Source: a virus. Taken from it: a DNA stretch of 64,000 bases. A program made the position numbers and the translations under genes. Numbering within the stretch: the first letter of the stretch is position 1; each line of letters starts with the position of its first letter. The DNA is taken from positions 2,487 to 66,486 of IMG/VR virus record IMGVR_UViG_3300036804_000088; one strand, written 5' to 3'. The notes under the pieces were generated by a model. The model saw only the letters and a list, made by a program, of their open reading frames with translations, searched no databases and was not told the origin of the DNA. Positions 1 to 64,000 of this stretch are shown piece by piece.

Positions 1-1177
1 CGACTGCACACTAGAACGTATCGTGCGACTGTCGGAGTCCGGCATGAACGACGGCATGTGTGTGCCGGTGTCCAATGCGCCCAGCACCCGTGACGGTTCG
101 CGAACCACCTTCCAGCATTTCGATGAGCCGCACTGGCTGACGTTGCCGCTGCAAAAAGGTGCTGTGGAAACGATGCTGGAAAACCTGAGCAAACGCCAGC
201 TTGAAACCCCTTGGGCGCTTTACACATCCACGGCGGGCATGCCGGGTATGGGCAGTGTGCAGGAGGATGTGCGCGGCGAAGCGGAGCTGATCGACCAGGG
301 CAGAGCCCCGAACTCGTCACTGTTCTTTTTCGGTCGCTGGGCCAGCGACAAGCACGACGACCTGACGACAGTGGACAAGCGTGTTGAAGCGATTAAAGAG
401 GCTACCGGCCCGTTGGGGGAGTGGGGCAAGGGGCAGTTCGAGCGGATCGCGAAAGACTACGACCGTGTCGGCTGTGACCGAATGTATTGGGAGAGAGTTT
501 ATCTCAATCGCTGGCGCAAATCCGGTGCCGGTGCCTACGACATGGAGAAGGTGAAAACCCTTGTCCGAGAGAATGAATCAATTGCGCGAGGCAGCTTCGT
601 TACTGTGGGCTTCGATGGGGCACGTCGCAGGGACGCTACCGCCATTGTACTCACTGAGATACCAACAGGCCGACAGCAGATCGCCGGCCTGTGGGAACGT
701 CCAATTGATGCTGTCGATTGGGAATGTTCTACGGAAGATGTCGACGGCGTCATGCAGCAGGTCTTCAAAGACTACGACGTCTGGCGAGCCTACTGCGACC
801 CGCCCTATTACGTTGAGACAGTTGCTATTTGGTCTGGTAAGTGGCCGGATAAAGTAGTTGAGTGGTGGACGAACCAGCAGCGCAAAGCAGCCTACATGGC
901 ACGCGCTTACGGCGAAGCCATCGACGGGGACCAAATCCTGTTCGTCGGACCGCAATTGGACGCTTTCAGGCGACACATCAGCCACGCCGGCCGCAAGGAT
1001 TTGAAGATCACCGATGATCAGGGCAAACCGCTGTGGCATCTGCAAAAGCTGAACGGCTTGCCGCAGAACACATTCGATATCTGCATGGCCGGGAATCTGA
1101 GCTGGCAGGCACGCCTGGACGCTATCACAGCAGGCGCGAAGCCACGGCGGTTCGGTCCGCCACGCAGACTGTATTAG
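1..1177 (+). CDS. terL: Terminase large subunit, 5'-truncated by the window edge
   Basis: Frame is open back to base 2. Walker B-like FQHFDEPH, RNase H-like nuclease motif VGFDG, C-terminal D-x-C-M-A motif; lies upstream of portal. Confidence 0.9.
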   Translation, partial: DCTLERIVRLSESGMNDGMCVPVSNAPSTRDGSRTTFQHFDEPHWLTLPLQKGAVETMLENLSKRQLETPWALYTSTAGMPGMGSVQEDVRGEAELIDQGRAPNSSLFFFGRWASDKHDDLTTVDKRVEAIKEATGPLGEWGKGQFERIAKDYDRVGCDRMYWERVYLNRWRKSGAGAYDMEKVKTLVRENESIARGSFVTVGFDGARRRDATAIVLTEIPTGRQQIAGLWERPIDAVDWECSTEDVDGVMQQVFKDYDVWRAYCDPPYYVETVAIWSGKWPDKVVEWWTNQQRKAAYMARAYGEAIDGDQILFVGPQLDAFRRHISHAGRKDLKITDDQGKPLWHLQKLNGLPQNTFDICMAGNLSWQARLDAITAGAKPRRFGPPRRLY

Positions 1178-1186
1178 GAGGTTGAG

Positions 1187-1273
1187 ATGAACCCGAACTT
1201 CAACACGGTAGCTTTTCTGCTGTTGGTTTCCAACACGGTGATGCTTGTGCTGCTTTGCGCGCACCTGGTCTAA
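1187..1273 (+). CDS. 28-aa hydrophobic peptide (MNPNFNTVAFLLLVSNTVMLVLLCAHLV)
   Basis: Translated by hand. Strong AGGAGG RBS, fills the gap exactly, single TM-like stretch. Confidence 0.55.
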   Translation: MNPNFNTVAFLLLVSNTVMLVLLCAHLV

Positions 1274-1285
1274 AGGAGTTTTAAA

Positions 1286-1594
1286 ATGTCTGATGTCTTC
1301 AATGTGGTTGGTACATGGGACAAAGCGTCCTACAACCCTGGCGATACCATCACCGGCACCATTAGCGGCAACGATGTGCAAACCACCACAACCCCGGTTC
1401 AGGAGATCGTCGGCGTTTCGCTTCTGGCGGCTAACGGTGCCACCACCACCTACACGTTTCCGCCCGTGACGGTCAATACCGTTGTCGCAACACCGGAATC
1501 CGTGGTTATCGACACCACGCAACCGATTGTCGACAGCAGTGGTCACACCTGGCAAGTCTCACCAAATAAGCTGAGCATCACCAGAACCGCATGA
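1286..1594 (+). CDS. Small Thr/Val-rich beta-sandwich-like protein, possibly virion-associated
   Basis: AAGGAG RBS; ATGA overlap with the next gene; beta-rich composition. Confidence 0.65.
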   Translation: MSDVFNVVGTWDKASYNPGDTITGTISGNDVQTTTTPVQEIVGVSLLAANGATTTYTFPPVTVNTVVATPESVVIDTTQPIVDSSGHTWQVSPNKLSITRTA

Positions 1595-3180
1595 GCGTTC
1601 TCGTTCCGGTCATCTCAGCGGACGGGGCCAAATTTACTGTCCCGTTTTCTGACCCGATAGTTGCGGCTGGTGGGTTCCCTATTCCGCCGCCCGCTCCGTC
1701 ACCGACCGGCGCAGCATACTATGTCGCGGCGAATGGCAGCGACTCGAATAGCGGAACCTTACAGGCTCCGTGGCAGACAATATCCAAAGTCAACGCTATG
1801 GCGGCGCAGTTTCGTTTGGGCGACCAGGTGCTATTCAGGTCTGGTGACACATTCTATGGACGGCTGACTACTACAGGCGGACTTAACCCTAATGGCAGCC
1901 TGTTTCTGCTGTACGGCTCGTATGGCAGCGGCCAGCGGCCCATCCTGAGCCAGTACAAGGTGTGCAACATCGCCAGCGGATGGACCCTGGTCGGCACCAA
2001 TGTTTGGCGGCTCAACTACACCGCTGCGAATGTCGGCGTTAGTTATACGGGTGACCCGACCGGCGCGCTCGGTGTAGCGGGCTACGATGTTGGGTTCGTT
2101 AAGATCAACGGGGCCAATGACACTGGGCTGTCGCTCAAAGGGCAGATCTACGGTAACAAAAAATTCTCGACTGCCGCCCTGGCGCAACAGTGGGATTTTT
2201 ACTCAGATTTCAGCAACGGGCTGCTCTACATCTACTCCGTGGGTCGTCCGACATCGGCTGCTACCGATATCCGTATTGCGACGGGCGGATGGAGTGAGTA
2301 TCCAACTGTTTCCCCGACTTCCGGTATCTGCCTGCACAATCTGGCGTTTCACGGTAACGGTGGACATGCCGTTGATTGCGCCAATGTCAATTGGGTGCAG
2401 GTCATCAACAGCGTGATTGGCGAGTGCGGCGGCTCCCGACTGTATGTCAACAGCGGCGACACCACCACTTACGGCAACGGATTCTCCTTCGCCAATGTCA
2501 ATCAGATATTGGTAGCTGGCAATGTGATTCGGGACAACTACAACACCCCGTTTACTTTACAAGGCGGCGCGTTCTACAACAATGTCGTCTTCACAAAGAA
2601 CGTGATGTACCGAAACACTCAAGGCCCTGAATACGACTTCCAAGGCAGCGGGCCAGGTTTCACAAATTGCGTTGACCAGTACAACACCAGCATTTTCGAG
2701 GGCTATGGCTGGACGACTCAGGGCTCGCAGCTTGCGATCCAAAACCCTTGCCACCAACTGACTTACGAATGGGACATGACCGCGCCGCCACAGTTGGCTA
2801 TCAGCAAAAACGCCTACTACGACGCAGCGAAATGCTTCGCCTATTCATATTCACTGTCCACATCGTCGGCTATCGACAACGGATACAACTCGAAAAACAA
2901 CTGGATCGGCATGCGCAGCGGTGCGCTGATGCAGTCTGCCGATCAGGACATGAACTACACCATCGACAATCCGGCACCATGGGTGAGTCTCACTGGGCGA
3001 GAACAGGGTTCGAAATTCGCGGTGTTGGGTATCACGACACCTGCGCCGCCCGCGGCATCAACCACGGCTACCAACGCAGCTACCGACGCCCAAGTCACCG
3101 CAGCGCTGGCAGCGGTACGGTCAGCGGCACCCGCCTTTGGGATCGCCGGGTCCGGGCTGGCTGATCCGGTGCTGGTATGA
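1591..3180 (+). CDS. Right-handed parallel beta-helix (pectin lyase-like) protein
   Basis: N-terminal YYVAANGSDSNSGTLQAPWQTISKVN and GDQVLFRSGDTFYG motifs typical of beta-helix proteins; Asn-rich rungs. Confidence 0.75.
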   Translation: MSVLVPVISADGAKFTVPFSDPIVAAGGFPIPPPAPSPTGAAYYVAANGSDSNSGTLQAPWQTISKVNAMAAQFRLGDQVLFRSGDTFYGRLTTTGGLNPNGSLFLLYGSYGSGQRPILSQYKVCNIASGWTLVGTNVWRLNYTAANVGVSYTGDPTGALGVAGYDVGFVKINGANDTGLSLKGQIYGNKKFSTAALAQQWDFYSDFSNGLLYIYSVGRPTSAATDIRIATGGWSEYPTVSPTSGICLHNLAFHGNGGHAVDCANVNWVQVINSVIGECGGSRLYVNSGDTTTYGNGFSFANVNQILVAGNVIRDNYNTPFTLQGGAFYNNVVFTKNVMYRNTQGPEYDFQGSGPGFTNCVDQYNTSIFEGYGWTTQGSQLAIQNPCHQLTYEWDMTAPPQLAISKNAYYDAAKCFAYSYSLSTSSAIDNGYNSKNNWIGMRSGALMQSADQDMNYTIDNPAPWVSLTGREQGSKFAVLGITTPAPPAASTTATNAATDAQVTAALAAVRSAAPAFGIAGSGLADPVLV

Positions 3181-3338
3181 CCATTATCGGCAAGAGTCGG
3201 CTCAACCGGCACCGCTGCGAATTCTGCGGCTATCCGATCAAACGCGGAAAAGAATGCCGGAAAACAGGAGTCGACATGGCTGACTGCGCTCAAAGAGCTG
3301 TCCCGCCTGCGTTGCTGCGTGTGAAGGGCAGTAAATGA
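3177..3338 (+). CDS. 53-aa hypothetical protein with CxxC
   Basis: Translated by hand (MTIIGKSRLNRHRCEFCGY...). ATGA overlaps at both ends. Confidence 0.55.
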   Translation: MTIIGKSRLNRHRCEFCGYPIKRGKECRKTGVDMADCAQRAVPPALLRVKGSK

Positions 3339-4933
3339 CTGTCCCGATGACCACCAGCGGCATAGCGCCGATCCCGCCCGTCACAACCGATGATTGGCTG
3401 CGGGTGCTGACCAGGCGTATGGATCTGCGCCGGCTCGGTGTGCTGCTGCTGCGCAGCTACAGCGACGGAAACGCGCCGCTGCCCGAGATGTCGCGCGAGA
3501 CACGGCAGTCATGGATGTACTTTCAGCGCCGCTCGCGGACCAACTGGGGCAAGCTGATTATCGACAGCGTGGTAAACCGGGTCAAACCTATCGGAATCAC
3601 CATCGCCGGCGATAACGAATCAGCGGAAGCCAAGCAGGCGCAAGCTATTTGGCGTAACAGCCGAATGAACAGCGTCTTCAAGGAATGGCTGCGCTACGGG
3701 ACGACGTTCGGCCAGTCATATCTGACTGTGTGGACGCGCAACACCGGGCCGGATGCCGGTAAAACCATCATCACCGCCGACAGTCCCGAAACGATGATCG
3801 TTGTCACCGACCCGTTGCAGCATTGGAGACCCGTTGCGGCGCTGCGGGTGTGGCGCAATATGGACGAAGCCCGCGACTATGCCATCGTGTGGACACCCGG
3901 CGCGTGGCAGCAGTACGTCAGACCCACCTACACCCGCATTGAGCTGAAAATCATCCCCAGCAAATGGATTATCAACCTCGCCGAAGGCGCGTGGACACCC
4001 GTTGGACAGCCCAACGGGCAATCCAACGACGCCACGGCACCGATACCGGTCGTCGTCTACAACAATCCCGGCGGATCAGGTGATTACGAACTCCATTTGG
4101 ACGTCATCAACCGGGTGAACGCGGGAATCCTTGAGCGCCTCGTGGTTACAGCCATACAGGCATTCCGACAGCGGGCCATCACCGGCGGACAACTGCCCGA
4201 AGTTGACGAGCACGGGAATCGAATCAAGTACGAAGAGGTATTCGCCAACGCTCCCGGCGCACTGTGGAACCTGCCCGAAGGCTTAGAACTGTGGGAATCG
4301 CAGTTAGCCGACATTCCCGGTCTACTCAGCGCGAACAAAGAGGACATCCGCCAACTTTCGGCGGCGACAAGCACACCGCTGCCCATGCTGATGCCCGACA
4401 ACACCAACACGTCGGCGGAAGGCGCGAAAGCCACCGAAGCGGCCTACCTGTTCCGGTGCATGGACCGGCTGGACGAAGCCAAGTTCGGCATCGAAAGCTG
4501 CATGGACCTCGCGATGAGAGTGGACGGCGCGACACTGGCCGATGACCAGTTCGTGGAAGTGCAATTCAAAGATCCGCAGCTCATCACCCTCACTGAGAAG
4601 TATCAGGCGGCGCTAGGTGCTCACAACTGCGGTGAGTCGTGGCATTCCATTGAGCGAAACATTCTCGGCTATAGCCCTGATCAGATCGCGCAAGATGATA
4701 TCGACCGGGCGCATGAAGCCCTCATGGCTGCGACGATGCCGCCGCTGCCCACAACGGTGCAAGAGCGCCTGACCGGGCAGGCACCGGGTGCTGGCCCGAT
4801 GACCGACGTTCAGACGCAGACCGGCCCGAAGCCCAACGGGCAGCAGCCGCAGCCCAAACCGTCCAGCCCGGCGCAGAACACCAAAAAAGTTGCCATGACC
4901 AACGGCGGCACGCAGCCCGGCGGACGAAAATAG
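3335..4933 (+). CDS. Portal protein (SPP1 gp6-like)
   Basis: RTNWGKLIIDSV, IWRNSRM, QAFRQRAI and PGALW motifs of actinophage portals; synteny. Confidence 0.9.
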   Translation: MTVPMTTSGIAPIPPVTTDDWLRVLTRRMDLRRLGVLLLRSYSDGNAPLPEMSRETRQSWMYFQRRSRTNWGKLIIDSVVNRVKPIGITIAGDNESAEAKQAQAIWRNSRMNSVFKEWLRYGTTFGQSYLTVWTRNTGPDAGKTIITADSPETMIVVTDPLQHWRPVAALRVWRNMDEARDYAIVWTPGAWQQYVRPTYTRIELKIIPSKWIINLAEGAWTPVGQPNGQSNDATAPIPVVVYNNPGGSGDYELHLDVINRVNAGILERLVVTAIQAFRQRAITGGQLPEVDEHGNRIKYEEVFANAPGALWNLPEGLELWESQLADIPGLLSANKEDIRQLSAATSTPLPMLMPDNTNTSAEGAKATEAAYLFRCMDRLDEAKFGIESCMDLAMRVDGATLADDQFVEVQFKDPQLITLTEKYQAALGAHNCGESWHSIERNILGYSPDQIAQDDIDRAHEALMAATMPPLPTTVQERLTGQAPGAGPMTDVQTQTGPKPNGQQPQPKPSSPAQNTKKVAMTNGGTQPGGRK

Positions 4934-6151
4934 TTGATAACGCCCTTTTCCCAGACATATCAGCGGGTAAAGGGTCACGCTGACCAGCAGACGCAGCAGA
5001 TCTTCGGCAACACCGCTGACCCCGCCGCTGCGGCGGACTGGACACCGGAGTATGTCGAAACGCAGGCAAGCATTATCGGGCAGATCATAGAAGCTGCGCA
5101 GATGGTTGTCGGCAATCTGACCACCGTCGACCTGGCCCGCAAACTGCGCAGCAGGCCGGTAGCGGTCAAGTCGTTGATCACGCAGCGCGATACCGGTATT
5201 GCGAAACACGAAGAGTATCAACGCCCCTACTGGGAAGTCGTCAAAGCTGTTCGTGACGGCAAGGATCACCAGCAGGCGCACCAGGCGGGTGTACGGCGGT
5301 TGAGCCAGCTCACCGACACCGACCTGCAAATGGCCAAGGTACGGCAGGCGCAGATATCGCTACAGGCCGCTGGCCGCAAAACATACCGGCGGGTGACCAC
5401 CAGCGACAACCCGTGCGCGCTGTGCGAGATCGCTGCAACTCAAATCTATTACACCGATGACCTGATGCCGATCCACGCCAACTGTTCCTGCGACATCGAA
5501 GAGGACGACACCGGCGACGACCAGGCGGCGGCAGATGCCGACTTTCAACCGCCCGACGTCAACCGGGACATCGACCAGAAAAAAGACATCACCGACCTGA
5601 ACGAAAACGGCGCTCCCGCACAAGACTACCGAGATTTGATCAGCGTGCGGCAACACGGCGAGGTCGGTCCCATGCTGACATGGCGCGGCCAGCATTTCAC
5701 CGGGCCGAAAGATCTACCGGAACCGATCACCGAAATGCGCAAGCAACGCCAGCTCGCCACGATGAGTAAGCAGTTGGCCAGGGCGCAGGAACGCGGAGCG
5801 CGCGGCAGCGTTGTCCCGTTCTATAACCAGCGTGGCCGGCCCATGACAATCGAAGAGGTCAACCAGCGCAATACGGCAGCCCGCGAACAATACCGGCGCA
5901 GAGCAGCCGAACGGGCCGACATCCGTGACACTGTCACCGCGGCGCGGCAGACTGCGGAAGCCCAGCGCGAACTACTCACCACTATTGCGACCGACCATGT
6001 GACGACCGTGCGCGACATTATCGATCAACTTGCCGGTGGCGCAATCACTTTCGACGCTGCACTAGACCGCGTTCGCGCGATGGTGGCAGACCAGGAAATA
6101 ACAGACGAGCAGGCCGCGCAAATCTACGCGGCGCTGTCCCGTGTGAAATAG
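4934..6151 (+). CDS. Capsid maturation / MuF-like minor head protein
   Basis: YRRV...CALC...PIHANCSC motif; located between portal and scaffold. Confidence 0.7.
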   Translation: MITPFSQTYQRVKGHADQQTQQIFGNTADPAAAADWTPEYVETQASIIGQIIEAAQMVVGNLTTVDLARKLRSRPVAVKSLITQRDTGIAKHEEYQRPYWEVVKAVRDGKDHQQAHQAGVRRLSQLTDTDLQMAKVRQAQISLQAAGRKTYRRVTTSDNPCALCEIAATQIYYTDDLMPIHANCSCDIEEDDTGDDQAAADADFQPPDVNRDIDQKKDITDLNENGAPAQDYRDLISVRQHGEVGPMLTWRGQHFTGPKDLPEPITEMRKQRQLATMSKQLARAQERGARGSVVPFYNQRGRPMTIEEVNQRNTAAREQYRRRAAERADIRDTVTAARQTAEAQRELLTTIATDHVTTVRDIIDQLAGGAITFDAALDRVRAMVADQEITDEQAAQIYAALSRVK

Positions 6152-6205
6152 CTTGTCCCGCAGCGGACGGAAATTTAGCTGCATTGCTAAAAGTAGGAGA
6201 ACCAA

Positions 6206-6895
6206 ATGTCAAGCCCAACAGGGGATACTGCGCAGCAGGACATCCCCATCACTGTGACCCCTTCACCACTCGACATGCCCGGCGCGAAAGCGATAATGAA
6301 CCCGCCTGTCGAGACCATGAAAGCACCTGCGACGATGCCGGTAGCACCGAAGTCGGACACCAAAGCGCCCGAGAGCGCTTCGACTTCGGCTGTCGACCTT
6401 GACGAACTGCAAGCGAAATACAAAGGTGTTCAAGAGATTGCCCGCAAGTTTGAGCAAGCGGCCAAAGAGAACACCGCCGACGCAGAACGTTACCGCACAC
6501 TGGTGCAACAGATCTCAGGCAAAAGCGATGCCCCGCCTGATCCCATGGCTGCAATTCAACAGTTGCAGACAGAGATCGAACAGGAGCGCACAGAACGTGT
6601 CCGCGAGCGCATAGCCCGTGAGACCGGTGTGCCGCCCAGCCAGATCCGTGGTGATGATGAGACATCCATGAAATCGTCCGCTGATGAGGCGCTTGCATGG
6701 GCACAGAGCATGGCGAAACAGTCCGGTGTGCCGATGGCGGCACCGGCTGAGACCGTGAACAGTTCGACGCCAGCACATCAGACAGGTGTGCAGCAGATCA
6801 GATCACGGGATGAACTAAAAGGCATGTCTTCTCAGGAGATCATGCGGGCATACAACGAAGGACGCCTGGATTATCTCCAAGGCAAAGCTCAATAA
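6206..6895 (+). CDS. Scaffolding protein
   Basis: AGGAG RBS; coiled-coil; ETGVP...IRGDDE motif; C-terminal IMRAYNEGRLD; directly before the major capsid gene. Confidence 0.8.
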   Translation: MSSPTGDTAQQDIPITVTPSPLDMPGAKAIMNPPVETMKAPATMPVAPKSDTKAPESASTSAVDLDELQAKYKGVQEIARKFEQAAKENTADAERYRTLVQQISGKSDAPPDPMAAIQQLQTEIEQERTERVRERIARETGVPPSQIRGDDETSMKSSADEALAWAQSMAKQSGVPMAAPAETVNSSTPAHQTGVQQIRSRDELKGMSSQEIMRAYNEGRLDYLQGKAQ

Positions 6896-6910
6896 AATTA
6901 GGAGCGACTA

Positions 6911-7765
6911 ATGTCGATCACCCATTTTATCCCAGAACTCTGGGCTGCATCCATGCTCGAATTGTGGGTGGCCCAAAACGTTTTCCCCAGCCTGGTCAAC
7001 CGCGAATATGAGGGCTTGGCCACCAAAGGCAACCAGGTTGCAATCACCGGTGTTGTCATCCCCGTTGTCCACGACTACGCGGCAGCCGGACGGCAGACCA
7101 CGCCGGATCACATCTCCGACACCGGACTGACGCTGACGATCAACCAGATGAAGTCAACTGACTTCCTAGTGGACGACGTCGACCGCGCACAGTCCGCCGG
7201 TTCGCTGACCCCCTACACCGACGCAGCGGCCTACGCCATGGTTGCCGACACCGACCAGTTTATCGCAAACATGCTGGTCGCCAATGGAACCCCGCTGATC
7301 CCGACAGGCGTCACCGACACGTGGGCACCCGGTGGCATCGGCACCCTGACCGGTAACGACGCCTTCAACCTGGTCAAAGACGCCAGAAAGCAGCTCAACA
7401 AAGCCAACGTCCCGCCGGACAACCGCGTCTGTGTGGTCAACGCGGAAATGGAAGGCTTGCTGTTAGGCGCGGACTCCAAGCTGACGGCGTTCAACATCGC
7501 CGGTGACACTGACGGTCTGCGCAACGCGACTATCGGCCAGCTCTTGGCGATGAGAATCGTTGTGTCCAACCACCTTCCGGCCGTCAACGAACCGCAGTTC
7601 GTGTGCTACAACATGCGCGGCGCGGCCTTCGTCAGCCAGATCGATGAAGTGGAAGCACTGCGCGACGTCAACAGCTTCTCGGACCGTGTACGTGCCCTGC
7701 ACGTCTACGGTGGCCTAGTGGTTCGTCCCACTGGCGTGGTGGTTTACAACCCCGCCGGAAGCTAA
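6911..7765 (+). CDS. Major capsid protein
   Basis: MSITHFIPELW, VNREYEG, FLVDDVD and DRVRALHVYG resemble mycobacteriophage capsid proteins. Confidence 0.9.
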   Translation: MSITHFIPELWAASMLELWVAQNVFPSLVNREYEGLATKGNQVAITGVVIPVVHDYAAAGRQTTPDHISDTGLTLTINQMKSTDFLVDDVDRAQSAGSLTPYTDAAAYAMVADTDQFIANMLVANGTPLIPTGVTDTWAPGGIGTLTGNDAFNLVKDARKQLNKANVPPDNRVCVVNAEMEGLLLGADSKLTAFNIAGDTDGLRNATIGQLLAMRIVVSNHLPAVNEPQFVCYNMRGAAFVSQIDEVEALRDVNSFSDRVRALHVYGGLVVRPTGVVVYNPAGS

Positions 7766-7770
7766 CGAAC

Positions 7771-8466
7771 ATGCCAGTGCCGGAACTGAAGCCGTTGGCG
7801 CAGGCAGCCGACGTACTGACAGCCCTGGGATTTCGGGGCGACGATGTCAGCGTGCTGCCTGTGTCAATGCAGGTCCGCATGCCAACGACCCTGTCAAGGG
7901 TATCGCGGCGCTTTCGCAAAGAGGCTCAGCGAATCTTCACGCCCGGCACCTACACGCACACACTCAACATCCGCAACGGGTTCACCAGGCTCATGGAGAT
8001 CCCCAATGCCGTTGAGTCCGTGCAGATTCACGGCTTCGACCCCGTCATGGCGCTCAACCAGCCGCCGCCGCCCGAATTTCCACCGATGCCGCAATGGACG
8101 GTGGAAGAGCAATGGTTACACTGGACGGACTGGGATTTCTGGCAGCTCAGTGGCAAAAACGTTGACGTCACCTACTCCTGGGGCACACCGGTGCCAACCG
8201 ATGTTGTCGCTTCGGTCGCTGACATCACCGCACGCAACCTGACCGTCGACCCCATGGGCGCGCTGCGTCAGTCAAAGCTGCTGATGTCACGACACTTCCG
8301 GCAAGAGGTAGCGGATTGGGTGATGAGCGGTGACTGCGGTTTCACCAAAGCGGACATCGCCGAGGCGCAGTCTTATCGATACCCGCTGCCACCGGCCATC
8401 ATCGCGACTATCAAGCAGTTTGATATGTCGCCGTCGTCGGCGTTCCTGGCGGACACGTCATGGTGA
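7771..8466 (+). CDS. Head-to-tail adaptor
   Basis: LAQAADV, FRKEAQRIFTPG and VTYSWG..VP.DV motifs; synteny. Confidence 0.75.
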   Translation: MPVPELKPLAQAADVLTALGFRGDDVSVLPVSMQVRMPTTLSRVSRRFRKEAQRIFTPGTYTHTLNIRNGFTRLMEIPNAVESVQIHGFDPVMALNQPPPPEFPPMPQWTVEEQWLHWTDWDFWQLSGKNVDVTYSWGTPVPTDVVASVADITARNLTVDPMGALRQSKLLMSRHFRQEVADWVMSGDCGFTKADIAEAQSYRYPLPPAIIATIKQFDMSPSSAFLADTSW

Positions 8467-8879
8467 TGCCGTATGTGCCGTTCACCCCGTGGATGGCCAC
8501 GCCCTATCAGGTGCCGTGGTTCAAATGGAACGGCGGCGCAGACGATCCGGTGACCGGTAACACTGTCGACTCATGGGCCAGCCCTGTCCTGCAATGGGTT
8601 CAGGGGTGGGACATCCTTGACAGTGAGCTACTGCCGGCCATGGAGACTGAGCAGAAATTCTCCATGTTCCTGATGGTGCCCCCGAACGTCTGGCCAAGCA
8701 TCCGCGACAGGTTCGGCTTCCCGACACCGGCCAACGGAATGGTCATACCCACAACGCTCACAGATTCAACCGGGCGCGTTATGCCGGGGATCTTCGAAGT
8801 GACCGGCCACGACATAGAAGTGTTCGGCTTCACCAACTGGCAGCCAGGCAACATTGTGCTGCTGAAAGATGTTGTGTGA
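8460..8879 (+). CDS. Head-to-tail stopper
   Basis: D..GN...SW, DRF, FEVTG and F..WQPG motifs; synteny. Confidence 0.7.
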   Translation: MVMPYVPFTPWMATPYQVPWFKWNGGADDPVTGNTVDSWASPVLQWVQGWDILDSELLPAMETEQKFSMFLMVPPNVWPSIRDRFGFPTPANGMVIPTTLTDSTGRVMPGIFEVTGHDIEVFGFTNWQPGNIVLLKDVV

Positions 8880-9228
8880 CATGGTCGTCAACGGTCGCAG
8901 CGAATTCCATTTCAATATAGAGGGTTGGCGTCAGATCGAACGGGAAGTGGTCATCAAGTGGAGCCGTCCTACCGCCGAGAAGATAGCCGCCAAATGCAAC
9001 GATGAGTCCGCTGCCGCAGAGCATCCCGGCACTTATCACGGCGAGCCGACCACCGACGCGGAGAAACGCGGCTACCGGGCAGGAACCCAGACTGAGGATC
9101 GTGTCGGCTGGCAACTGCATAAACGGTTCTACCGCGCCACCGTCGTCACAGCGACGGAACCGGCCATGGCCGACAATGCTCGTCATAACCGGCTGATCAA
9201 CAATCTGCACATCGCGGAATCCGAATGA
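8869..9228 (+). CDS. Neck-region virion protein
   Basis: RATVVTAT..AMADNARHNRL motif typical of this gene position in actinophages. Confidence 0.65.
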   Translation: MLCDMVVNGRSEFHFNIEGWRQIEREVVIKWSRPTAEKIAAKCNDESAAAEHPGTYHGEPTTDAEKRGYRAGTQTEDRVGWQLHKRFYRATVVTATEPAMADNARHNRLINNLHIAESE

Positions 9229-9650
9229 CGTTCCCAACACCGCAATTCGGGTACTACGACTATTCGGCGGTAGTGATTCGCGACTACCTGCTGACCAGGG
9301 TTCCATCGCAGTATGAGGTAACCACCCTGGTTCCCAACCCCCGACCGGCCCTACTGATCGTCGTTCGGACCGCGCCGACCAGCGGCGGGATGAATCCCGT
9401 ACTTTCCAAGCGTCGAAACATCATCTGGTGCTACGACCTGTCGGAAGTTCAGGCAGTCCAGACGGGTGAATACGTTCGCGGATATCTGTATGAGGCGATG
9501 TATCAGCCGGGCAGCGGAATTCGGGACACACGGATCGTTGGGGAGCCGTGCTATTTTCCCGATCCCGACGACCCGGCGAAAACTCCAAGAGCGCAGCTCA
9601 CGGTAGACGTTCTGTTACGCGCCAGGAAAGTTCAAAATCTTGGCTCTTGA
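9225..9650 (+). CDS. Tail terminator
   Basis: VPNPRP and FPDPD..RAQLT motifs; directly before the major tail gene. Confidence 0.75.
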   Translation: MTFPTPQFGYYDYSAVVIRDYLLTRVPSQYEVTTLVPNPRPALLIVVRTAPTSGGMNPVLSKRRNIIWCYDLSEVQAVQTGEYVRGYLYEAMYQPGSGIRDTRIVGEPCYFPDPDDPAKTPRAQLTVDVLLRARKVQNLGS

Positions 9651-9670
9651 TTACCTTGGAGGTAATTGAC

Positions 9671-10297
9671 ATGAGTTTCAACGAAAACAACATCTACAAC
9701 GCTGAACCGCTGGCAACCGGCGTGTGCTTCGTTTCCCCTATCGGAACCCCGCTGCCGGTCGACGCTCAGACCCTAATTACCACAGTCAGCCCATTGTGGG
9801 TGGATCTGGGGTACACCGGTGTCGACGGGTTCGTGGAAAAGAACGACCGCCGAATCGACCTGAAGCGGTCCTTCGGCGGCAAGGTCGTCAAGACACTTCA
9901 GACGGAATACAATGCGACACTTGACTTCACGTTCATGGAGTCGCTGAACGCCAACGTCTTGAAGGCTGTCTTCGGTTCGACCAACGTCGTCGTCACCCCG
10001 GCTACCAACCTGCACGGCAATCAGGTTCAGGTGTTCAAAAACAGCCGCAAGCTGCCTCACCAGTGCTGGTGCATCGACACCTACGATGACGCTCTCGGGT
10101 CCACGTCGATCATCAACCCGCTGAACGCCAAGTACCGCAACGTCGTTCCCAACGGGCAGATCATCACCGTCGCGGAGATCAAAGTAGTCCACACCGATGT
10201 TATCGAATACAAGGTGAGCCTGGAATGCTTCGAATCCCCCGCCGGGATGGACAACATCGTCACCTACACCGACGACGGTATGCACCTTGGGTCGTAA
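9671..10297 (+). CDS. Major tail (tube) protein
   Basis: Start moved to MSFNENN (GGAGG RBS). PIGTPLP, DLGY..DG, FGGKVV and VPNGQI motifs. Confidence 0.85.
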   Translation: MSFNENNIYNAEPLATGVCFVSPIGTPLPVDAQTLITTVSPLWVDLGYTGVDGFVEKNDRRIDLKRSFGGKVVKTLQTEYNATLDFTFMESLNANVLKAVFGSTNVVVTPATNLHGNQVQVFKNSRKLPHQCWCIDTYDDALGSTSIINPLNAKYRNVVPNGQIITVAEIKVVHTDVIEYKVSLECFESPAGMDNIVTYTDDGMHLGS

Positions 10298-10974
10298 TGT
10301 TCTACCGGATCAAGGTCGGTGGCCAATGGCGTGAGATCGACTTACGCCCATTAGCGGAAGTCCCCGGCGATGTCATCGCCAACGCGCAGCCGGACGGGCT
10401 GATATGGGACGTATTCGCCTGGGGCATGGTCGATCCCATGCAAATGATGGTGCTGGATCAGACACCGATGCGGCTGATTCGCGGCCTGTGGCATGAGTGG
10501 CAGCAGGACTCGTCGATACAGGTCAACGATATTCGTCAGCTTCTCGACCTGATCGACAAGCACTCCGAAGCACTAGAAGCCGATCTGATCGACAAGGGGC
10601 TGCGGTTACGGGATTGCCCGTCACCGCAGTTCAATTGGCGTGACCTGTGGGTGCTGGTGCGCTATTCGGGCCGCAACAGCAACATCGTCGGCGCGTCGAA
10701 CCCTGATCTGGCCGGCTGGGATAAACAGTCCATGTTGCAGGCTCAGGCTTGCGATGCCCTGAACTGGCTGGTATGGGCGCAGACCGAAGACGCAGCCAAA
10801 GGTAACGACCCGCCGGACCTGATCGTGCGGCCAGGCGTGAAGCCCAAAGAGATCCGGCCCGGCAGCAAAACGAAGCCACGTCCAATATCCGAGATTCGCC
10901 AACTCGCAGGGCTAGACCCGTCCGCCGATGAGATCGAACGCAGCAAAAAGATTGCTGCGGCGTTTAGGAGATAA
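10297..10974 (+). CDS. Tail assembly chaperone, GT-like (G and T domains in one frame)
   Basis: Start MFYRIKV overlaps the tail-tube stop. C-terminal half has ALEADLIDKGLRL...WRDLWVLV and LNWLVWAQTEDA..P..I.RPG, typical of post-frameshift chaperone segments. Confidence 0.75.
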   Translation: MFYRIKVGGQWREIDLRPLAEVPGDVIANAQPDGLIWDVFAWGMVDPMQMMVLDQTPMRLIRGLWHEWQQDSSIQVNDIRQLLDLIDKHSEALEADLIDKGLRLRDCPSPQFNWRDLWVLVRYSGRNSNIVGASNPDLAGWDKQSMLQAQACDALNWLVWAQTEDAAKGNDPPDLIVRPGVKPKEIRPGSKTKPRPISEIRQLAGLDPSADEIERSKKIAAAFRR

Positions 10975-10976
10975 GA

Positions 10977-11276
10977 ATGGCATTCGAATACAAGACGACC
11001 ACCGAAGAGGGCGCAGACGTCATTCTGCGGTTCAAGGCGTATGGGCTCGCGCCTGGCCGTATCTCGCGCCACAACATCGGCAACATGGAAGCCCAAGTTT
11101 GGGCTTACCTCGAATGGGGTTTGGTCGAACCGGCGAACTGGCCCGAAGGCGGCAAGCAGCCCGGCACTGACGTGTTCGACATCATCCCGCAAAACGAGAT
11201 CACCAAATGCTACGCGGAATGGCAGTCCAGCGACGACGACGAACCCGAGAAGCCGAAAGTAGTTCCCGGTAGCTGA
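10977..11276 (+). CDS. Tail assembly chaperone, G-like, standalone
   Basis: AGGAG RBS. VWAYLEWG...FDIIP..EI..Y.EWQ resembles mycobacteriophage G chaperones and the N-terminal half of the upstream gene. Confidence 0.65.
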   Translation: MAFEYKTTTEEGADVILRFKAYGLAPGRISRHNIGNMEAQVWAYLEWGLVEPANWPEGGKQPGTDVFDIIPQNEITKCYAEWQSSDDDEPEKPKVVPGS

Positions 11277-14200
11277 TGACCCACCCGCGCGGCGGCGATG
11301 CTCACGGCGCTGAGCTAGCTACCGGTTACATCGCGCTCACTGTCAAGTACAGCAACGCGATGTCCAAAATTGCCCAAGACTTCGGGCAGCTTCAGCGCGA
11401 AGCCACCGTTGCGGGGGACCGCGCCGGGGTTGCGTTGGGCAGCGGAATCGGGCGCGGCGCGAGAAGCGGCACCAACGCGGCCAGGGCAGAACTGGCAAGC
11501 CTGCATTCCGAATCGCATGTGTGGGGTGACAGGATCGGCAAGGCGATAGGTTACGCGATAGCGCAGCCAATTGCCCTGCCGTTGCGTGCTGTCCGCGGCA
11601 CCATGCACGAATTAGAGGACAGCGCAAAGAAACTGGGCGGCGCTCTACGGTCGTCGCTGTCGATAGCTGAACCTATCGGGAAGATGGCGGGCGCGGCTGC
11701 CACCATCGGCAGTATCGGGTTCGGTCTAGAAAAAGGCTTCCAGCACCTTGAAGCCGTCGAAGAGGCCGAAGCCAGGATGCAGGCACTCGGGCTGTCCGGT
11801 GAGCAGATCGAAGAGACCATGAAACGCGCCGGGGACGCGATTAGGGGCACCGCCTACGGCATCGTGGACGTCGTCGGGGCCGCGGAAAAACTCGTCACCA
11901 GCGGCATCAAAGACGAAGAGTTGACGCGCACACTCACCGATGTTCGTAACGTGGCATCCCTGACCGGCGGCACCATAGACTCGACTACCGATCTGATGCT
12001 GAAATTCCGCTCCGAATGGAAAGAGGGCGGCTTAGAGCTACGGAAGTTCGCGCAAGAGGGTTTGCCTCAATTGTCGGACTGGCTACAGCAGTTCAAGCAT
12101 GTCGGACCTGAAGCCCTGGCCGATATGTTCAAAAAGGGCCAGGTCACCTACGACGACATTCTCGGGGCCATCGAAGCGCACACCGGCGGTGTCGCGGAGC
12201 GGATGTCGCACACCATCGGCTCTCAAATGCACCTGCTGGGCGTCAACATCGGCAACGTCTTCGACCAGTTGATTAACCCTAGCGGCAAGGGCGGGGATGC
12301 CGGTGGTCGCGCATTAGAGCACCTGAATAACGAACTAGGCAAGGCCGGTTCATTCCTTCAAGCCCATGGGCAACAAATTGAAGGCATCTACCAGAATGTC
12401 GGCCACGCGCTGGACAACACCTGGCATGCGGTCACCAATGTGTGGCACGCTCTCGAAAACACCTGGCACGCAGCAACAAACGTGTGGCACGCGGTCACTA
12501 ACTTTTGGCATGCCTGCGAAAACACCTGGCACGCAATCACCAACATCTGGCACGCATTCGAAAACGTGTGGCATGCGGTATCCAACGTGGGGCATGCTGT
12601 CGAAAACATCCTGCATGCCTTGGGGATTCAGACGACCTATGTCGACAACGTCAAAAAGAGCTGGCACGAACTAGAAGACAGCGTTAAGCGGGTCTGGCAT
12701 GGGGCCGAAGATTTCTGGCATGCCTGCGAAAGCGCTTGGCACATGGCCGAAAACATCGCGCAAGCGTTCGGGCATATTATCGAAAAGCTGCCTGGCTTCA
12801 GCAATTTCCTTAAAGGGCTTCAACACATCAAAGACTTTTTCACCGGCGGCGGGGGCGGCGGCAGTCCTGGTGGACCGAACCCTAACCAGCCCAGCACATG
12901 GCCCACATGGGGCGGCTTCCCCGGCAGCGGCGGGGCTGGTGCGTACCCACCCAACCCCAACCAGCCCAGCACATGGCCGACATGGGCTGGCTTTGCGAGC
13001 GGCGGGTTCGATGTTCACAAGTCGAGTGCCCACATTCAAAGCGCTGTCGCCCCATCGGGGTTGGTGAACTGGGCTGAACCGTCGACCGGCGGTGAAGCCT
13101 ACATTCCTTTGCACCCGTCGAAACGTTCCCGCTCCATGGAGATCTGGAAGCAGACCGGCAACATTCTCATGGGTGGTCGTATGTTCGGCGCGGGTGGTAA
13201 GTCCCGCCCGTGGAAGATGGACAGTGGCGGCATTCTTAGGATGTTGGCTAATATCAATAGCATTGATCAGCCGTGGCATCCTGGGGATAGTGATCTGCAA
13301 AATTTAGTTCCTGATGCTCATGCACCATCAAGTGACTGGTTGCCGCAGTTCACAAAACCCGGCGTCGGCGTTCCTGGCGGGCCTGGACCGGGAATAAATA
13401 CTTCCGGCATACAGGGCGCAATACCAAAATGGCTGTGGGAAATCATCATGCACGGCGGCGCGCATGGCGGTCACCTTAAAGCGCCGGGCTGGTGGGTCGG
13501 TTCGACATGGGGAGCTGATCCCGATCCTGGGCGGACTCATGGACTTGTCCCCGCCTACGATGACGGCGGTATCGGCAACTGGTGGGGCATGACACCGCAA
13601 CAGATGTGGGCCGGAAGCGGAGAAACCGGCAGCGGCAACCTCGCATCCGTGCATTCACTGCTGGGCACCCTGACCGGCGGCACCGGCGGCAAACGCGCAC
13701 CCTACGTCATGGGTGGTTTCAGCCCCAGCGGAATCGACTGCTCCGGTCTGGTCTCCGCGGTCGTCAACACCTACCTGGGTTCCAGCCCGTTCAGCTCACG
13801 CATGAGCACCCCCAGCGAGGGATCATGGCTCAAGCAGCGCGGCCTGGTGATGGGCGACGGCCCACCGGGAACACTGCGGATCGGCTGGTACGACAACGGC
13901 GGCGGCGAGATGGGTCACACCGCGCTCACCCTGCCGGACGGAACCAACGTCGAGTCCACCACCAGCCACGGGATCTCCGGTGTCCGTGTCGGCGCGCTGG
14001 CAGCCGGTGCCAGTAGCAGCCAGTTCACCAATCACGCCTATCTGCCCCTGGCGGGCGCGTTTCCTGGCGGCATGGGCGGCGCTGGCAGTAACAGTCTTTT
14101 CGGCGGCTACGGCGGATCTGGGGTGGGATTCGGGGGTGCCGGCGGCAACCGGCGCAGCGGATTCTCCGCGGGGTTCGGCGGCGCAGGCGGCGGCGACTTC

Positions 14201-15142
14201 AGCGGCGGGACGGGTGGCGGCTTCGGCGGCGGGGTGGACAACTCAACCGGCGTCGACTATGGACCCGGCAGCGGGCGCGGGCGGCGCGGCGGGGGTGTCG
14301 ACCCGAAAAAGGAACGTGACCTTAACGAGAAAATCGACAAGCTACAGCACGAGATCGATGTGCTGGAACAAAAGAAATCCGAATTCACCGCCAAGACAAA
14401 AGAATCCGAGAAGCAGTCCGTCGAGAATGACCTGAACGAGCACAAGCAGAAACTCTCCGATGCTCAGGCCGATCTTCAGGCCATGCAGCAGCAGGGCGCG
14501 GGCGGCGGGATGGGCGGCAGCCCGTTCGGCACAGCCTACGGCGGCACAATGGGCATCCCCGGTGTCGGATTCCCCGATATGGGTCAACTGGGCGACATCG
14601 TCAGCAAGGGGCTGGTGGAATCATTCCTGCCGCCAGGGTTCACGAACCCGTTCGCTACCGACGCTATGCGTATCCCGTCCGTGCTGCTGAGCTTTTTCGG
14701 CGGTCTCGGCCAGAAATATGGCGGACCGCTCGGCGGCAACACTGGGGTTGCATTGACGATGGGTGGCGCTCTGCTGTCCGGCAAGGGCGGCAACATTGTG
14801 AAGGCGCTGGGCGGCTTCGCACAGCAACCCTACGGAAAGATTCAACCAGGTGCACCCAACTACGGGCAGGTACCCGATGATCCGCTGGGCGCTATCAACC
14901 TGCCCGGCAGCGGCGGCGCGGGCGGCGGAATACCGGGCGGGGATTTCCTGAAAAATGCGGGGAACCTGATGATGAACGGAACCGGCGGCGCACCCGGCAG
15001 CTACACCAACGACTTTCGCGGTTCCACCTTCGGCAACAAAGACGACGTCCAAAAAGTGGTCACCGATCACGGGCTGGCATATTCCCGCGCCAAGGGACCG
15101 GGCGCGAGTATCGACATTCACACGAGTCCTAGCGGGAACTGA
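11276..15142 (+). CDS. Tape measure protein with C-terminal NlpC/P60-like peptidase domain
   Basis: ELATGYI N-terminus; tape-measure domain; Trp repeats; WAEPSTGGEAYIPL motif; GIDCSGLVSA...GHTA catalytic motif. Confidence 0.9.
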   Translation: MTHPRGGDAHGAELATGYIALTVKYSNAMSKIAQDFGQLQREATVAGDRAGVALGSGIGRGARSGTNAARAELASLHSESHVWGDRIGKAIGYAIAQPIALPLRAVRGTMHELEDSAKKLGGALRSSLSIAEPIGKMAGAAATIGSIGFGLEKGFQHLEAVEEAEARMQALGLSGEQIEETMKRAGDAIRGTAYGIVDVVGAAEKLVTSGIKDEELTRTLTDVRNVASLTGGTIDSTTDLMLKFRSEWKEGGLELRKFAQEGLPQLSDWLQQFKHVGPEALADMFKKGQVTYDDILGAIEAHTGGVAERMSHTIGSQMHLLGVNIGNVFDQLINPSGKGGDAGGRALEHLNNELGKAGSFLQAHGQQIEGIYQNVGHALDNTWHAVTNVWHALENTWHAATNVWHAVTNFWHACENTWHAITNIWHAFENVWHAVSNVGHAVENILHALGIQTTYVDNVKKSWHELEDSVKRVWHGAEDFWHACESAWHMAENIAQAFGHIIEKLPGFSNFLKGLQHIKDFFTGGGGGGSPGGPNPNQPSTWPTWGGFPGSGGAGAYPPNPNQPSTWPTWAGFASGGFDVHKSSAHIQSAVAPSGLVNWAEPSTGGEAYIPLHPSKRSRSMEIWKQTGNILMGGRMFGAGGKSRPWKMDSGGILRMLANINSIDQPWHPGDSDLQNLVPDAHAPSSDWLPQFTKPGVGVPGGPGPGINTSGIQGAIPKWLWEIIMHGGAHGGHLKAPGWWVGSTWGADPDPGRTHGLVPAYDDGGIGNWWGMTPQQMWAGSGETGSGNLASVHSLLGTLTGGTGGKRAPYVMGGFSPSGIDCSGLVSAVVNTYLGSSPFSSRMSTPSEGSWLKQRGLVMGDGPPGTLRIGWYDNGGGEMGHTALTLPDGTNVESTTSHGISGVRVGALAAGASSSQFTNHAYLPLAGAFPGGMGGAGSNSLFGGYGGSGVGFGGAGGNRRSGFSAGFGGAGGGDFSGGTGGGFGGGVDNSTGVDYGPGSGRGRRGGGVDPKKERDLNEKIDKLQHEIDVLEQKKSEFTAKTKESEKQSVENDLNEHKQKLSDAQADLQAMQQQGAGGGMGGSPFGTAYGGTMGIPGVGFPDMGQLGDIVSKGLVESFLPPGFTNPFATDAMRIPSVLLSFFGGLGQKYGGPLGGNTGVALTMGGALLSGKGGNIVKALGGFAQQPYGKIQPGAPNYGQVPDDPLGAINLPGSGGAGGGIPGGDFLKNAGNLMMNGTGGAPGSYTNDFRGSTFGNKDDVQKVVTDHGLAYSRAKGPGASIDIHTSPSGN
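12395..12625 (+). repeat. 11 x 21-bp (7-aa, NxWHAxx) tandem repeat within the tape measure gene
   Basis: NVGHALD NTWHAVT NVWHALE NTWHAAT NVWHAVT NFWHACE NTWHAIT NIWHAFE NVWHAVS NVGHAVE NILHALG. Confidence 0.9.
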
Positions 15143-16620
15143 TGCCAACCGCGGCAGCGAATCTGAGCGGCCACGGCGCACTCACCGCCACCGGCGAGAT
15201 ATACAAAGTCGGCTTCTGGAACTTCGTCACCTGGGAAACCCACCACAAGCACGGTCCGCCGCCGGCGTCCTACCATGTGTTCTCTTCGGTCAGCGGCCAG
15301 GGCACACTGTCGGCAGCCAAAGTCGTCCCGAAGATAGCCGGTCCCGCCGCCGGGCACGGCCAACTTACGATGGCGCTGAACTTTCAGCTTCAGCATTCCA
15401 CCCCGCAGCCGCGAAGCGTGGCATGGCTGGTCGACGCCAACCACACCACGCGCGGAAACACCAGCGGCACCGGGCTGCTCACCGCGACAGCGGTTGCTAC
15501 GGCGTGGGAATTGCCCACCGGCTCACCACCCTTGCCACAGTTGCCGACGACGATCTTCGAACGACTGGACACCCGCTGGCAGAACCTTGACACGAAAATC
15601 GTGTGGATCGGTGTCGACGGAAGTTTCTGGAATCTGAACGGAAACTACGCCGGGCAAGAGGGTTTGACCATGGCACCCCACATGAGTGGGTTTATGCACA
15701 CCCCGTTCGCGTCGATCTTCTCCGAAGGTCCGTACCAGATCGGCGGCTTCTACGAGAGAACCGACTATAAGAAACGCGAAATCAACTTCGGTGTCATGGT
15801 GGGGATCGACTACGGTCCCGACACGACGAGCTGGAAATACCGGATGCTGGAACAGGCGTGGTGGCGTTCCTGGTCGGTCAGCCAGGAGGGTTATCTGTGC
15901 TGCTACACCCGCACGCACGGCTGGCGGTTCCTGCGCATGCGGCTCGGTGAGCATCCCAAGACGCCAATCGAGCTGGACCCCACCGCTTTCGGGAACAACT
16001 TCATGCAGTGGGATGTGATAGCCGTTGCCACGCAGCCGTTCTGGAACAAAAAAGCTATCACCGCCAGTTGGACGAATGACCCGTTTACGGCAACACCGAT
16101 CAACACTGTGGTCAACCAGTTCCAAGCCCTAGTGAATCCGTTTCTAGGCGGGCTGCTGAAGGGTCAGGGCGGGGCACTGCTGCCGGGCCGCGACGTCGGC
16201 AAGCACACGTTCAACCTGTTCAATAACGGCGACTTCCCGGCATCCCCGAAGTTCCTGGTATCAACCCCTGGTGTCGCCTGGATTCAGGACGGCCCCGGCG
16301 GAAACATGCTGGAACTTCCCACCGTCAAAACAAACATCGGGTCATACCTGGTCGACACCGACCCGAATAACCGGGTGATCACCGCACCCACAGATCCGAA
16401 CGACCTGCTGCTATTTCAACGTAACTCTGTGACCGGGCTGACCGATCTGCTGCTGAATCCGACGATCAACAAAAACCAGCCGCTCTGGAAACAGTTCAAA
16501 CAGTTCTTTACCACAGCGATGCCGCCGCACGCGCAGTCGGCCATCGAAGTCTTCCACTCTGATCCGACCGGCACGATAACCATGTTCGTGCCGCAGCAGT
16601 ACGATAAGGCGTATGGGTGA
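15142..16620 (+). CDS. Minor tail protein (distal tail-like) with N-terminal GxG-repeat extension
   Basis: IVWIGVDGSFWNLNG..AGQEG, RTDYKKREI and TRTHGWR motifs; follows the tape measure gene. Confidence 0.8.
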   Translation: MPTAAANLSGHGALTATGEIYKVGFWNFVTWETHHKHGPPPASYHVFSSVSGQGTLSAAKVVPKIAGPAAGHGQLTMALNFQLQHSTPQPRSVAWLVDANHTTRGNTSGTGLLTATAVATAWELPTGSPPLPQLPTTIFERLDTRWQNLDTKIVWIGVDGSFWNLNGNYAGQEGLTMAPHMSGFMHTPFASIFSEGPYQIGGFYERTDYKKREINFGVMVGIDYGPDTTSWKYRMLEQAWWRSWSVSQEGYLCCYTRTHGWRFLRMRLGEHPKTPIELDPTAFGNNFMQWDVIAVATQPFWNKKAITASWTNDPFTATPINTVVNQFQALVNPFLGGLLKGQGGALLPGRDVGKHTFNLFNNGDFPASPKFLVSTPGVAWIQDGPGGNMLELPTVKTNIGSYLVDTDPNNRVITAPTDPNDLLLFQRNSVTGLTDLLLNPTINKNQPLWKQFKQFFTTAMPPHAQSAIEVFHSDPTGTITMFVPQQYDKAYG

Positions 16621-18539
16621 CAACGGCTTTCGCGCCGACATCCCCACCAACATCTAACGTTACCTGGGCACCGGTCAGTGCCGCACCCTACGCCGACCCG
16701 GTCAACAATCCCTACTCGGCGTTCCAATACCTGGACGGCTACCGGCAACTGCTGCTGCAATCCGCGCACCAGCGCCCGATGTGCCGTCTATGGGATCAGA
16801 ACCATGACTTGGTCGGCCAGATAGCGCAAGAGGTCTCAGTAGAAGCCGAGGAGATCTACTGCGACACAGGATCGGCCACCGTTCAGATACGGCGCGACAA
16901 CTGGTTGTCGGATCAAATCCTGTTCAACCGCATGCCGATTCAGGATTTGCACCTGACGATTGATCCTATGCCCACTATGCGCTCCTGGCGGACGCGCTGG
17001 GGCGGCAAGATTACCGGCGTCACGGCCAAGCGTGACTCGCAGGGGTTGCACACCATTGAACTGTCCGCGGTGCATAACCGTGAGCATCTGAAACATGTTC
17101 TGGCAGGGGCGAATCCGATATTTCCGCCGGAACTTCAGATACCGAAGATGTGGATCTTCCCGTGGAATTGCCGTACAGCACTTAGCATTTCGTTGTGGAT
17201 CAACCTGGCGCGACAGTTCGAACCGTTCCTTGAAATCCCGACGAACATCTTCAACCCGACATCGTTTCTGGGACTTGATCTTTCGAACATAAATCCCTTG
17301 GCGTGGCCTATACAGGTGCAGTACCTCAACCCATACTTCGACCAGTCCCGCTTCGAAGTGTTCGCGGCGAGATGGCAAGACTTTCACACGGTTTCAGGCC
17401 CGCTACTAGAAGATGCAGGGTGCATCTGGCGGGCATACACGTTTCTGAAGGGCGAAGACGACGAGTCACCGCACCCTGAACTGATAGACCATATAAACAG
17501 TACCGGGCTGGGCACTCTCGGCTTGGGTGGTCTGACGCAATCCGCCACCAGCGCGACTATTTCCGGCACTGTTACCTCTAATCTGGGGATGCCGACACGC
17601 TCCTGCGTAGTGCTGGCATGTGAGGACCACTCGGGAGTGACAGGCCCGCTCGGGAATTTCACTACAGGATTCCTTGACGCCATCGCCGTGACAGCCGACG
17701 ACCTGACCACTAACCTGATCATGCCGCAGTTCGCCGAGAACGGAAGCCTTTACACGGAAGGACCGGCAGCCGAAGGGCCGCTCGTGTCGGCCACGCCTCA
17801 TCAGATAGCGAATGCTTTCGGGTTGGCACCGGCACCGCCGACCGTTGTATTCCAAGACGGCGAGTACAGCGGCATCGTGGAATCCAACCATATGATCAAC
17901 GGCACAACCGCCAAAACCATTATGACAGGCGGAAAGTCGCCTGGTTGGATAAACGATCTAATTACTTTTGGGATCAAGTACGGGCTCAGCCAACTGTCCG
18001 ACGTCATCGAATTCGCCTACGTCGGCGGTCTCGCTGTAGGGGAGGGCGCGGTTCAGGCAACCGGCACACCGGGCTTGGACGAGCTGTACCAGGGCGAACT
18101 CGATGACACCGTGGCGGCGTATCAACGCTTTTCGGACCCGGCGCGTGAAATCTGGACCGGTGACATGGGGTTCCTTGAGGAATTCCAGCAGGGCACCGGG
18201 ACCGCCTACACCATCTCCGGTATTCTGAGTTTACGTGCGGGACAATGGAAGACGCGCCCGTTCACCAACTACAAGACAACGGTCCGCAACGCGGCACCGT
18301 GGATCTACGGGATAGATTTCACCCTGGGAGACCGCGTCGGCTTCGCGATGGACAACCTGATCTACTGCGACATGGTGGCCGCTGCGAAATACAAGTGGAA
18401 CATAAATGAGCCGGTTAACTATTCGATATCCATCGGCACCGACTACCACCTGATAGACCCGGTGTCCAAGGCAATGATCGCCATCGCCGGTATATGGAAC
18501 CTCTTCGGCATGATGGCGGGATCGGGACAGTTGTTCTAA
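16617..18539 (+). CDS. Minor tail protein (baseplate hub-like)
   Basis: RLWDQN, WRTRWGG, NPIFPPELQ.PK and MTGGKSPGW motifs typical of mycobacteriophage hub proteins. Confidence 0.8.
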   Translation: MTTAFAPTSPPTSNVTWAPVSAAPYADPVNNPYSAFQYLDGYRQLLLQSAHQRPMCRLWDQNHDLVGQIAQEVSVEAEEIYCDTGSATVQIRRDNWLSDQILFNRMPIQDLHLTIDPMPTMRSWRTRWGGKITGVTAKRDSQGLHTIELSAVHNREHLKHVLAGANPIFPPELQIPKMWIFPWNCRTALSISLWINLARQFEPFLEIPTNIFNPTSFLGLDLSNINPLAWPIQVQYLNPYFDQSRFEVFAARWQDFHTVSGPLLEDAGCIWRAYTFLKGEDDESPHPELIDHINSTGLGTLGLGGLTQSATSATISGTVTSNLGMPTRSCVVLACEDHSGVTGPLGNFTTGFLDAIAVTADDLTTNLIMPQFAENGSLYTEGPAAEGPLVSATPHQIANAFGLAPAPPTVVFQDGEYSGIVESNHMINGTTAKTIMTGGKSPGWINDLITFGIKYGLSQLSDVIEFAYVGGLAVGEGAVQATGTPGLDELYQGELDDTVAAYQRFSDPAREIWTGDMGFLEEFQQGTGTAYTISGILSLRAGQWKTRPFTNYKTTVRNAAPWIYGIDFTLGDRVGFAMDNLIYCDMVAAAKYKWNINEPVNYSISIGTDYHLIDPVSKAMIAIAGIWNLFGMMAGSGQLF

Positions 18540-19075
18540 TGGACGAAGATTCACGCAAACCGCTGGCGAATCTGTACGCCAACATCGAACAGCGCAGGCA
18601 GGCAACGCAAGCGGCTAAAGAGGCTGAGATCGAATTCAACCTTGCCGCGGCATGCCTCATCGGTGACATGAGATACCCAATCTCCAAAGACGGCTCAGTG
18701 CTGGACCTTACCTATTTCGCGCCACTCATCGCGTGGCATCTCGCCCGCTGCGGCTGGCGCTGCGACCAGAGCAAACGGAAGATCAAACCCCGCCCCATCA
18801 CCGCGCGCGGCGTGGTCGAGGGAGCCGTCGAATGGGTGCCCGCCAGCGCGCCGGACGACCCACTGGAAAACCTCGCTGACATGACCATGGCGCAGATTAA
18901 AAAACTGCCGCCGATGCAACGCGCCGAAGCGCTACGCAGAATGGGCGGACCCGAGACACCTGATCTGCCAACGAACACCGGCTGGCACGTGACCGCCAAC
19001 CTGAAGATCGAAGACGCACCAGACCCCGACGACGGATTGTCGTGGACCGGTCGCAGAGATGGGGCACAACGATGA
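18539..19075 (+). CDS. Conserved tail-region protein (DUF2744-like)
   Basis: Start MDEDSR overlaps the upstream stop. WHLARCGWR, VEWVP..APDDP and MT..QI..LP motifs. Confidence 0.65.
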   Translation: MDEDSRKPLANLYANIEQRRQATQAAKEAEIEFNLAAACLIGDMRYPISKDGSVLDLTYFAPLIAWHLARCGWRCDQSKRKIKPRPITARGVVEGAVEWVPASAPDDPLENLADMTMAQIKKLPPMQRAEALRRMGGPETPDLPTNTGWHVTANLKIEDAPDPDDGLSWTGRRDGAQR

Positions 19076-20298
19076 GCGCGCCAGTTCTGGGTGACAGCGT
19101 ATTTCTGGGCAGCATGCTTTCCGTACTCGAATTCTGGGGTGTCATAGGCGACGGCCAGGCACCCCCGATGATCAACGGCAGCTTCGAACTGTCCGGCACA
19201 GACGGCGGCGTGGCCCTGGACGCGATAGAGGGACCGCAGGGACCGCCCGGCGCACCCGCCGACATCGTCAAAATGCAATTCCAAAACAACTTCACCAGCC
19301 CCGCCGACCTGCCCGAAAACCTCGAAAACGTGGACATCGACATCGGAAAAGCCTGGTGGATAGGCAATGTCGTCTACGTCTGGTCAGGCACCAACTTTTT
19401 CCAAAAGCAAATGGGTGTGCCCGGCCCTCCCGGTCCGACACCCCAAATCGTCTGCCAAGCAGACCTTATCCCGTCCGGCGAGCCCACCAGCCTGACACTG
19501 CCGATTGAGGTTAAACAGTTCGGCACACCACTGAACCCGTCGCTGCTGTTCCAGTTCGATCAGGACAGCATCACCGGACCAGCGGGACCAACTGGGCCGA
19601 TCCGCGGCGCTACCGACTACGACAACACGGTGGCACCCGACAACGGCGCGGCCATCCTGTGGAACGCGGCGCTACAACTGTGGGCACCGGGCACATTCGA
19701 CCTGTTATCGCTTCCGGTCTATTCCATACCGGAACAGGGATTCACGTCGGTGATCAAGCTAGCCGGCGGCGTTCAGGAGGTCGCGACTTTTGCGGTACCG
19801 CCGCAGCCGTTCGATTGGATGCCGCTAGTACTGGGGAACATCGCCGCAGTCGGCGGAAACCAGGGCGGAATACTGGGCGACATCGTCCAGTTTTTCGAGG
19901 ATCTTTTCGGCTTCGCCGGAACCAACAAAGCGGCCAACGCCGGTGCCACAGTCACATTGGGTGACCCGATCACCGGGCAGGTTGTCGGGCGCGGCTTCGG
20001 CAACACCAGTAACTATGCGTTCATCCTGCCGCACTTCTCGACACCTAGCACCCCCAGTGTCAGTGTCAGCCCCACCAGCAGCACCGCCGTTGTTCCCGCC
20101 TACCACACCGGAAGCCAGGGCACGCTGTTCGTGACGGTCCACAACGAACAGGGCTTGTTCAACGGCTTCCATTTCGAATCCCAGAACGCGCAACTGGTGA
20201 TCGTCTGCATTCCCACATCCGACTTCATTCCCCCACAAGGGCCGGGCAAGATCCTGTCCGGCAAGGGCAGGCTGTCAGCGCTGGCGGTGTCGGTGTGA
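19072..20298 (+). CDS. Minor tail protein, paralog 1
   Basis: GP.GPPG stretches, DIGKAWWIGN, VPPQPFDW.P and PHFSTP motifs. Confidence 0.75.
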   Translation: MSAPVLGDSVFLGSMLSVLEFWGVIGDGQAPPMINGSFELSGTDGGVALDAIEGPQGPPGAPADIVKMQFQNNFTSPADLPENLENVDIDIGKAWWIGNVVYVWSGTNFFQKQMGVPGPPGPTPQIVCQADLIPSGEPTSLTLPIEVKQFGTPLNPSLLFQFDQDSITGPAGPTGPIRGATDYDNTVAPDNGAAILWNAALQLWAPGTFDLLSLPVYSIPEQGFTSVIKLAGGVQEVATFAVPPQPFDWMPLVLGNIAAVGGNQGGILGDIVQFFEDLFGFAGTNKAANAGATVTLGDPITGQVVGRGFGNTSNYAFILPHFSTPSTPSVSVSPTSSTAVVPAYHTGSQGTLFVTVHNEQGLFNGFHFESQNAQLVIVCIPTSDFIPPQGPGKILSGKGRLSALAVSV

Positions 20299-21506
20299 CC
20301 GTGCCGGGCGCGGTCGGGGACAGGGTCTATCTGGGCAGTATGGTTGCCACCCTGAACTTTTGGGGCATCGTCGGGGACAAGAGAAACGTGCCGATGACCA
20401 ACGGCGCTTTCGAACTGGTCACCGACCCCAACATAGGGCCGGTGGGTACGGTCACCCTGAACACGGCTATCGGCCCGCCGGGGCAGCGCGGCGAAGACGC
20501 CAAAGTCGTTAAAATGCAGTGGGAGACCAACTTAACGTCGGCGTCGGAACTGCCCGCCCACCTGACGGACACCGATGACGATATCGGGAAAGCCTTTTGG
20601 ATCGGCAACCAGATCTACATCTGGTCAGGCACTGACTGGTTTCCCAGACTGCTGGGCGTGCCCGGCCCTCCCGGTCCCGTTCCCCAGTTGACCGTTGCGG
20701 GAGAACTGGTGGAATCGGGCACATTAGAGAGCCTGACAACACCGATCAACATCGTGCCCAGCGGGATACCTGAAGAGTTGTCGCTGATATTCCAGTTCGA
20801 TCAGGACAGCATCACCGGCCCGGCTGGACCTGACGTCGGCCCGCTGCGGGATGCCGCAGACTTCGACAACACCACAGGAGTTCTGGACGACCGCGCGGCC
20901 ATCGTGTGGAACAGTTTCACGCAGAAATTCCAGCCGACCCCGTTCAATAACCTGCGCATACCGACGTATTCGATTCCAGAGTCTAGCTTCTCGTCGGTGC
21001 AGACGTCGACCGGCAGTGATCTACAGATATGCAGCTTCGCTGTACCGCCGCAAGCATTCCCGTGGCGTCCGCTGGTGCTGGGCAGTTTCACCGGCGCTAA
21101 GCAGCACGGGTTCGCCGCGTTGTTCCAAAAGGCTATGCAGCTCGGCGCATCCGTCACACTGGGTGACCCGGTCAACGGAACCCTGATCGGCCGCGCGTTC
21201 GGCAACATCACCACCGTGGCTATCATCTTCCCGCACTACTCCTGGCCCTCTTCCCCGCGAACCAACATCAACCCGAACAACCAGTTAGCTATCGTGCCGC
21301 CAAACCACACCGGAACCCAAGGGACCGTGTATGTTACGGTCACCAACGAAGGTGCGATAGGTAGCTGGTCGCTGACCAGCATGGACGCGCAACTGATCGT
21401 CATGTGTATCCCGGTGATCGATCAGCCGCCGGTGATATCACCGCCACAAAGGTTCTCTGGTAGCGGCAACCTGACAGCCAGCACGACAATCATCGGTGGA
21501 AGTTAG
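20295..21506 (+). CDS. Minor tail protein, paralog 2
   Basis: Colinear similarity to the previous gene (DIGKAFWIGN, FQFDQDSITGPAGP, VTLGDP). Confidence 0.75.
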   Translation: MTVPGAVGDRVYLGSMVATLNFWGIVGDKRNVPMTNGAFELVTDPNIGPVGTVTLNTAIGPPGQRGEDAKVVKMQWETNLTSASELPAHLTDTDDDIGKAFWIGNQIYIWSGTDWFPRLLGVPGPPGPVPQLTVAGELVESGTLESLTTPINIVPSGIPEELSLIFQFDQDSITGPAGPDVGPLRDAADFDNTTGVLDDRAAIVWNSFTQKFQPTPFNNLRIPTYSIPESSFSSVQTSTGSDLQICSFAVPPQAFPWRPLVLGSFTGAKQHGFAALFQKAMQLGASVTLGDPVNGTLIGRAFGNITTVAIIFPHYSWPSSPRTNINPNNQLAIVPPNHTGTQGTVYVTVTNEGAIGSWSLTSMDAQLIVMCIPVIDQPPVISPPQRFSGSGNLTASTTIIGGS

Positions 21507-21512
21507 CTTTCG

Positions 21513-24500
21513 ATGACGAACCCGACACCACTGGTAACGGTGCCGGGTCCGACTCCGTGGCCGCAGACCGGCGCGCTGGACGGAGTTAATCCGCCCGCCG
21601 ATTACAACCCGCTGAAATCGAATAATACTCAAATCCCTGATGCGGCAGGCAATGTCGCGGAGTTCATCGCCACCGTTGTTCTGCAAGCAATAACAGGGTT
21701 GCTTGGCGCGCTGTTCGACGGACTGTGCAGCATCTTCGGCGGGGTACCCATCACGGGCACCACACAGAGCAGTTTCCTTTCCGGCACACAAAACGGCATG
21801 GACAGTGTTTGCAACCTGTTCTCCGGTGGCGGATCAACGGGCACCAGCGGCGCGAGCATGATAGCCGGGGCACAAGGTGTCATCGGCACCGGATCTAATC
21901 TGCTCACCGGCGATTCCGGCGCTATCAACAGCGGCAGCGGCCTCATGGACGGCAGCATATCGCTACTGAACACGCTGTGCAGCTTGTGTACCGGCGGTCT
22001 GGGAATGCCTGAACAGGCTGCGCAGCGGCGGATGGGGCGGCTGTCGGAGCGGGCCAGGGAACGGATGGGCCTGCCGCCGAAGGTGGGCACCGTGACACCT
22101 TTGGTCAGCGGCGCTTCGCTGGTGTCGGGGATACAGGGCTGGATAGCCACCGGCTCTTTCCATCTCGCCGGCGACCCCACCGTGCTCACCAACGGGCATG
22201 CTCTGGCCAACCAGGCGCAGACTCATCTGGATACGGTCACCGGGATTATGGGCGGCATGGGGACCGGCAACTCCATGCGGAGTGTGCTGAATCTCGGCAC
22301 TCAATACCATGCTGACGCAAAAGGATTGCTGGGTAATCCCGGTGGGCTGGGGACGGGCAGCCCGACGATAGCTGTCGACGCGGCCAGCATTCCGATCCTG
22401 GGACCGGCCAACATCGCCCACCACGACCTTATCGACAAACTGTTTGGCGCGTTCACTGGTATATCCAGCACTGGGCACAGTCCCGCCGACGTCGCCAACG
22501 CGGCGGCGAACCTGGCGCAGACAGCTCAGACCGCCGCGCAGCAGGCGCAGGTGGGTCAAACCTACGTCGACCTCATGGCGGTCAACAGCCCTGGTCATCA
22601 CGCCGTAGATCCAAGCCTGACAGCGACATTCGATATCACGTCGATCACAGGCACGACCGCTGACACGATCCCGGTCAATTCCACCACATCGGCAATCGGG
22701 TACATCCACATCGGGGCGGCAGCGGTCAAATCGTCCATCGCCTGGTACGGCGGCGGTGTCACCGGCCTGTCCGCAGCGTTCCTGAATCTGTTCTCCGTCG
22801 ACCCTGCCACCGGCATCAACACGCTGGTATGGTCGTCGGGCAACATCATCGCATCGATCAGCACCGCGGTCGACTGGGTGTATGTTTCGATGCCGCCGGT
22901 GTCGGTGTCGCAGAACAGTTGGTACGCAGTCGAATTAGCCGTCGTCGGGTCTGGCACACACACAATGGTCGGCCTGCCTAATCACTGGCTGAACCCGAAC
23001 CCGACTGTGTTCCCCAAGCAGCTCGGCGCTACCCGTAACACGACACTGCCGGTCGTGGACACGGTAAGCACCTACGGGTCAGCCGCTTTGGTGACAACGG
23101 ATAGCTGGACGCAAACGCTGTCGGCCTTATCTACGGCGATGTACGTTCTGCTGAACGCATCCACCACCGGCGCGATTCCCACCGCAACAGCGAAAATCGG
23201 TCTCACACCGATGACGCTGATTGAGACATTCCAATACGACAGCACTTCCATCGCCTTCGACGCTGTAGGCACGGGGGCGAACGCTTCCGGCGCGTCGATA
23301 ACATGGTCACACACAGCAGCATCAGGCGCTTACGTTATCGCTGCGATAGAGGTTGCGGTCGGAACACCGACCAGCGTCACCTACGGCGGCGTAGCGATGA
23401 CGTTACTGAAAACGCAAACCGCCAACAATAATTCGAGTAACGGCGCGCTATGGGTTTACGGGCTTGCCAGCCCACCCACCGGCGTCCAGAGTGTTATCGC
23501 CAGTCTCCCGGCAGGTAACGCCGCTTCCGGCAACAGCGTGTCCTATCTCGGTGTCGCATCGGTGGGAACCATACCGACCCCGGTTTTCGGGAATGGTACC
23601 TCACCGTCCGAAGGTCCGATCACCTGCCCTGCCAACGGAATGATCGTGCAAGCGTTCGGCAATAACGGAACGTCAACCGGATTCAGCTCACCGACCGGCG
23701 GCACAAACCGGTTTATCGGTACGGAATCCAGTGCTAAAACATCGATCTCAGACTCGTCAGCTACAACCACATTCGGCATTACCGAAGGCAACCTTAGTTC
23801 GTATGCCGGTATCGCCATACCTTTGGTTCCGAACGCAGCCACCCGTGCTGGGCTGATCTATGTTTTCGAGTTGCTGACACCGCCGACCGGGCTGCAAACC
23901 ATCTCTTACACACTGAGTTCCAGCGCGCTGGTGTCCGGCGTGGGTGCGTCGTATGAGGGCGCTAACGGTGTCGGAACCATCGCCACCAACAGCGGCACTG
24001 GCACGGCGATGACACAATCGGAGACAGCAACAGCTAACCAGCTCGTGCTGCAAGCGTTCGCCAACGATACCGGTCTGGGTAGCATCACCGGATACAACCA
24101 GACCGCCGTTGCCTACGAACCAGGCGGCACCGGCCATGATCCGCTTTTCGTCGGGCAGGCTGTCGCCACCGGGTCGGCGCAAACATTCAGCGCCACAGCG
24201 GGAGTCAGCGCACCATGGGGTGCAGTTGCGATACCGCTGACCGCCGCGTCGTACATTGCTCCGAACCCGGTCATCGGGTCGCTGCCCAGCGGCGCGGCAG
24301 CCTACTCACCGAACCTGCCATGGCTTGCGCTGTCATCCGAAAACGTCACCACCCAAGGCACATTCGCGCCGGTAACCATCCCCTACTACGTGCCCGGCAC
24401 CTACATATTCGACATCCCGTTCTGGGCCAGCTTCATTGACCTGGTTGGGCTCGGCGGCGGCGGCGACGGCGCAAATGGTACTGCTCTCGGGCGTGGCGAC

Positions 24501-26012
24501 GGCGGCAGCGCCGGAAACTGGAACGGCAGAGTCATCGAACGTGCGGTCGACTTCATGGACTCTCCGACCGCGACGTTGACGGTCGTCGTCGGAACCGGCG
24601 GCATCAACAACGGTCCCGGCGTGGCCACCACGATCAGTTGGACCGACACACTAGGGCACACGCAGACCTTGACTTGTGCAGGTGGCGCGGCTGCCACGCA
24701 ACCCACCTATCTCGGGCAGGCCGCGCCGATATTCATCTTCGACGGCGCACCGTACTACGGCGACATCACCGGTACCACGTTCAGCTTCGGCGGCGGCGGC
24801 ATCGGCGGCAAAGCGTTCGGCGGTCCCAGCTCGGGCGGCGGCAACGGCGGCGTATTCCTGAACATGCGCAGCGGCGCAGGCGCTGCCAGAGAGATCCCCG
24901 TATCGGTCGGCATATCCGGCAGCGGAACCCTGGCAGCAGCGGCAGGGCGGCGCGGGAATCTCACCGGCCATGGTGCGCTTTCAGCGGCAGCGTTCCCCCA
25001 CTATGTTCGTACCGCGGCACTACCCGGCCACGGTGTCATATCGGCTACAGCAGGACGACACGGAAACCTGGCTGGCAGCGGCACGCTTTCCGCGACAGCC
25101 TTCGCGCGGTATGCGTGCCCGGCGGCGCTACCCGGTCAGGGTGTGTTGGCTGCGCCGATCCAAGTCAAACTGTCCGCACCGCTGCCCGGCAGTGGCGCAC
25201 TGTCGGCCACAGCAGGGCGACACGCAAACCTGGCCGGTCATGGCATCGTGTCGGCCACAGCGGGCCGTAGGGGCAATCTGATTGGGCACGGTGTGCTTTC
25301 GGCGAAGATCAAAGTCAAGCTGACGGGACCGCTCACCGGTCGAGGCGTGCTGTCGGCCCCGATCAAAGTCAAACTGAAGGCGCTGCTTTCGGGGCACGGT
25401 GCGCTGTCGGCGGTGACTAAACCACCGGTGATGTTCGACGCTGTGGGGACTGGCGCGCTGAGCGCTGGCGGCAGCGGCAGCAGCAGCATCTCGTGGACAC
25501 ACGACGCGGCAGCAGACTCTTACGTCATCGTCGGGATTACCAGCAACGGTACGGTAGCCATCACCACAATGACCTATGGCGGTCAGCCTATGTCGTTGCT
25601 GGGATCACAGGAAACCAATAACACCAGTAACGAAAGCACCATCTACTTCTACGGATTGGCCAATCCGCCCACCGGCAGCCAGACCGTTTTAGCTGTGTTC
25701 GCAAGCCCGACAGCCTCGGTCGGCAACAGTGTGTCGTACCTGAACGTCAATTCGGTGGGGACGGTACAAACAGTATTCGGAACCGGCACCACGACATCGC
25801 AGACGGTCACCTGCACCAGCGAGCAGATGATTGTGCAAGCGTTCGACGCCTGGGCATTCGGCGGCTCTATCGCCCCCAGCGGCGGAACGAACCGGTCCAT
25901 CCTTGAGCGCAGCTTCAGCAGAGTGGCAATCAGCGATGCCACGGTCAGCACAACATTCACCGCCGCTATCAACAGCTCCGACTGGGCCGGTATCGCGGTC
26001 GTTCTCACCTAG
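21513..26012 (+). CDS. Large minor tail / receptor-binding protein
   Basis: 1499 aa; three related beta-sandwich domains, a glycine-rich domain (PGTYIFDIPFWA..IDLVGLGGGG) and 10 GxG repeats. Confidence 0.75.
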   Translation: MTNPTPLVTVPGPTPWPQTGALDGVNPPADYNPLKSNNTQIPDAAGNVAEFIATVVLQAITGLLGALFDGLCSIFGGVPITGTTQSSFLSGTQNGMDSVCNLFSGGGSTGTSGASMIAGAQGVIGTGSNLLTGDSGAINSGSGLMDGSISLLNTLCSLCTGGLGMPEQAAQRRMGRLSERARERMGLPPKVGTVTPLVSGASLVSGIQGWIATGSFHLAGDPTVLTNGHALANQAQTHLDTVTGIMGGMGTGNSMRSVLNLGTQYHADAKGLLGNPGGLGTGSPTIAVDAASIPILGPANIAHHDLIDKLFGAFTGISSTGHSPADVANAAANLAQTAQTAAQQAQVGQTYVDLMAVNSPGHHAVDPSLTATFDITSITGTTADTIPVNSTTSAIGYIHIGAAAVKSSIAWYGGGVTGLSAAFLNLFSVDPATGINTLVWSSGNIIASISTAVDWVYVSMPPVSVSQNSWYAVELAVVGSGTHTMVGLPNHWLNPNPTVFPKQLGATRNTTLPVVDTVSTYGSAALVTTDSWTQTLSALSTAMYVLLNASTTGAIPTATAKIGLTPMTLIETFQYDSTSIAFDAVGTGANASGASITWSHTAASGAYVIAAIEVAVGTPTSVTYGGVAMTLLKTQTANNNSSNGALWVYGLASPPTGVQSVIASLPAGNAASGNSVSYLGVASVGTIPTPVFGNGTSPSEGPITCPANGMIVQAFGNNGTSTGFSSPTGGTNRFIGTESSAKTSISDSSATTTFGITEGNLSSYAGIAIPLVPNAATRAGLIYVFELLTPPTGLQTISYTLSSSALVSGVGASYEGANGVGTIATNSGTGTAMTQSETATANQLVLQAFANDTGLGSITGYNQTAVAYEPGGTGHDPLFVGQAVATGSAQTFSATAGVSAPWGAVAIPLTAASYIAPNPVIGSLPSGAAAYSPNLPWLALSSENVTTQGTFAPVTIPYYVPGTYIFDIPFWASFIDLVGLGGGGDGANGTALGRGDGGSAGNWNGRVIERAVDFMDSPTATLTVVVGTGGINNGPGVATTISWTDTLGHTQTLTCAGGAAATQPTYLGQAAPIFIFDGAPYYGDITGTTFSFGGGGIGGKAFGGPSSGGGNGGVFLNMRSGAGAAREIPVSVGISGSGTLAAAAGRRGNLTGHGALSAAAFPHYVRTAALPGHGVISATAGRHGNLAGSGTLSATAFARYACPAALPGQGVLAAPIQVKLSAPLPGSGALSATAGRHANLAGHGIVSATAGRRGNLIGHGVLSAKIKVKLTGPLTGRGVLSAPIKVKLKALLSGHGALSAVTKPPVMFDAVGTGALSAGGSGSSSISWTHDAAADSYVIVGITSNGTVAITTMTYGGQPMSLLGSQETNNTSNESTIYFYGLANPPTGSQTVLAVFASPTASVGNSVSYLNVNSVGTVQTVFGTGTTTSQTVTCTSEQMIVQAFDAWAFGGSIAPSGGTNRSILERSFSRVAISDATVSTTFTAAINSSDWAGIAVVLT

Positions 26013-26074
26013 ACCTTTTCAACCCAAATATATTGCGGCGCTTCGCCGTGTCCAACAAATGATGGAGAAATAAA

Positions 26075-26422
26075 ATGGTTGCTTGCACAGCGACTCTGAA
26101 CACCCTGGCAGCCGACTACGCCGCGCTGGGAACCGATGTGGGTCTGGCCACCGGCACACCCGGCTCGTCATCCACCCCAGCCAACGAGGCCACCGGCGGT
26201 AGCCCGGCCTACGCTCGTGTGGCTACGGTCTGGTCTGCCGGTACCACCGGCGTTCAAAACGGCACGGCGGTGACGATCAACGTGGCCGCGGCGACGTACA
26301 CGTTTATGATTCTGTGCTCCGCTGGGTCCGGTAACAACATGATCGACAACTGCGCTATCACTTCGGTGGTAATGTCGGCTCAGGGTCAGATTGTGGTTAC
26401 ACCTACCTATACGCAAACATAA
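26075..26422 (+). CDS. Small tail-fibre subunit-like protein
   Basis: GGAG RBS. L.TG.PG...ANEATGGSPAYARV...W motif common in phage fibre-subunit genes. Confidence 0.65.
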   Translation: MVACTATLNTLAADYAALGTDVGLATGTPGSSSTPANEATGGSPAYARVATVWSAGTTGVQNGTAVTINVAAATYTFMILCSAGSGNNMIDNCAITSVVMSAQGQIVVTPTYTQT

Positions 26423-26449
26423 TCCGCTATCGTATGATAGCCTGGTTGG

Positions 26450-27037
26450 ATGATATGTACTGTCGAAGGATGTACTTCAGTCATCAAGTCGGGCAATCGA
26501 TTCTGCGAAAAGCATCGGGCGCGCTTTCGGCGGCACGGCAACCCTAATGTCGTTCTCAAAGATCACACCCCCGCAACCGAACGGTGGAAAACCTCCTATG
26601 AGGTTGATCCCGAAACCGGATGCTGGAACTGGACCGGACCATTCAGCCGCGGATACGGATTCATACAGGATGGTGCTCGAAAGCGTTACCAGGCACATAG
26701 ATTCGTCTATGAGCAGGTGGTTGGTCCGATACCGGACGGTAAAGAGATTGATCATGTGTGCCGAAATACCAAGTGTGTCAATCCAGATCCCGGCCACTGT
26801 GAACCTGTTACGCACGCTGTCAACGTCCAGCGAGGCAATGCCGGTATTGCAAACGCCCTTAAGACGCACTGCAAGCGCGGGCACGAATTTACACCTGAGA
26901 ACACATACGACAATCATGGCCATCGGGGTTGCCGTGAATGTCAACGCACACAGGTTCGGGAATACATGCGCGAGAAGCGCCGCCGCGAACGTATAATCAA
27001 GGCAAAACAATTCCTTGAACGAGAAGGTGAATTATAG
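26450..27037 (+). CDS. Free-standing HNH homing endonuclease
   Basis: CWNWTG..GYG, AHRFVYE, IDHVCRN..CVNP..H.EPVT..VN, KTHCKRGH; AT-richer than neighbours. Confidence 0.9.
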   Translation: MICTVEGCTSVIKSGNRFCEKHRARFRRHGNPNVVLKDHTPATERWKTSYEVDPETGCWNWTGPFSRGYGFIQDGARKRYQAHRFVYEQVVGPIPDGKEIDHVCRNTKCVNPDPGHCEPVTHAVNVQRGNAGIANALKTHCKRGHEFTPENTYDNHGHRGCRECQRTQVREYMREKRRRERIIKAKQFLEREGEL

Positions 27038-27415
27038 ATGTCCGCACCCAACGGAAATGGTCAGCATCTCGTTGCGCCACCACCGGTCAATCATGGCGAA
27101 TTGACGGTCCAGGTTTGGCCCGCGTATCTCGGCTTGGCTGAGTCGGCTGACGGTGTGCAGTTCACGGAGAATGTCGGCAACCCCGACTATGACCGTGGCC
27201 AGATCGTCTGGGAGACACGTAAAGACAAGTCGATCTACGGGCATGCGCGGGTGTACGCCCCGAAGGGTGTCTACACCCATTTCGTTTTCTGCGGCGGACC
27301 GACCGAAAACGTGTGGGATGTGAAGCAATTGGAGCATCCGATTGTCTTCGACCGGCCCGGCTACGTGGATGTCGACCCGATCCAGAACCAGGATTACCTA
27401 CCAAGAGGAACATGA
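27038..27415 (+). CDS. Tail-region protein, fibre-subunit-like
   Basis: YLGLA...DYDRGQIVW...VYAPKGVYTH loosely parallels the 26075 protein. Confidence 0.55.
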   Translation: MSAPNGNGQHLVAPPPVNHGELTVQVWPAYLGLAESADGVQFTENVGNPDYDRGQIVWETRKDKSIYGHARVYAPKGVYTHFVFCGGPTENVWDVKQLEHPIVFDRPGYVDVDPIQNQDYLPRGT

Positions 27416-27416
27416 C

Positions 27417-27704
27417 ATGTCCGGTCCCTTCATAAAATTCACTGACGCGGTCAAAGATTATGAAGTGGACTGGACAGCATGGCTTGATGACGACGTTATC
27501 ACCGCGTCGACTTGGACGCCGGATGATAGTGGCATTGTGGTGCAGTCCATGAGCCACACGGCCACGACGACAACAGTATGGTTGTCCGGTGGCCCGGCCA
27601 CCACTGACGGTAACGCAGTGAGATGTGTTGTTATTAACCACATTACGACTACCGGCGGTCGGCAAGAGGACTACATTCTCAACATTGATGTAAGGTCACC
27701 GTAA
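27417..27704 (+). CDS. Fibre-tail adaptor-like protein
   Basis: Start MSGPF (GAGGA RBS). KDYEVDWTAWL..D.I..STW, TVWLSGG and NHITT.GGR motifs. Confidence 0.65.
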   Translation: MSGPFIKFTDAVKDYEVDWTAWLDDDVITASTWTPDDSGIVVQSMSHTATTTTVWLSGGPATTDGNAVRCVVINHITTTGGRQEDYILNIDVRSP

Positions 27705-27708
27705 TAAT

Positions 27709-30700
27709 GTGGCGGTAACGCGGATCGGTTCCGGCGCTGGCGGCACCAGCACCGGCGCAGCTGTAACATTCAACGGCCCAACCATCTCCGCTTCTGACGC
27801 CACCACGGTAATGGTGGTTGGTGTTGTCCTGTCTGTCTCATCGAACGCTTCTGCTACGTGCTCGGTGACGTGTGGTGGCGTAGCGATGACACAGCTCAAT
27901 CTGACGCTGGCGGGTTCGTCTACCAGCCGCAGCGCGACCGGCCTGTATTACCTTTTCAACCCCGGCACCGGCACGAAAAGCATCGTCGTCACTCCTGGCG
28001 GCGCGACCATAGCGCAGGTGCGTTGTCAGGCTGTCGCGTTCACCGGTGTCGCCGCCACTGGTGTTGGCACAGCCCAAGTTTCGGCTGCGACGTCGCACTC
28101 TCCGACATCTGTTGTTGACGGCTACGATGTCCGCGTTCTGTGCAATGGTGCTGCTTTAACGTCACCGAACCAGACGCAGGAATATCTTGGCGGTGCATCA
28201 GTTTCCGGTATTGGCGACTACATGTGCATGCAGTCCGCTGTGGGGACTGGCAGCGCTATCAGCTTCACAGCGTCGGGGACTGCGACCACGCCGGAATCTG
28301 TTGCGGTCGCGCTGTCCCCGTTTATCGGCTATGTCCAAGGCAACTCCGCAACCCCGGCTAGTGGTTCCCCTGTCACCGTCGCATATACGGTGGCGCAGAC
28401 TGCGGGGAACCTGAACGTTGTCGCTGTCGGATGGAACGACAACACATCAACCATCAGCTCAGTCACCGACACAAAGGGCAACAGCTACCAGTTAGCTGTT
28501 CCAATCGCACGACAGGCAACGCCGGGTCCTTTAAGCCAAGCAATCTACTATGCGCCGAACATCGCCGCAGCCGCAGCGGGCGCTAACACGGTGACGGTCA
28601 CGTTCAGCACGTCGGTCAGCTTCCCTGATATACGAATCGCCGAGTACAGCGGTCTGGCAACTACGAGCCCGTTCGACCCAGCCGGTTCCGGCTCTGGTAC
28701 GGGTAACAGCGCTGCCCCTTCGGCTGGTCCGTTCACCACCACCGCAGCCAACGAGGTGCTTGTCGGCGCCGGGATGAACTCGAACATACTCTCGGCAGGG
28801 TCTGGCTATACCAGCCGGATTGTTACCGCTAACGACTTCGATCTGCTCGAGGACAAGGTAGTTACCTCTGCCGGTAGTAATACCTGCACTGCCGGTATAA
28901 GTGCTTCCGGCCCGTGGGTGCTGCAAGTCGCGGCGTTCAGCCACACGTCGATCAGCGTTAGCGCTAGTGCACCCCTTTCCGGCCACGGTGCACTGTCCGC
29001 CGCAGTTATAGCACAGTATGTTCGCACCGCCGCGCTGCCCGGTCATGGTGCGCTCACCGCGTCGGCGCGGCTGTCCGAAGAGGCCAGTCATGCAGCCCTG
29101 CCCGGCCATGGCGTCTTATCCGCCACAGTCATAGCGCAATACATCAGAGCCGCAGCACTATCCGGCCACGGCGTGCTCACCGCGTCGGCGCGGCTGTTCT
29201 CCATAAATGAGCCAGCGCCCCTTATCGGTCACGGTATACTGTTCGCCACAGCCATAGCGCAATACGTTCGCACCGCGGCCCTGTCCGGCCATGGTGCCCT
29301 GTCCGCCACCGCTGTGGCGCAGTACGTTCGCACCGCAGCATTATCCGGCCATGGTGTGCTCACAGCCACAGCGGTGAAAGCTGGCCAGACAGCAGCGCCA
29401 TTAACAGGTCGTGGCGTACTCACCGCAACAGCGCGACTGTTCGAAGAGGCCAGTGCTGCGGCACTACCGGGCCATGGTGCGCTATCCGCCACAGGCACGG
29501 CGCAATACGTCAGAGCCGCAGCACTTTCCGGCCACGGTGCGCTGAGTGCCATAGCCGTAGCGCAATATATAAGAGCCGCAGCACTACCCGGCCACGGTGC
29601 ACTCACCGCTTCGGCGCGGCTATCCGAAGAGGCCAGTCACGCAGCGTTACCCGGTCATGGTGCGCTGAGCGCCATAGCCGTAGCGCAGTATGTTCGACCG
29701 GCAGCGCTGTCCGGTCACGGTACAGCTTCGGCTACGGCACGCCTGTCCGAAGAGGCCAGTCACGCAGCACTGTCCGGTCACGGTGCGCTGAGCGCCATAG
29801 CCGTAGCGCAGTATGTCAGAGCCGCAGCACTAGCCGGTCACGGTGCGCTCACCGCGTCGGCGCGGCTATCCGAAGAGGCCAGTCACGCAGCACTGCCGGG
29901 TCATGGTGTCCTGTCCGCCACAGCCACATCGCAATATATTCGCGCGGCAGCGCTGTCCGGTCATGGTGCTCTATCTGCTATTGCTGTAGCCAGGTACCCC
30001 GCAGCGGCGGCGCTGTCCGGCCATGGTGCTCTCACAGCCATAGCGGCAAAAGCCGGCCAGTCAGTAGCACCGCTGCCCGGCCGCGGCGTACTCACCGCGT
30101 CGGCACGGCTGTTCTCCATCCACGAAACAGCCGCTCTGTCCGGTCTAGGTGTTCTATCCGCCACGACCACAGCACGATACGCCAGAGCCGCTGCATCGTC
30201 CGGTCATGGTGCCCTATCCGCCACGGGCATAGCGCAGTACGTTCGAACCGCAACACTATCCGGTCACGGTATAGTTTCGGCTGCGGCGCGGTTGTTTAAA
30301 GAGGCCAGTCCCGCAACGCTCCCAGGTCATGGCGTTGTGACCGCGACGGCCATCCCCCAATACAACCGCGCCGCAGCCTTGTCCGGTCACGGTGCCCTAT
30401 CCGCCACTGCTGTAGCCAGATATCCGGCGGCAGCAGCACTGCCCGGCCATGGCGCTCTTACCGCATCGGCGCGGCTGTTCTCCATCCACGACACCGCAGC
30501 CCTCGCCGGCCACGGCGCAGCGTCAGCCACCGGGGTAGCGCAATACACCAGAGCCGCAGCATTGTCCGGCCACGGTGTGATCAGCGCGACCAGCACACCG
30601 AGATACAACCGCACCGCAGCCCTGTCCGGTCATGGAGCACTATCGGCCACAGTTTCGCCCCACTACAAACTCGCCGCCAACCCCGCCGGTATCGGAACAC

Positions 30701-31011
30701 TGACAGGGCATGCTTTCCGGCGTGTATCTATAACCGCCGCGCTGCCCGGCCGCGGCAGCCTGAAAGCCAGCGGTGCGCTGCCTGCCACTGCAACACTGCC
30801 TGGCCGCGGTGTGCTGACGGCGGTTATCAGTGCGGTCAGGCCGACACCGCCGGAACGTATCGCCGTAGTGGCGGCTGAAAACCGAAGCGTCATAGCTACC
30901 AGTGAAGGCCGTATTCCTGCCGTCAGCGCCGACAATCGGACTACCACCGTAGCTTTCGATACACGAACAGTGACAACACAATTCGAAACAAGATTGGTGA
31001 CAGTAGTATGA
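27709..31011 (+). CDS. Long fibre/scaffold protein: two N-terminal beta domains, 31 GHG repeats, C-terminal 9-aa repeats
   Basis: 1100 aa; repeats counted from the translation. Confidence 0.7.
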   Translation: MAVTRIGSGAGGTSTGAAVTFNGPTISASDATTVMVVGVVLSVSSNASATCSVTCGGVAMTQLNLTLAGSSTSRSATGLYYLFNPGTGTKSIVVTPGGATIAQVRCQAVAFTGVAATGVGTAQVSAATSHSPTSVVDGYDVRVLCNGAALTSPNQTQEYLGGASVSGIGDYMCMQSAVGTGSAISFTASGTATTPESVAVALSPFIGYVQGNSATPASGSPVTVAYTVAQTAGNLNVVAVGWNDNTSTISSVTDTKGNSYQLAVPIARQATPGPLSQAIYYAPNIAAAAAGANTVTVTFSTSVSFPDIRIAEYSGLATTSPFDPAGSGSGTGNSAAPSAGPFTTTAANEVLVGAGMNSNILSAGSGYTSRIVTANDFDLLEDKVVTSAGSNTCTAGISASGPWVLQVAAFSHTSISVSASAPLSGHGALSAAVIAQYVRTAALPGHGALTASARLSEEASHAALPGHGVLSATVIAQYIRAAALSGHGVLTASARLFSINEPAPLIGHGILFATAIAQYVRTAALSGHGALSATAVAQYVRTAALSGHGVLTATAVKAGQTAAPLTGRGVLTATARLFEEASAAALPGHGALSATGTAQYVRAAALSGHGALSAIAVAQYIRAAALPGHGALTASARLSEEASHAALPGHGALSAIAVAQYVRPAALSGHGTASATARLSEEASHAALSGHGALSAIAVAQYVRAAALAGHGALTASARLSEEASHAALPGHGVLSATATSQYIRAAALSGHGALSAIAVARYPAAAALSGHGALTAIAAKAGQSVAPLPGRGVLTASARLFSIHETAALSGLGVLSATTTARYARAAASSGHGALSATGIAQYVRTATLSGHGIVSAAARLFKEASPATLPGHGVVTATAIPQYNRAAALSGHGALSATAVARYPAAAALPGHGALTASARLFSIHDTAALAGHGAASATGVAQYTRAAALSGHGVISATSTPRYNRTAALSGHGALSATVSPHYKLAANPAGIGTLTGHAFRRVSITAALPGRGSLKASGALPATATLPGRGVLTAVISAVRPTPPERIAVVAAENRSVIATSEGRIPAVSADNRTTTVAFDTRTVTTQFETRLVTVV
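28969..30840 (+). repeat. 31 x 20-21-aa coding tandem repeat AAL(S/P)GHG(A/V)L(S/T)A
   Basis: Visible as recurring ccggccatggtg / ccggtcacggtg units at 60-63 bp spacing. Confidence 0.9.
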
Positions 31012-31826
31012 AGCTAGGTCTTAAACCTGCTGTACCCGGCGCGGTCAAGCTGCGGCTGGGAACCTACCTGAACTGGCGCGAACTACCGCAACCGCCAACC
31101 CATTTCGGGCACGCCGACCTGGTGAAAAACTGGGGGATGATGGCCAACGGTGCCGCCGAAGACAACCCGCCAGGGCTGCCGGACGGCGCGGGCTGCTGCG
31201 CATTCGCCGGCCCCGTCCACCAAACCATGCTGTGGTGCGCCGAAGGTCAACGGCCCGCGCCGTTCTCCGCGGAATCGACACTGGAAAACTATTCCGCCGT
31301 CACCGGGTTCAGGATCATCGATCCGATCACCGGCGCACCGTACCCGCCTGACCAGAACCCCACCGACCAGGGGACCGCGCTGGACGACATGGCGAAATAC
31401 TGGCGCACCAACGGGCTGATCGACGACGACGGCAACGCTCACAAAATCCTCGCCTACGTCGACATGAACCCCGGCGATCTTCGCGAACTGTGGCTGGTGT
31501 CCTGGCTTTTCCAGTCCGCCTGCATGGGATACGAGCTGCCCGAAAGCGCGCTGGAACAAAGTCAAGCAGGCGTCGTGTGGGATGTGGTACCGGGTTCACC
31601 TATCGCTGGTGGGCATTGTGTTCCGACCATGGCCCGCCTGAGTGAAACATGGGGACTGGGTGTGTCGTGGGGTAAAAAGCAGCCGTTCACCGACCGATGG
31701 TTCACCACCTACAACACGCAGGGTATCGCTGCGCTGGACGAAGAGATGCTGATCAACGCGAGAAGCATTGATGGCATTGACGATGCGATGCTGCGGGACG
31801 ATTTGGAACAGGTGACAACGGCATGA
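31008..31826 (+). CDS. Papain-like cysteine peptidase-fold protein
   Basis: GCCAFAG (Cys), GGHCV (His) and SWG motif order; DQGT motif. Confidence 0.6.
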   Translation: MKLGLKPAVPGAVKLRLGTYLNWRELPQPPTHFGHADLVKNWGMMANGAAEDNPPGLPDGAGCCAFAGPVHQTMLWCAEGQRPAPFSAESTLENYSAVTGFRIIDPITGAPYPPDQNPTDQGTALDDMAKYWRTNGLIDDDGNAHKILAYVDMNPGDLRELWLVSWLFQSACMGYELPESALEQSQAGVVWDVVPGSPIAGGHCVPTMARLSETWGLGVSWGKKQPFTDRWFTTYNTQGIAALDEEMLINARSIDGIDDAMLRDDLEQVTTA

Positions 31827-31981
31827 CCGCGCCGGCGTTCCAATACATTCTGCTGGTGGAAATGGAAGGCACCACACCTATCGCCTACGGCCCGTATCTG
31901 GCGCTGGGGCAGGCGCAGATCGACCTGGCTAACCAGACGTCGGCTGCCGCCGTCGTCCCCCTGTATCCGGCGATATCGTGA
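31823..31981 (+). CDS. 52-aa hypothetical protein
   Basis: Translated by hand (MTAPAFQYILL...). 4-bp overlaps at both ends. Confidence 0.55.
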   Translation: MTAPAFQYILLVEMEGTTPIAYGPYLALGQAQIDLANQTSAAAVVPLYPAIS

Positions 31982-32562
31982 CCGACGATCCGCGTATCGC
32001 AGAGCTGGCGCAGTTCGCCTATGAGGGACGCCTGACGCCGAATTACGGCGACTCTTATCTGTTCTTTGTGGGCCGCGACAAGGTGCACGAAGTGCTGAAA
32101 TATCTGCTGGTTAAAGAGCGGATGGCGCTGAAGTTCAGCATGTTCGGCTACGACGACGACGAGCTGAACGACATCATCATGCGGATGATGCACAGCGAAC
32201 ACATCCGCGTGCAGGCCAGTCTGGATAAAAGCCAGTCGCGCGGCGTGCATGAACGCAAACTGCTCGAATTGGACGCCAGGTTAAATCCGATGCAATTCAA
32301 TAATTCGTTTGTGATCACCACATCTTCGACCAATCAAATTCTGCACACTAAAGGCGGGGTGTGCTGCGGATTGGGTGTAGCATTCGAAGGTAGTACGAAT
32401 TGGTCGGCCAGCGGTGAGGGAACCGGCACTGGTGAAAATGTATCCCACGTGAAAGCCCAAAGCAACACGCTACTCGTGAGCACTAATCCCGTTCTAGTGG
32501 CCCGCTTTACCGCAAATCTCGACAATGAACACGCCATCGGATTGGCCAGGCGCGGATCGTGA
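31978..32562 (+). CDS. Single-domain phospholipase D/Nuc-like protein
   Basis: SMFGYDD, LDKSQ and ILHTK...EGSTNWS. The HxK motif lacks the canonical Asp. Confidence 0.7.
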   Translation: MTDDPRIAELAQFAYEGRLTPNYGDSYLFFVGRDKVHEVLKYLLVKERMALKFSMFGYDDDELNDIIMRMMHSEHIRVQASLDKSQSRGVHERKLLELDARLNPMQFNNSFVITTSSTNQILHTKGGVCCGLGVAFEGSTNWSASGEGTGTGENVSHVKAQSNTLLVSTNPVLVARFTANLDNEHAIGLARRGS

Positions 32563-32819
32563 CCGGCATCGGCTGGTGCGCGGTAGTTCTCAGCGCTGTA
32601 TGTGTGATCGCTACCGGCGGGTGGATGATCACCGTCGCGGAGATGCATCACCGCACCGGCCAACTGGCGAAAATCGTTCAGCCCCAGAAGATTATTTCGT
32701 TGGACTGGCCGACGCTGATGATGGCCGTCGTCGCGCTGATACAGCCGCCGCCGCCCGCCGACATGACCGGGCTAACCCAAGCCGTCGAAGATTTTATGAC
32801 CCTGATCCCCACGGAGTGA
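32559..32819 (+). CDS. Small membrane protein
   Basis: N-terminal hydrophobic helix; GTGA overlap. Confidence 0.5.
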   Translation: MTGIGWCAVVLSAVCVIATGGWMITVAEMHHRTGQLAKIVQPQKIISLDWPTLMMAVVALIQPPPPADMTGLTQAVEDFMTLIPTE

Positions 32820-32821
32820 CT

Positions 32822-33043
32822 ATGGTACAGCCAACCCCGAACCCCGTTCCCACCGATCTGGTTTCCGTCAGCCAAGGCGAACTGAACGATTTCTGCGCTG
32901 CGTTCAACAGTGTAAAAACAGCGCTCGGAACCTACATCAGTCTGCTGGTCACCAACCAGGATGTGAAAACCGGGTTGCAGCAGGCGTATTCAAACCTGAC
33001 CACGCTGGCACCGCCGACACCGGTCATCCCGTCAGGCTCATAA
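32822..33043 (+). CDS. Hypothetical protein (MVQPTPNP...)
   Basis: GGAG RBS; fills the gap before lysin A. Confidence 0.55.
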   Translation: MVQPTPNPVPTDLVSVSQGELNDFCAAFNSVKTALGTYISLLVTNQDVKTGLQQAYSNLTTLAPPTPVIPSGS

Positions 33044-33044
33044 C

Positions 33045-34682
33045 ATGACCGTCACACTGGCCGACGTCAACTACATGTGGCAGCAGGTCATCATCCCCCG
33101 CGTCGGTGACGTCTACGTTTTCGGCGGCAGCCTCTCACCCACAGCGGTCAACCAGGGAACCGATTGCAGCGGCGCTGTCTCGGAAGTCAACGAAGCGCTG
33201 CTGTACGGGCCGCAGATGAATTGGCAACGCCAGTTCTGGACCGGAACGTTTGCGGGCGCGAACCCCGGTGACCATGGCCCGTTCGGCGGCGTCCCCAGCA
33301 CCGCTGACTGGGTGTGTATCGCTGACCCACGCAACCCGCCGGCCGGCGCGGTGATGACGGTGGCCGTGCTGCAAGATCCTGACCCTTCGCAGGCGCACAT
33401 GGTGTGCGCTGTGCAAGATCCCGACAATGTGACCGGCTTCGGCGGACCCGGCGTCTACGTCGGCATCGAATCAGGCGGCAGCTTCACCGACGCCAACGGC
33501 AATTCGACGCTGCATATCGGGCCGGAAGCAACCGGTGTTGACGACCCTGAGTTCGACCAGTATTTCGCGCTGACTGACACCATTTCAGGTACGCCGACAC
33601 CGCCGCCGCTGACGCCATTGCAGGCCAACGCACTCAAGGTGATCGCGGCGGGCGAGGCGATGGGTATCACCCCGCTGGGGTGTCAGATGGCGCTGGCCTG
33701 TGTGTTGGACGAATCCAGCGGCCTGATGTACGCGAATTCGAATGTGCCTGAGTCGCTGAACTATCCGCATGACGCGGTTGGTAATAACGGGCAAAGCTGC
33801 GGACCTTTCCAGCAGCAGGCGCAGTTCGGCTGGGGGACCGTTGCGTGTGAGATGGACTGGACCTGTTCGTCCAACCTGTTTTTCACAGCGCTGGCGAAGC
33901 TGCCGTATAACAGCGGCGCGCAGCCGCCATGGATGTATATCCAGAACGTGCAGAATTCGGCCACGGCTGACGGCTCCAATTACGAGGCGCAGTGGAATGC
34001 CGCTGTAGCGCTTTACAATTCAGTTATCAACCTTCCATCCGAAGGATTTCTCATGGTACTAAACGACCAGCAACAGTCCGACGTCTACACCTGGCTAGGC
34101 GATATTCACGGCGGTCTGTTCAATGCGATTGGCAGCCAGTCGCCGTTCCGCGCGCTGGGCGAGGGCGAGATCTGGCAGCAGCACCAGCTACCGATCAATG
34201 ACGATGGGTTCCTGCATCCCCAGTATGTGGAATGGGCCGCGTCGGCGGGTGATCCGGTCAGTCTCGCGGTGTTGCAGTCGGTAGCTAACGGTGACGTCAC
34301 TCAATACCCTGACCGGATTGAGGATATCCGGCTGGCGCAGGCGGTGTTGGCCCGTATCACCAGCGGTCCCACACCGACACCGACCCCGACTCCCTTACCC
34401 ACACCCACACCCACACCGACGCCGGCTCCGACACCCGTTCCGACGCCGACACCGGGTGGCGGGATCAACATCACCGGTGCCCAACTCGCTCAATGGGGCA
34501 AAAACCTGGTCACCGTGCTAGGTGGCATCGCCACCTGGGCAACTACTGCCCATGACATCCTGGGCCAGTATTTGAACGGCGCTAACGGCACGGTTGTCCC
34601 TGTGGCTATCGCGCTAGCCGACGCGGTGTTCACCACCCACACCATTCGAGAGCGCAACCGCGCTGTTAGATTTCCTGGTTAA
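33045..34682 (+). CDS. lysA: Lysin A: Cys-His peptidase domain, transglycosylase-like domain, PT linker, hydrophobic C-terminus
   Basis: YVFGG...GTDCSG...HMVC; ESS.LMYAN...PHDAVG....GPFQQ...WG; position upstream of lysin B. Confidence 0.8.
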   Translation: MTVTLADVNYMWQQVIIPRVGDVYVFGGSLSPTAVNQGTDCSGAVSEVNEALLYGPQMNWQRQFWTGTFAGANPGDHGPFGGVPSTADWVCIADPRNPPAGAVMTVAVLQDPDPSQAHMVCAVQDPDNVTGFGGPGVYVGIESGGSFTDANGNSTLHIGPEATGVDDPEFDQYFALTDTISGTPTPPPLTPLQANALKVIAAGEAMGITPLGCQMALACVLDESSGLMYANSNVPESLNYPHDAVGNNGQSCGPFQQQAQFGWGTVACEMDWTCSSNLFFTALAKLPYNSGAQPPWMYIQNVQNSATADGSNYEAQWNAAVALYNSVINLPSEGFLMVLNDQQQSDVYTWLGDIHGGLFNAIGSQSPFRALGEGEIWQQHQLPINDDGFLHPQYVEWAASAGDPVSLAVLQSVANGDVTQYPDRIEDIRLAQAVLARITSGPTPTPTPTPLPTPTPTPTPAPTPVPTPTPGGGINITGAQLAQWGKNLVTVLGGIATWATTAHDILGQYLNGANGTVVPVAIALADAVFTTHTIRERNRAVRFPG

Positions 34683-34714
34683 ACAAACCGGGTCCACAAA
34701 GTAAGGAAACAAAA

Positions 34715-34906
34715 ATGACCGACCAACCATTAGAGGCCACCCTTCCCAACGTCGGTTCCATCCTCGCCGGGGTGCAAAAGGCACTTGCTGAAGGCATCTC
34801 GGTAGCGGAGATGGCCGAAAAAGTGCTGGCCTTCGTGTCGCCTACCGACGCGGCGGCGCTGGAAACACTGATCAAGGTGTTGCAGGAAGCGCAGAAACTC
34901 TTATGA
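34715..34906 (+). CDS. Small helical protein between lysin A and lysin B
   Basis: AAGGA RBS; ATGA overlap with lysin B. Confidence 0.6.
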   Translation: MTDQPLEATLPNVGSILAGVQKALAEGISVAEMAEKVLAFVSPTDAAALETLIKVLQEAQKLL

Positions 34907-35649
34907 CGCTCACGATATTCAGCATCAACGGCTTCGGCGGCAACATGTGGGCCGGGCCGCAAGCCGAAGTGGCGCAGTACCTTTCGAACCAGGGATTGAA
35001 CCTGGCATACTGGCAGCCCATCGGCTACAACAGCGGCGCATTCCCGCTGTCTATCGGTGTGAACAGCGGCCTGGCTGAACTGAAAAACCAGCGTGCCCAG
35101 CATCCCGGCCCCTACCTGATCTCCGCATGGTCGGAGGGTGCAATCATTTCGGAACTGTATCTGCAACAGGACAAGTCCGGCGACTGTAAAGGCGGCGTGA
35201 TGTACGGCAACCCGTACCGCGCCGCCGGCCAGTGGAACCCTATCGCACCAGCTCTGGGCGCGGTGCCCGATCCCGGTGGGGCTGGCATCGGTGGTCCGCG
35301 GAACAACTGGCGGACACCGGATTCCGTTCACCATTACTGCCACGGTCCGAATCAGCCGTCGTATGACGGCAAGCCGGGCGTCGACATGTATACCTGCTGC
35401 CCGACGAACGGTGTCGGCGTCGTCATTCGGATCATCTTCGATTTCGTGCTGACGCAGTGGACCGGTGAGATATTGGATCTGTGGCTGTTCGGCGAAGAGT
35501 TGATCACCAGCGGGGCGCACGCAGCACTCGACGTCACGCAGGCCATCATCATGGCTATCAGTTTCTACGGCGGTCAGACCAAACCACACGTCGATTACGA
35601 CTCCTACGCCGGGAAGACTTACCTCGCGAACCTCGCGAGATCGCTGTAA
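34903..35649 (+). CDS. lysB: Lysin B (cutinase-like alpha/beta hydrolase)
   Basis: WQPIGY, nucleophile elbow AWSEGA, YGNPYR, DMY and C-terminal PHVDY. Confidence 0.8.
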   Translation: MTLTIFSINGFGGNMWAGPQAEVAQYLSNQGLNLAYWQPIGYNSGAFPLSIGVNSGLAELKNQRAQHPGPYLISAWSEGAIISELYLQQDKSGDCKGGVMYGNPYRAAGQWNPIAPALGAVPDPGGAGIGGPRNNWRTPDSVHHYCHGPNQPSYDGKPGVDMYTCCPTNGVGVVIRIIFDFVLTQWTGEILDLWLFGEELITSGAHAALDVTQAIIMAISFYGGQTKPHVDYDSYAGKTYLANLARSL

Positions 35650-35694
35650 TAGCTTGGGCGTTCGCTATTAATAGGCAGGGGTAGTGGGTATGAG

Positions 35695-35871
35695 ATGTTC
35701 ACTCAAGACGAGCGTGCCGAAATTCGGATATTGTTCTACAACGAACTGGTCTGTATTCACAAGGCTATGCTGAAAGCCGGTTCGTATCATTACCTTTGCC
35801 TGGTAGACGGCAAAGTTGTCTATACTCATTCGCCGATTGGTAAAGTCATCTGGCATACGCCGTGGCTATAA
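35695..35871 (+). CDS. 58-aa hypothetical protein, AT-rich
   Basis: Translated by hand (MFTQDERAEIRILFYNELVC...); fills the gap. Confidence 0.45.
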   Translation: MFTQDERAEIRILFYNELVCIHKAMLKAGSYHYLCLVDGKVVYTHSPIGKVIWHTPWL

Positions 35872-36389
35872 TAGACTGGACGAACGTCGCGCCGGTTGTC
35901 GCCGCCGTTCTGGGGTTTGTCGGTATCGTCGTCGGAGCGCTGGCGGATCGCCGGGCGAAGGAACGCACCGCCAGCGCTCAAATCGCCGTCGCTAAGGCGC
36001 AAGAGGCCGCTGTGGCAGCGCAAGCGGCAGCGCAGCAGCTCGCGGCGAAAGCCGCCGATAAGGCTGCCGAAGCGGCGGCACAAACCGCGGAAGCCGAAAT
36101 GCGCAAAGCTGTTGCGGCGGAACGCGAAGCGCAAGCCAGACAGTGGGCGCAGATCACCGAAGGCATGCAGAAATGGAACATGAGTTTGCAGGACGATATC
36201 AAGGAAAACTCGCGCCGTATCGATGACGCCGAACTACGGGCCGAAGCCGACAGGGAACGCGCCGACCGTAACGAGCGGTTGTACTCGCGAGCAATCATCT
36301 ACTTGCGCAAGCTGATCCGCTGGATAGACGACGTCGTACCGGGTGAAGAGTATCCGACGATCCCGCCTGAGCTGAAGGTAGATCTGTGA
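35862..36389 (+). CDS. Membrane-anchored coiled-coil protein (lysis accessory-like)
   Basis: N-terminal TM, long coiled coil and C-terminal AIIYLR.L..W...P.IPPEL, typical after actinophage lysins. Confidence 0.7.
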   Translation: MAIIDWTNVAPVVAAVLGFVGIVVGALADRRAKERTASAQIAVAKAQEAAVAAQAAAQQLAAKAADKAAEAAAQTAEAEMRKAVAAEREAQARQWAQITEGMQKWNMSLQDDIKENSRRIDDAELRAEADRERADRNERLYSRAIIYLRKLIRWIDDVVPGEEYPTIPPELKVDL

Positions 36390-36487
36390 GTTTGCTTGGC
36401 GCGGTCGCGCTTTGGTTGACGATAATCGTTGTGGTGGTACCGATATTCGCCTATGTGGCGCACCGCCGATGACGAGTTGACCTAGAA

Positions 36488-37549
36488 ATGGCAGGGTTTG
36501 CGGCGCTGCCACCTGAGATCAATTCGGCGCTGATCGAGACCGGCCCCGGCCCGGCCCCGCTGATCGCAGCCGGCGTGGCGTGGCGCAGTCTGGCCGCAGA
36601 ACACCACGCGGCAGCGGCGCAATGGAGTTCGATCATTGCGTCGATACCGTGGCAGGGTTCGGCGGCGCAGGCTATGCGGGCCAACGCTGCGGCGCAGGCA
36701 GCGTGGATGCAGCAGGCTGCCATGCACGCTGAGTTGTCGGCAACGCAGGCGCAGCTCGGGGTGTCGGCGTTCGAAGCGGCGCGCGCGGCTATGGTGCCGC
36801 TGGCCGCGGTGACCGCCAACCGGGCGCAGCTCGCGATGCTGATAGCCACCAACCTGTTGGGGCAGAACACCGCGGCTATCGCTGCGACCGAAGCCCAGTA
36901 CGGAGAGATGTGGGCGCAGGACGTGACCACCATGGCCGGGTATCAGGTGGCGTCGGCTGCTGTGACCGCGGCGCTTCCGGCCCCGCCCGCCCCGCCACCG
37001 TCGCCGCTGCCCGGCGGGATCATCGGGTTTCTGAACGGGCAGGGTGTCGGCGGGATACAAGGGCTGGGGCTGCTGATCGAAGAGTATGGCACATCGATTG
37101 TGTCCAGTTCCCCGGTGTCGACGCTGCTGGCGCTGCTGGCGATAGCGCAGGATCAGCAGCAGACGCAGCAGCAGTCGTCCGGCAGTCCGTCCGATGAGCG
37201 CCGCGCGGAGCCGTTCGCGGGCAGGGGCATGCCGATTATCAGCCCGGCCGGCTTCGCTGCGTCCGCGGGGATGGGTGACGCGCCGCAACTCGGGCGTCGG
37301 GTCAGCGTGCCCGCCAGTTGGACACAGGCCGCGGGGAAGCCGCCAGCGGCGGTGCCGGTCGAGTTGGCCGCGTCGGTGTCACCGCTGGCCGGCGAAGGGG
37401 TGGGGTTGCCGGTGCTGCCGTTCATGCCGGTAGCCGGGACGTCATCGCGCGCGCCGGACACCAGGAAAGAGAAGCCGAAGCCCGCGGGGTGTGAGGCGCC
37501 GCTGGTGGCGTTGCGCCCGCCGGTGGGCGGCTACAATTCGTCACTGTGA
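36488..37549 (+). CDS. PPE: PPE family protein, SVP subgroup
   Basis: FAALPPEINSA, WQG (WxG), ANRAQL..L.ATN.LGQNT.AIAATEAQYGEMWAQDV..M.GY, and LGRRVSVPASW. Confidence 0.95.
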   Translation: MAGFAALPPEINSALIETGPGPAPLIAAGVAWRSLAAEHHAAAAQWSSIIASIPWQGSAAQAMRANAAAQAAWMQQAAMHAELSATQAQLGVSAFEAARAAMVPLAAVTANRAQLAMLIATNLLGQNTAAIAATEAQYGEMWAQDVTTMAGYQVASAAVTAALPAPPAPPPSPLPGGIIGFLNGQGVGGIQGLGLLIEEYGTSIVSSSPVSTLLALLAIAQDQQQTQQQSSGSPSDERRAEPFAGRGMPIISPAGFAASAGMGDAPQLGRRVSVPASWTQAAGKPPAAVPVELAASVSPLAGEGVGLPVLPFMPVAGTSSRAPDTRKEKPKPAGCEAPLVALRPPVGGYNSSL

Positions 37550-37572
37550 CGGTAGTCTCTTTTTTATTTACC

Positions 37573-37601
37573 TTGACATGTCCCCCCACTGGGCTTACAG
37601 T
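37573..37601 (+). promoter_or_regulatory. SigA-type promoter for a leaderless mRNA
   Basis: TTGACA-17 bp-TACAGT; ATG 6 nt downstream at 37608; T-rich tract upstream. Confidence 0.8.
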
Positions 37602-37607
37602 CTAGGT

Positions 37608-38051
37608 ATGAGCCAAGCAACCGAGCAGCACAAGGGTTTAACCGTCAACGTCTACCGCAACGCCCGATGGGCGCGCGAAGGTGCCGACTGCACCAATAAA
37701 GGCGCGTCCAGCCAGGTCGAAGAGTTCACAGTGGTGGGCGTCGTCCGACAGAAGCGCGGCAAGACAGTTGAACCGATGCCCCGCGGGTCGCAGGTGTTCA
37801 CACCCGATGAAAAGGCACCGGCTGCCGTGCTGGTGCAAAGCCAGCTTGACGGTGCCCCGCCGCACCTGGTGCCGCTGGACGTGCATGAGTCGGGCCGCTG
37901 GTCGATGGATGGCGGCAACCTGGTCGACAGCAGCGACTCACGCTGGACGGAGGTCGTGTCGAGTTTCCTGCCCGGCAGACTGCACGTGTCGGCGGTCAGC
38001 ATCCATGACCGTGTCGAGACCGCTGAGCAGTCACGCGCGCTGAGCATCTGA
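37608..38051 (+). CDS. Hypothetical phage protein (MSQATEQHKGL...)
   Basis: Start fixed by the leaderless promoter; DCTN.G.SS, M.GGN...SSDSR and IHDR.E motifs. Confidence 0.7.
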   Translation: MSQATEQHKGLTVNVYRNARWAREGADCTNKGASSQVEEFTVVGVVRQKRGKTVEPMPRGSQVFTPDEKAPAAVLVQSQLDGAPPHLVPLDVHESGRWSMDGGNLVDSSDSRWTEVVSSFLPGRLHVSAVSIHDRVETAEQSRALSI

Positions 38052-38233
38052 TGTCCACCCGACACCGGCATTTCCGCTGCGACGACGACCCATGGGATGC
38101 AGCCCAGCAGCGCGCCATCGGTGAAGGCACCACCATATCGGCCCTGCTCCGCGAATTCGTGGTGGCTTACGGTGCCGGGCGGGTCGCTCGCGACTGGACA
38201 ACCAGCAAGACGAAAAGGAAAGTGAAGCCATGA
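38051..38233 (+). CDS. Ribbon-helix-helix-like DNA-binding protein
   Basis: RHFRCDDD.WDAA..RA..EG.TIS.LLR pattern. Confidence 0.6.
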   Translation: MSTRHRHFRCDDDPWDAAQQRAIGEGTTISALLREFVVAYGAGRVARDWTTSKTKRKVKP

Positions 38234-38454
38234 TGACTGCACGGCAGAAATTCGTGCTCTGGTTCGTCGGCATCTGGCTGCTGTTTCTGGCAGCCATGGC
38301 GCTGATCGGGGCACCCGCCAGCCACGCCGACACACCTGAACCCCAGCCCGTTCCCGCACCGCACGTCACACTGCTGCCGCCCTGGTGCTTCCCCGACCCG
38401 ACAGTGTGCGGCTTCAAGTTCGACCCATCACACGGAGGGTGGTACCAGCCATGA
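38230..38454 (+). CDS. Small secreted or membrane protein
   Basis: Signal-peptide-like N-terminus ending ASHA-D; two Cys. Confidence 0.6.
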   Translation: MMTARQKFVLWFVGIWLLFLAAMALIGAPASHADTPEPQPVPAPHVTLLPPWCFPDPTVCGFKFDPSHGGWYQP

Positions 38455-38597
38455 CAACTGATCCGGCATCGGTAACCTGGCTAATCGAACCCACCGGCGA
38501 GACTGCTATCGGTGATGAGTTCGGCATGAAAACACTTGAGCAAGTAGAGATTTGGGTGTTTGGCGGATCTCTCGGAAAGTTTTGGAGAGAAGTATGA
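38451..38597 (+). CDS. Hypothetical protein
   Basis: ATGA overlaps at both ends. Confidence 0.5.
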   Translation: MTTDPASVTWLIEPTGETAIGDEFGMKTLEQVEIWVFGGSLGKFWREV

Positions 38598-39187
38598 GCG
38601 ACGTCGACACCCAATCGGCTGAGCCGGTCGTGGACTACCCGACGATGGCCGCGCAGCCCGCGCTGGCCTGGTCGGTCGCCGAAACGCAGCCGACACCAGC
38701 GCAGCGCCGCCCCATGTCGCATGCCTGGACCGGGCTGCTGGCCGCGGTGATGCTCTCGGCTATCGGCCTGGCATCCTATGTACTGGCTACCGGGCACGCG
38801 CCGCCGCTGCCGCGCCCGGCAGACCCCGCGCCGGCCACAACCACGCCGGACCGACCGTTAAAAACGGCTGACCGCGCACCGGTCACGGTGACCACCACCC
38901 CGCCCGCGGTGACGGTGACCGCAGCCCCGCCCGTCGCGCCCGCCGATAAGGATCAGCGCTACCTGAATATGGTTGCCGCCGACTGGAAACCCTACGACTG
39001 GCACATCGAAGATCCCGCCCTGGTCATCCACAACGCTCACACGGTGTGCGCGATGCTGGCCGACCCTAGCCACCCCACCCGCTCGCAGGTGGCGCACGCT
39101 ATCAACTCGCCTGACAACCCGCCGTTCGGTGTAATTTCGGTGTTGGTGGCGGATGCTAATGCGGTGTACTGCCCGCAACTGGGCTGA
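38594..39187 (+). CDS. Membrane protein with C-terminal DUF732-like domain
   Basis: LAWS motif, TM helix, Pro/Thr linker, DQRYL...AHTVC...A.AVYCP. Confidence 0.7.
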   Translation: MSDVDTQSAEPVVDYPTMAAQPALAWSVAETQPTPAQRRPMSHAWTGLLAAVMLSAIGLASYVLATGHAPPLPRPADPAPATTTPDRPLKTADRAPVTVTTTPPAVTVTAAPPVAPADKDQRYLNMVAADWKPYDWHIEDPALVIHNAHTVCAMLADPSHPTRSQVAHAINSPDNPPFGVISVLVADANAVYCPQLG

Positions 39188-39223
39188 TCCGCAAACTGAT
39201 GGTTAACGACCGAATAAACGGTA

Positions 39224-39252
39224 TTGCAAATCGGGCGGATAAGCGGTAGCGT
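39224..39252 (+). promoter_or_regulatory. SigA-type promoter for a leaderless mRNA
   Basis: TTGCAA-17 bp-TAGCGT; ATG at 39260. Confidence 0.6.
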
Positions 39253-39259
39253 TAATCCC

Positions 39260-39463
39260 ATGAAACCTAACACCGGAAGCCCAACATGGCGTGTCATCCC
39301 AAGCCCCTACACAGACGGTGGCCCTCTTTATGCCATCGTCAACCAGGGCGGCAAGATCGCATCCGACATGCTCGACGGTCGGCTGTGCGTGTTCATCACG
39401 CGAGCGACTGCTGAATACCAGTTGTCCTACCTCCGATCACGCGACAGGCTGGCTGCGGTCTGA
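39260..39463 (+). CDS. Hypothetical protein (MKPNTGSP...)
   Basis: Follows the promoter; TGATG overlap with the next gene. Confidence 0.55.
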   Translation: MKPNTGSPTWRVIPSPYTDGGPLYAIVNQGGKIASDMLDGRLCVFITRATAEYQLSYLRSRDRLAAV

Positions 39464-39744
39464 TGGCTCGTGGTATCAGGGGCACCGCTGGTGAACCGTG
39501 CAATCTCCCGTTTAAGGGGGGTAGATGCGACCTCGCCCCGAATCACAGTGGGCCGCACTACAACTACACCACGGCGCGAAAGAAGTCTGCTGGTCGGCCC
39601 GAAGTTGGCACGCCGATCAACGTTCGTCTTGGCGACGAGCTGCTAGCGGCGGTCGATGCCAAGGCCAATCGTCTTGGCGTGTCGCGCGCTGAACTGATCA
39701 GGATGTTGCTCGCGGACAGCCTACAAGGCGAGATGTCGACGTGA
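39463..39744 (+). CDS. CopG/ribbon-helix-helix DNA-binding protein
   Basis: GRPEVG..INVRL..ELLAAVD..A...GVSRAELIR. Confidence 0.75.
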   Translation: MARGIRGTAGEPCNLPFKGGRCDLAPNHSGPHYNYTTARKKSAGRPEVGTPINVRLGDELLAAVDAKANRLGVSRAELIRMLLADSLQGEMST

Positions 39745-39775
39745 CCTCTAACCCCTTGATTGCAGGTAGGAGCAC

Positions 39776-39994
39776 ATGAGCGACGACTACCTAGTGTGCT
39801 GCCCATTCTGCCTGTCGACGGACCCGAACAAGGTGGGCATCGAGCAGGCTACCGGGATCAGGTGCAATCACTCGTTCCACTGCCCCAGCCCAAAATTTCA
39901 CGGCAACCCGTTCCGCATCTGTCCGCACTGCGCGTGGAGCGAAGACGGCGCGGCTGAGGATGCGCTGATCAACAATCCAGACCGGTACCGCTAA
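39776..39994 (+). CDS. Cys/His-rich small protein
   Basis: AGGAG RBS; CPFC and CPHC motifs. Confidence 0.55.
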   Translation: MSDDYLVCCPFCLSTDPNKVGIEQATGIRCNHSFHCPSPKFHGNPFRICPHCAWSEDGAAEDALINNPDRYR

Positions 39995-40025
39995 CCCGGT
40001 GGTTAACGACAGGAGCAAGCATCAG

Positions 40026-40223
40026 ATGATCGAGACACCGCTGACGCTGGCGACACAAGCCATAGATGCAAGCGCAGCCACGCGGCCAGTTGACGTTGCC
40101 CGCGACGTGCTGAAGTCCCTGCGAGCCGCAGGGTATGTATTCGTCACGCTGCCTGAAAACGTCAACCCGGCAGAGGTCGAATGGAGCTGGCACTACCGGC
40201 CACGAACCGACCCAGACCTCTAA
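40026..40223 (+). CDS. Hypothetical protein
   Basis: AGGAG RBS before MIETP. Confidence 0.5.
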   Translation: MIETPLTLATQAIDASAATRPVDVARDVLKSLRAAGYVFVTLPENVNPAEVEWSWHYRPRTDPDL

Positions 40224-41318
40224 TCGGTAGATCAGCAGGCGGTTCCGGCGGCTTCGCTGACCAGCCGGATTTCCGCCGACGACACCGCCGTGTACCGCTG
40301 CGTCGTCGCCACCGACGTATGACCTAACGCCTCTTGCACCGCCCGCAGATTGTGTGTCCCGGCGTAGCCGCGGGTGGCGAACCGGTGCCGCAGCTTGTGC
40401 ATGGACCACCCCGGCGGCATCACCTTGGACACCAGATGCCCGACCCGGTCGGGGCTCATGTGCCCGTCGATCTTGCCGGGGAACAGGAACCCGCCGCGCG
40501 GGCAGCCCACCACGATGGCATTGGCCAGTGACATGGTGATCGGCACCACCCGCTGTTTGGACCCTTTGCCATGCACGATCAGCGCCGCCCCGTCGCTGCC
40601 GTTGACCAGATCGTCGGTGTGCACGCCGGCCACTTCCGCGCGGCGCAGACCGGCCTCACACGCTAGGCGTGCCATCAACACGGTGCGCGGGTCGGCTACC
40701 GCCAGCAGCTCGCGCCAGATAGCGTCGGTGGCCGGCTTGGGCGCACCGGTGGCCGCGCGCACCGGCGGCAGCTTCACGGTCGGATCGATCATCACGATGC
40801 CCGTCACCGTGACGAACCGGTAGAACGATGCCAGGCTGGCCCGCACCCCGCGGCGGTGCTCTACGGACATCTGGGGGCGTCCCAGTATGGCCAGCAGGTC
40901 ATCGGCGGTGACGTCGCCGGGCTCCGCTATGCCCAGCTCGCGCGCGACAGCGCGGACATGGGAGCGCCGGGTGCGCCGGGTGGCCGCGGACGTTCCGGCG
41001 GCAACCAGCCATGTCAGCCAGGCGTCAATCGCGGTGTCCCATCCTCCCGGTAGTGTGTAAGACAGTGTGTGAATCCCCGATGAACTATTGCCCATAGTCA
41101 CGGTTCGCATATTTACTCCGACGTCAGGGGCAGCGCGAGTTTCTGTGAAGACAACGCGCGTTGTCACAGGTTCACGTTCAGTAATGCACCCGAAGATGCA
41201 GGATTGCATCCGCGCATGCGGCGTTGCCGTTGCCGGTTTCTGTGAACAATCACAGTGATCTACATCTGTCCAATAGCCTGTGGATAATGCGCGCTGCGCA
41301 AACCTCTAATCAGTAGAT
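40216..41318. repeat. 17-bp direct repeat ACCTCTAATC(G/A)GTAGAT flanking the integrase (40216-40232 and 41302-41318)
   Basis: 16 of 17 positions identical, read directly from the sequence. Confidence 0.75.
40232..41110 (-). CDS. int: Tyrosine integrase (short, XerC-like, no N-terminal arm-binding domain)
   Basis: GLRRAEV, GKGSKQR, HKLRH, LGH and TQRY catalytic set. Start chosen at MRTVT with GGAG RBS. Confidence 0.92.
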   Translation of the reverse strand: MRTVTMGNSSSGIHTLSYTLPGGWDTAIDAWLTWLVAAGTSAATRRTRRSHVRAVARELGIAEPGDVTADDLLAILGRPQMSVEHRRGVRASLASFYRFVTVTGIVMIDPTVKLPPVRAATGAPKPATDAIWRELLAVADPRTVLMARLACEAGLRRAEVAGVHTDDLVNGSDGAALIVHGKGSKQRVVPITMSLANAIVVGCPRGGFLFPGKIDGHMSPDRVGHLVSKVMPPGWSMHKLRHRFATRGYAGTHNLRAVQEALGHTSVATTQRYTAVSSAEIRLVSEAAGTAC

Positions 41319-41325
41319 TAGCGGT

Positions 41326-41475
41326 TTACGCACCCCATTGGCGACAGCATGTCCGGCATCGCCACACCATGGGACGTTCCCCAAGGCTGTCGAACACCAG
41401 CACATGCCCGCGGAGCTGATGCCAGAGCAAGGTGAGGACCACCCGCAACGGCGGAACCGTGCCGGCCTGCTTCAT
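41326..41475 (-). CDS. 49-aa hypothetical protein (MKQAGTV...CRTC)
   Basis: Translated by hand; ATGA overlap with the upstream gene. Confidence 0.5.
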   Translation of the reverse strand: MKQAGTVPPLRVVLTLLWHQLRGHVLVFDSLGERPMVWRCRTCCRQWGA

Positions 41476-41654
41476 GCTGTCCTCCCCAGTTCCTTATGTC
41501 CCAGCCACTCATATCCGCAACCGGCGCAGCGATGCTGACCCTCATGCGTCACCCACCAGTCGGTGCCGGTGCGCGTGGCCGGCATCATGCAATGATGCAC
41601 CAGCACGCCCGCGCACGGGTGGGCGGTGTCGTAGAGCTGCATATTGCACGTCAT
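41472..41654 (-). CDS. 60-aa Cys/His-rich protein
   Basis: ATGA-coupled to the repressor stop; HRCAGCG motif. Confidence 0.5.
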   Translation of the reverse strand: MTCNMQLYDTAHPCAGVLVHHCMMPATRTGTDWWVTHEGQHRCAGCGYEWLGHKELGRTA

Positions 41655-42112
41655 GCTGCGTCTTTCAGGTCGTCAGGCTCCGGTGAATTGACCGGCTCAT
41701 TGGGACAGAATGTGCGAGCGAACCATTCCGGCACGTTGCCGCGCCAACTCCAACCGAAGGGTTGGAGGTTCGACTCCTCCCAGGGGAGCGACTCCCCGGC
41801 GGGAACCTTCCTTAGTCGCCGGGGACCGGGATGCGGGTGGCCTGACTGTTCCGGCAGCGCCCGGTACCCCGTGGTCACATATTCATAGGAGATCCCTGCG
41901 ACCCGGCAGAATTCGTCCAGCTCATCGACGTCCCACGGAATGGACCCGGTCATCCGTCGTGACAGCTTTTGTTGACTCTCCCCGGCCAACCGCGCGACCG
42001 CGGAAACGCTGAGCCCCTTGCGGGCCAGCTCTTCGCGAACACGCCGTGTAACAGCCTGGCTCCTGGTTTCACCATCGTCGCCAGCATCCACCAACATGAA
42101 TGATGTACTCAT
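41651..42112 (-). CDS. Immunity repressor (XRE HTH) containing attP, with ssrA-like C-terminal ...KDAA
   Basis: HTH LSVSAVARLAGESQQKLSRRMTG; divergent from cro; TAAAAT -10 element 7 nt before the ATG (leaderless). Confidence 0.85.
   Translation of the reverse strand: MSTSFMLVDAGDDGETRSQAVTRRVREELARKGLSVSAVARLAGESQQKLSRRMTGSIPWDVDELDEFCRVAGISYEYVTTGYRALPEQSGHPHPGPRRLRKVPAGESLPWEESNLQPFGWSWRGNVPEWFARTFCPNEPVNSPEPDDLKDAA
41752..41789 (+). mobile_element. attP common core matching the 3' half of a tRNA-Asn(GTT)-like gene
   Basis: AACCGAAGGGTT-GGAGG-TTCGACT-CCTCC-CAGGGGAG gives T-arm plus acceptor 3' strand; no D-arm upstream. Isotype assigned from memory of mycobacterial tRNA-Asn. Confidence 0.8.
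41793..41825 (+). terminator. Hairpin after the tRNA 3' half, likely terminator for the reconstituted tRNA
   Basis: TCCCCGGCG ... CGCCGGGGA inverted repeat. Confidence 0.55.
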
Positions 42113-42122
42113 GGCGCGTATT

Positions 42123-42267
42123 TTACCTACTAAGCGAGTATCCGCAAGTCGGTAGCCTGCCGGCCGAAAATTCACCGTTGCGACACACCCCTGACATCCC
42201 TTGTGTTTTACGCGCTGAGGGTGTAACCCTTATCACATGCCGTGTAAACCACTCTCTGAGCGAGTAA
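42123..42267. promoter_or_regulatory. Three 19-bp operator-like sites in the repressor/cro switch
   Basis: 42123 TTACCTACTAAGCGAGTAT; 42208 TTACGCGCTGAGGGTGTAA; 42249 CCACTCTCTGAGCGAGTAA. Palindromic consensus TTACTCGCTnAGCGAGTAA. Confidence 0.7.
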
Positions 42268-42461
42268 CCGCGGCGCTTCGCGCCGAGATGGCACGCCGCA
42301 ACATCACCCAAGCATCACTCGCACGCAAACTCGGACGCCGCCAACAGTTCATCTCCCGCCGCCTATCCGGCCGCGTCGTGCTGACCGTAGACGAGCTGGG
42401 CAACTTCGCGGACGCCCTCGACGTCCCCCTAGTCGATCTGGTCGCACCCAACGGCAGCTAG
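42237..42461 (+). CDS. cro: Cro-like HTH protein
   Basis: LRAEMARRNITQASLARKLGRRQQFISRRLSG; divergent from the repressor. Confidence 0.8.
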   Translation: MPCKPLSERVTAALRAEMARRNITQASLARKLGRRQQFISRRLSGRVVLTVDELGNFADALDVPLVDLVAPNGS

Positions 42462-42502
42462 ATCCACCCATCACCGCCAGAGAAAAGAGAGTCAGCACCG
42501 CC

Positions 42503-43453
42503 ATGAATGACCTGCCCAACTACTTCGGACTCGTTCCCATCGACACTATAGAGATAGGGGAACGTTACCGCGCCCAACCTGAAAAAGATCTCGACAAACT
42601 CACAGCTTCCATTGCGGAGCTGGGGCTGCTGCACCCCGTCGTCATCACACCGGACCGCAAACTCATCGCCGGGCAGCGCCGAATCCTGGCCTGCCGGCAG
42701 CTCAACCGAACCGACATCGAAGCGCACATCGTGTCCGACCTGGACGAAGCCGCCCGGCTGCTCGCCGAACACGACGAGAACACCTGCCGGGTAGCGTTCA
42801 CCACTGGCGAAGCCCGCGCGCTGTATAAAAAGCGCAAGGAACTACTGGAACCACTCGGTGAAGCCAAGCGCAACGCCACCCTGAAAAAAGGGAAAGCCGC
42901 ACCACCCAAGCCTAATCCGAAGCCGGCTCCCGTTTCGTCCAGTGAGCAGAACGGGAAACCCGAGCTCCTACCAGAGACACCAGCCGAACACGACGAACCG
43001 TCCGCGGTCAAATACATAGACCTACCGCAGCCCGTCGTGAAGATGGACACCGGGGCAGCCGCAGCCAAAGGCACCGGCAAAAGCCGTCAAACCCTGGACC
43101 GGGCCGAGAAGATCGAAGCCGTCGCCAACGACGAGAAGCTACCCCAAGAGGTCCGCGACTTCGCCAAGGCTGAACTGACAGCCGTCGACAAAGACGAGAA
43201 GCCCGTCAACACCGCCCTGGCCGAAGTGCAAAAGCAGGTCGAAAAGGCGCAGAACTACCGCAACCAGGCAGCGGTGATCAAAGGTGCTGTGTCCGCGTTC
43301 GAACGTCACGCATTCCTACTGGAAGCCGCATTCATCGGTGCCGACAACTTCGACCCCGACTGCAACATCGACACCGTGCGCGACGGGTTCAAACAGATCC
43401 GCGCCCTGGTCGCACGGATCAATAAGTGCGGCAAAGAAATCAGCAACATCTGA
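42503..43453 (+). CDS. ParB N-terminal domain protein
   Basis: L..SI.ELGLLHPVVI...LIAGQRR..A...L and E.DEN..R motifs. Confidence 0.8.
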   Translation: MNDLPNYFGLVPIDTIEIGERYRAQPEKDLDKLTASIAELGLLHPVVITPDRKLIAGQRRILACRQLNRTDIEAHIVSDLDEAARLLAEHDENTCRVAFTTGEARALYKKRKELLEPLGEAKRNATLKKGKAAPPKPNPKPAPVSSSEQNGKPELLPETPAEHDEPSAVKYIDLPQPVVKMDTGAAAAKGTGKSRQTLDRAEKIEAVANDEKLPQEVRDFAKAELTAVDKDEKPVNTALAEVQKQVEKAQNYRNQAAVIKGAVSAFERHAFLLEAAFIGADNFDPDCNIDTVRDGFKQIRALVARINKCGKEISNI

Positions 43454-43635
43454 TGTGCAGCCACGACACACAGCCGGTGGTTATCGCCGCGTGCGTGGAC
43501 AATCCGCACCCGTGGGAATTCGGCATCGTGTACTTCGATGAATGCGATTGGCCCGCACCGGGTTACCGCCTGGTGAAACGGATCACCGGCTGCACCAAAA
43601 ACGAGCTGCTGCGAATGATAGCGGCACGACCATGA
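43453..43635 (+). CDS. Hypothetical protein
   Basis: Start and stop coupled to neighbours. Confidence 0.45.
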   Translation: MCSHDTQPVVIAACVDNPHPWEFGIVYFDECDWPAPGYRLVKRITGCTKNELLRMIAARP

Positions 43636-43865
43636 GCCGGCCTGTCGTGGTGCGCCGCCGTATATTCGATCCCGACCCAAGGGTGTTCGCTATTTACGTC
43701 TGGGAAATCAAGGTCAACGGCGTGGTGGTCGGCATGTTCGAAACCGGCAAACGCGCACTCGTACACGTCAACCGCGAGATGACCAACTGGTACCGCCAGC
43801 AGGCACAGGAACAGGCCAAAGCCCGCTTCGCACAACAAATCCTCGCCAACCTGGGGCTGAAATGA
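43632..43865 (+). CDS. Hypothetical protein (MSRPVVV...)
   Basis: ATGA coupling. Confidence 0.5.
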   Translation: MSRPVVVRRRIFDPDPRVFAIYVWEIKVNGVVVGMFETGKRALVHVNREMTNWYRQQAQEQAKARFAQQILANLGLK

Positions 43866-44008
43866 CGCTATATGGGATCGACAAGCTGCGGTCCGAAGAG
43901 ATCGCCCCGCCGGTGAACCGCGACGGCGAATGCCTGCAATGCAACCGGCACACACAGTGGGGATGGTGCCCGAACTGCACACCCATCCACTACCAGGAGC
44001 TGCCATGA
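43862..44008 (+). CDS. 48-aa zinc-finger-like protein
   Basis: Translated by hand; CLQC and CPNC; ATGA coupling. Confidence 0.5.
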   Translation: MTLYGIDKLRSEEIAPPVNRDGECLQCNRHTQWGWCPNCTPIHYQELP

Positions 44009-44226
44009 GCGGCACCGTAGCGCTGGACGACGTCCGCGACACACTGAAAGAACACTTCCCCGAATGGTTATCGGGCTACTGCTCATGCGGAGTCGAAATC
44101 CCCATCTACAACGACTGGCTGGAACACGTTATGCGGCAACTAGAGCCGCCCGCTGTTGCACAAGGTGACTCCGCTATCGCTGCGGCAGTGCACGAAACAG
44201 ATAGGTGGTACAACGATGGATCTTGA
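44005..44226 (+). CDS. Hypothetical protein
   Basis: AGGAG RBS; H..CSCG..W.EH motif. Confidence 0.55.
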   Translation: MSGTVALDDVRDTLKEHFPEWLSGYCSCGVEIPIYNDWLEHVMRQLEPPAVAQGDSAIAAAVHETDRWYNDGS

Positions 44227-44488
44227 AGACGTCCGCGGCCAAGTCGAAATCATGCAAGCCTGCAAACAACGCATCAACACCCTACAGGAAACCTACGACC
44301 AGGCCCGCGCCGCCGTGGAAGAGAAACTAGGCGACTGCGAACACGGAGAACTCGACGGCAACGTGGTACTCACCTGGCGAACCACCAAACAGCGCCGCTT
44401 AAATCAGGCATACCTGAAACAACACTACGCGGGCATCCGCGAAATCTGCATGGAGACAACCGAAGTCCGCCGCATGGAGCTGAAATGA
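44216..44488 (+). CDS. Conserved phage protein (MDLEDVRG...)
   Basis: LGD.E.G.LDG..V.TW...R.LK..Y motif seen in actinophages. Confidence 0.6.
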   Translation: MDLEDVRGQVEIMQACKQRINTLQETYDQARAAVEEKLGDCEHGELDGNVVLTWRTTKQRRLNQAYLKQHYAGIREICMETTEVRRMELK

Positions 44489-44832
44489 AACGAACCACGC
44501 TACTCGCAGCCCTCGCCGTGGTCGTCGCGCTGGTTGTCGCGTTCCTGTGCATATCAGCAGCCATCGCGCCTGACGCTAACGCCGACAGCAACGACGACGC
44601 ATACCTGTCCCTGCTTGACGCCGGGCACATCGAAAACTGGGACGGTGTCGGAGCCGAAATCGCCGGGGCACACTACATCTGCATGCTGCGGGCAGCCGGT
44701 GAAACTGAAAAGCAAGTCATCAAAGAGGTTTACGGCCTGTCGCAGCTCAACCTGCGCGACAGCATCTACCTTGTCGGTGCCGCCGAGAAGATCTACTGCC
44801 CGTCCTACTGGTCAGGCAGCACCACCGTATGA
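44485..44832 (+). CDS. Secreted DUF732-like protein
   Basis: Signal peptide; ADSNDDAYL..L, AHYIC..L and AA...YCP motifs. Confidence 0.75.
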   Translation: MKRTTLLAALAVVVALVVAFLCISAAIAPDANADSNDDAYLSLLDAGHIENWDGVGAEIAGAHYICMLRAAGETEKQVIKEVYGLSQLNLRDSIYLVGAAEKIYCPSYWSGSTTV

Positions 44833-45020
44833 CCGACATCGACGCTTACAACGAACTGCGGCTGGCCGCAGCCGTCAACCTGATCAGCCTGATAAACATG
44901 ATCCGGTTCGACAGCCCTGGCGAACAAATCACCCTGCAAGCCAAATACGTCGTTGACGACATGGTCCGTGCAGCCACGCAGGCGCAAGTCGATTGTCTAT
45001 CAAAAGGATTGGAACAGTAA
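44829..45020 (+). CDS. Hypothetical protein
   Basis: ATGA coupling. Confidence 0.5.
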   Translation: MTDIDAYNELRLAAAVNLISLINMIRFDSPGEQITLQAKYVVDDMVRAATQAQVDCLSKGLEQ

Positions 45021-45355
45021 TGCCCGACATCCTGCACTACCGCGGCAACCGTGTCCTCTTCGACGCACGGCGCATCGTCGGGCCTGACATGGACGGCGGA
45101 TTCTGGCTACCCGTCACCGCCGGATACGACACCGAAGCCGACATGACCACCATCGGATACCAGCCCGTCCCGCCGGCACGCTGGCCCGCCGAAACACTGC
45201 TCATGCGGGCCGAACACGAACGCCGCAAAGAACTACGCCTAACCCTGCTGGCATCCGCCGGGCACCGCGACACCTGCAAGCGGCTGGTCGAAGCCGCCAT
45301 GCGCGCACCGCAACCCGTCAAACACACCGAGATCGGAAAATGGCTGAACACATGA
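45020..45355 (+). CDS. Hypothetical protein (MPDILHYRG...)
   Basis: TAATG coupling. Confidence 0.55.
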   Translation: MPDILHYRGNRVLFDARRIVGPDMDGGFWLPVTAGYDTEADMTTIGYQPVPPARWPAETLLMRAEHERRKELRLTLLASAGHRDTCKRLVEAAMRAPQPVKHTEIGKWLNT

Positions 45356-45603
45356 TCTCCTACCGCGACACCTGGCCGAAACGCAAAATCGTCAACCGGC
45401 TACTCACCCAATCCGCGCACTGCCACCGGGGATTCAAAAAAGCGGACGCCGATGGCGAATACTGCGTGCGGCACTGCAAACGCTGCACCCGCGTGCAGCT
45501 ATGGAAACACGGCAAACAGCAGATCGAAGCACACAGAGAGGCGCAGCAGCATGGGAAAGCCAAGAGAGGTAAAAGATCTCACCGTGAAATGGCGGGACGG
45601 TAA
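45352..45603 (+). CDS. Basic Cys/His-rich hypothetical protein
   Basis: ATGA coupling. Confidence 0.4.
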   Translation: MISYRDTWPKRKIVNRLLTQSAHCHRGFKKADADGEYCVRHCKRCTRVQLWKHGKQQIEAHREAQQHGKAKRGKRSHREMAGR

Positions 45604-45832
45604 GCCCCCGTATGTCGAGATCCGTTGGGCCGGTGAGCTCGTGATCGCCGGATGGGTACACCCCACACCCGAAGGGCCGGGACACCGCCGCTCCAAGTGT
45701 GTCGGGTGTGCAACACCAGGCGAATGCGCCGCAGTGGGCTACGACTGCGGGCACGATGACACACTGCGAGAAGACAATCAACCGGCGGGCGTCGTACTCG
45801 CTTTCACAGAGAGAGATGACATCCGATGCTAG
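45551..45832 (+). CDS. Hypothetical protein
   Basis: GAGG RBS. Confidence 0.4.
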   Translation: MGKPREVKDLTVKWRDGKPPYVEIRWAGELVIAGWVHPTPEGPGHRRSKCVGCATPGECAAVGYDCGHDDTLREDNQPAGVVLAFTERDDIRC

Positions 45833-46035
45833 CCCTGCAAGACTTCGCACCCACCCCCACCGAACTACTCGCGGTCGCCCCCTACCCCGAACAGGTAGCC
45901 ATCGGATACCTGCGTGCCTGGCGGAAAACCAACGGTGGCAAACGATCCGATGGACGGCCCATCTACGACCCTGACCGCTACAGCGGCGACGTCGGTGACC
46001 TGTTCAACAGCATCTTCAAACCGAAAGAGCAGTGA
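45826..46035 (+). CDS. Hypothetical protein
   Basis: Continues the operon. Confidence 0.5.
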   Translation: MLALQDFAPTPTELLAVAPYPEQVAIGYLRAWRKTNGGKRSDGRPIYDPDRYSGDVGDLFNSIFKPKEQ

Positions 46036-46190
46036 TGACCGTCGAACATGTCGACCCCCGTGCCCGCACCTGCCCCGAACCCGCATGCGGCCAAGAGCTG
46101 GCGCATGAACGCCACGGCGACGAAACCGTATACATGTGCCCCGAACACGGCTGGCAGGCGACCATATTCGAAGAGGGCAGCGGGTCGTGA
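46035..46190 (+). CDS. 51-aa zinc-ribbon-like protein
   Basis: Translated by hand; CPEPAC and CPEH; coupled at both ends. Confidence 0.5.
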   Translation: MTVEHVDPRARTCPEPACGQELAHERHGDETVYMCPEHGWQATIFEEGSGS

Positions 46191-46468
46191 TACAGCACCG
46201 CAAACGCGGGCAAGATCACATCTTCACCGCCCAAGGTCAAGGCTACGACGTGCGCGTCACCGTCGCCGGTCACGGCTACGAATTCACGGTGGCCAGTAAA
46301 GCCGACTACGCCGCCATGACCGACGAGCAAGTAGAAGCATCACGCATCGACCTGGCCGACGCGCTGGTACAGGCTGCCGCGCAGTCCGACTCGCTGCGGC
46401 ACCACAACCCGCCACTCTTCGACCTGACCAGCCTCAAAGGACAGACGAAGGGGATCAACGAACTATGA
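46187..46468 (+). CDS. Hypothetical protein
   Basis: GTGA coupling. Confidence 0.5.
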   Translation: MIQHRKRGQDHIFTAQGQGYDVRVTVAGHGYEFTVASKADYAAMTDEQVEASRIDLADALVQAAAQSDSLRHHNPPLFDLTSLKGQTKGINEL

Positions 46469-46626
46469 GAAAACTACTCGCAGACGCCCTCTACGCCGCC
46501 GCCAACACGCTGTGCATTGCCGCGCAAGCACTCTGGGCCGACGACGACTACTGGAACAGCGAGCTGGAAGAGATGTACGCCTGGGCCGACGACTGGGCTA
46601 ACGCGGAAGACACCGGCGATGACTAG
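46465..46626 (+). CDS. 53-aa acidic hypothetical protein
   Basis: Translated by hand; ATGA coupling. Confidence 0.45.
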   Translation: MRKLLADALYAAANTLCIAAQALWADDDYWNSELEEMYAWADDWANAEDTGDD

Positions 46627-46873
46627 ACAACTGATGATCTACACACTGGGCAAAGACGAGCATGGCAACGAACTCTGCCAAGCATGCCGCCTCACCAAAA
46701 CCATGGTCGAATCAAAACACCTGACCTACACCGAGATCGACGTCACCGCCGACGACAAAGTGCGCGACATGCTGAAAGCCGCCGGGCACAAAGAAATGCC
46801 CGTCGTCGTCACTGGCAACGACGTGTGGACCGGGTTCCGGCCAGACAAGATAAGAGGACTCAACCATGGGTAG
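46619..46873 (+). CDS. nrdH: NrdH-like glutaredoxin
   Basis: IYT...CQAC, MPVVV and WTGFRPDKI. Confidence 0.85.
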   Translation: MTRQLMIYTLGKDEHGNELCQACRLTKTMVESKHLTYTEIDVTADDKVRDMLKAAGHKEMPVVVTGNDVWTGFRPDKIRGLNHG

Positions 46874-47090
46874 ACACGACATCGCCCCTACTCGTTATCT
46901 ATACCCTGGCCTGCGATCCAGCGGGCGGCTGCATGGCGACGTCGAACAATGGCAGCGACTCGACCGCCACGAAATCACCTACATCCTGGTCTATTTGAAC
47001 TGGACGAAAGACGATGTTATCTGGCCCGTGGACCGCACACCCCCCGCCTGGTACCGGATGGGCGTCAGCATGATGGAACCACTCACGTGA
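46866..47090 (+). CDS. Hypothetical protein
   Basis: GAGGA RBS; MGRH start. Confidence 0.5.
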   Translation: MGRHDIAPTRYLYPGLRSSGRLHGDVEQWQRLDRHEITYILVYLNWTKDDVIWPVDRTPPAWYRMGVSMMEPLT

Positions 47091-47317
47091 GCAACAATGA
47101 AGGCGCATGGCTTTACGTGTCCACGCCAGAAGTCAGGGACAAAATTCCGCGCGATGCCTACATGGTCGGAGCAGACAGACCGTGGATAGAGTGCTTGCCT
47201 CGCTTCGGTCCCGATGGATATCTGGTGATTCCCGAACTGCCGTTCTATGCCTGGCACCCGACATTCTCCCACTGGAATGAGCGCGAAATTTACAGATTGT
47301 CAGGCGCAGACACATGA
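47087..47317 (+). CDS. Hypothetical protein
   Basis: GTGA and ATGA coupling. Confidence 0.45.
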   Translation: MSNNEGAWLYVSTPEVRDKIPRDAYMVGADRPWIECLPRFGPDGYLVIPELPFYAWHPTFSHWNEREIYRLSGADT

Positions 47318-47610
47318 GCACGGAATACACCTTCGCCCCAATGAACGACGCCCGCGCCGCCTGCATCGGCCACGCCCGCACCATGGACGGAACCACCTAC
47401 GAAGACGTCATCAACGCTCTATACCTGTGCGCCGACTGCCCCGTGCTCGTCGCCTGTCACCTGTGGGCGGTCGCGCACACCCGGCGCAGCAGCGGCGGCA
47501 CCCGCACCGCCAACCTAGCTGGCGTCATCGGCGGCAAAGTATACGGCGAACCGCACAAAAAATTCCGCCACCAACTACGCCGCCGCGCAACGAAAAGAGC
47601 AGCCGCATGA
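47314..47610 (+). CDS. whiB: WhiB family transcription factor
   Basis: AAC...CADCPV..AC..WA and GVIGG turn, followed by a basic tail. Confidence 0.75.
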   Translation: MSTEYTFAPMNDARAACIGHARTMDGTTYEDVINALYLCADCPVLVACHLWAVAHTRRSSGGTRTANLAGVIGGKVYGEPHKKFRHQLRRRATKRAAA

Positions 47611-48275
47611 CGCGCCGGCCGCTACTCCTTGATCTGTTCTGCGGGGCAGGCGGCGCAGCAATGGGATACCACCGTGCCGGCTTTCGGGTACTTGGCATCG
47701 ATATTGATCCGCAGCCGAATTACCCATTTCAGTTTATTCAGACCTGTGCGTTGAAAACCATCAAGATTATCGGACACCACGCCGACGCAATACACGCATC
47801 CCCACCCTGTCAGGCTTATTCCACCATGACTGCCGATCCTGGCCGGCATGCGCGCTTGATCCCCGTCGTTCGGGAATTAGTCCAACGATCTTCTGTCCCA
47901 TATGTGATCGAGAACGTCGAAGGCGCGCAACGTGAATTGATCAATCCAGTCAGATTATGTGGATCGTCGTTTGGGCTGGCAGTGCGCCGCCATCGGTACT
48001 TTGAGACAAGCGTAGCCATATTAGGCGTTCCTTGCTCCCACGCTTCGCAAGGCGTACCTGTCGGGGTTTACGGTGACCACCCTGAGCCTAATGAGTATCT
48101 GCGCCCCGGCAGCGGAACGCGCCGCGGCATCAAAGCAAAGAGCTTGGAGCACGCCCGCGAAGCAATGGGCATTGACTGGATGAAGTCTTACACCGAACTA
48201 GCCCAAGCCATCCCGCCCGCCTACACCGAGTACATCGGCGCTCAACTCCTCGACGCAGTCAGGAGCGCCGCATGA
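47607..48275 (+). CDS. DNA cytosine-C5 methyltransferase (short type)
   Basis: LDLFCGAGG, HASPPCQ, IENV, R.R.FE and AIPPAY motifs. Confidence 0.85.
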   Translation: MTRRPLLLDLFCGAGGAAMGYHRAGFRVLGIDIDPQPNYPFQFIQTCALKTIKIIGHHADAIHASPPCQAYSTMTADPGRHARLIPVVRELVQRSSVPYVIENVEGAQRELINPVRLCGSSFGLAVRRHRYFETSVAILGVPCSHASQGVPVGVYGDHPEPNEYLRPGSGTRRGIKAKSLEHAREAMGIDWMKSYTELAQAIPPAYTEYIGAQLLDAVRSAA

Positions 48276-48400
48276 TCCCCCGCTGGGTGCACGCCCTGCT
48301 ACTCGACATCTTCGAAGCCCTCATGGCCGCAACCAACTTCGACACAGCAGCCGACGACCTATGGCAACACCCCACCCCGCCGAAAGCGCCCGCCGCATGA
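48272..48400 (+). CDS. 42-aa hypothetical protein
   Basis: AGGAG RBS; ATGA overlaps at both ends. Confidence 0.45.
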   Translation: MIPRWVHALLLDIFEALMAATNFDTAADDLWQHPTPPKAPAA

Positions 48401-49257
48401 CCGCCAATGTGTCCGAGACATTCTTTGCGCCCAGCCCGCGTGACCCCGACCCGCTGCTCGCGGATCTCAAAACCATGGTCAAAAACCACGCCCACAGCCA
48501 TCCCCGGCACGCCCAAGTAGCGCTCGGCCCTTCACAAGTGGGGCATCCGTGCGCTAGGAATGTCATCACCGGTCTGCTGGCCGACGACAAGCACACCGTG
48601 AACCCGCAATTCGATGTGCTGCCATCCTATGTCGGTGTCGCTGCGCACCGCGCCATGCAAGACGCCGCCGACTACGACAACAAACAGCTAAAGCATTTCA
48701 ACGATGTGCCAGCCTTTGGAAAACCGCTGCCCCGCTGGCTGGCTGAACGGAAAGTGACCGTCCGCGAAGGCTTATCAGGAACCTGCGACCTCTACGACAC
48801 CTGGACCCACACCGTCATCGACTACAAATTCCCCGGCACCACAAAAATGGCTGAATACCGCAAACACGGCCCGACGCCGCTATACCGCACACAAGCCCAC
48901 CTATACGGACGCGGCTACCGCAACGAAGGCTACGACGTCAAACGAGTCGGCATCTGGTTCCTGCCCCGCGGCGGTCTGCTCTCAACCTCGCTGCTATGGA
49001 CCGAACCCTACAGCGACGACATCGTGGAAACCACACTCGCTAAACTGGATTCGCTCATCATCCTCATGGACGAACTAGACCTGGAACACCACCCCGAACG
49101 CCTCGCCGCCATCCCCACCACACCGTACGAATGCTCCTGGTGCCCCTACTTCGCCGCCAACCCGGCACGCCACCAAGACAACCCCTACGCCTGCCCCGGC
49201 GGACCCGACTTCCAGCCCACCATCACCAACCACAGCGGAATGACGGTACCCAAATGA
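48397..49257 (+). CDS. Cas4-like PD-(D/E)XK exonuclease
   Basis: LGPSQVGHPC, G...H, GTCDL..IDYK, Q...YG and C.WCP...C motifs. Confidence 0.8.
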   Translation: MTANVSETFFAPSPRDPDPLLADLKTMVKNHAHSHPRHAQVALGPSQVGHPCARNVITGLLADDKHTVNPQFDVLPSYVGVAAHRAMQDAADYDNKQLKHFNDVPAFGKPLPRWLAERKVTVREGLSGTCDLYDTWTHTVIDYKFPGTTKMAEYRKHGPTPLYRTQAHLYGRGYRNEGYDVKRVGIWFLPRGGLLSTSLLWTEPYSDDIVETTLAKLDSLIILMDELDLEHHPERLAAIPTTPYECSWCPYFAANPARHQDNPYACPGGPDFQPTITNHSGMTVPK

Positions 49258-49397
49258 CTGTCAGTTTCGCGCCGTGCCTATGCCGCTGCCCCCACTCCGC
49301 GCACTGGCTGCGCAAACAAAACGGCATCACCACCCACCCCTGCGAATGCGGCTGCCCCGACTACCGGCCCGACTACAGCAGGAGAACCCAAACATGA
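49254..49397 (+). CDS. Small Cys-rich protein
   Basis: CLC.C.H...H and CECGC; coupled. Confidence 0.45.
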   Translation: MTVSFAPCLCRCPHSAHWLRKQNGITTHPCECGCPDYRPDYSRRTQT

Positions 49398-49561
49398 ACT
49401 GGCACAAAATACTACAGGCAGCCCGCGCACTGGGAATCATCATCGGAATCTGCCTGCTGCCCTACCTAGGTTACATGTGGTGGAAAACAGCAGGGGAAGA
49501 CCCCTGCAACTACTACCCACACCCGCCATGCCACACACAACAGCTCAGGGACTACCGGTGA
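49394..49561 (+). CDS. Small membrane protein
   Basis: AGGAG RBS; one TM helix. Confidence 0.5.
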   Translation: MNWHKILQAARALGIIIGICLLPYLGYMWWKTAGEDPCNYYPHPPCHTQQLRDYR

Positions 49562-49983
49562 TCAAATCCACGCGGGACGCCCTGATACGCACCTACTACG
49601 ACATGTTCCCAGACGGCTGGTACATCTCCCTCTACGGCTACCCCATCCACCACCAGAAACGCTGGAACTGGCGCACATTCACACACACCTGGCACGTAGT
49701 GGTCGACTACAGCCAACGCATCGAACTCACCCGCCGCATGTGGACACCGATACGGCTGGAGGACGGCAGAATCATCCCCAAATTCGCCGAATTCACCTAC
49801 GACAAACTGCAATCCGGCATCTACGACCGCATCGCCCTGCACCCCAGCTACGGCGACACAGCCCCCGTCGACATGACACCCCTAGCCATGGACTGGCCGA
49901 TACGCATCAACGGCACACCACTATCCGACCCCGGCGACTCGATCCGCGTCCTGCTCGACGGATTCGGGAACTGGCTACGATGA
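49558..49983 (+). CDS. Hypothetical protein
   Basis: GTGA and ATGA coupling. Confidence 0.5.
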   Translation: MIKSTRDALIRTYYDMFPDGWYISLYGYPIHHQKRWNWRTFTHTWHVVVDYSQRIELTRRMWTPIRLEDGRIIPKFAEFTYDKLQSGIYDRIALHPSYGDTAPVDMTPLAMDWPIRINGTPLSDPGDSIRVLLDGFGNWLR

Positions 49984-50294
49984 AAATCACCGAGCCGCAG
50001 CAGATCATCGCCTACACCGACACCGGCGTCATGTTCCCCTGCGCCATCAACTTCGAATGCTGGCAAACCGCCCGCTTCCAAACCCCGCTCGGCATCACCC
50101 AAGAGCGGGTACGCAAATACCGGGTCGTCTGCGAAATCCCCTGGGAAAGAGTCAACGTCGTCCGATTCGACATCATCGGCTGGCCCGACGACGTCACATT
50201 CGCCTTCGACCTGCCCAACATGACCGAAGCCGAATCAAAGGCGTGGGCGCAGCGAATCCCCATGAACGAACTACCCTTTCAGGAGACCAAATGA
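49980..50294 (+). CDS. Hypothetical protein (MKITEPQ...)
   Basis: ATGA coupling. Confidence 0.5.
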   Translation: MKITEPQQIIAYTDTGVMFPCAINFECWQTARFQTPLGITQERVRKYRVVCEIPWERVNVVRFDIIGWPDDVTFAFDLPNMTEAESKAWAQRIPMNELPFQETK

Positions 50295-50440
50295 GCAAGC
50301 ACCGTCTGCGGGACGCCCGGCACCGCCGCGGGTGGCACTGCCACATCGGAAAAACCGGTGACCTCTTCCATGTCTGGGTCGGACAACTAACCATTAAACC
50401 CGGCCACTGGCTAACCGTCACACAGGAGACGCTGCTATGA
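50291..50440 (+). CDS. Small hypothetical protein
   Basis: AGGAG RBS. Confidence 0.45.
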   Translation: MSKHRLRDARHRRGWHCHIGKTGDLFHVWVGQLTIKPGHWLTVTQETLL

Positions 50441-50619
50441 GCGCGCGACTGTGCGACGACTGCGGCGAAAACATCAACATCCACATCCGCAACGGCAAAG
50501 CACTCTGCGCCATGTGCCGCCTAGAGCGCGCCGGCGTATCCAGCTACGCCACAGCACACCCCGACGACCAGCATTTCGCTGACACCGCTAAACGCCATGG
50601 CGGGCAACGCTTCCGATAA
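50437..50619 (+). CDS. Zinc-finger-like small protein
   Basis: CDDC and CAMC; AGGAG RBS. Confidence 0.5.
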   Translation: MSARLCDDCGENINIHIRNGKALCAMCRLERAGVSSYATAHPDDQHFADTAKRHGGQRFR

Positions 50620-50725
50620 CTCGGGCGCGGGGCCGCGCAAACCACACCAACTTACTTAGACAGGCTAGGAAAAAAGAGTACCTGCACCAAAAGGACAGCA
50701 GGACAACAGGAAAGAGAAACACACC

Positions 50726-51310
50726 ATGGATAACGCAAGCGCCGACTTTTTCGCAGGCGGCATCAAACCAGCACAATTCCCCCAATACGGAGCCACCGTC
50801 ACCGGGAAAATAACCGACATGACCCAATCCCAACAAACCGAACCCTCCAAAATCGCCGGCCAGCCCGGCAAACCCAAAACCTGGGACGACGGATCACCCG
50901 CCATGCAACTCGTCGTCACCCTCGCAACACAGGAACGCGACGACGAAGAGGACGACGGACTACGGCGCATCTACATCAAAGGGCAAATGAAAGCCGCCAT
51001 GCAAGCCGCCATCAAAGCAGTCGGAGCCAAACAACTCGACCTGGGCGGGACGGTCACCGTCACCTATACCCACGACGGTGAACGCACCAACCCCGCCTTC
51101 AGCCCGCCCAAACAGTACGCCGTGCAATACGTCCCACCCAACGCCAGCGCCGGATTCCTAGGTGCCGGAACCGGAACCGGCAACGGCACAGTCTCCGCCA
51201 TCGCCACCGCAGTGCAGCCCGCCGAACAAATCCCAGCAGGGCTGACACCCGAAATCTGGGCCACCATGTCACCCGAAGCGAAAGCGGCCCTAGCCGCCCT
51301 CAACAAATAA
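50726..51310 (+). CDS. Single-stranded DNA-binding-like protein
   Basis: F...G.TVTG.I, WDDG.P..QL.VTL.T, DDG.RR.YIKG and PKQY motifs of actinophage SSB-like proteins. Confidence 0.65.
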   Translation: MDNASADFFAGGIKPAQFPQYGATVTGKITDMTQSQQTEPSKIAGQPGKPKTWDDGSPAMQLVVTLATQERDDEEDDGLRRIYIKGQMKAAMQAAIKAVGAKQLDLGGTVTVTYTHDGERTNPAFSPPKQYAVQYVPPNASAGFLGAGTGTGNGTVSAIATAVQPAEQIPAGLTPEIWATMSPEAKAALAALNK

Positions 51311-51316
51311 GAGAAC

Positions 51317-51503
51317 GTGCCCCGCGTCCGTTAGAACAATCCACACTAATACGGGATCTAATCGCGGACGCGGGGCACCACCAAAGCCGGGAATCGGGCT
51401 GCGCCACAACTGAATAGGACTCCGTCTGATGAGTGGTGCTGAACCTGTGAGTCCAGACTGCCAGCACGGCTCCGCCGGCAGCCGAGAGCGCAACCCGATT
51501 CCC
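51317..51503 (+). ncRNA. Candidate structured RNA: two long stems plus an internal pseudoknot
   Basis: 14-bp perfect stem 51317-51330/51365-51378; 16-bp stem with one mismatch 51389-51404/51488-51503; crossing pairings GGACTC/GAGTCC and GTGCTG/CAGCAC. Confidence 0.45.
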
Positions 51504-51527
51504 CCCACCCGCCAAAAGGATCGACAC

Positions 51528-52136
51528 ATGTACCTACTCACCCTGGACGACATCGCCGAACACCACGGCACCGACAAATCCTGCATCGACCACAACTACT
51601 GCCCCATCTACGAAAAAACCTTCGGCCACCTACGCCACCACCCCGTCATGCTGATCGAACTCGGCGTATGGCAAGGCGCAAGCCTCAAAACGTGGGCCGA
51701 CTACTTCATCCACCCCGACCGGATCATCATCGGAATCGACCACAACCCCGACTGCTGGCAATCCGACCGGTCCGGCGTCTACACCTACATCTGCGACCAA
51801 ACCGACACCGACATACCCGCCGCAAAAATGCAGCCCGACATCATCATCGACGACGCCAGCCACATCAGCGCGAAAACCATCGCCTCATTCCAAGCATGGT
51901 TCCCGCTGCTGAAACCCGGCGGACACTACATCGTGGAAGACATCGTAACCTCCTACTACTACCGCGAAGATCTTGCCAGCCCGCATCTTTCGGCCATGAA
52001 CTACTTCAAATCATTAGCCGACTGCGTCAATAAATACGACGTCAACCTGTCCGGCACAGCCAAACTGTTATGGGACGTTGCCTCACTGGCCTTCCATCCC
52101 AACATGGTCATCATCGAAAAAGGTGGCGCACAATGA
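51528..52136 (+). CDS. Class I SAM-dependent O-methyltransferase (sugar/macrolide O-MT-like)
   Basis: HGTDK..HNY..Y, IELGV..GASL..W, DIIIDDASH and LKPGG.Y.VED motifs. Confidence 0.8.
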   Translation: MYLLTLDDIAEHHGTDKSCIDHNYCPIYEKTFGHLRHHPVMLIELGVWQGASLKTWADYFIHPDRIIIGIDHNPDCWQSDRSGVYTYICDQTDTDIPAAKMQPDIIIDDASHISAKTIASFQAWFPLLKPGGHYIVEDIVTSYYYREDLASPHLSAMNYFKSLADCVNKYDVNLSGTAKLLWDVASLAFHPNMVIIEKGGAQ

Positions 52137-52327
52137 AACCCGGCGTGATGGACCCCGCCCTATGGGAAGCCATCAAAGCGCTACAACCCACCAGCGGTGT
52201 GCGCGCCGCCATCAGCCAGCGCAAAACACACCCCTGCACCTGCACACCCGTCAAACACACCCGCAAGCACCATAAAAAGACAGGGCACTGCCGCCCCGGC
52301 TGCAACTGCCAAGCCAGAACCCGGTAA
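52133..52327 (+). CDS. Basic Cys/His-rich small protein
   Basis: ATGA coupling. Confidence 0.45.
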   Translation: MKPGVMDPALWEAIKALQPTSGVRAAISQRKTHPCTCTPVKHTRKHHKKTGHCRPGCNCQARTR

Positions 52328-54460
52328 ATGCTGATCCCCCGGCTGCCCGACGACGCTGAAAACCTCAGCGCCGCACTACTCTACGCGCAAGCCGGAATCT
52401 ACCTGCTACCCGTACAACCAGGCACCAAACACCCCGGCAGCCGGGTAGGCGACCAATGGCAAGACAAATCATCCACCGATCCCGACACCATCACCGCCTG
52501 GTACGCAGGCACCAGCGACGGCATCGCCTTCGACCTGGGCCGGTCTGGTCTCGTCGTCATCGACGTCGACAAACCCGACCTACTGCCCGACTGGCTGGCC
52601 ACCATGCTGCACCAGACAACCAACGCGCCGTATCAGTCCACCCGGCCAGACACCCCCAACCGCGGCCACCATGTCTTCGCCCAGCCGCCGGGACGACGCA
52701 TCGGCTGCGGACGCGGCCACCTGACCGGCATGGGCCTCGACGTCAAAGGCGCAGGCGGCGTCATCATCGCCCAACCCACCACCCACCCCGAAGGCGGACA
52801 ATACCAGTGGATCGGCATCGCACCAGCAGGCTCCGAAATCCCGGTACTACCCACACCGCTGGACGAAATGCTGCCCGACACCGACGAAGCCGAATCAGCG
52901 GTCACCGACGCCGAAGTCACCGCATTCAAAAACACCTACACCGGATCAGCACGGCCCAAGCTGATCGGCAACTGGGCACGCAAATTCCGCAACGAAACAG
53001 CCAAAGGAAACTCTCGGCACGACACCATGGTGTCCCTGCTCACCGCCGCGCTCGAAGAGGCCCGCGCCGGATACTATCCCGCCCGCGACGTCATCGACGT
53101 CCTGCAAGAGGCATTCATCCAATCCTTCATCAACACCAACGGGACCGGACGCCGCCTGTCCGAGACCCGCGCGGCAGCCGAATTCCGCGACATGCTGCCC
53201 TGGTCGATAGCCCAAGCCGTGCACACCCCGCTGGCCGACATCCGCGCGAAAACAGAACACAACACCGGAAACGACTTCTCGGGCCTGTGGACCCCGCCAC
53301 GCCTGTCCCTGGTGCCGCCACCCGCCCCAACCCCCGAAAACCCGTCAGCGGTCGCTACAGCCCCGGCAACACCCGTCAGCGGCCCCATCGTCAACGGCCA
53401 CAAACGGGTGCACCTGACGCTGCTGAAAGAACTACGATCCAACGTCCCAACCTGGGCGTGGGAATACGACGGGCGCGGACGAATCCAGCGCGGCACCATG
53501 GCCATCCTCGCCGGACGCCCCGGCGCAGGAAAATCCAATGCCGCCCGATGGTTCGCCGCTGGCTACTCCAACGGCACCATGGCAGGCTGCTGGCAGGGCC
53601 AGCCCGTCAACGTCGCCTACATCAGCCCCGGCGAAGAGTCCCACGCCTACGTCATCAAACCCGGCCTGGATGCCGCCGCCGCCGACCCGACACGCATCTG
53701 CTTCCCCGACATGCGCGACGACGAAGGCAACCCCACCAAACTGCTCGTCGCCGCGCACCGTGATTTCCTGATCGAAACGTTCACCGCTGCGCAGATCCGC
53801 GTCGTTGTCGTGGACCCCATCATGTCCACCATCCCCGGCGCGACCAACATCAACCAGAACAACGAAACACGGGTCCACGTCGAACCCTGGGCGCAGCTCG
53901 CCGAAGCCATAGACGGCATCGTGCTCGGCGTCTGCCACTTCACCAAATTTCCCGGCAACGATCTCGTCGCCGCCATCAACGGATCATCGGCGTTCGGCGA
54001 AGTCGCCCGCTCCATATTCGGATTCGTCCGCGAAAAGAAAACCGGCGTCCGCGTGTTCAGCCAAGTCAAAAACTCCACCGGCATCGAAGACTTATCATTG
54101 CGCTACGAAATCACCACCGTTCAAGTACCCACCGACCTGGGCGGAATCGCCGAAGCAGCCGCATTCACCATCACCGGGCGCAGCGAACTCACCGCCGGTG
54201 ACGTATTAGACGCCAACGCAGACGGGGAATACGAACTGGGCGGGCCGGGATTCGCCATGCAATGGCTTTCTGAATACCTGACAGAACAGGGGCAGGCACC
54301 CGCCAAACAAATCATGGGAAAAGCCAAAGCCGATCAGGACATATCCCGACCCACCCTGTACCGGGCCATGAAACAACTCGGAGTCGTGTCCTACCGCGAA
54401 GGCTTCCCGTGCACCGCCTACTGGCGGCTGCGCCAGCCGGGGGAGGGCTTCGACCTATGA
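52328..54460 (+). CDS. Bifunctional primase/polymerase fused to an AAA (RepA-like) helicase
   Basis: PGTKHP, VIDVD, STR...G.H and G.D.KG.GG Prim-Pol motifs; Walker A GRPGAGKS; Walker B VVVDP; GSSAF. Confidence 0.9.
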   Translation: MLIPRLPDDAENLSAALLYAQAGIYLLPVQPGTKHPGSRVGDQWQDKSSTDPDTITAWYAGTSDGIAFDLGRSGLVVIDVDKPDLLPDWLATMLHQTTNAPYQSTRPDTPNRGHHVFAQPPGRRIGCGRGHLTGMGLDVKGAGGVIIAQPTTHPEGGQYQWIGIAPAGSEIPVLPTPLDEMLPDTDEAESAVTDAEVTAFKNTYTGSARPKLIGNWARKFRNETAKGNSRHDTMVSLLTAALEEARAGYYPARDVIDVLQEAFIQSFINTNGTGRRLSETRAAAEFRDMLPWSIAQAVHTPLADIRAKTEHNTGNDFSGLWTPPRLSLVPPPAPTPENPSAVATAPATPVSGPIVNGHKRVHLTLLKELRSNVPTWAWEYDGRGRIQRGTMAILAGRPGAGKSNAARWFAAGYSNGTMAGCWQGQPVNVAYISPGEESHAYVIKPGLDAAAADPTRICFPDMRDDEGNPTKLLVAAHRDFLIETFTAAQIRVVVVDPIMSTIPGATNINQNNETRVHVEPWAQLAEAIDGIVLGVCHFTKFPGNDLVAAINGSSAFGEVARSIFGFVREKKTGVRVFSQVKNSTGIEDLSLRYEITTVQVPTDLGGIAEAAAFTITGRSELTAGDVLDANADGEYELGGPGFAMQWLSEYLTEQGQAPAKQIMGKAKADQDISRPTLYRAMKQLGVVSYREGFPCTAYWRLRQPGEGFDL

Positions 54461-54725
54461 GTTGTCTCAACGGTTGTCTCACAGTTGTCTCAGGCGATGA
54501 GACAACCGTCCTCGCGCGCGTAGAGAGAATGAGACAAGTGAGACAACTGTTTTTACCAGGCAATACACGTGAGACAACTGTGAGACAACTGAGTGAGACA
54601 ACTGCGGTTATCTCAGGCCAGATCGCTGCGGCTGCACGGTTGTCTCACTGTCTCAGCGTGTCCACGCGCGCGCAGGCGCGTGCACGCGCGCATGACACAC
54701 GCCTGCGCGCACGCGAGACACGTGT
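54460..54725. repeat. Cluster of (T)GAGACAAC direct and inverted iterons, putative replication origin
   Basis: Three GTTGTCTCA, five TGAGACAA(C), then further TGTCTCA copies and GCGC tracts, directly after the primase-helicase. Confidence 0.7.
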
Positions 54726-54752
54726 CAAGTTCACCTAGAGAGGGATCAAACG

Positions 54753-54977
54753 ATGGCTGATAACGAACGGCGCGACATCGATTTCACCGTTAATATGCCG
54801 GATCGCCTAGAGGACGTCACGCTGGCATGGCGGGAATTCCGCGGGCCACTACCCGAACCTGGCCCGCCCGTGCGATTCACCATCCGCCAACGAATCCGCA
54901 TCGCCAAATACAATCTCCGCTGCGCAATAGAGCAGTGGATACACGACCGTCTACACAATGCAAGGTGTGATAACTGA
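54753..54977 (+). CDS. Hypothetical protein
   Basis: GAGGG RBS. Confidence 0.5.
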   Translation: MADNERRDIDFTVNMPDRLEDVTLAWREFRGPLPEPGPPVRFTIRQRIRIAKYNLRCAIEQWIHDRLHNARCDN

Positions 54978-55636
54978 TGGTTCAATGCAACGACGCCGCG
55001 TTTGCGGGAATGACATGCCCGAACCCTAACGGCTGCGTAGGCGGGAAATGCGTGCGCCGGCAAGAGTATTTCGGATCGCTGCCCTCCTATTTACCGTGTC
55101 CCCGCTGTGGCGCACTTACCGACGTCCCGTGGCAGCCGGATATTCTCGGACCGCTTTGCTTTCGATGTGCTGCCACTCCGCGGCCTAATTGGTTCGCCAG
55201 AGCACGAATCGAATACGAACGCCGCGACTACCGGGCGGCACAAGCGGCGGCACTCATCGCCATCATGGAAATGGCGCGGCCCGCGCCGCAACACCTGATA
55301 TGCACCCGGCCCAAAAACGCCGTCTGCACAAAATGCGCGCGGCCAGTCCTTTACGCGGTCGTGCACGGCGAACACACCCGAATGGACCCCATCCATTTAT
55401 CGCTGCGCGGCGAAGCGATGGTACTACTCTCCGGTGCGTCCACTTACCAGACCGGCGACACCCGCGACGACGCGACCCGGTTGCGCACCGCCGAGATGAT
55501 CACCCGTGGGCTGCCGGCCGGCGCGTACATCCACCCCGGCCACCGCTGCGGAGCCGACTTCAACCACGACGGCTATACCGATGACCGCACCCCCACACTG
55601 CCGCTGCACTACAGCGGCGCGGCACCGCCATTCTGA
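54977..55636 (+). CDS. Cys-rich hypothetical protein
   Basis: Several CxxC motifs; C-terminal H.C...PPF typical of actinophage genes after primase. Confidence 0.55.
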   Translation: MVQCNDAAFAGMTCPNPNGCVGGKCVRRQEYFGSLPSYLPCPRCGALTDVPWQPDILGPLCFRCAATPRPNWFARARIEYERRDYRAAQAAALIAIMEMARPAPQHLICTRPKNAVCTKCARPVLYAVVHGEHTRMDPIHLSLRGEAMVLLSGASTYQTGDTRDDATRLRTAEMITRGLPAGAYIHPGHRCGADFNHDGYTDDRTPTLPLHYSGAAPPF

Positions 55637-55651
55637 GAGGACGAAAACACC

Positions 55652-56296
55652 GTGTCAGGCGCAACCACCCACGAAGGCGGCGAAAACCCGCCCACGGGCC
55701 TCTCAGCCCGTCCAGAGCCACGTTCTGAGTCCGACGTCATCGCCCGCATAGACGAACTCGTGGACGAACAACTGGACCGCGGCGTCTACGGCAGCTACGG
55801 CTACGGCTCCAAAGAGACATTCGAACCGTGCCCCGACTGCGGCCACGACTTTCACGGGCTGGGATGCCTGCGCTACACCGATGGGCTGTGCTGCGACTGC
55901 GGGCACACCGAAAAAATCTACGTCGACCAAGTCAGCGGCACGTCGCTGTCATGGACACACACACCCGTCGACGGCACCGCCGCGATAGTTTCAGCGCCCT
56001 GCGGTACCGCGATAGTCACCGCATACCTGCGAAACGGGGCGCTATGCGTTCTGGAAAACGGCGTAGCCGTCGACCTTTTCGACGCTTTCACCAGATTTCG
56101 GGACATGATGATCAGGGTTGTCGAAATCCTGTTTCCAGGGTTAGGGGAAATGATCCATGGCGAAGACTGCTACACGGGTCTGCAAAGACTGCTCAGGGGA
56201 AGGGATTACGACGAAACGCCCGGCACCCCACCCCGGCCCGCGATGCACGACCCATCACCGCCGGAAACGCAGACAAACCAGCAGCCGGGCGCATGA
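55652..56296 (+). CDS. Hypothetical protein
   Basis: GAGGA RBS; DVI.RIDELVDEQL...CP.CG...HG motif. Overlaps Endo VII by 140 nt. Confidence 0.5.
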   Translation: MSGATTHEGGENPPTGLSARPEPRSESDVIARIDELVDEQLDRGVYGSYGYGSKETFEPCPDCGHDFHGLGCLRYTDGLCCDCGHTEKIYVDQVSGTSLSWTHTPVDGTAAIVSAPCGTAIVTAYLRNGALCVLENGVAVDLFDAFTRFRDMMIRVVEILFPGLGEMIHGEDCYTGLQRLLRGRDYDETPGTPPRPAMHDPSPPETQTNQQPGA

Positions 56297-56594
56297 ATTG
56301 CGCACCGAAAAAACCTACGGCATCACCGGTGTCGAATACTGGACGATCTACCTCATCCAAGACGAGCGTTGCCCAATCTGCCGACGCGCCACCGGCAAAA
56401 CGAAACGACTCTCCGTCGACCACGACCACCGAAAATGCGACAACCATCCGCCGGACATGGGCTGCCGCAACTGTATCCGCGGACTGCTCTGCGACCCCTG
56501 CAACCAGCTCGTCGGATACTACGACATCGACGCCCTGCTGCGTGCTGTCGAATACAAACGCAATCCGCCCGCGCAAAAGGTACTCAACCCGTGA
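56157..56594 (+). CDS. Endonuclease VII-type resolvase/HNH
   Basis: YGIT..EY...Q...CPIC, LSVDHDH and IRGLLC..CN motifs. Confidence 0.85.
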   Translation: MAKTATRVCKDCSGEGITTKRPAPHPGPRCTTHHRRKRRQTSSRAHELRTEKTYGITGVEYWTIYLIQDERCPICRRATGKTKRLSVDHDHRKCDNHPPDMGCRNCIRGLLCDPCNQLVGYYDIDALLRAVEYKRNPPAQKVLNP

Positions 56595-57535
56595 CAGACC
56601 ATCTGTGTGCTGCCGGGAACCGTTGCCGCGACTACATACTCGACAACGGGCATCGCACCCCGGCCACCATCGAAGACGCCCACGGATTATGCCGGCGCTG
56701 CGCAACCATGGTCCGCCACGCAGTCGCCGCCCTGGAAACCGACTGGAACCGGCTATCAGCGGCGGTAGGCGACAAACACAGCGGCGCAGGGGTTTACGTG
56801 TCCGGCACTCGCGAACTGCCCATGCCGCTCAACGGTACCGTGATAGCGCTGCGCAGCTCACTGTCCGAATGGTCGGAAGCGGCCATGTGGATGATCGCCG
56901 AAACGCTGGGGATCGACGTCAAGACACGGCACAAAGCCAAGGGCTGGCCGGTGCGCGACCTCCCCGTGGTGCAGCAGGCCGCGCGCGCGCTGCCCGACAA
57001 CCTCAAAGCGCTACTGGCCGCGCCCACACAGGCGGTGTCGGTATGGAGCAAAAACGGGTTCGGCTGGATCACCAGCGAACTCGACGGCATCGCCGTAGCC
57101 CTGAAACTGGCCGACCTGCACCACGAAGTGAACTCGGTACTGGGGGAGACCAATCCGCGTGTGCGGCTGTCCATGCCGTGCCCCAACTACGACTGCGGCG
57201 CTAAAGGCACACTCGGAGTCGACAACGGGCAGACCGATGTCAGTTGCACCGCGTGCGGCGGCAGGTGGACACACCTGGAATACGACTGGCTGGCGAAACT
57301 GCTGATCACCGACCACGACGAAAAGGAACGCGACATGCTGAAATGGCTGCACGCCGAAGCGGTATGGAAACTCGCTGAAGCCAACCGGAAACTCGCCGAA
57401 GCGCAGCGCCAACTCGCCCAGTTGCAGCGCATCACCCGCCTGACCGAAGATGACCTGATCGGGATCGACGGCTACGCGGTCATAGAGCTGATCCGTGAAA
57501 GCATCGACGCCGAAAACGTGCTAGTCGGAAGCTGA
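56591..57535 (+). CDS. Zinc-finger late-region protein, possible regulator
   Basis: GTG start coupled to the Endo VII stop; LC..C at the N-terminus, CP...C and C.ACG..W at the C-terminus. Confidence 0.65.
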   Translation: MTDHLCAAGNRCRDYILDNGHRTPATIEDAHGLCRRCATMVRHAVAALETDWNRLSAAVGDKHSGAGVYVSGTRELPMPLNGTVIALRSSLSEWSEAAMWMIAETLGIDVKTRHKAKGWPVRDLPVVQQAARALPDNLKALLAAPTQAVSVWSKNGFGWITSELDGIAVALKLADLHHEVNSVLGETNPRVRLSMPCPNYDCGAKGTLGVDNGQTDVSCTACGGRWTHLEYDWLAKLLITDHDEKERDMLKWLHAEAVWKLAEANRKLAEAQRQLAQLQRITRLTEDDLIGIDGYAVIELIRESIDAENVLVGS

Positions 57536-57799
57536 CACGTTTCGCGTGTTCACACAGCTATAAATAATGGCCCCATACCCTTTGGCGTGCATCTCATCCC
57601 ACACACTCATCGCTTCGCGTTCTGTGGTGAACGGGCCTTCTAGCGACTCTTCGATCCAGTAACCACCGTAGAACACTCGCACAATGAAATGCGGTGCTTC
57701 GCTTATCGGCTTCCCAAGCCCGCATGAACGTTTCGGCAGGTGGTCTAGAAGCCACAGGCGCAAACGGCTCTTTCGTCGCATACACGGATGCTTGCTCAT
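57521..57799 (-). CDS. Hypothetical protein, reverse-strand island gene 3
   Basis: AGGAG RBS; EGPF.TEREA motif. Confidence 0.55.
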   Translation of the reverse strand: MSKHPCMRRKSRLRLWLLDHLPKRSCGLGKPISEAPHFIVRVFYGGYWIEESLEGPFTTEREAMSVWDEMHAKGYGAIIYSCVNTRNVSASD

Positions 57800-57803
57800 T
57801 AGA

Positions 57804-58154
57804 TCACTCCTGTGTTGTCTGCTTGTAGGTGAGCGCTACTCCGCTGCGCTCCCGCACCCGGCTGGCAATAGCCCGGTAATACCGCGGCGGAAACGTGTCA
57901 TCACCATTCCTGACGCTGGACGGCACCGGCAACGCGCGCACATCTTTCGGCCATTCCAACGTCAAACGTCCCACTGCCTGCTCAGCAGCCGCCAGCATCT
58001 CCGACATAAACTCAGACGCATACGCCGGAACCTTAGTGGACTGCCAGGTGTGAACCGTGTGATCGGTGACCTTCAACTTAATCGCAATCCACTGCGTCGA
58101 CAGGCCCAAAAACTCTCGGGCGCAGAAAAACTCGGCAGGCGTCATCGATGTCAT
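57804..58154 (-). CDS. Aca2/YdiL (DUF1870)-like HTH protein
   Basis: MTPAEF..AREFLGLS..W.A..L.V...TV..W...VP and P..Y.RA.A.RV motifs. Confidence 0.7.
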   Translation of the reverse strand: MTSMTPAEFFCAREFLGLSTQWIAIKLKVTDHTVHTWQSTKVPAYASEFMSEMLAAAEQAVGRLTLEWPKDVRALPVPSSVRNGDDTFPPRYYRAIASRVRERSGVALTYKQTTQE

Positions 58155-58359
58155 TGGTATAGGCCACCTTTTCGTAATTCCAAGCGCCGCCAGCGCTCGG
58201 GCTGATTCGCCATAGGCGATGAGACTCGCCGTGCAATTCCACTAGCATTTGCAGCGTTCGCACTGCGCGGTCGGTGCAGTCGTCCCCGAAATCGTCTAGG
58301 TCAACTATGCGGGAATCGTTCTCTGCATTGGGTATGATTTCCCCAGAAACGTCGTCCAT
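58078..58359 (-). CDS. Small acidic hypothetical protein, reverse-strand island gene 1
   Basis: Asp/Glu-rich 93 aa upstream of the HTH gene; 3' overlap makes the boundaries uncertain. Confidence 0.45.
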   Translation of the reverse strand: MDDVSGEIIPNAENDSRIVDLDDFGDDCTDRAVRTLQMLVELHGESHRLWRISPSAGGAWNYEKVAYTNDIDDACRVFLRPRVFGPVDAVDCD

Positions 58360-58394
58360 TGGTTAATCCTAGATCAGAGATCAGACATCTACAA

Positions 58395-58793
58395 ATGATG
58401 CCTTGGCCGTGGCCCGCAGACACCCGCGAAGACAAAGCACGCCGCATAGCCATGTCCTACCGCCGCCTGATCGAACTCGCCCTGATGGGCCAAATAGACG
58501 ACCTCAAAACAGCATTCGACACACTCGACACCAAATGGAACGAACTCGGACAGACCTGGATACACCCCACCGACAGCCGACCACTACGACTGGACGAATG
58601 GCTACGGCCCGGCGAACTCGCCGAACTATTCGACATCGACCCCCACGCATTTAGGGACTGGGCGCGGCGCGGCCACATCCGCGTTATGCGCAACGACGCC
58701 GGATGGCGAATCTACTGCGTCGGAGACATTGTCGAATATTGGCGAAAACGTAGCGCATGCGCTACCCTGCGCCTAGGACAACTCTGCCCTTAA
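58395..58793 (+). CDS. HTH DNA-binding protein
   Basis: WPWPADT..D.ARR.A.SYR motif plus C-terminal winged HTH (ELAELF.....R.WARRGHI). Confidence 0.7.
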   Translation: MMPWPWPADTREDKARRIAMSYRRLIELALMGQIDDLKTAFDTLDTKWNELGQTWIHPTDSRPLRLDEWLRPGELAELFDIDPHAFRDWARRGHIRVMRNDAGWRIYCVGDIVEYWRKRSACATLRLGQLCP

Positions 58794-58810
58794 TCGGTTG
58801 GGAGCACCAA

Positions 58811-59263
58811 ATGCCGCCGACACTGCAAACTTTCCTGGTCACCAACACACTCTACGAAGTCGTGGAAACCGATCAGGTCGACACCACCGGCAGCCAGCCA
58901 ACCATCATGCCGATAAGCGGCACAGCCACATTCACCCCGTGCGATGCCAACGGAAACGTCATCACCGAAATCGACAGCATGGTATTGGACACCACCATCA
59001 TGCTCGACCCCATCCAAGGGCGATTCAACGTGGACTACACCAGCGGCGCACCGGACGGCGCGCTGCGAACCCTCAACGGCAGCTACGGTGTATCACTGAT
59101 CGACAATGTCAACCTGGGGCTAGATCCCGGCGGGCTCACCTACCGTGTCGACTACTCCAATGTGGTATTCGACGGAATGGGCAACAGGCACATCAACAGC
59201 CTGCGATTCACCGCGCCCGGCAACGGCGCGACAATCGACCTGAACACCGTGCAACGGCTGTGA
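58811..59263 (+). CDS. Conserved beta-rich protein, possibly virion-associated
   Basis: GGAG RBS; ISGTATFTP, G.LR, GV.L..N, LTY.V and F.AP motifs. Confidence 0.6.
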   Translation: MPPTLQTFLVTNTLYEVVETDQVDTTGSQPTIMPISGTATFTPCDANGNVITEIDSMVLDTTIMLDPIQGRFNVDYTSGAPDGALRTLNGSYGVSLIDNVNLGLDPGGLTYRVDYSNVVFDGMGNRHINSLRFTAPGNGATIDLNTVQRL

Positions 59264-59877
59264 CCCGGCTGCTGATCGGCACCTACCGCCAACGTCAGCA
59301 CATCGAAGCCTGCCTGAAATCCATGGACGAACACCTAAAAGGCGTCACCGACATTGTGTTCGTGGACGACTCAGGCAACCCTGAACACTGCCAATGGTTA
59401 TCGCAGTACGGCAAAGTCATCGAAATACCCGCACTCGGATACACCACAGCCATGAAACGCCTCTCCGAAGCAGCCGAAGGCCAAGCGGCATTCATCCTCG
59501 AAGAGGACTTCACATTCCTGACCGACGTCAATATCGACAAACTGCATGAAATACTCTGGACCCGCCCCTATCTCGCGCAGATCGCGTTACTACGCGGACC
59601 GCACTTCCCGATAGAACACCAATGCGGCGGGCTCATCGAAGCACTACAGGCCAAAGGCAACGTGTTCCGCGAGGTTGCCGGTGTCATCGAACACGTCGCC
59701 ACCTTCACCATGAACCCCGCACTGATCCGCGGCGAAGTATGGGCAGCCGGCTGGCCATCAGGACGACTGTCCGAAGAGAGAAAACGCGACCAGCTACGCC
59801 AGATGGGATTCTGCTTCGGGCACCTGCCCGGCATCCGCGTAGCACACCACGGCACCCGTCAAGGCCGCGACTACTGA
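59260..59877 (+). CDS. Glycosyltransferase (GT-A/GT2-like)
   Basis: FVDDSG, ILEEDF, LAQIALLR.P and FT.NP motifs. Confidence 0.75.
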   Translation: MTRLLIGTYRQRQHIEACLKSMDEHLKGVTDIVFVDDSGNPEHCQWLSQYGKVIEIPALGYTTAMKRLSEAAEGQAAFILEEDFTFLTDVNIDKLHEILWTRPYLAQIALLRGPHFPIEHQCGGLIEALQAKGNVFREVAGVIEHVATFTMNPALIRGEVWAAGWPSGRLSEERKRDQLRQMGFCFGHLPGIRVAHHGTRQGRDY

Positions 59878-60515
59878 TGAGCAAAGCAACCGTGTGCATA
59901 CCCTGGCGACCCACCGACGACCGGCTGTCCGCGCACGACCGCATACGCCGATTCTGGGACCACTTCGGCTTTCACGTAGTCGAAGGCGACAGCGACCCGA
60001 ATAGGCCGTTCCACCGGGCGCAAGCACGCAACAACGCCATAGACAAGGCATACACCGACGCCATCATATTCTGCGATGCCGACACACTGCCCATGATCAG
60101 CGTCGTCTACGCCGCCCTAGACGAACTCGACACCGCTGGCGTCGTCTACCCACACACCAGCTACCGGCACATCCCCGCCGAATACGTGTTCAAAGAGGAC
60201 ATCATGCTAGCCCCGCCCGTCAAGGAATACCGCAACTCAGACGGCGGCGTATTCCTCACCACCAAAAAAACCTATTGGGATGTCGGCGGCATGGACGAAC
60301 GACTACACCCCGTCTGGGGATTCGAAGACTCCTGTTTCTCTCTCGCCGCAGCAACACTGTCCACCGTCAAACGGCTCGCCGGGATAATGATCTCATTCAA
60401 CCATCACGTCGACGGAGACCGGATCATCGGGGAAAGCGCCAACTGGCATCGCTGGCAACTGTATGTGATGTGCCAAGGCAAGCCGGACCTCATGCGGGAG
60501 CTGATCAGAAAATGA
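59877..60515 (+). CDS. Glycosyltransferase (GT2/GT7 galactosyltransferase-like)
   Basis: CIPWR, F.RA.ARN, DAD and GGMDE...WG.ED motifs. Confidence 0.8.
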   Translation: MSKATVCIPWRPTDDRLSAHDRIRRFWDHFGFHVVEGDSDPNRPFHRAQARNNAIDKAYTDAIIFCDADTLPMISVVYAALDELDTAGVVYPHTSYRHIPAEYVFKEDIMLAPPVKEYRNSDGGVFLTTKKTYWDVGGMDERLHPVWGFEDSCFSLAAATLSTVKRLAGIMISFNHHVDGDRIIGESANWHRWQLYVMCQGKPDLMRELIRK

Positions 60516-60521
60516 TCACCC

Positions 60522-61058
60522 ATGCCTGAATGGATGACCATTCCCGACCTGCCCGACGACAGCCAAGAGCGCCGCATACATTTCGAACGCTACGAATACG
60601 CGGCCGGCATGCTAAAAGGCAAACGGGTGCTGGATTGCGCTTGCGGGATGGGATACGGAACCGACCTCATGCGCCGGGCGGGCGTGGCATCCTACGGAGT
60701 CGATATAGACCCGGCTGCCATAGAACTAGCCCAGCAGCGTTATGGCGGCAGATATGCAGTGGATGATATTCACACCACACCGTTAGACGGATACGACGCA
60801 GTGGTGAGTTTTGAAACCCTGGAACACGTAGACAACCCGGTGCAGATCATCGACCGTTTCGCCGCGAACATACCGGAAATCATCGCCAGTGCACCGATCC
60901 GCCCGACCATTCACATAAATCACTGGCACCGTAGCGATTTCACCCCATCCTCTTTTCGGGCGCTGATCAGACGCGGCTACCGGATCATCCACGAGCAAGG
61001 GCAGTTATGGTCCGATGGTGAAGACATGTACCTGCTGATCCACGGAAAAAGACAATGA
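60522..61058 (+). CDS. Class I SAM-dependent methyltransferase
   Basis: H..RY, VLDCACGMGYG, GVDID and SFETLEH motifs. Confidence 0.85.
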   Translation: MPEWMTIPDLPDDSQERRIHFERYEYAAGMLKGKRVLDCACGMGYGTDLMRRAGVASYGVDIDPAAIELAQQRYGGRYAVDDIHTTPLDGYDAVVSFETLEHVDNPVQIIDRFAANIPEIIASAPIRPTIHINHWHRSDFTPSSFRALIRRGYRIIHEQGQLWSDGEDMYLLIHGKRQ

Positions 61059-61225
61059 TCACCCGCGTTCCGAAACTGCTGCACACAGCCAACTGCGAGG
61101 TATGCAACCCTCACCCGTTCTGCGAGCCGGTGTGCTACGACGACATCGAAAAACGCGACCACGACGCACAAGAGCACGCCAACCGCACCGGTCACCGTAT
61201 GTACGTCGGATTCGTGTTCGTATGA
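61055..61225 (+). CDS. 56-aa Cys/His protein
   Basis: Translated by hand; ATGA coupling at both ends. Confidence 0.45.
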   Translation: MITRVPKLLHTANCEVCNPHPFCEPVCYDDIEKRDHDAQEHANRTGHRMYVGFVFV

Positions 61226-61887
61226 AAATAGGTGTCGTCGCGCACGAATCCCGCATACGACAAGCACACCAGCTCGTCCAAAACGTGCACGCCGACTACA
61301 TCTCCGTCGACCGCAACCACATGCTCGGCCCCAACAAAAACCATCGCCACGTCTGGGAACACCTGAACGCTATTGCCGGGCGTGACGAATGGTGCATAGT
61401 GCTCGAAGATGACGCGATAGTGCTGGAAGATGACGCGATAGTAGGCTACGACTTCCGCAGACAAGCGGCACAAGTCCTGTTTAGCTGCCCGACCAATGTC
61501 GACGTCGTATCGCTGTACCTAGGACGAATGCGGCCACCGCAATGGCAGGAAAGAGTCAAGGCCGCGGTCAACAGAGCCAACGCCTACGATGCCACCTGGA
61601 TAGTGGGGGATGTTGCGCTGCATGCGGTAGCATTGGCGATGATCGGCGAAAACGTCGCGAAAATGCTATGGTCGATACGCAATTGTTCACGACCGCCGGA
61701 TGAATCAGTCACACACTGGTGCAGAATGTACGGCCACCGGATCGGCTACTGTTTCCCGTCGATAGTGCAACACGGTGACCTGCCAACATTGATCAAACAT
61801 CCTGACGGCCAGGAACGCGAAAACGGTCGGGTAGCATGGCGATTCGGAATGAGAAACACATGGCACACAAAACCGGTCGTCCTCTGA
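61222..61887 (+). CDS. Glycosyltransferase (GT25-like, mycobacteriophage type)
   Basis: IGVVAH..R, NH..VW, VLEDDA (twice), SLYLG..RP..WQ, HAV and PS.V.H.D motifs. Confidence 0.8.
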   Translation: MKIGVVAHESRIRQAHQLVQNVHADYISVDRNHMLGPNKNHRHVWEHLNAIAGRDEWCIVLEDDAIVLEDDAIVGYDFRRQAAQVLFSCPTNVDVVSLYLGRMRPPQWQERVKAAVNRANAYDATWIVGDVALHAVALAMIGENVAKMLWSIRNCSRPPDESVTHWCRMYGHRIGYCFPSIVQHGDLPTLIKHPDGQERENGRVAWRFGMRNTWHTKPVVL

Positions 61888-62078
61888 CCCGCGAAGACTA
61901 CACGGTCATCATGCAGACTTTCGGGTTTATTGACGTGGACGAATTCATGCAGTTTGTGTTCCATCAAGAGACAACATCCCACATCAAACGAATCCACACA
62001 CACCATGCGGCCAACGACATCATCGAAGCAATCGACCCACGCCCGCGGCCCATGGTCCTAGGCTCTGGCCTTGTATGA
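61860..62078 (+). CDS. Hypothetical protein
   Basis: Fills the gap between two glycosyltransferase genes. Confidence 0.4.
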   Translation: MAHKTGRPLTREDYTVIMQTFGFIDVDEFMQFVFHQETTSHIKRIHTHHAANDIIEAIDPRPRPMVLGSGLV

Positions 62079-63402
62079 CCTGTCCGTCCTGATCTGCTCA
62101 ACCAACACCCGATACACCACATTCGGGAAAGCAATCCAAGATCAGATCTGGCCGCAATACGACACCCTATCCGACGACGACAAACAGCGCGTCGAAATCC
62201 TGATGCTCACCGACAACAAAGCGATGATGCTCGGGCAGAAACGAAACGTCATGGTCGATGCTGCACAAGGCAAATACGTGCAGTTCATCGATGACGACGA
62301 CCGCATAGAACCCGACATGCTGACAACAATCCTGCAAGCCACCAGCAGCGATGCAGACGTGATCACATTCCTGGTATCAGTCACCCTTGATGACGGCGAA
62401 GCCCAAATATGCCGTTACTCAAAAGATTACAGCCACGACCACAACACCGACACCGAATACCGCCGGCTGCCCAACCATATTTGCGTAGTGAAACGCGACG
62501 TCGCCCAACGGGTCTCATTCCCGAACCTGCTGTACGGCGAAGATTCGATGTACTCCAAACTGCTGAAACAGCACCTACGCACACAACACGACATCGACCG
62601 GGTTCTCTACCACTACGACTACCACACAGCGACCACCGAAGCCCAAGAGCACAAACGGGGAGTGATCCGCGTGCGGCCCAACGTGACACCATTGGTCGAC
62701 ATTGTGATGATGTCCCACGCGCACCTACCGCACTTGCGAGGCATGACGCAGCGCGCCATCAACACAGCCATATCCGGCGCGAACTCGCTGCCCATCAACA
62801 TCACAGTGATAGAACAAAACCCCGCAGTCAGACATGAACGCGCCAACACCATCCATGAGCCAGGCCATTTCAACTACAACGCATTCGCCAACAAAGCAGC
62901 CAAACACGGCAGCGCGCAATGGATCGTCGTCGCCAACAACGACCTCATATTCTACGACGCCTGGCTGCACTGGCTGCTCGCATCCAACCATCCCGTAGTC
63001 TCGCCTAAATGCCCCATCGATGAACGCCAAACCGAGATCACCGAAAACACCACCGGATACACCAACGGTGTTCACTTCTCCGGTTGGTGCTTTATGATCA
63101 AACGCTGCCTGTGGGAACAGATCGGCGGCTTCGATGAATGCGTGGAATTCTGGTGCTCGGACGACGTTGTGCTAGAACAACTCAAAGCGGTAGACGTCGC
63201 ACCCATGCTGGTACCTGAAGCCAAAGTTGAACACGGCCAATCAATGACCCTGAAACGCTCACCCGATCAAGCGCAGCTCAAATGGCGTCAACTCGCCAAC
63301 TTCGAAACAAAATACGGTCGGCACAATTTTTCCGACGACCCCGACTACCTGGCCTGGAAGATAGAAAACGATGTCGTCACGGGCACCGAAAATCTGTGCT
63401 GA
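62071..63402 (+). CDS. Two-domain GT2 glycosyltransferase
   Basis: Domain 1: LSVLICS, G.KRN, FIDDDD, GED. Domain 2: FNYN...N, ANND, GGFDE...W.SD. Confidence 0.85.
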   Translation: MYDLSVLICSTNTRYTTFGKAIQDQIWPQYDTLSDDDKQRVEILMLTDNKAMMLGQKRNVMVDAAQGKYVQFIDDDDRIEPDMLTTILQATSSDADVITFLVSVTLDDGEAQICRYSKDYSHDHNTDTEYRRLPNHICVVKRDVAQRVSFPNLLYGEDSMYSKLLKQHLRTQHDIDRVLYHYDYHTATTEAQEHKRGVIRVRPNVTPLVDIVMMSHAHLPHLRGMTQRAINTAISGANSLPINITVIEQNPAVRHERANTIHEPGHFNYNAFANKAAKHGSAQWIVVANNDLIFYDAWLHWLLASNHPVVSPKCPIDERQTEITENTTGYTNGVHFSGWCFMIKRCLWEQIGGFDECVEFWCSDDVVLEQLKAVDVAPMLVPEAKVEHGQSMTLKRSPDQAQLKWRQLANFETKYGRHNFSDDPDYLAWKIENDVVTGTENLC

Positions 63403-63736
63403 GATCGGCTGTGCCGAACTGGTGCACGAACCCGGCAAACGCAAATGCCCCACCCACTACAAACCGTGGGCCAACAAAGCATTCGACAAAAGGCGCACCG
63501 ACACCGCGGCACGCGCAAGGCTAAGGGATCGGGTACTAGGTAGGGCAGGATATCGCTGCCAGATCCGCAAGCCCGACCGATGTGTAGTAATGGCAAGTGA
63601 TGTCGACCGCATCGACAACACACTTGGCTACGACGACTTCAACTGCCAGGCCGCGTGCGAACCCTGCCACCAGTGGAAAACCAGCATGGAGGGACACGCT
63701 GCAATGGGACACAGAACCTCAACCAGTGGTGAGTAG
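63371..63736 (+). CDS. Terminase-associated HNH endonuclease (first His replaced by Arg)
   Basis: LR.RVL.R..Y.CQ....C...A..VDRI...N.QAAC..CH..KT; typical position near the genome end. Confidence 0.75.
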   Translation: MSSRAPKICAEIGCAELVHEPGKRKCPTHYKPWANKAFDKRRTDTAARARLRDRVLGRAGYRCQIRKPDRCVVMASDVDRIDNTLGYDDFNCQAACEPCHQWKTSMEGHAAMGHRTSTSGE

Positions 63737-64000
63737 CGACAGCTTTCGATCATCAGAATGAGCCAGCACGCGACACCGGCAACACCACAACCGGAGGGCA
63801 TCCATTCCTATGCTTATGTCAGGGATGGCATGTGCAGATGGGCCACACGCCACGTGCACGCCATCTGATAGCAGGGAATGCTGGACCGTTGGCGAACATA
63901 GCGCACACGCCATCTGGCAGCCAGCAATCCACACCACAACCACCATGCGCCATCCGACGCTCACGCTGCTACCAATAGCGCACGACCACCCTCGCATAAC

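Follow-up and report, generated by a model that had tools for sequence, protein, structure and literature searches.

An intact PPE gene beside the lysis genes of an uncultured soil siphovirus, and its relatives in mycobacterial phages and prophages

The window, i.e. the whole 64,000-nucleotide stretch analysed here (positions 2,487 to 66,486 of IMG/VR record IMGVR_UViG_3300036804_000088, which totals 66,486 bases and represents a siphovirus genome with a virion-ordered map), carries an intact PPE gene on the plus strand at 36488..37549. We lean towards reading this gene as accessory cargo (a ‘moron’) at the far end of the rightward late/lysis operon, stemming from a PPE lineage that is found mainly in mycobacterial phages and prophages, and hold this account to be somewhat more probable than otherwise.

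The PPE protein and its C-terminal half

The gene opens with ATG and encodes 353 amino acids, comprising a helical PPE domain (residues 1-170) and a C-terminal half modelled at low confidence. The ORF scores 178.5 bits with the PF00823 profile, whose cut-off is 26 (E 1.4e-52); the match runs from residue 4 to residue 163 and takes in positions 2-164 of the 165 in the profile. The motifs PPEINS (8-13), W55-Q-G57 and YGEMWAQD (138-145) are all present. The columns of these motifs are invariant or nearly so in our alignments A1 and A2, with P8-P9-E10 and, in the loop linking helices 2 and 3, W55-Q-G57 invariant in both A1 (15 sequences) and A2 (45 sequences). The AlphaFold2 model has five helices (9-18, 23-51, 58-101, 105-120 and 128-161); the pLDDT, averaged over 10-residue blocks, is 90-97 across residues 11-170, 83 for residues 1-10 and low beyond 170, and the C-terminal half is predicted to be disordered. 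The nearest PDB chains by sequence match are PPE15, PPE41 and PPE4 (E 1.9e-32 to 8.6e-24), from entries that we take to be PE-PPE(-EspG) complexes; the best match, PPE15 (5xfs_B, E 1.9e-32), presumably comes from the PE8-PPE15-EspG5 complex. The product is a genuine, intact PPE protein, and the full PPE domain claimed by an earlier reading of the DNA from its letters alone (the sequence-only reading) is borne out by the profile match and the three motifs. A BFVD fold search with the PPE returned 0 matches at E<=0.001, Pfam and NCBIfam profiles found no toxin domain in the ORF, and a match to the NCBIfam model EspB_fam was discarded as meaningless (13.3 bits against a cut-off of 450).

The same reading had reported the signature GxxSVPxxW, which it worded as, and we take to be, the PPE-SVP motif. 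This holds in part. The protein reads LGRRVSVPASW, with SVPxxW in place but the glycine one residue farther off than in that motif, and MAFFT puts a one-residue insertion there. PF12484 gave no match to the whole ORF at E<=0.01 and, when residues 165-353 were searched alone, scored 21.9 bits, under its 23-bit cut-off; the NCBIfam PPE-SVP models did not match the protein either. A language-model look-up of residues 171-353 in the ESM Atlas nevertheless led to PPE-SVP clusters (score 0.96, 171 shared features), and a PPxGG-like C-terminal end accompanies the SVP-like motif. Among the 13 phage-locus PPEs scanned, PF12484 matched seven at E<=0.01, with six above 23 bits, or five without locus L014; an SVP-like tail, though weak, appears to have been kept in most phage copies.

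Setting in the phage genome

The lysis cassette begins with lysin A, an endolysin (33045..34682, plus strand; phrog_317, 5.9e-29, with phrog_700 and phrog_6707), followed by a lysin B of the mycolyl-arabinogalactan esterase type (34903..35649, plus strand; phrog_102 endolysin, E 1.5e-34), which by its sequence would mark a mycolata host. The last recognisable gene of the cassette (35862..36389, plus strand; phrog_1397/phrog_3413) encodes a 175-aa protein that has a single hydrophobic segment at its N-terminus and an extended helical stretch rich in Ala and Glu. Relatives of this protein are encoded behind the gene for holin or for lysin B in L002, L017, L010-L013 and L020, and it may resemble the single-TMD holin-like LysF1b (PMC13056207). 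A tblastn search of GenBank phages with the phrog_3413 protein was blank, possibly owing to the low-complexity filter. A hydrophobic mini-ORF of 28 codons with a GTG start (36386..36472, plus strand; translation (M)SLLGAVALWLTIIVVVVPIFAYVAHRR) overlaps the stop of the phrog_3413 gene and ends 15 nt ahead of the PPE start.

Downstream of the PPE gene, the first gene is a phrog_6045 member (37608..38051, plus strand; E 4.4e-38), apparently a transcription unit apart from the PPE gene; in L018, a phrog_6045 relative lies 1.6 kb upstream of a PE-PPE pair. An Arc-like gene also lies downstream, before the integrase, as does a gene for a DUF732 protein (38552..39187, plus strand; PF05305, E 4.2e-07), and DUF732 genes adjoin the PPE gene in L049 and L017 too. 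The tyrosine integrase (40232..41209, minus strand; PF00589, E 1.1e-21, phrog_1) occupies the centre of the map; its mid-map place in a virion-ordered genome argues against a prophage flanked by host DNA. Phage genes therefore stand on both sides of the PPE gene as the sequence-only reading had it, with lysin A, lysin B and phrog_3413 upstream and phrog_6045, the Arc-like gene and the integrase downstream. Its intact attP was not recovered: no attachment core and no tRNA were found, nor any tRNA-like Rfam match in 35000-43000. The portal of this uncultured soil phage is at most 52% identical to that of any GenBank phage.

An independent assembly (Logan) of the sole run that contains the sequence, a soil metagenome and possibly its source, places the PPE gene on a 27,880-base contig that runs unbroken with positions 36122-41500 and beyond and includes the phrog_6045 gene, the integrase and the right arm. 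It breaks at 36120-36151, within the phrog_3413 gene, where a 32-nt node shows raised depth.

The PPE gene shares its strand with the structural and lysis genes, and the sole promoter-like site in 35500-38300 lies 3’ rather than 5’ of it: TTGACA-17-TACAGT (37573..37601, plus strand; 10 of 12 consensus matches, where shuffles expect 0.5 such sites), 6 nt upstream of the ATG that opens the phrog_6045 gene. No promoter-like site was found upstream of the window’s PPE gene, and expression in the lysogen, usual for conversion genes, is for this reason unsupported. A weak hairpin across the PPE stop codon, followed by a T-rich run, forms a terminator-like site (37538..37566, plus strand); its fold is no better than that of shuffles (z -1.46), and it is a possible end of the rightward late transcript. 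No RNA runs containing the window’s sequence are listed. Coupling to the upstream frame is tight in several relatives: in L010, L011 and L015 the PPE gene starts 5 nt past the upstream stop, and in L019 that stop overlaps the PPE start codon. In these four loci, as read from the printed sequence, a GTG with a Shine-Dalgarno-like stretch follows about 2-15 nt past the PPE stop, and in L017 a hairpin of -45 kcal/mol follows the PPE gene.

Relatives on phage contigs and chromosomes

Relatives of the PPE gene are present in 19 other IMG/VR contigs (17 loci plus L101 and L102), nearly all amid phage genes, some of these contigs being proviruses of M. avium, M. malmoense and M. europaeum. Location next to lysis genes is recurrent and concerns two borders of the lysis module: the PPE gene comes after the lysis genes in L002, L005, L017 and L101, between the lysis genes and the integrase in L006 (a record that IMG/VR classes as having direct terminal repeats) and L007, and between a tail gene and phrog_19005 in L010-L013, L015, L019 and L020. 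The gene is optional among related phages, being found within 10 kb in 13 of the 33 phrog_19005-bearing IMG/VR loci and missing from L099, the closest phrog_19005 relative (54%). Insertion borders could not be defined by comparison with PPE-less relatives, which are too divergent, L099 being similar at the protein level only. The search for a conserved phage-encoded partner was likewise fruitless: no neighbour co-occurs steadily, phrog_3413 and phrog_6045 each being present in some PPE loci only. In 16 of the 17 viral loci the PPE ORF is full-length (337-410 aa), while the L020 copy is cut short and joined to a PLD-like domain.

Described phages gave a different picture. Across 50,697 GenBank phage records, no PPE was found by blastn of the gene, megablast of 30000-45000 or tblastn of the protein; the blank is not a filter artefact, as a positive-control tblastn of plasmids returned 48 records.

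To place the gene among PPEs, we built a maximum-likelihood tree of 107 PPE domains (17 from phage contigs, 12 from metagenome contigs of unknown context and 78 from genomes). In this sample, which is biased by its make-up (12 of the 120 listed database hits plus the 78 best genome loci), a branch with support of 96/93 sets apart 25 rows, comprising 14 of the 17 phage-contig, 10 of the 12 metagenome and one of the 78 genome domains, and the window’s PPE lies inside this phage-associated group. Its nearest row is L049 (support 94/86), a chromosomal gene from a MAG with no phage neighbours, and transfer may therefore have run in either direction. Three phage-contig PPEs (L004, L014 and L018) are placed among chromosomal types; that of L014, beside an EspB-like gene, is probably host flank. 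Among chromosomal PPE domains, compared at the 78 best loci of 185,579 species genomes, identity to the window’s reaches 56% at most. Considered together with the 96/93 group, this makes it unlikely that the ‘captured host gene’ of the sequence-only reading was acquired recently.

Genome and metagenome loci were searched for phage genes as well. One of the 78 genome loci matched any of the window’s 22 phage proteins (the integrase, in L071), and two of 79 further metagenome loci matched a 46-protein phage panel. L176 stands alone among these 79 in two respects: its best match is phage-type, and it lies next to an integrase that shares 82% identity (over 95 aa) with the window’s; the window’s integrase is 69% identical to that of L006 and 64% to that of L020.

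As the sequence-only reading had noticed, the PPE gene is richer in G than its surroundings: it has 70.5% G+C in a 60.1% window, with a positive GC skew of +0.06 to +0.14. Third-position values (GC3) for the PPE genes are 0.49 in L005, a phage of 50% GC, 0.67-0.69 in L016 and L006, and 0.82 in the window, and follow the GC of each carrying phage. For the N-terminal domain, seven pairs gave a dN/dS value, which was 0.20-0.32 in six of them and 0.49 in the closest, L010/L011; for the C-terminal part, eight pairs gave values of 0.36-0.81. Phage PPEs are under purifying selection and are adapted to phage base composition.

The partner expected for a PPE, a PE protein that bears the YxxxD/E signal and as a rule is encoded immediately upstream, is missing from the phage. 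The profile HMMs for PE (PF00934) and WXG100 (PF06013), run against all six frames of the full 66,486-base record, gave no match at E<=1, which confirms the claim that neither partner is present, and PE is encoded in one of the 16 other PPE-bearing viral records, L018. Being an ‘orphan’ is, on the other hand, no special trait of the phage gene: 53 of the 78 chromosomal relatives have no PE-like ORF within 800 nt upstream and, since this is the usual state of chromosomal relatives, a missing adjacent PE does not exclude a partner in trans. The named hosts of relatives (M. avium, MAC, M. botniense, M. europaeum, M. malmoense and M. branderi) are all slow growers, which fits the ESX-5-type slow-growing host proposed earlier. 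Against slow-grower cargo counts the window’s 60% G+C, under that of typical slow-growing mycobacteria (69% in M. avium, PMC3749206 Table 1).

A phage PPE has been recorded before. Table 3 of Uchiya et al. 2013 (PMC3749206) and section 7 of Fan et al. 2014 (PMC3986857) list, there without analysis, MAV_0790, a PPE family protein of prophage phiMAV_1 (region SR-14) of M. avium 104; our literature search returned no paper analysing a phage-borne PPE. The prophage is probably active, since M. avium 104 releases phiMAV_1 DNA, as stated in the text of PMC8155028. Like the window’s PPE, MAV_0790 is a lone PPE in a siphovirus-type prophage, adjoining the lysis module and without an adjacent PE. The PPEs of L010-L013 share a 90% cluster with ABK69252.1 of M. 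avium 104, which has 310 aa, the length published for MAV_0790, and these MAV_0790-type copies share the 25-row group with the window’s PPE. That of L010 is 44% identical to it over query residues 4-219 (tblastn) but occupies the opposite border of the lysis module, between the tail gene and phrog_19005, whereas the window’s PPE follows the module. Together with the 19 IMG/VR contigs, MAV_0790 shows that the window’s lone PPE is not a singular case.

The comparison with chromosomal PPE-SVP proteins of slow growers is close in the shared PPE domain with its PPE, WxG and YxEMWAQD motifs, the SVP-like motif, the PPxGG-like end and the lack, in most, of an adjacent PE. The window’s protein differs in being shorter (353 aa, against mostly 380-480 aa), in its sub-cut-off PF12484 score, in being phage-borne and in lying across the 96/93 branch from 77 of the 78 sampled chromosomal copies. 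The other relevant cargo comprises the phage-encoded ESX-secreted toxins (PEST) of M. abscessus prophages (Abad et al. 2023, PMC10654092). According to the text of that paper, PEST are, like the window’s PPE, prophage cargo predicted to use host type VII secretion, and the secretion domains of PEST1/2 fold like a PE/PPE heterodimer; they consist, however, of a WXG100 effector, a polymorphic toxin and an immunity protein, lie by the integration functions and occur in fast-growing M. abscessus-chelonae hosts. The window has no WXG100, toxin domain or immunity gene and encodes a bona fide PF00823 PPE. That text and six of the paper’s supplementary files make no mention of a phage PPE gene.

Possible roles of a phage-borne PPE

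If the gene is late-operon cargo, its product would probably not be exportable alone and would, like chromosomal PPEs, pair with a PE and be held by the chaperone EspG; because the phage has neither, both must be supplied by the host. The host’s type VII (ESX) machinery, in slow growers probably ESX-5, would then carry the protein to the cell envelope, and the variable C-terminal half could alter the surface or mycomembrane of the infected or lysogenic cell, with exclusion of other phages, altered permeability or changed host interactions as possible effects. Phage lambda offers a precedent in lom and bor, two morons for outer-membrane proteins that lie within or next to the late genes and are documented to be expressed in lysogens. 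Read as cargo, the window’s PPE resembles them as an optional envelope-protein gene of deviant base composition at the tail/lysis border of a temperate siphovirus, although the proteins are unrelated and use other export routes.

The same position could instead point to a part in lysis or egress, with late-made PPE acting on the mycomembrane (e.g. by forming channels or perturbing them) to aid or time cell breakage, as a functional analogue of outer-membrane-disrupting lysis proteins. The placement of phage-context PPEs at or near the border of an extended module of phrog_19005, lysin A, lysin B, holin and phrog_3413 agrees with such a role, as do the strand shared with the lysis genes, the 5-nt upstream gaps in M. 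avium-type prophages and the lack of a detectable promoter of its own. We nonetheless regard it as unlikely: the gene is absent within 10 kb in 20 of the 33 related loci, type VII export through host partners seems slow and indirect as a lysis step, the protein has no TM segment or amphipathic lytic feature in addition to its predicted disorder in the C-terminal half, and the borders of the lysis module are classic cargo sites in temperate phages.

The contrast in constraint between the two halves of the protein, with N-terminal dN/dS below the C-terminal range in all but the closest pair, raises another prospect, i.e. that the lone PPE is a decoy that sequesters host PE or EspG and dampens host ESX-5 secretion rather than an exported effector. 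In solved PPE structures, this constrained domain is the one that binds PE and EspG, and PE is lacking from the window’s record and from 15 of the 16 other PPE-bearing viral records. A missing adjacent PE is, however, normal among chromosomal relatives, phage L018 has a PE of its own, and the weak SVP-like tail retained in most phage copies would be unnecessary for a pure decoy; we consider this less likely still.

A host PPE gained by illegitimate recombination and heading for decay as a neutral passenger could account for a G+C content above the phage average and for the truncated, PLD-fused relative in L020, but it is very unlikely given the full-length ORFs in nearly all viral loci, dN/dS below 1, GC3 shifted to the phage’s own level in L005, L006 and L016, and the lack of any chromosomal PPE domain above 56% identity in 185,579 species genomes. 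That the assembler joined contaminating bacterial PPE DNA to phage DNA is scarcely credible, even though the record is a metagenome assembly and Logan breaks inside the upstream gene, since the break lies 340 nt upstream of the PPE gene, which shares the 27.9-kb contig with phrog_6045, the integrase and the right arm, the phrog_3413 ORF reads through the break point undamaged and aligns with its L002 counterpart over the full length, and independent contigs and isolate proviruses have the same gene order.

A bolder extension of the cargo account, which we consider rather unlikely, is that slow-grower phages keep a PPE lineage of their own in the late operon and that its products commandeer host PE, EspG and ESX-5 to reach the mycomembrane, which they would weaken or open at egress or shut to rival phages, the ensuing conflict driving the fast-evolving C-terminal half. 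Were this true, a PPE would for the first time have a defined phage-side function, and PPE C-terminal regions would become open to study through a simple genetic handle. PPEs are a large and poorly understood family of the mycobacterial envelope, mostly chromosomal and multi-copy and hence difficult to dissect; an optional, single, phage-borne PPE amounts to a natural gain/loss experiment, in which strains with and without the prophage, or lacking just this gene through deletion, differ by one PPE.

With a phage PPE already known from an M. avium 104 prophage, the window’s gene is not unique; what goes beyond the published one-line mentions is a phage-associated PPE group, located at two borders of the lysis module and with phage-adapted base composition. 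For annotation, this means that a PPE gene within a predicted prophage of slow growers does not indicate that host flank has been included. For the biology of these phages, the sequences suggest that those of slow growers may exploit the PE/PPE export route of their hosts.

The PPE gene at the border of the lysis module

The PPE gene occupies precisely the ORF proposed by the sequence-only reading (36488-37549, + strand, ATG start, 353 aa). Residues 4-163 of its product match Pfam PF00823 with 178.5 bits against a cut-off of 26 (E 1.4e-52), and at this level of similarity a chance match is excluded; the motifs named in that reading, PPEINS, W55-Q-G57 and YGEMWAQD, are all present, and across alignments of 15 and of 45 PPEs their columns show no or almost no variation. 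AlphaFold2, run on the 45-row alignment, predicts with confidence an N-terminal domain of five helices (means of 90-97 per 10-residue block over residues 11-170) and a mostly unstructured C-terminal half of low confidence; in sequence, PPE15 (5xfs_B, E 1.9e-32), PPE41 and PPE4 are the nearest solved chains. The protein has an intact PPE domain with a variable, probably disordered tail. As for the SVP signature, SVPxxW is there, but the GxxSVPxxW spacing claimed earlier is not: LGRRVSVPASW is one residue longer. Since, moreover, PF12484 reaches only 21.9 bits (cut-off 23), and this only when residues 165-353 are scanned alone, and an NCBIfam scan of the protein returned nothing useful, we call the protein SVP-like, an approximate label, rather than a tested member. 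A language-model look-up of residues 171-353 leads to PPE-SVP clusters (score 0.96).

The virus record, of which the window covers bases 2487-66486, is linear (66,486 bases, CheckV completeness 83%), and the genes of the window run in virion order from terminase, portal, protease, capsid and tail tube through the tape measure (11276-15142), minor tail genes (up to about 31011), a phrog_19005 gene (31008-31826, +), lysin A (33045-34682), lysin B (34903-35649) and a membrane-anchored, helical phrog_3413/1397 protein of 175 aa (35862-36389) to a strongly hydrophobic mini-ORF of 28 codons with a GTG start (36386-36472, +) and the PPE gene. Downstream follow phrog_6045, an Arc-like gene, DUF732 and an RHH gene, then the leftward tyrosine integrase (40232-41209), with ParB-like, exonuclease, primase/polymerase and glycosyltransferase genes beyond. 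The PPE gene is thus flanked by phage genes on both sides, as had been noted, and because the integrase lies in the middle of the map, the record is no prophage excised together with flanking host DNA. The mini-ORF, which overlaps the phrog_3413 stop and ends 15 nt upstream of the PPE start, may encode a small membrane peptide of the lysis cassette. Among the tail genes, an HNH endonuclease gene (26450-27037, +) precedes a Gp77-like adaptor and an ORF of 1,100 aa without family match (27709-31011, +), a stretch in which G+C dips to 53-60%. The phage is far removed from those known: its portal shares no more than 52% identity with theirs, the nearest being M. abscessus prophages and several M. 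smegmatis phages, among them Hades, Minnie, Sandalphon and PopTart, which we take to be cluster F.

The stretch is contained in one public run, a soil metagenome and probably the window's own source, and we examined the separate Logan assembly of that run. A single contig of 27,880 bases spans 36122-41500 and beyond, and thereby links the PPE gene without a break to phrog_6045, the integrase and the right arm; a second contig (4,010 bases) spans 33000-36149. Where the two join, within the phrog_3413 gene, there is a 32-nt node of raised depth; the ORF of this gene runs unbroken through the node and aligns over its whole length with its homologue in L002, an IMG/VR contig with a PPE relative. 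Given the long contig, the intact phrog_3413 ORF and the recurrence of the gene order in unrelated samples, a chimeric join of host and phage DNA, a possibility raised earlier, is very unlikely: the PPE gene is genuinely phage-borne.

Six-frame HMM searches (E<=1) found no PE or WXG100 gene in the whole record, extending beyond the window the earlier observation that a partner is missing. While the description of the gene as an orphan holds in that no PE is adjacent, this is nothing special: only 25 of 78 chromosomal relatives have a PE-like ORF in the 800 nt upstream, as does 1 of 16 other phage loci but not the window (profile built from the PE of the IMG/VR locus L018 and 23 first-round matches), and a whole-record PF00934 search agrees, with a PE in 1/16 other phage records, again L018. 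As the absence of an adjacent PE is normal for such PPEs, the partner would be expected in trans. The L018 pair (7692-9227 of a 143,610-base record) consists of a PE of 99 aa (PF00934, 48.5 bits) and a PPE of 410 aa, and is flanked by phage genes (phrog_6045, polynucleotide kinase, lysin B).

A terminator-like site, rich in T and with a weak fold, overlaps the PPE stop. The sole promoter-like site of the region, TTGACA-17-TACAGT (37573-37601, +), is near-consensus and only 6 nt 5' of the phrog_6045 ATG, which suggests a leaderless transcript and a separate unit of phrog_6045, the Arc-like gene, a small ORF and DUF732; none was found 5' of the PPE gene. The latter, together with the tight spacing of PPE within the late operon of M. 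avium-type prophages, suggests that PPE expression is at least partly late, and we therefore withhold the plain label of lysogenic-conversion gene.

PPE genes in other phages, proviruses and plasmids

The sequence-only reading proposed looking for PPE genes near lysis genes in phage and prophage sets, which was fruitless for GenBank phages and productive for IMG/VR. Across 50,697 GenBank phage records blastn, megablast and tblastn gave no PPE match; run on plasmids, the same tblastn detects PPE genes in 48 records, so the negative result is genuine at this sensitivity. BFVD, a set of predicted viral protein structures, likewise gave no PPE match at E<=0.001. In IMG/VR we found 17 loci with PPE relatives (36-61% identity), and then two more (L101 and L102), nearly all surrounded by phage genes as judged by tblastn with the window proteins, PHROGs and Pfam. 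Two arrangements recur. In one, PPE follows the lysis genes (the window, L002/L003, L005, L017 and L101), and with these we group L006 and L007, where it lies between lysis genes and integrase; the order in L017 is lysin A, lysin B, holin, phrog_3413, a VIT1-like gene, PPE, a -45 kcal/mol hairpin, a DUF732-like gene and integrase. In the other, PPE precedes the lysis genes, with a minor-tail gene on one side and phrog_19005 on the other (L010-L013, L015, L019 and L020); in L016 it is among tail genes. IMG/VR assigns the L006 record to the class with direct terminal repeats. Of the 17 loci, 16 keep a full ORF (337-410 aa); in the M. avium-type provirus L020, PPE residues 1-114 are fused to a PLD-like domain (PF13091; 7998-8885), a recombinant or disrupted allele. 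The gene is frequent but optional: PPE is present in 13 and absent from 20 of the 33 IMG/VR loci aligned on phrog_19005 (10 kb each side), and L099, among phrog_19005 relatives the closest to the window (54%), carries lysin A as well as lysin B but no PPE.

Several neighbours deserve mention. The phrog_19005 family (31008-31826 in the window, 1935-2717 in L002, 9092-9838 in L010) is always just upstream of the lysis genes and has no Pfam match; its invariant Cys (GDCAF) and His (GGH) motifs suggest an unannotated cysteine peptidase. DUF732 genes lie near PPE in the window (38552-39187), in the M. malmoense provirus L017 (9339-10034) and, directly 3' of the closest chromosomal relative, in L049 (11072-11554); DUF732 is common in these phages and the proximity may be chance. 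The 59,217-base L005 record, which encodes lysin B and a PPE that matches the window's N-domain at 61% identity, has a G+C of only 50%, unusually low for a phage of a mycolic-acid host, and a convergent HTH gene follows its PPE. At the edge of provirus L014, an EspB-like gene (EspB_PE and EspB_PPE; 9901-11280, -) adjoins a canonical PPE-SVP, a region that is probably host flank taken into the provirus call. Five plasmids of M. avium and M. intracellulare (H32-H36, about 24-28 kb) each carry a PPE gene with 48% identity to the window's N-domain; such small plasmids are another mobile home of lone PPE genes.

Exact-sequence look-ups assign the provirus PPEs to M. avium (including subsp. hominissuis and strain 104), MAC, M. 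botniense, M. europaeum (L015), M. malmoense (L017) and M. branderi (L004). Within the M. avium prophage cluster, one member carries the label M. tuberculosis variant bovis (59,761-base contig) and may come from a mixed or mislabelled assembly. A lone prophage PPE is already in print, merely as a list entry: MAV_0790 (753228-754160; ABK69252.1 of M. avium 104, at 310 aa, has the same size) is listed in prophage region SR-14 in Table 3 of Uchiya et al. (PMC3749206), and is mentioned as a PPE within prophage phiMAV_1 (MAV_0779-0841) by Fan et al. (PMC3986857). Extracellular DNA of strain 104 is enriched in phiMAV_1 DNA (PMC8155028). The large Mycobacterium prophage survey describes WXG100-toxin-immunity (PEST) cassettes of M. 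abscessus, and its text passages and six supplementary files do not mention a phage PPE gene (PMC10654092). Our literature searches found no analysis of phage-borne PPE genes.

Origin and selection

The PPE protein has no close relative: among 4,653 matches the best, P0004 (the L005 protein) and P0007, are 61% identical over the N-terminal 46%, full-length identity of relatives is about 40%, and chromosomal PPE domains reach at most 56% (best 78 loci, one genome per species for 185,579 species). A single one of these 78 loci matches window phage proteins, through an integrase (L071). We built a maximum-likelihood tree (IQ-TREE, LG+C20+F+G4) on residues 1-185 of 107 PPEs. Phage contigs supplied 17 of these (the window's and those of 16 loci; L003, L008 and L009 left out as duplicates), genome loci 78 and the 120 listed database matches 12, picked by rank or full-length coverage, the other 108 being left out. 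A branch with ultrafast bootstrap 96 and SH-aLRT 93 separates 25 rows, comprising 14/17 phage-contig, 10/12 database and 1/78 genome rows; the PPEs of L004, L014 and L018 group with chromosomal types. Within the set of 25, the window's gene falls in a subgroup of seven (98/85) with L005, P0003, P0004, P0007, P0010 and L049, a MAG chromosome with PPE among P-type ATPase, deacetylase, DUF732, permease and ribosomal protein S14 genes; given this chromosomal member, transfer may have gone either way between phage and chromosome. A check independent of the tree agrees with it: the best match is chromosomal-type for 78 of 79 further metagenome loci, and no locus but the lone phage-type one, L176 (6-kb contig; PPE 1703-2698, integrase 5761-6045), has next to it an integrase with 82% identity to that of the window. 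The PPE of L176 shares just 37% identity with the window's, so the alleles of related phages differ greatly, and they appear to be exchanged among otherwise close phages. With IMG/VR relatives, distant chromosomal homologues and a phage-associated tree group, the earlier view of a captured host gene, in the sense of a unique, fresh capture, fails.

The gene was also described as G-rich, which is true relative to the window (70.5% G+C against 60.1%), but with a GC3 of 0.82 it is no gross outlier, other genes of the phage reaching 0.79-0.82. In other loci PPE GC3 tracks the phage: 0.49 in L005 (50% G+C), 0.67 in L016 (62.5%), 0.69 in L006 (60%) and 0.80-0.86 in M. avium-type proviruses (66-67%). 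By the Nei-Gojobori method, dN/dS is 0.20-0.32 for the N-terminal 170 codons in 6/7 pairs with a value (0.49 in the closest pair, L010/L011, with a whole-gene dS of 0.32) and 0.36-0.81 for the C-terminal half in eight, most values being rough (dS >1) and 2/9 pairs saturated for the whole gene and N-terminal part, one of them also C-terminally. GC3 and dN/dS together argue for long residence in phages rather than decay.

Proposed role

The PPE gene is on the late strand at the lysis-module border, optional among relatives and conserved as an ORF. PPE proteins form heterodimers with PE proteins, are bound at the tip by the chaperone EspG and are exported by an ESX system; to our knowledge, ESX-5 and the PPE expansion are confined to slow growers. 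By analogy, the phage PPE would pair with a host PE, be chaperoned by host EspG and be exported to the envelope. Such dependence on the host would explain why PPE genes occur in phages and prophages of M. avium-type hosts, and also their absence from GenBank phages, where the nearest matches to this phage are phages of M. smegmatis and M. abscessus. We favour, at somewhat above an even chance, a role as envelope-modifying cargo. That the protein instead serves lysis or egress is unlikely, and a decoy binding PE or EspG slightly more so. A neutral passenger, against which GC3 and dN/dS both argue, is improbable, and an assembly artefact can practically be dismissed on the contig continuity, intact phrog_3413 ORF and gene order.

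The window PPE is a new and divergent representative of a class of PPE genes in phages and prophages that has drawn little notice. Absent from the 50,697 GenBank phage records, this class is marked by a grouping associated with phages, two fixed places next to the lysis module and occurrence in phages of slow growers, and is directly testable in cultured lysogens.
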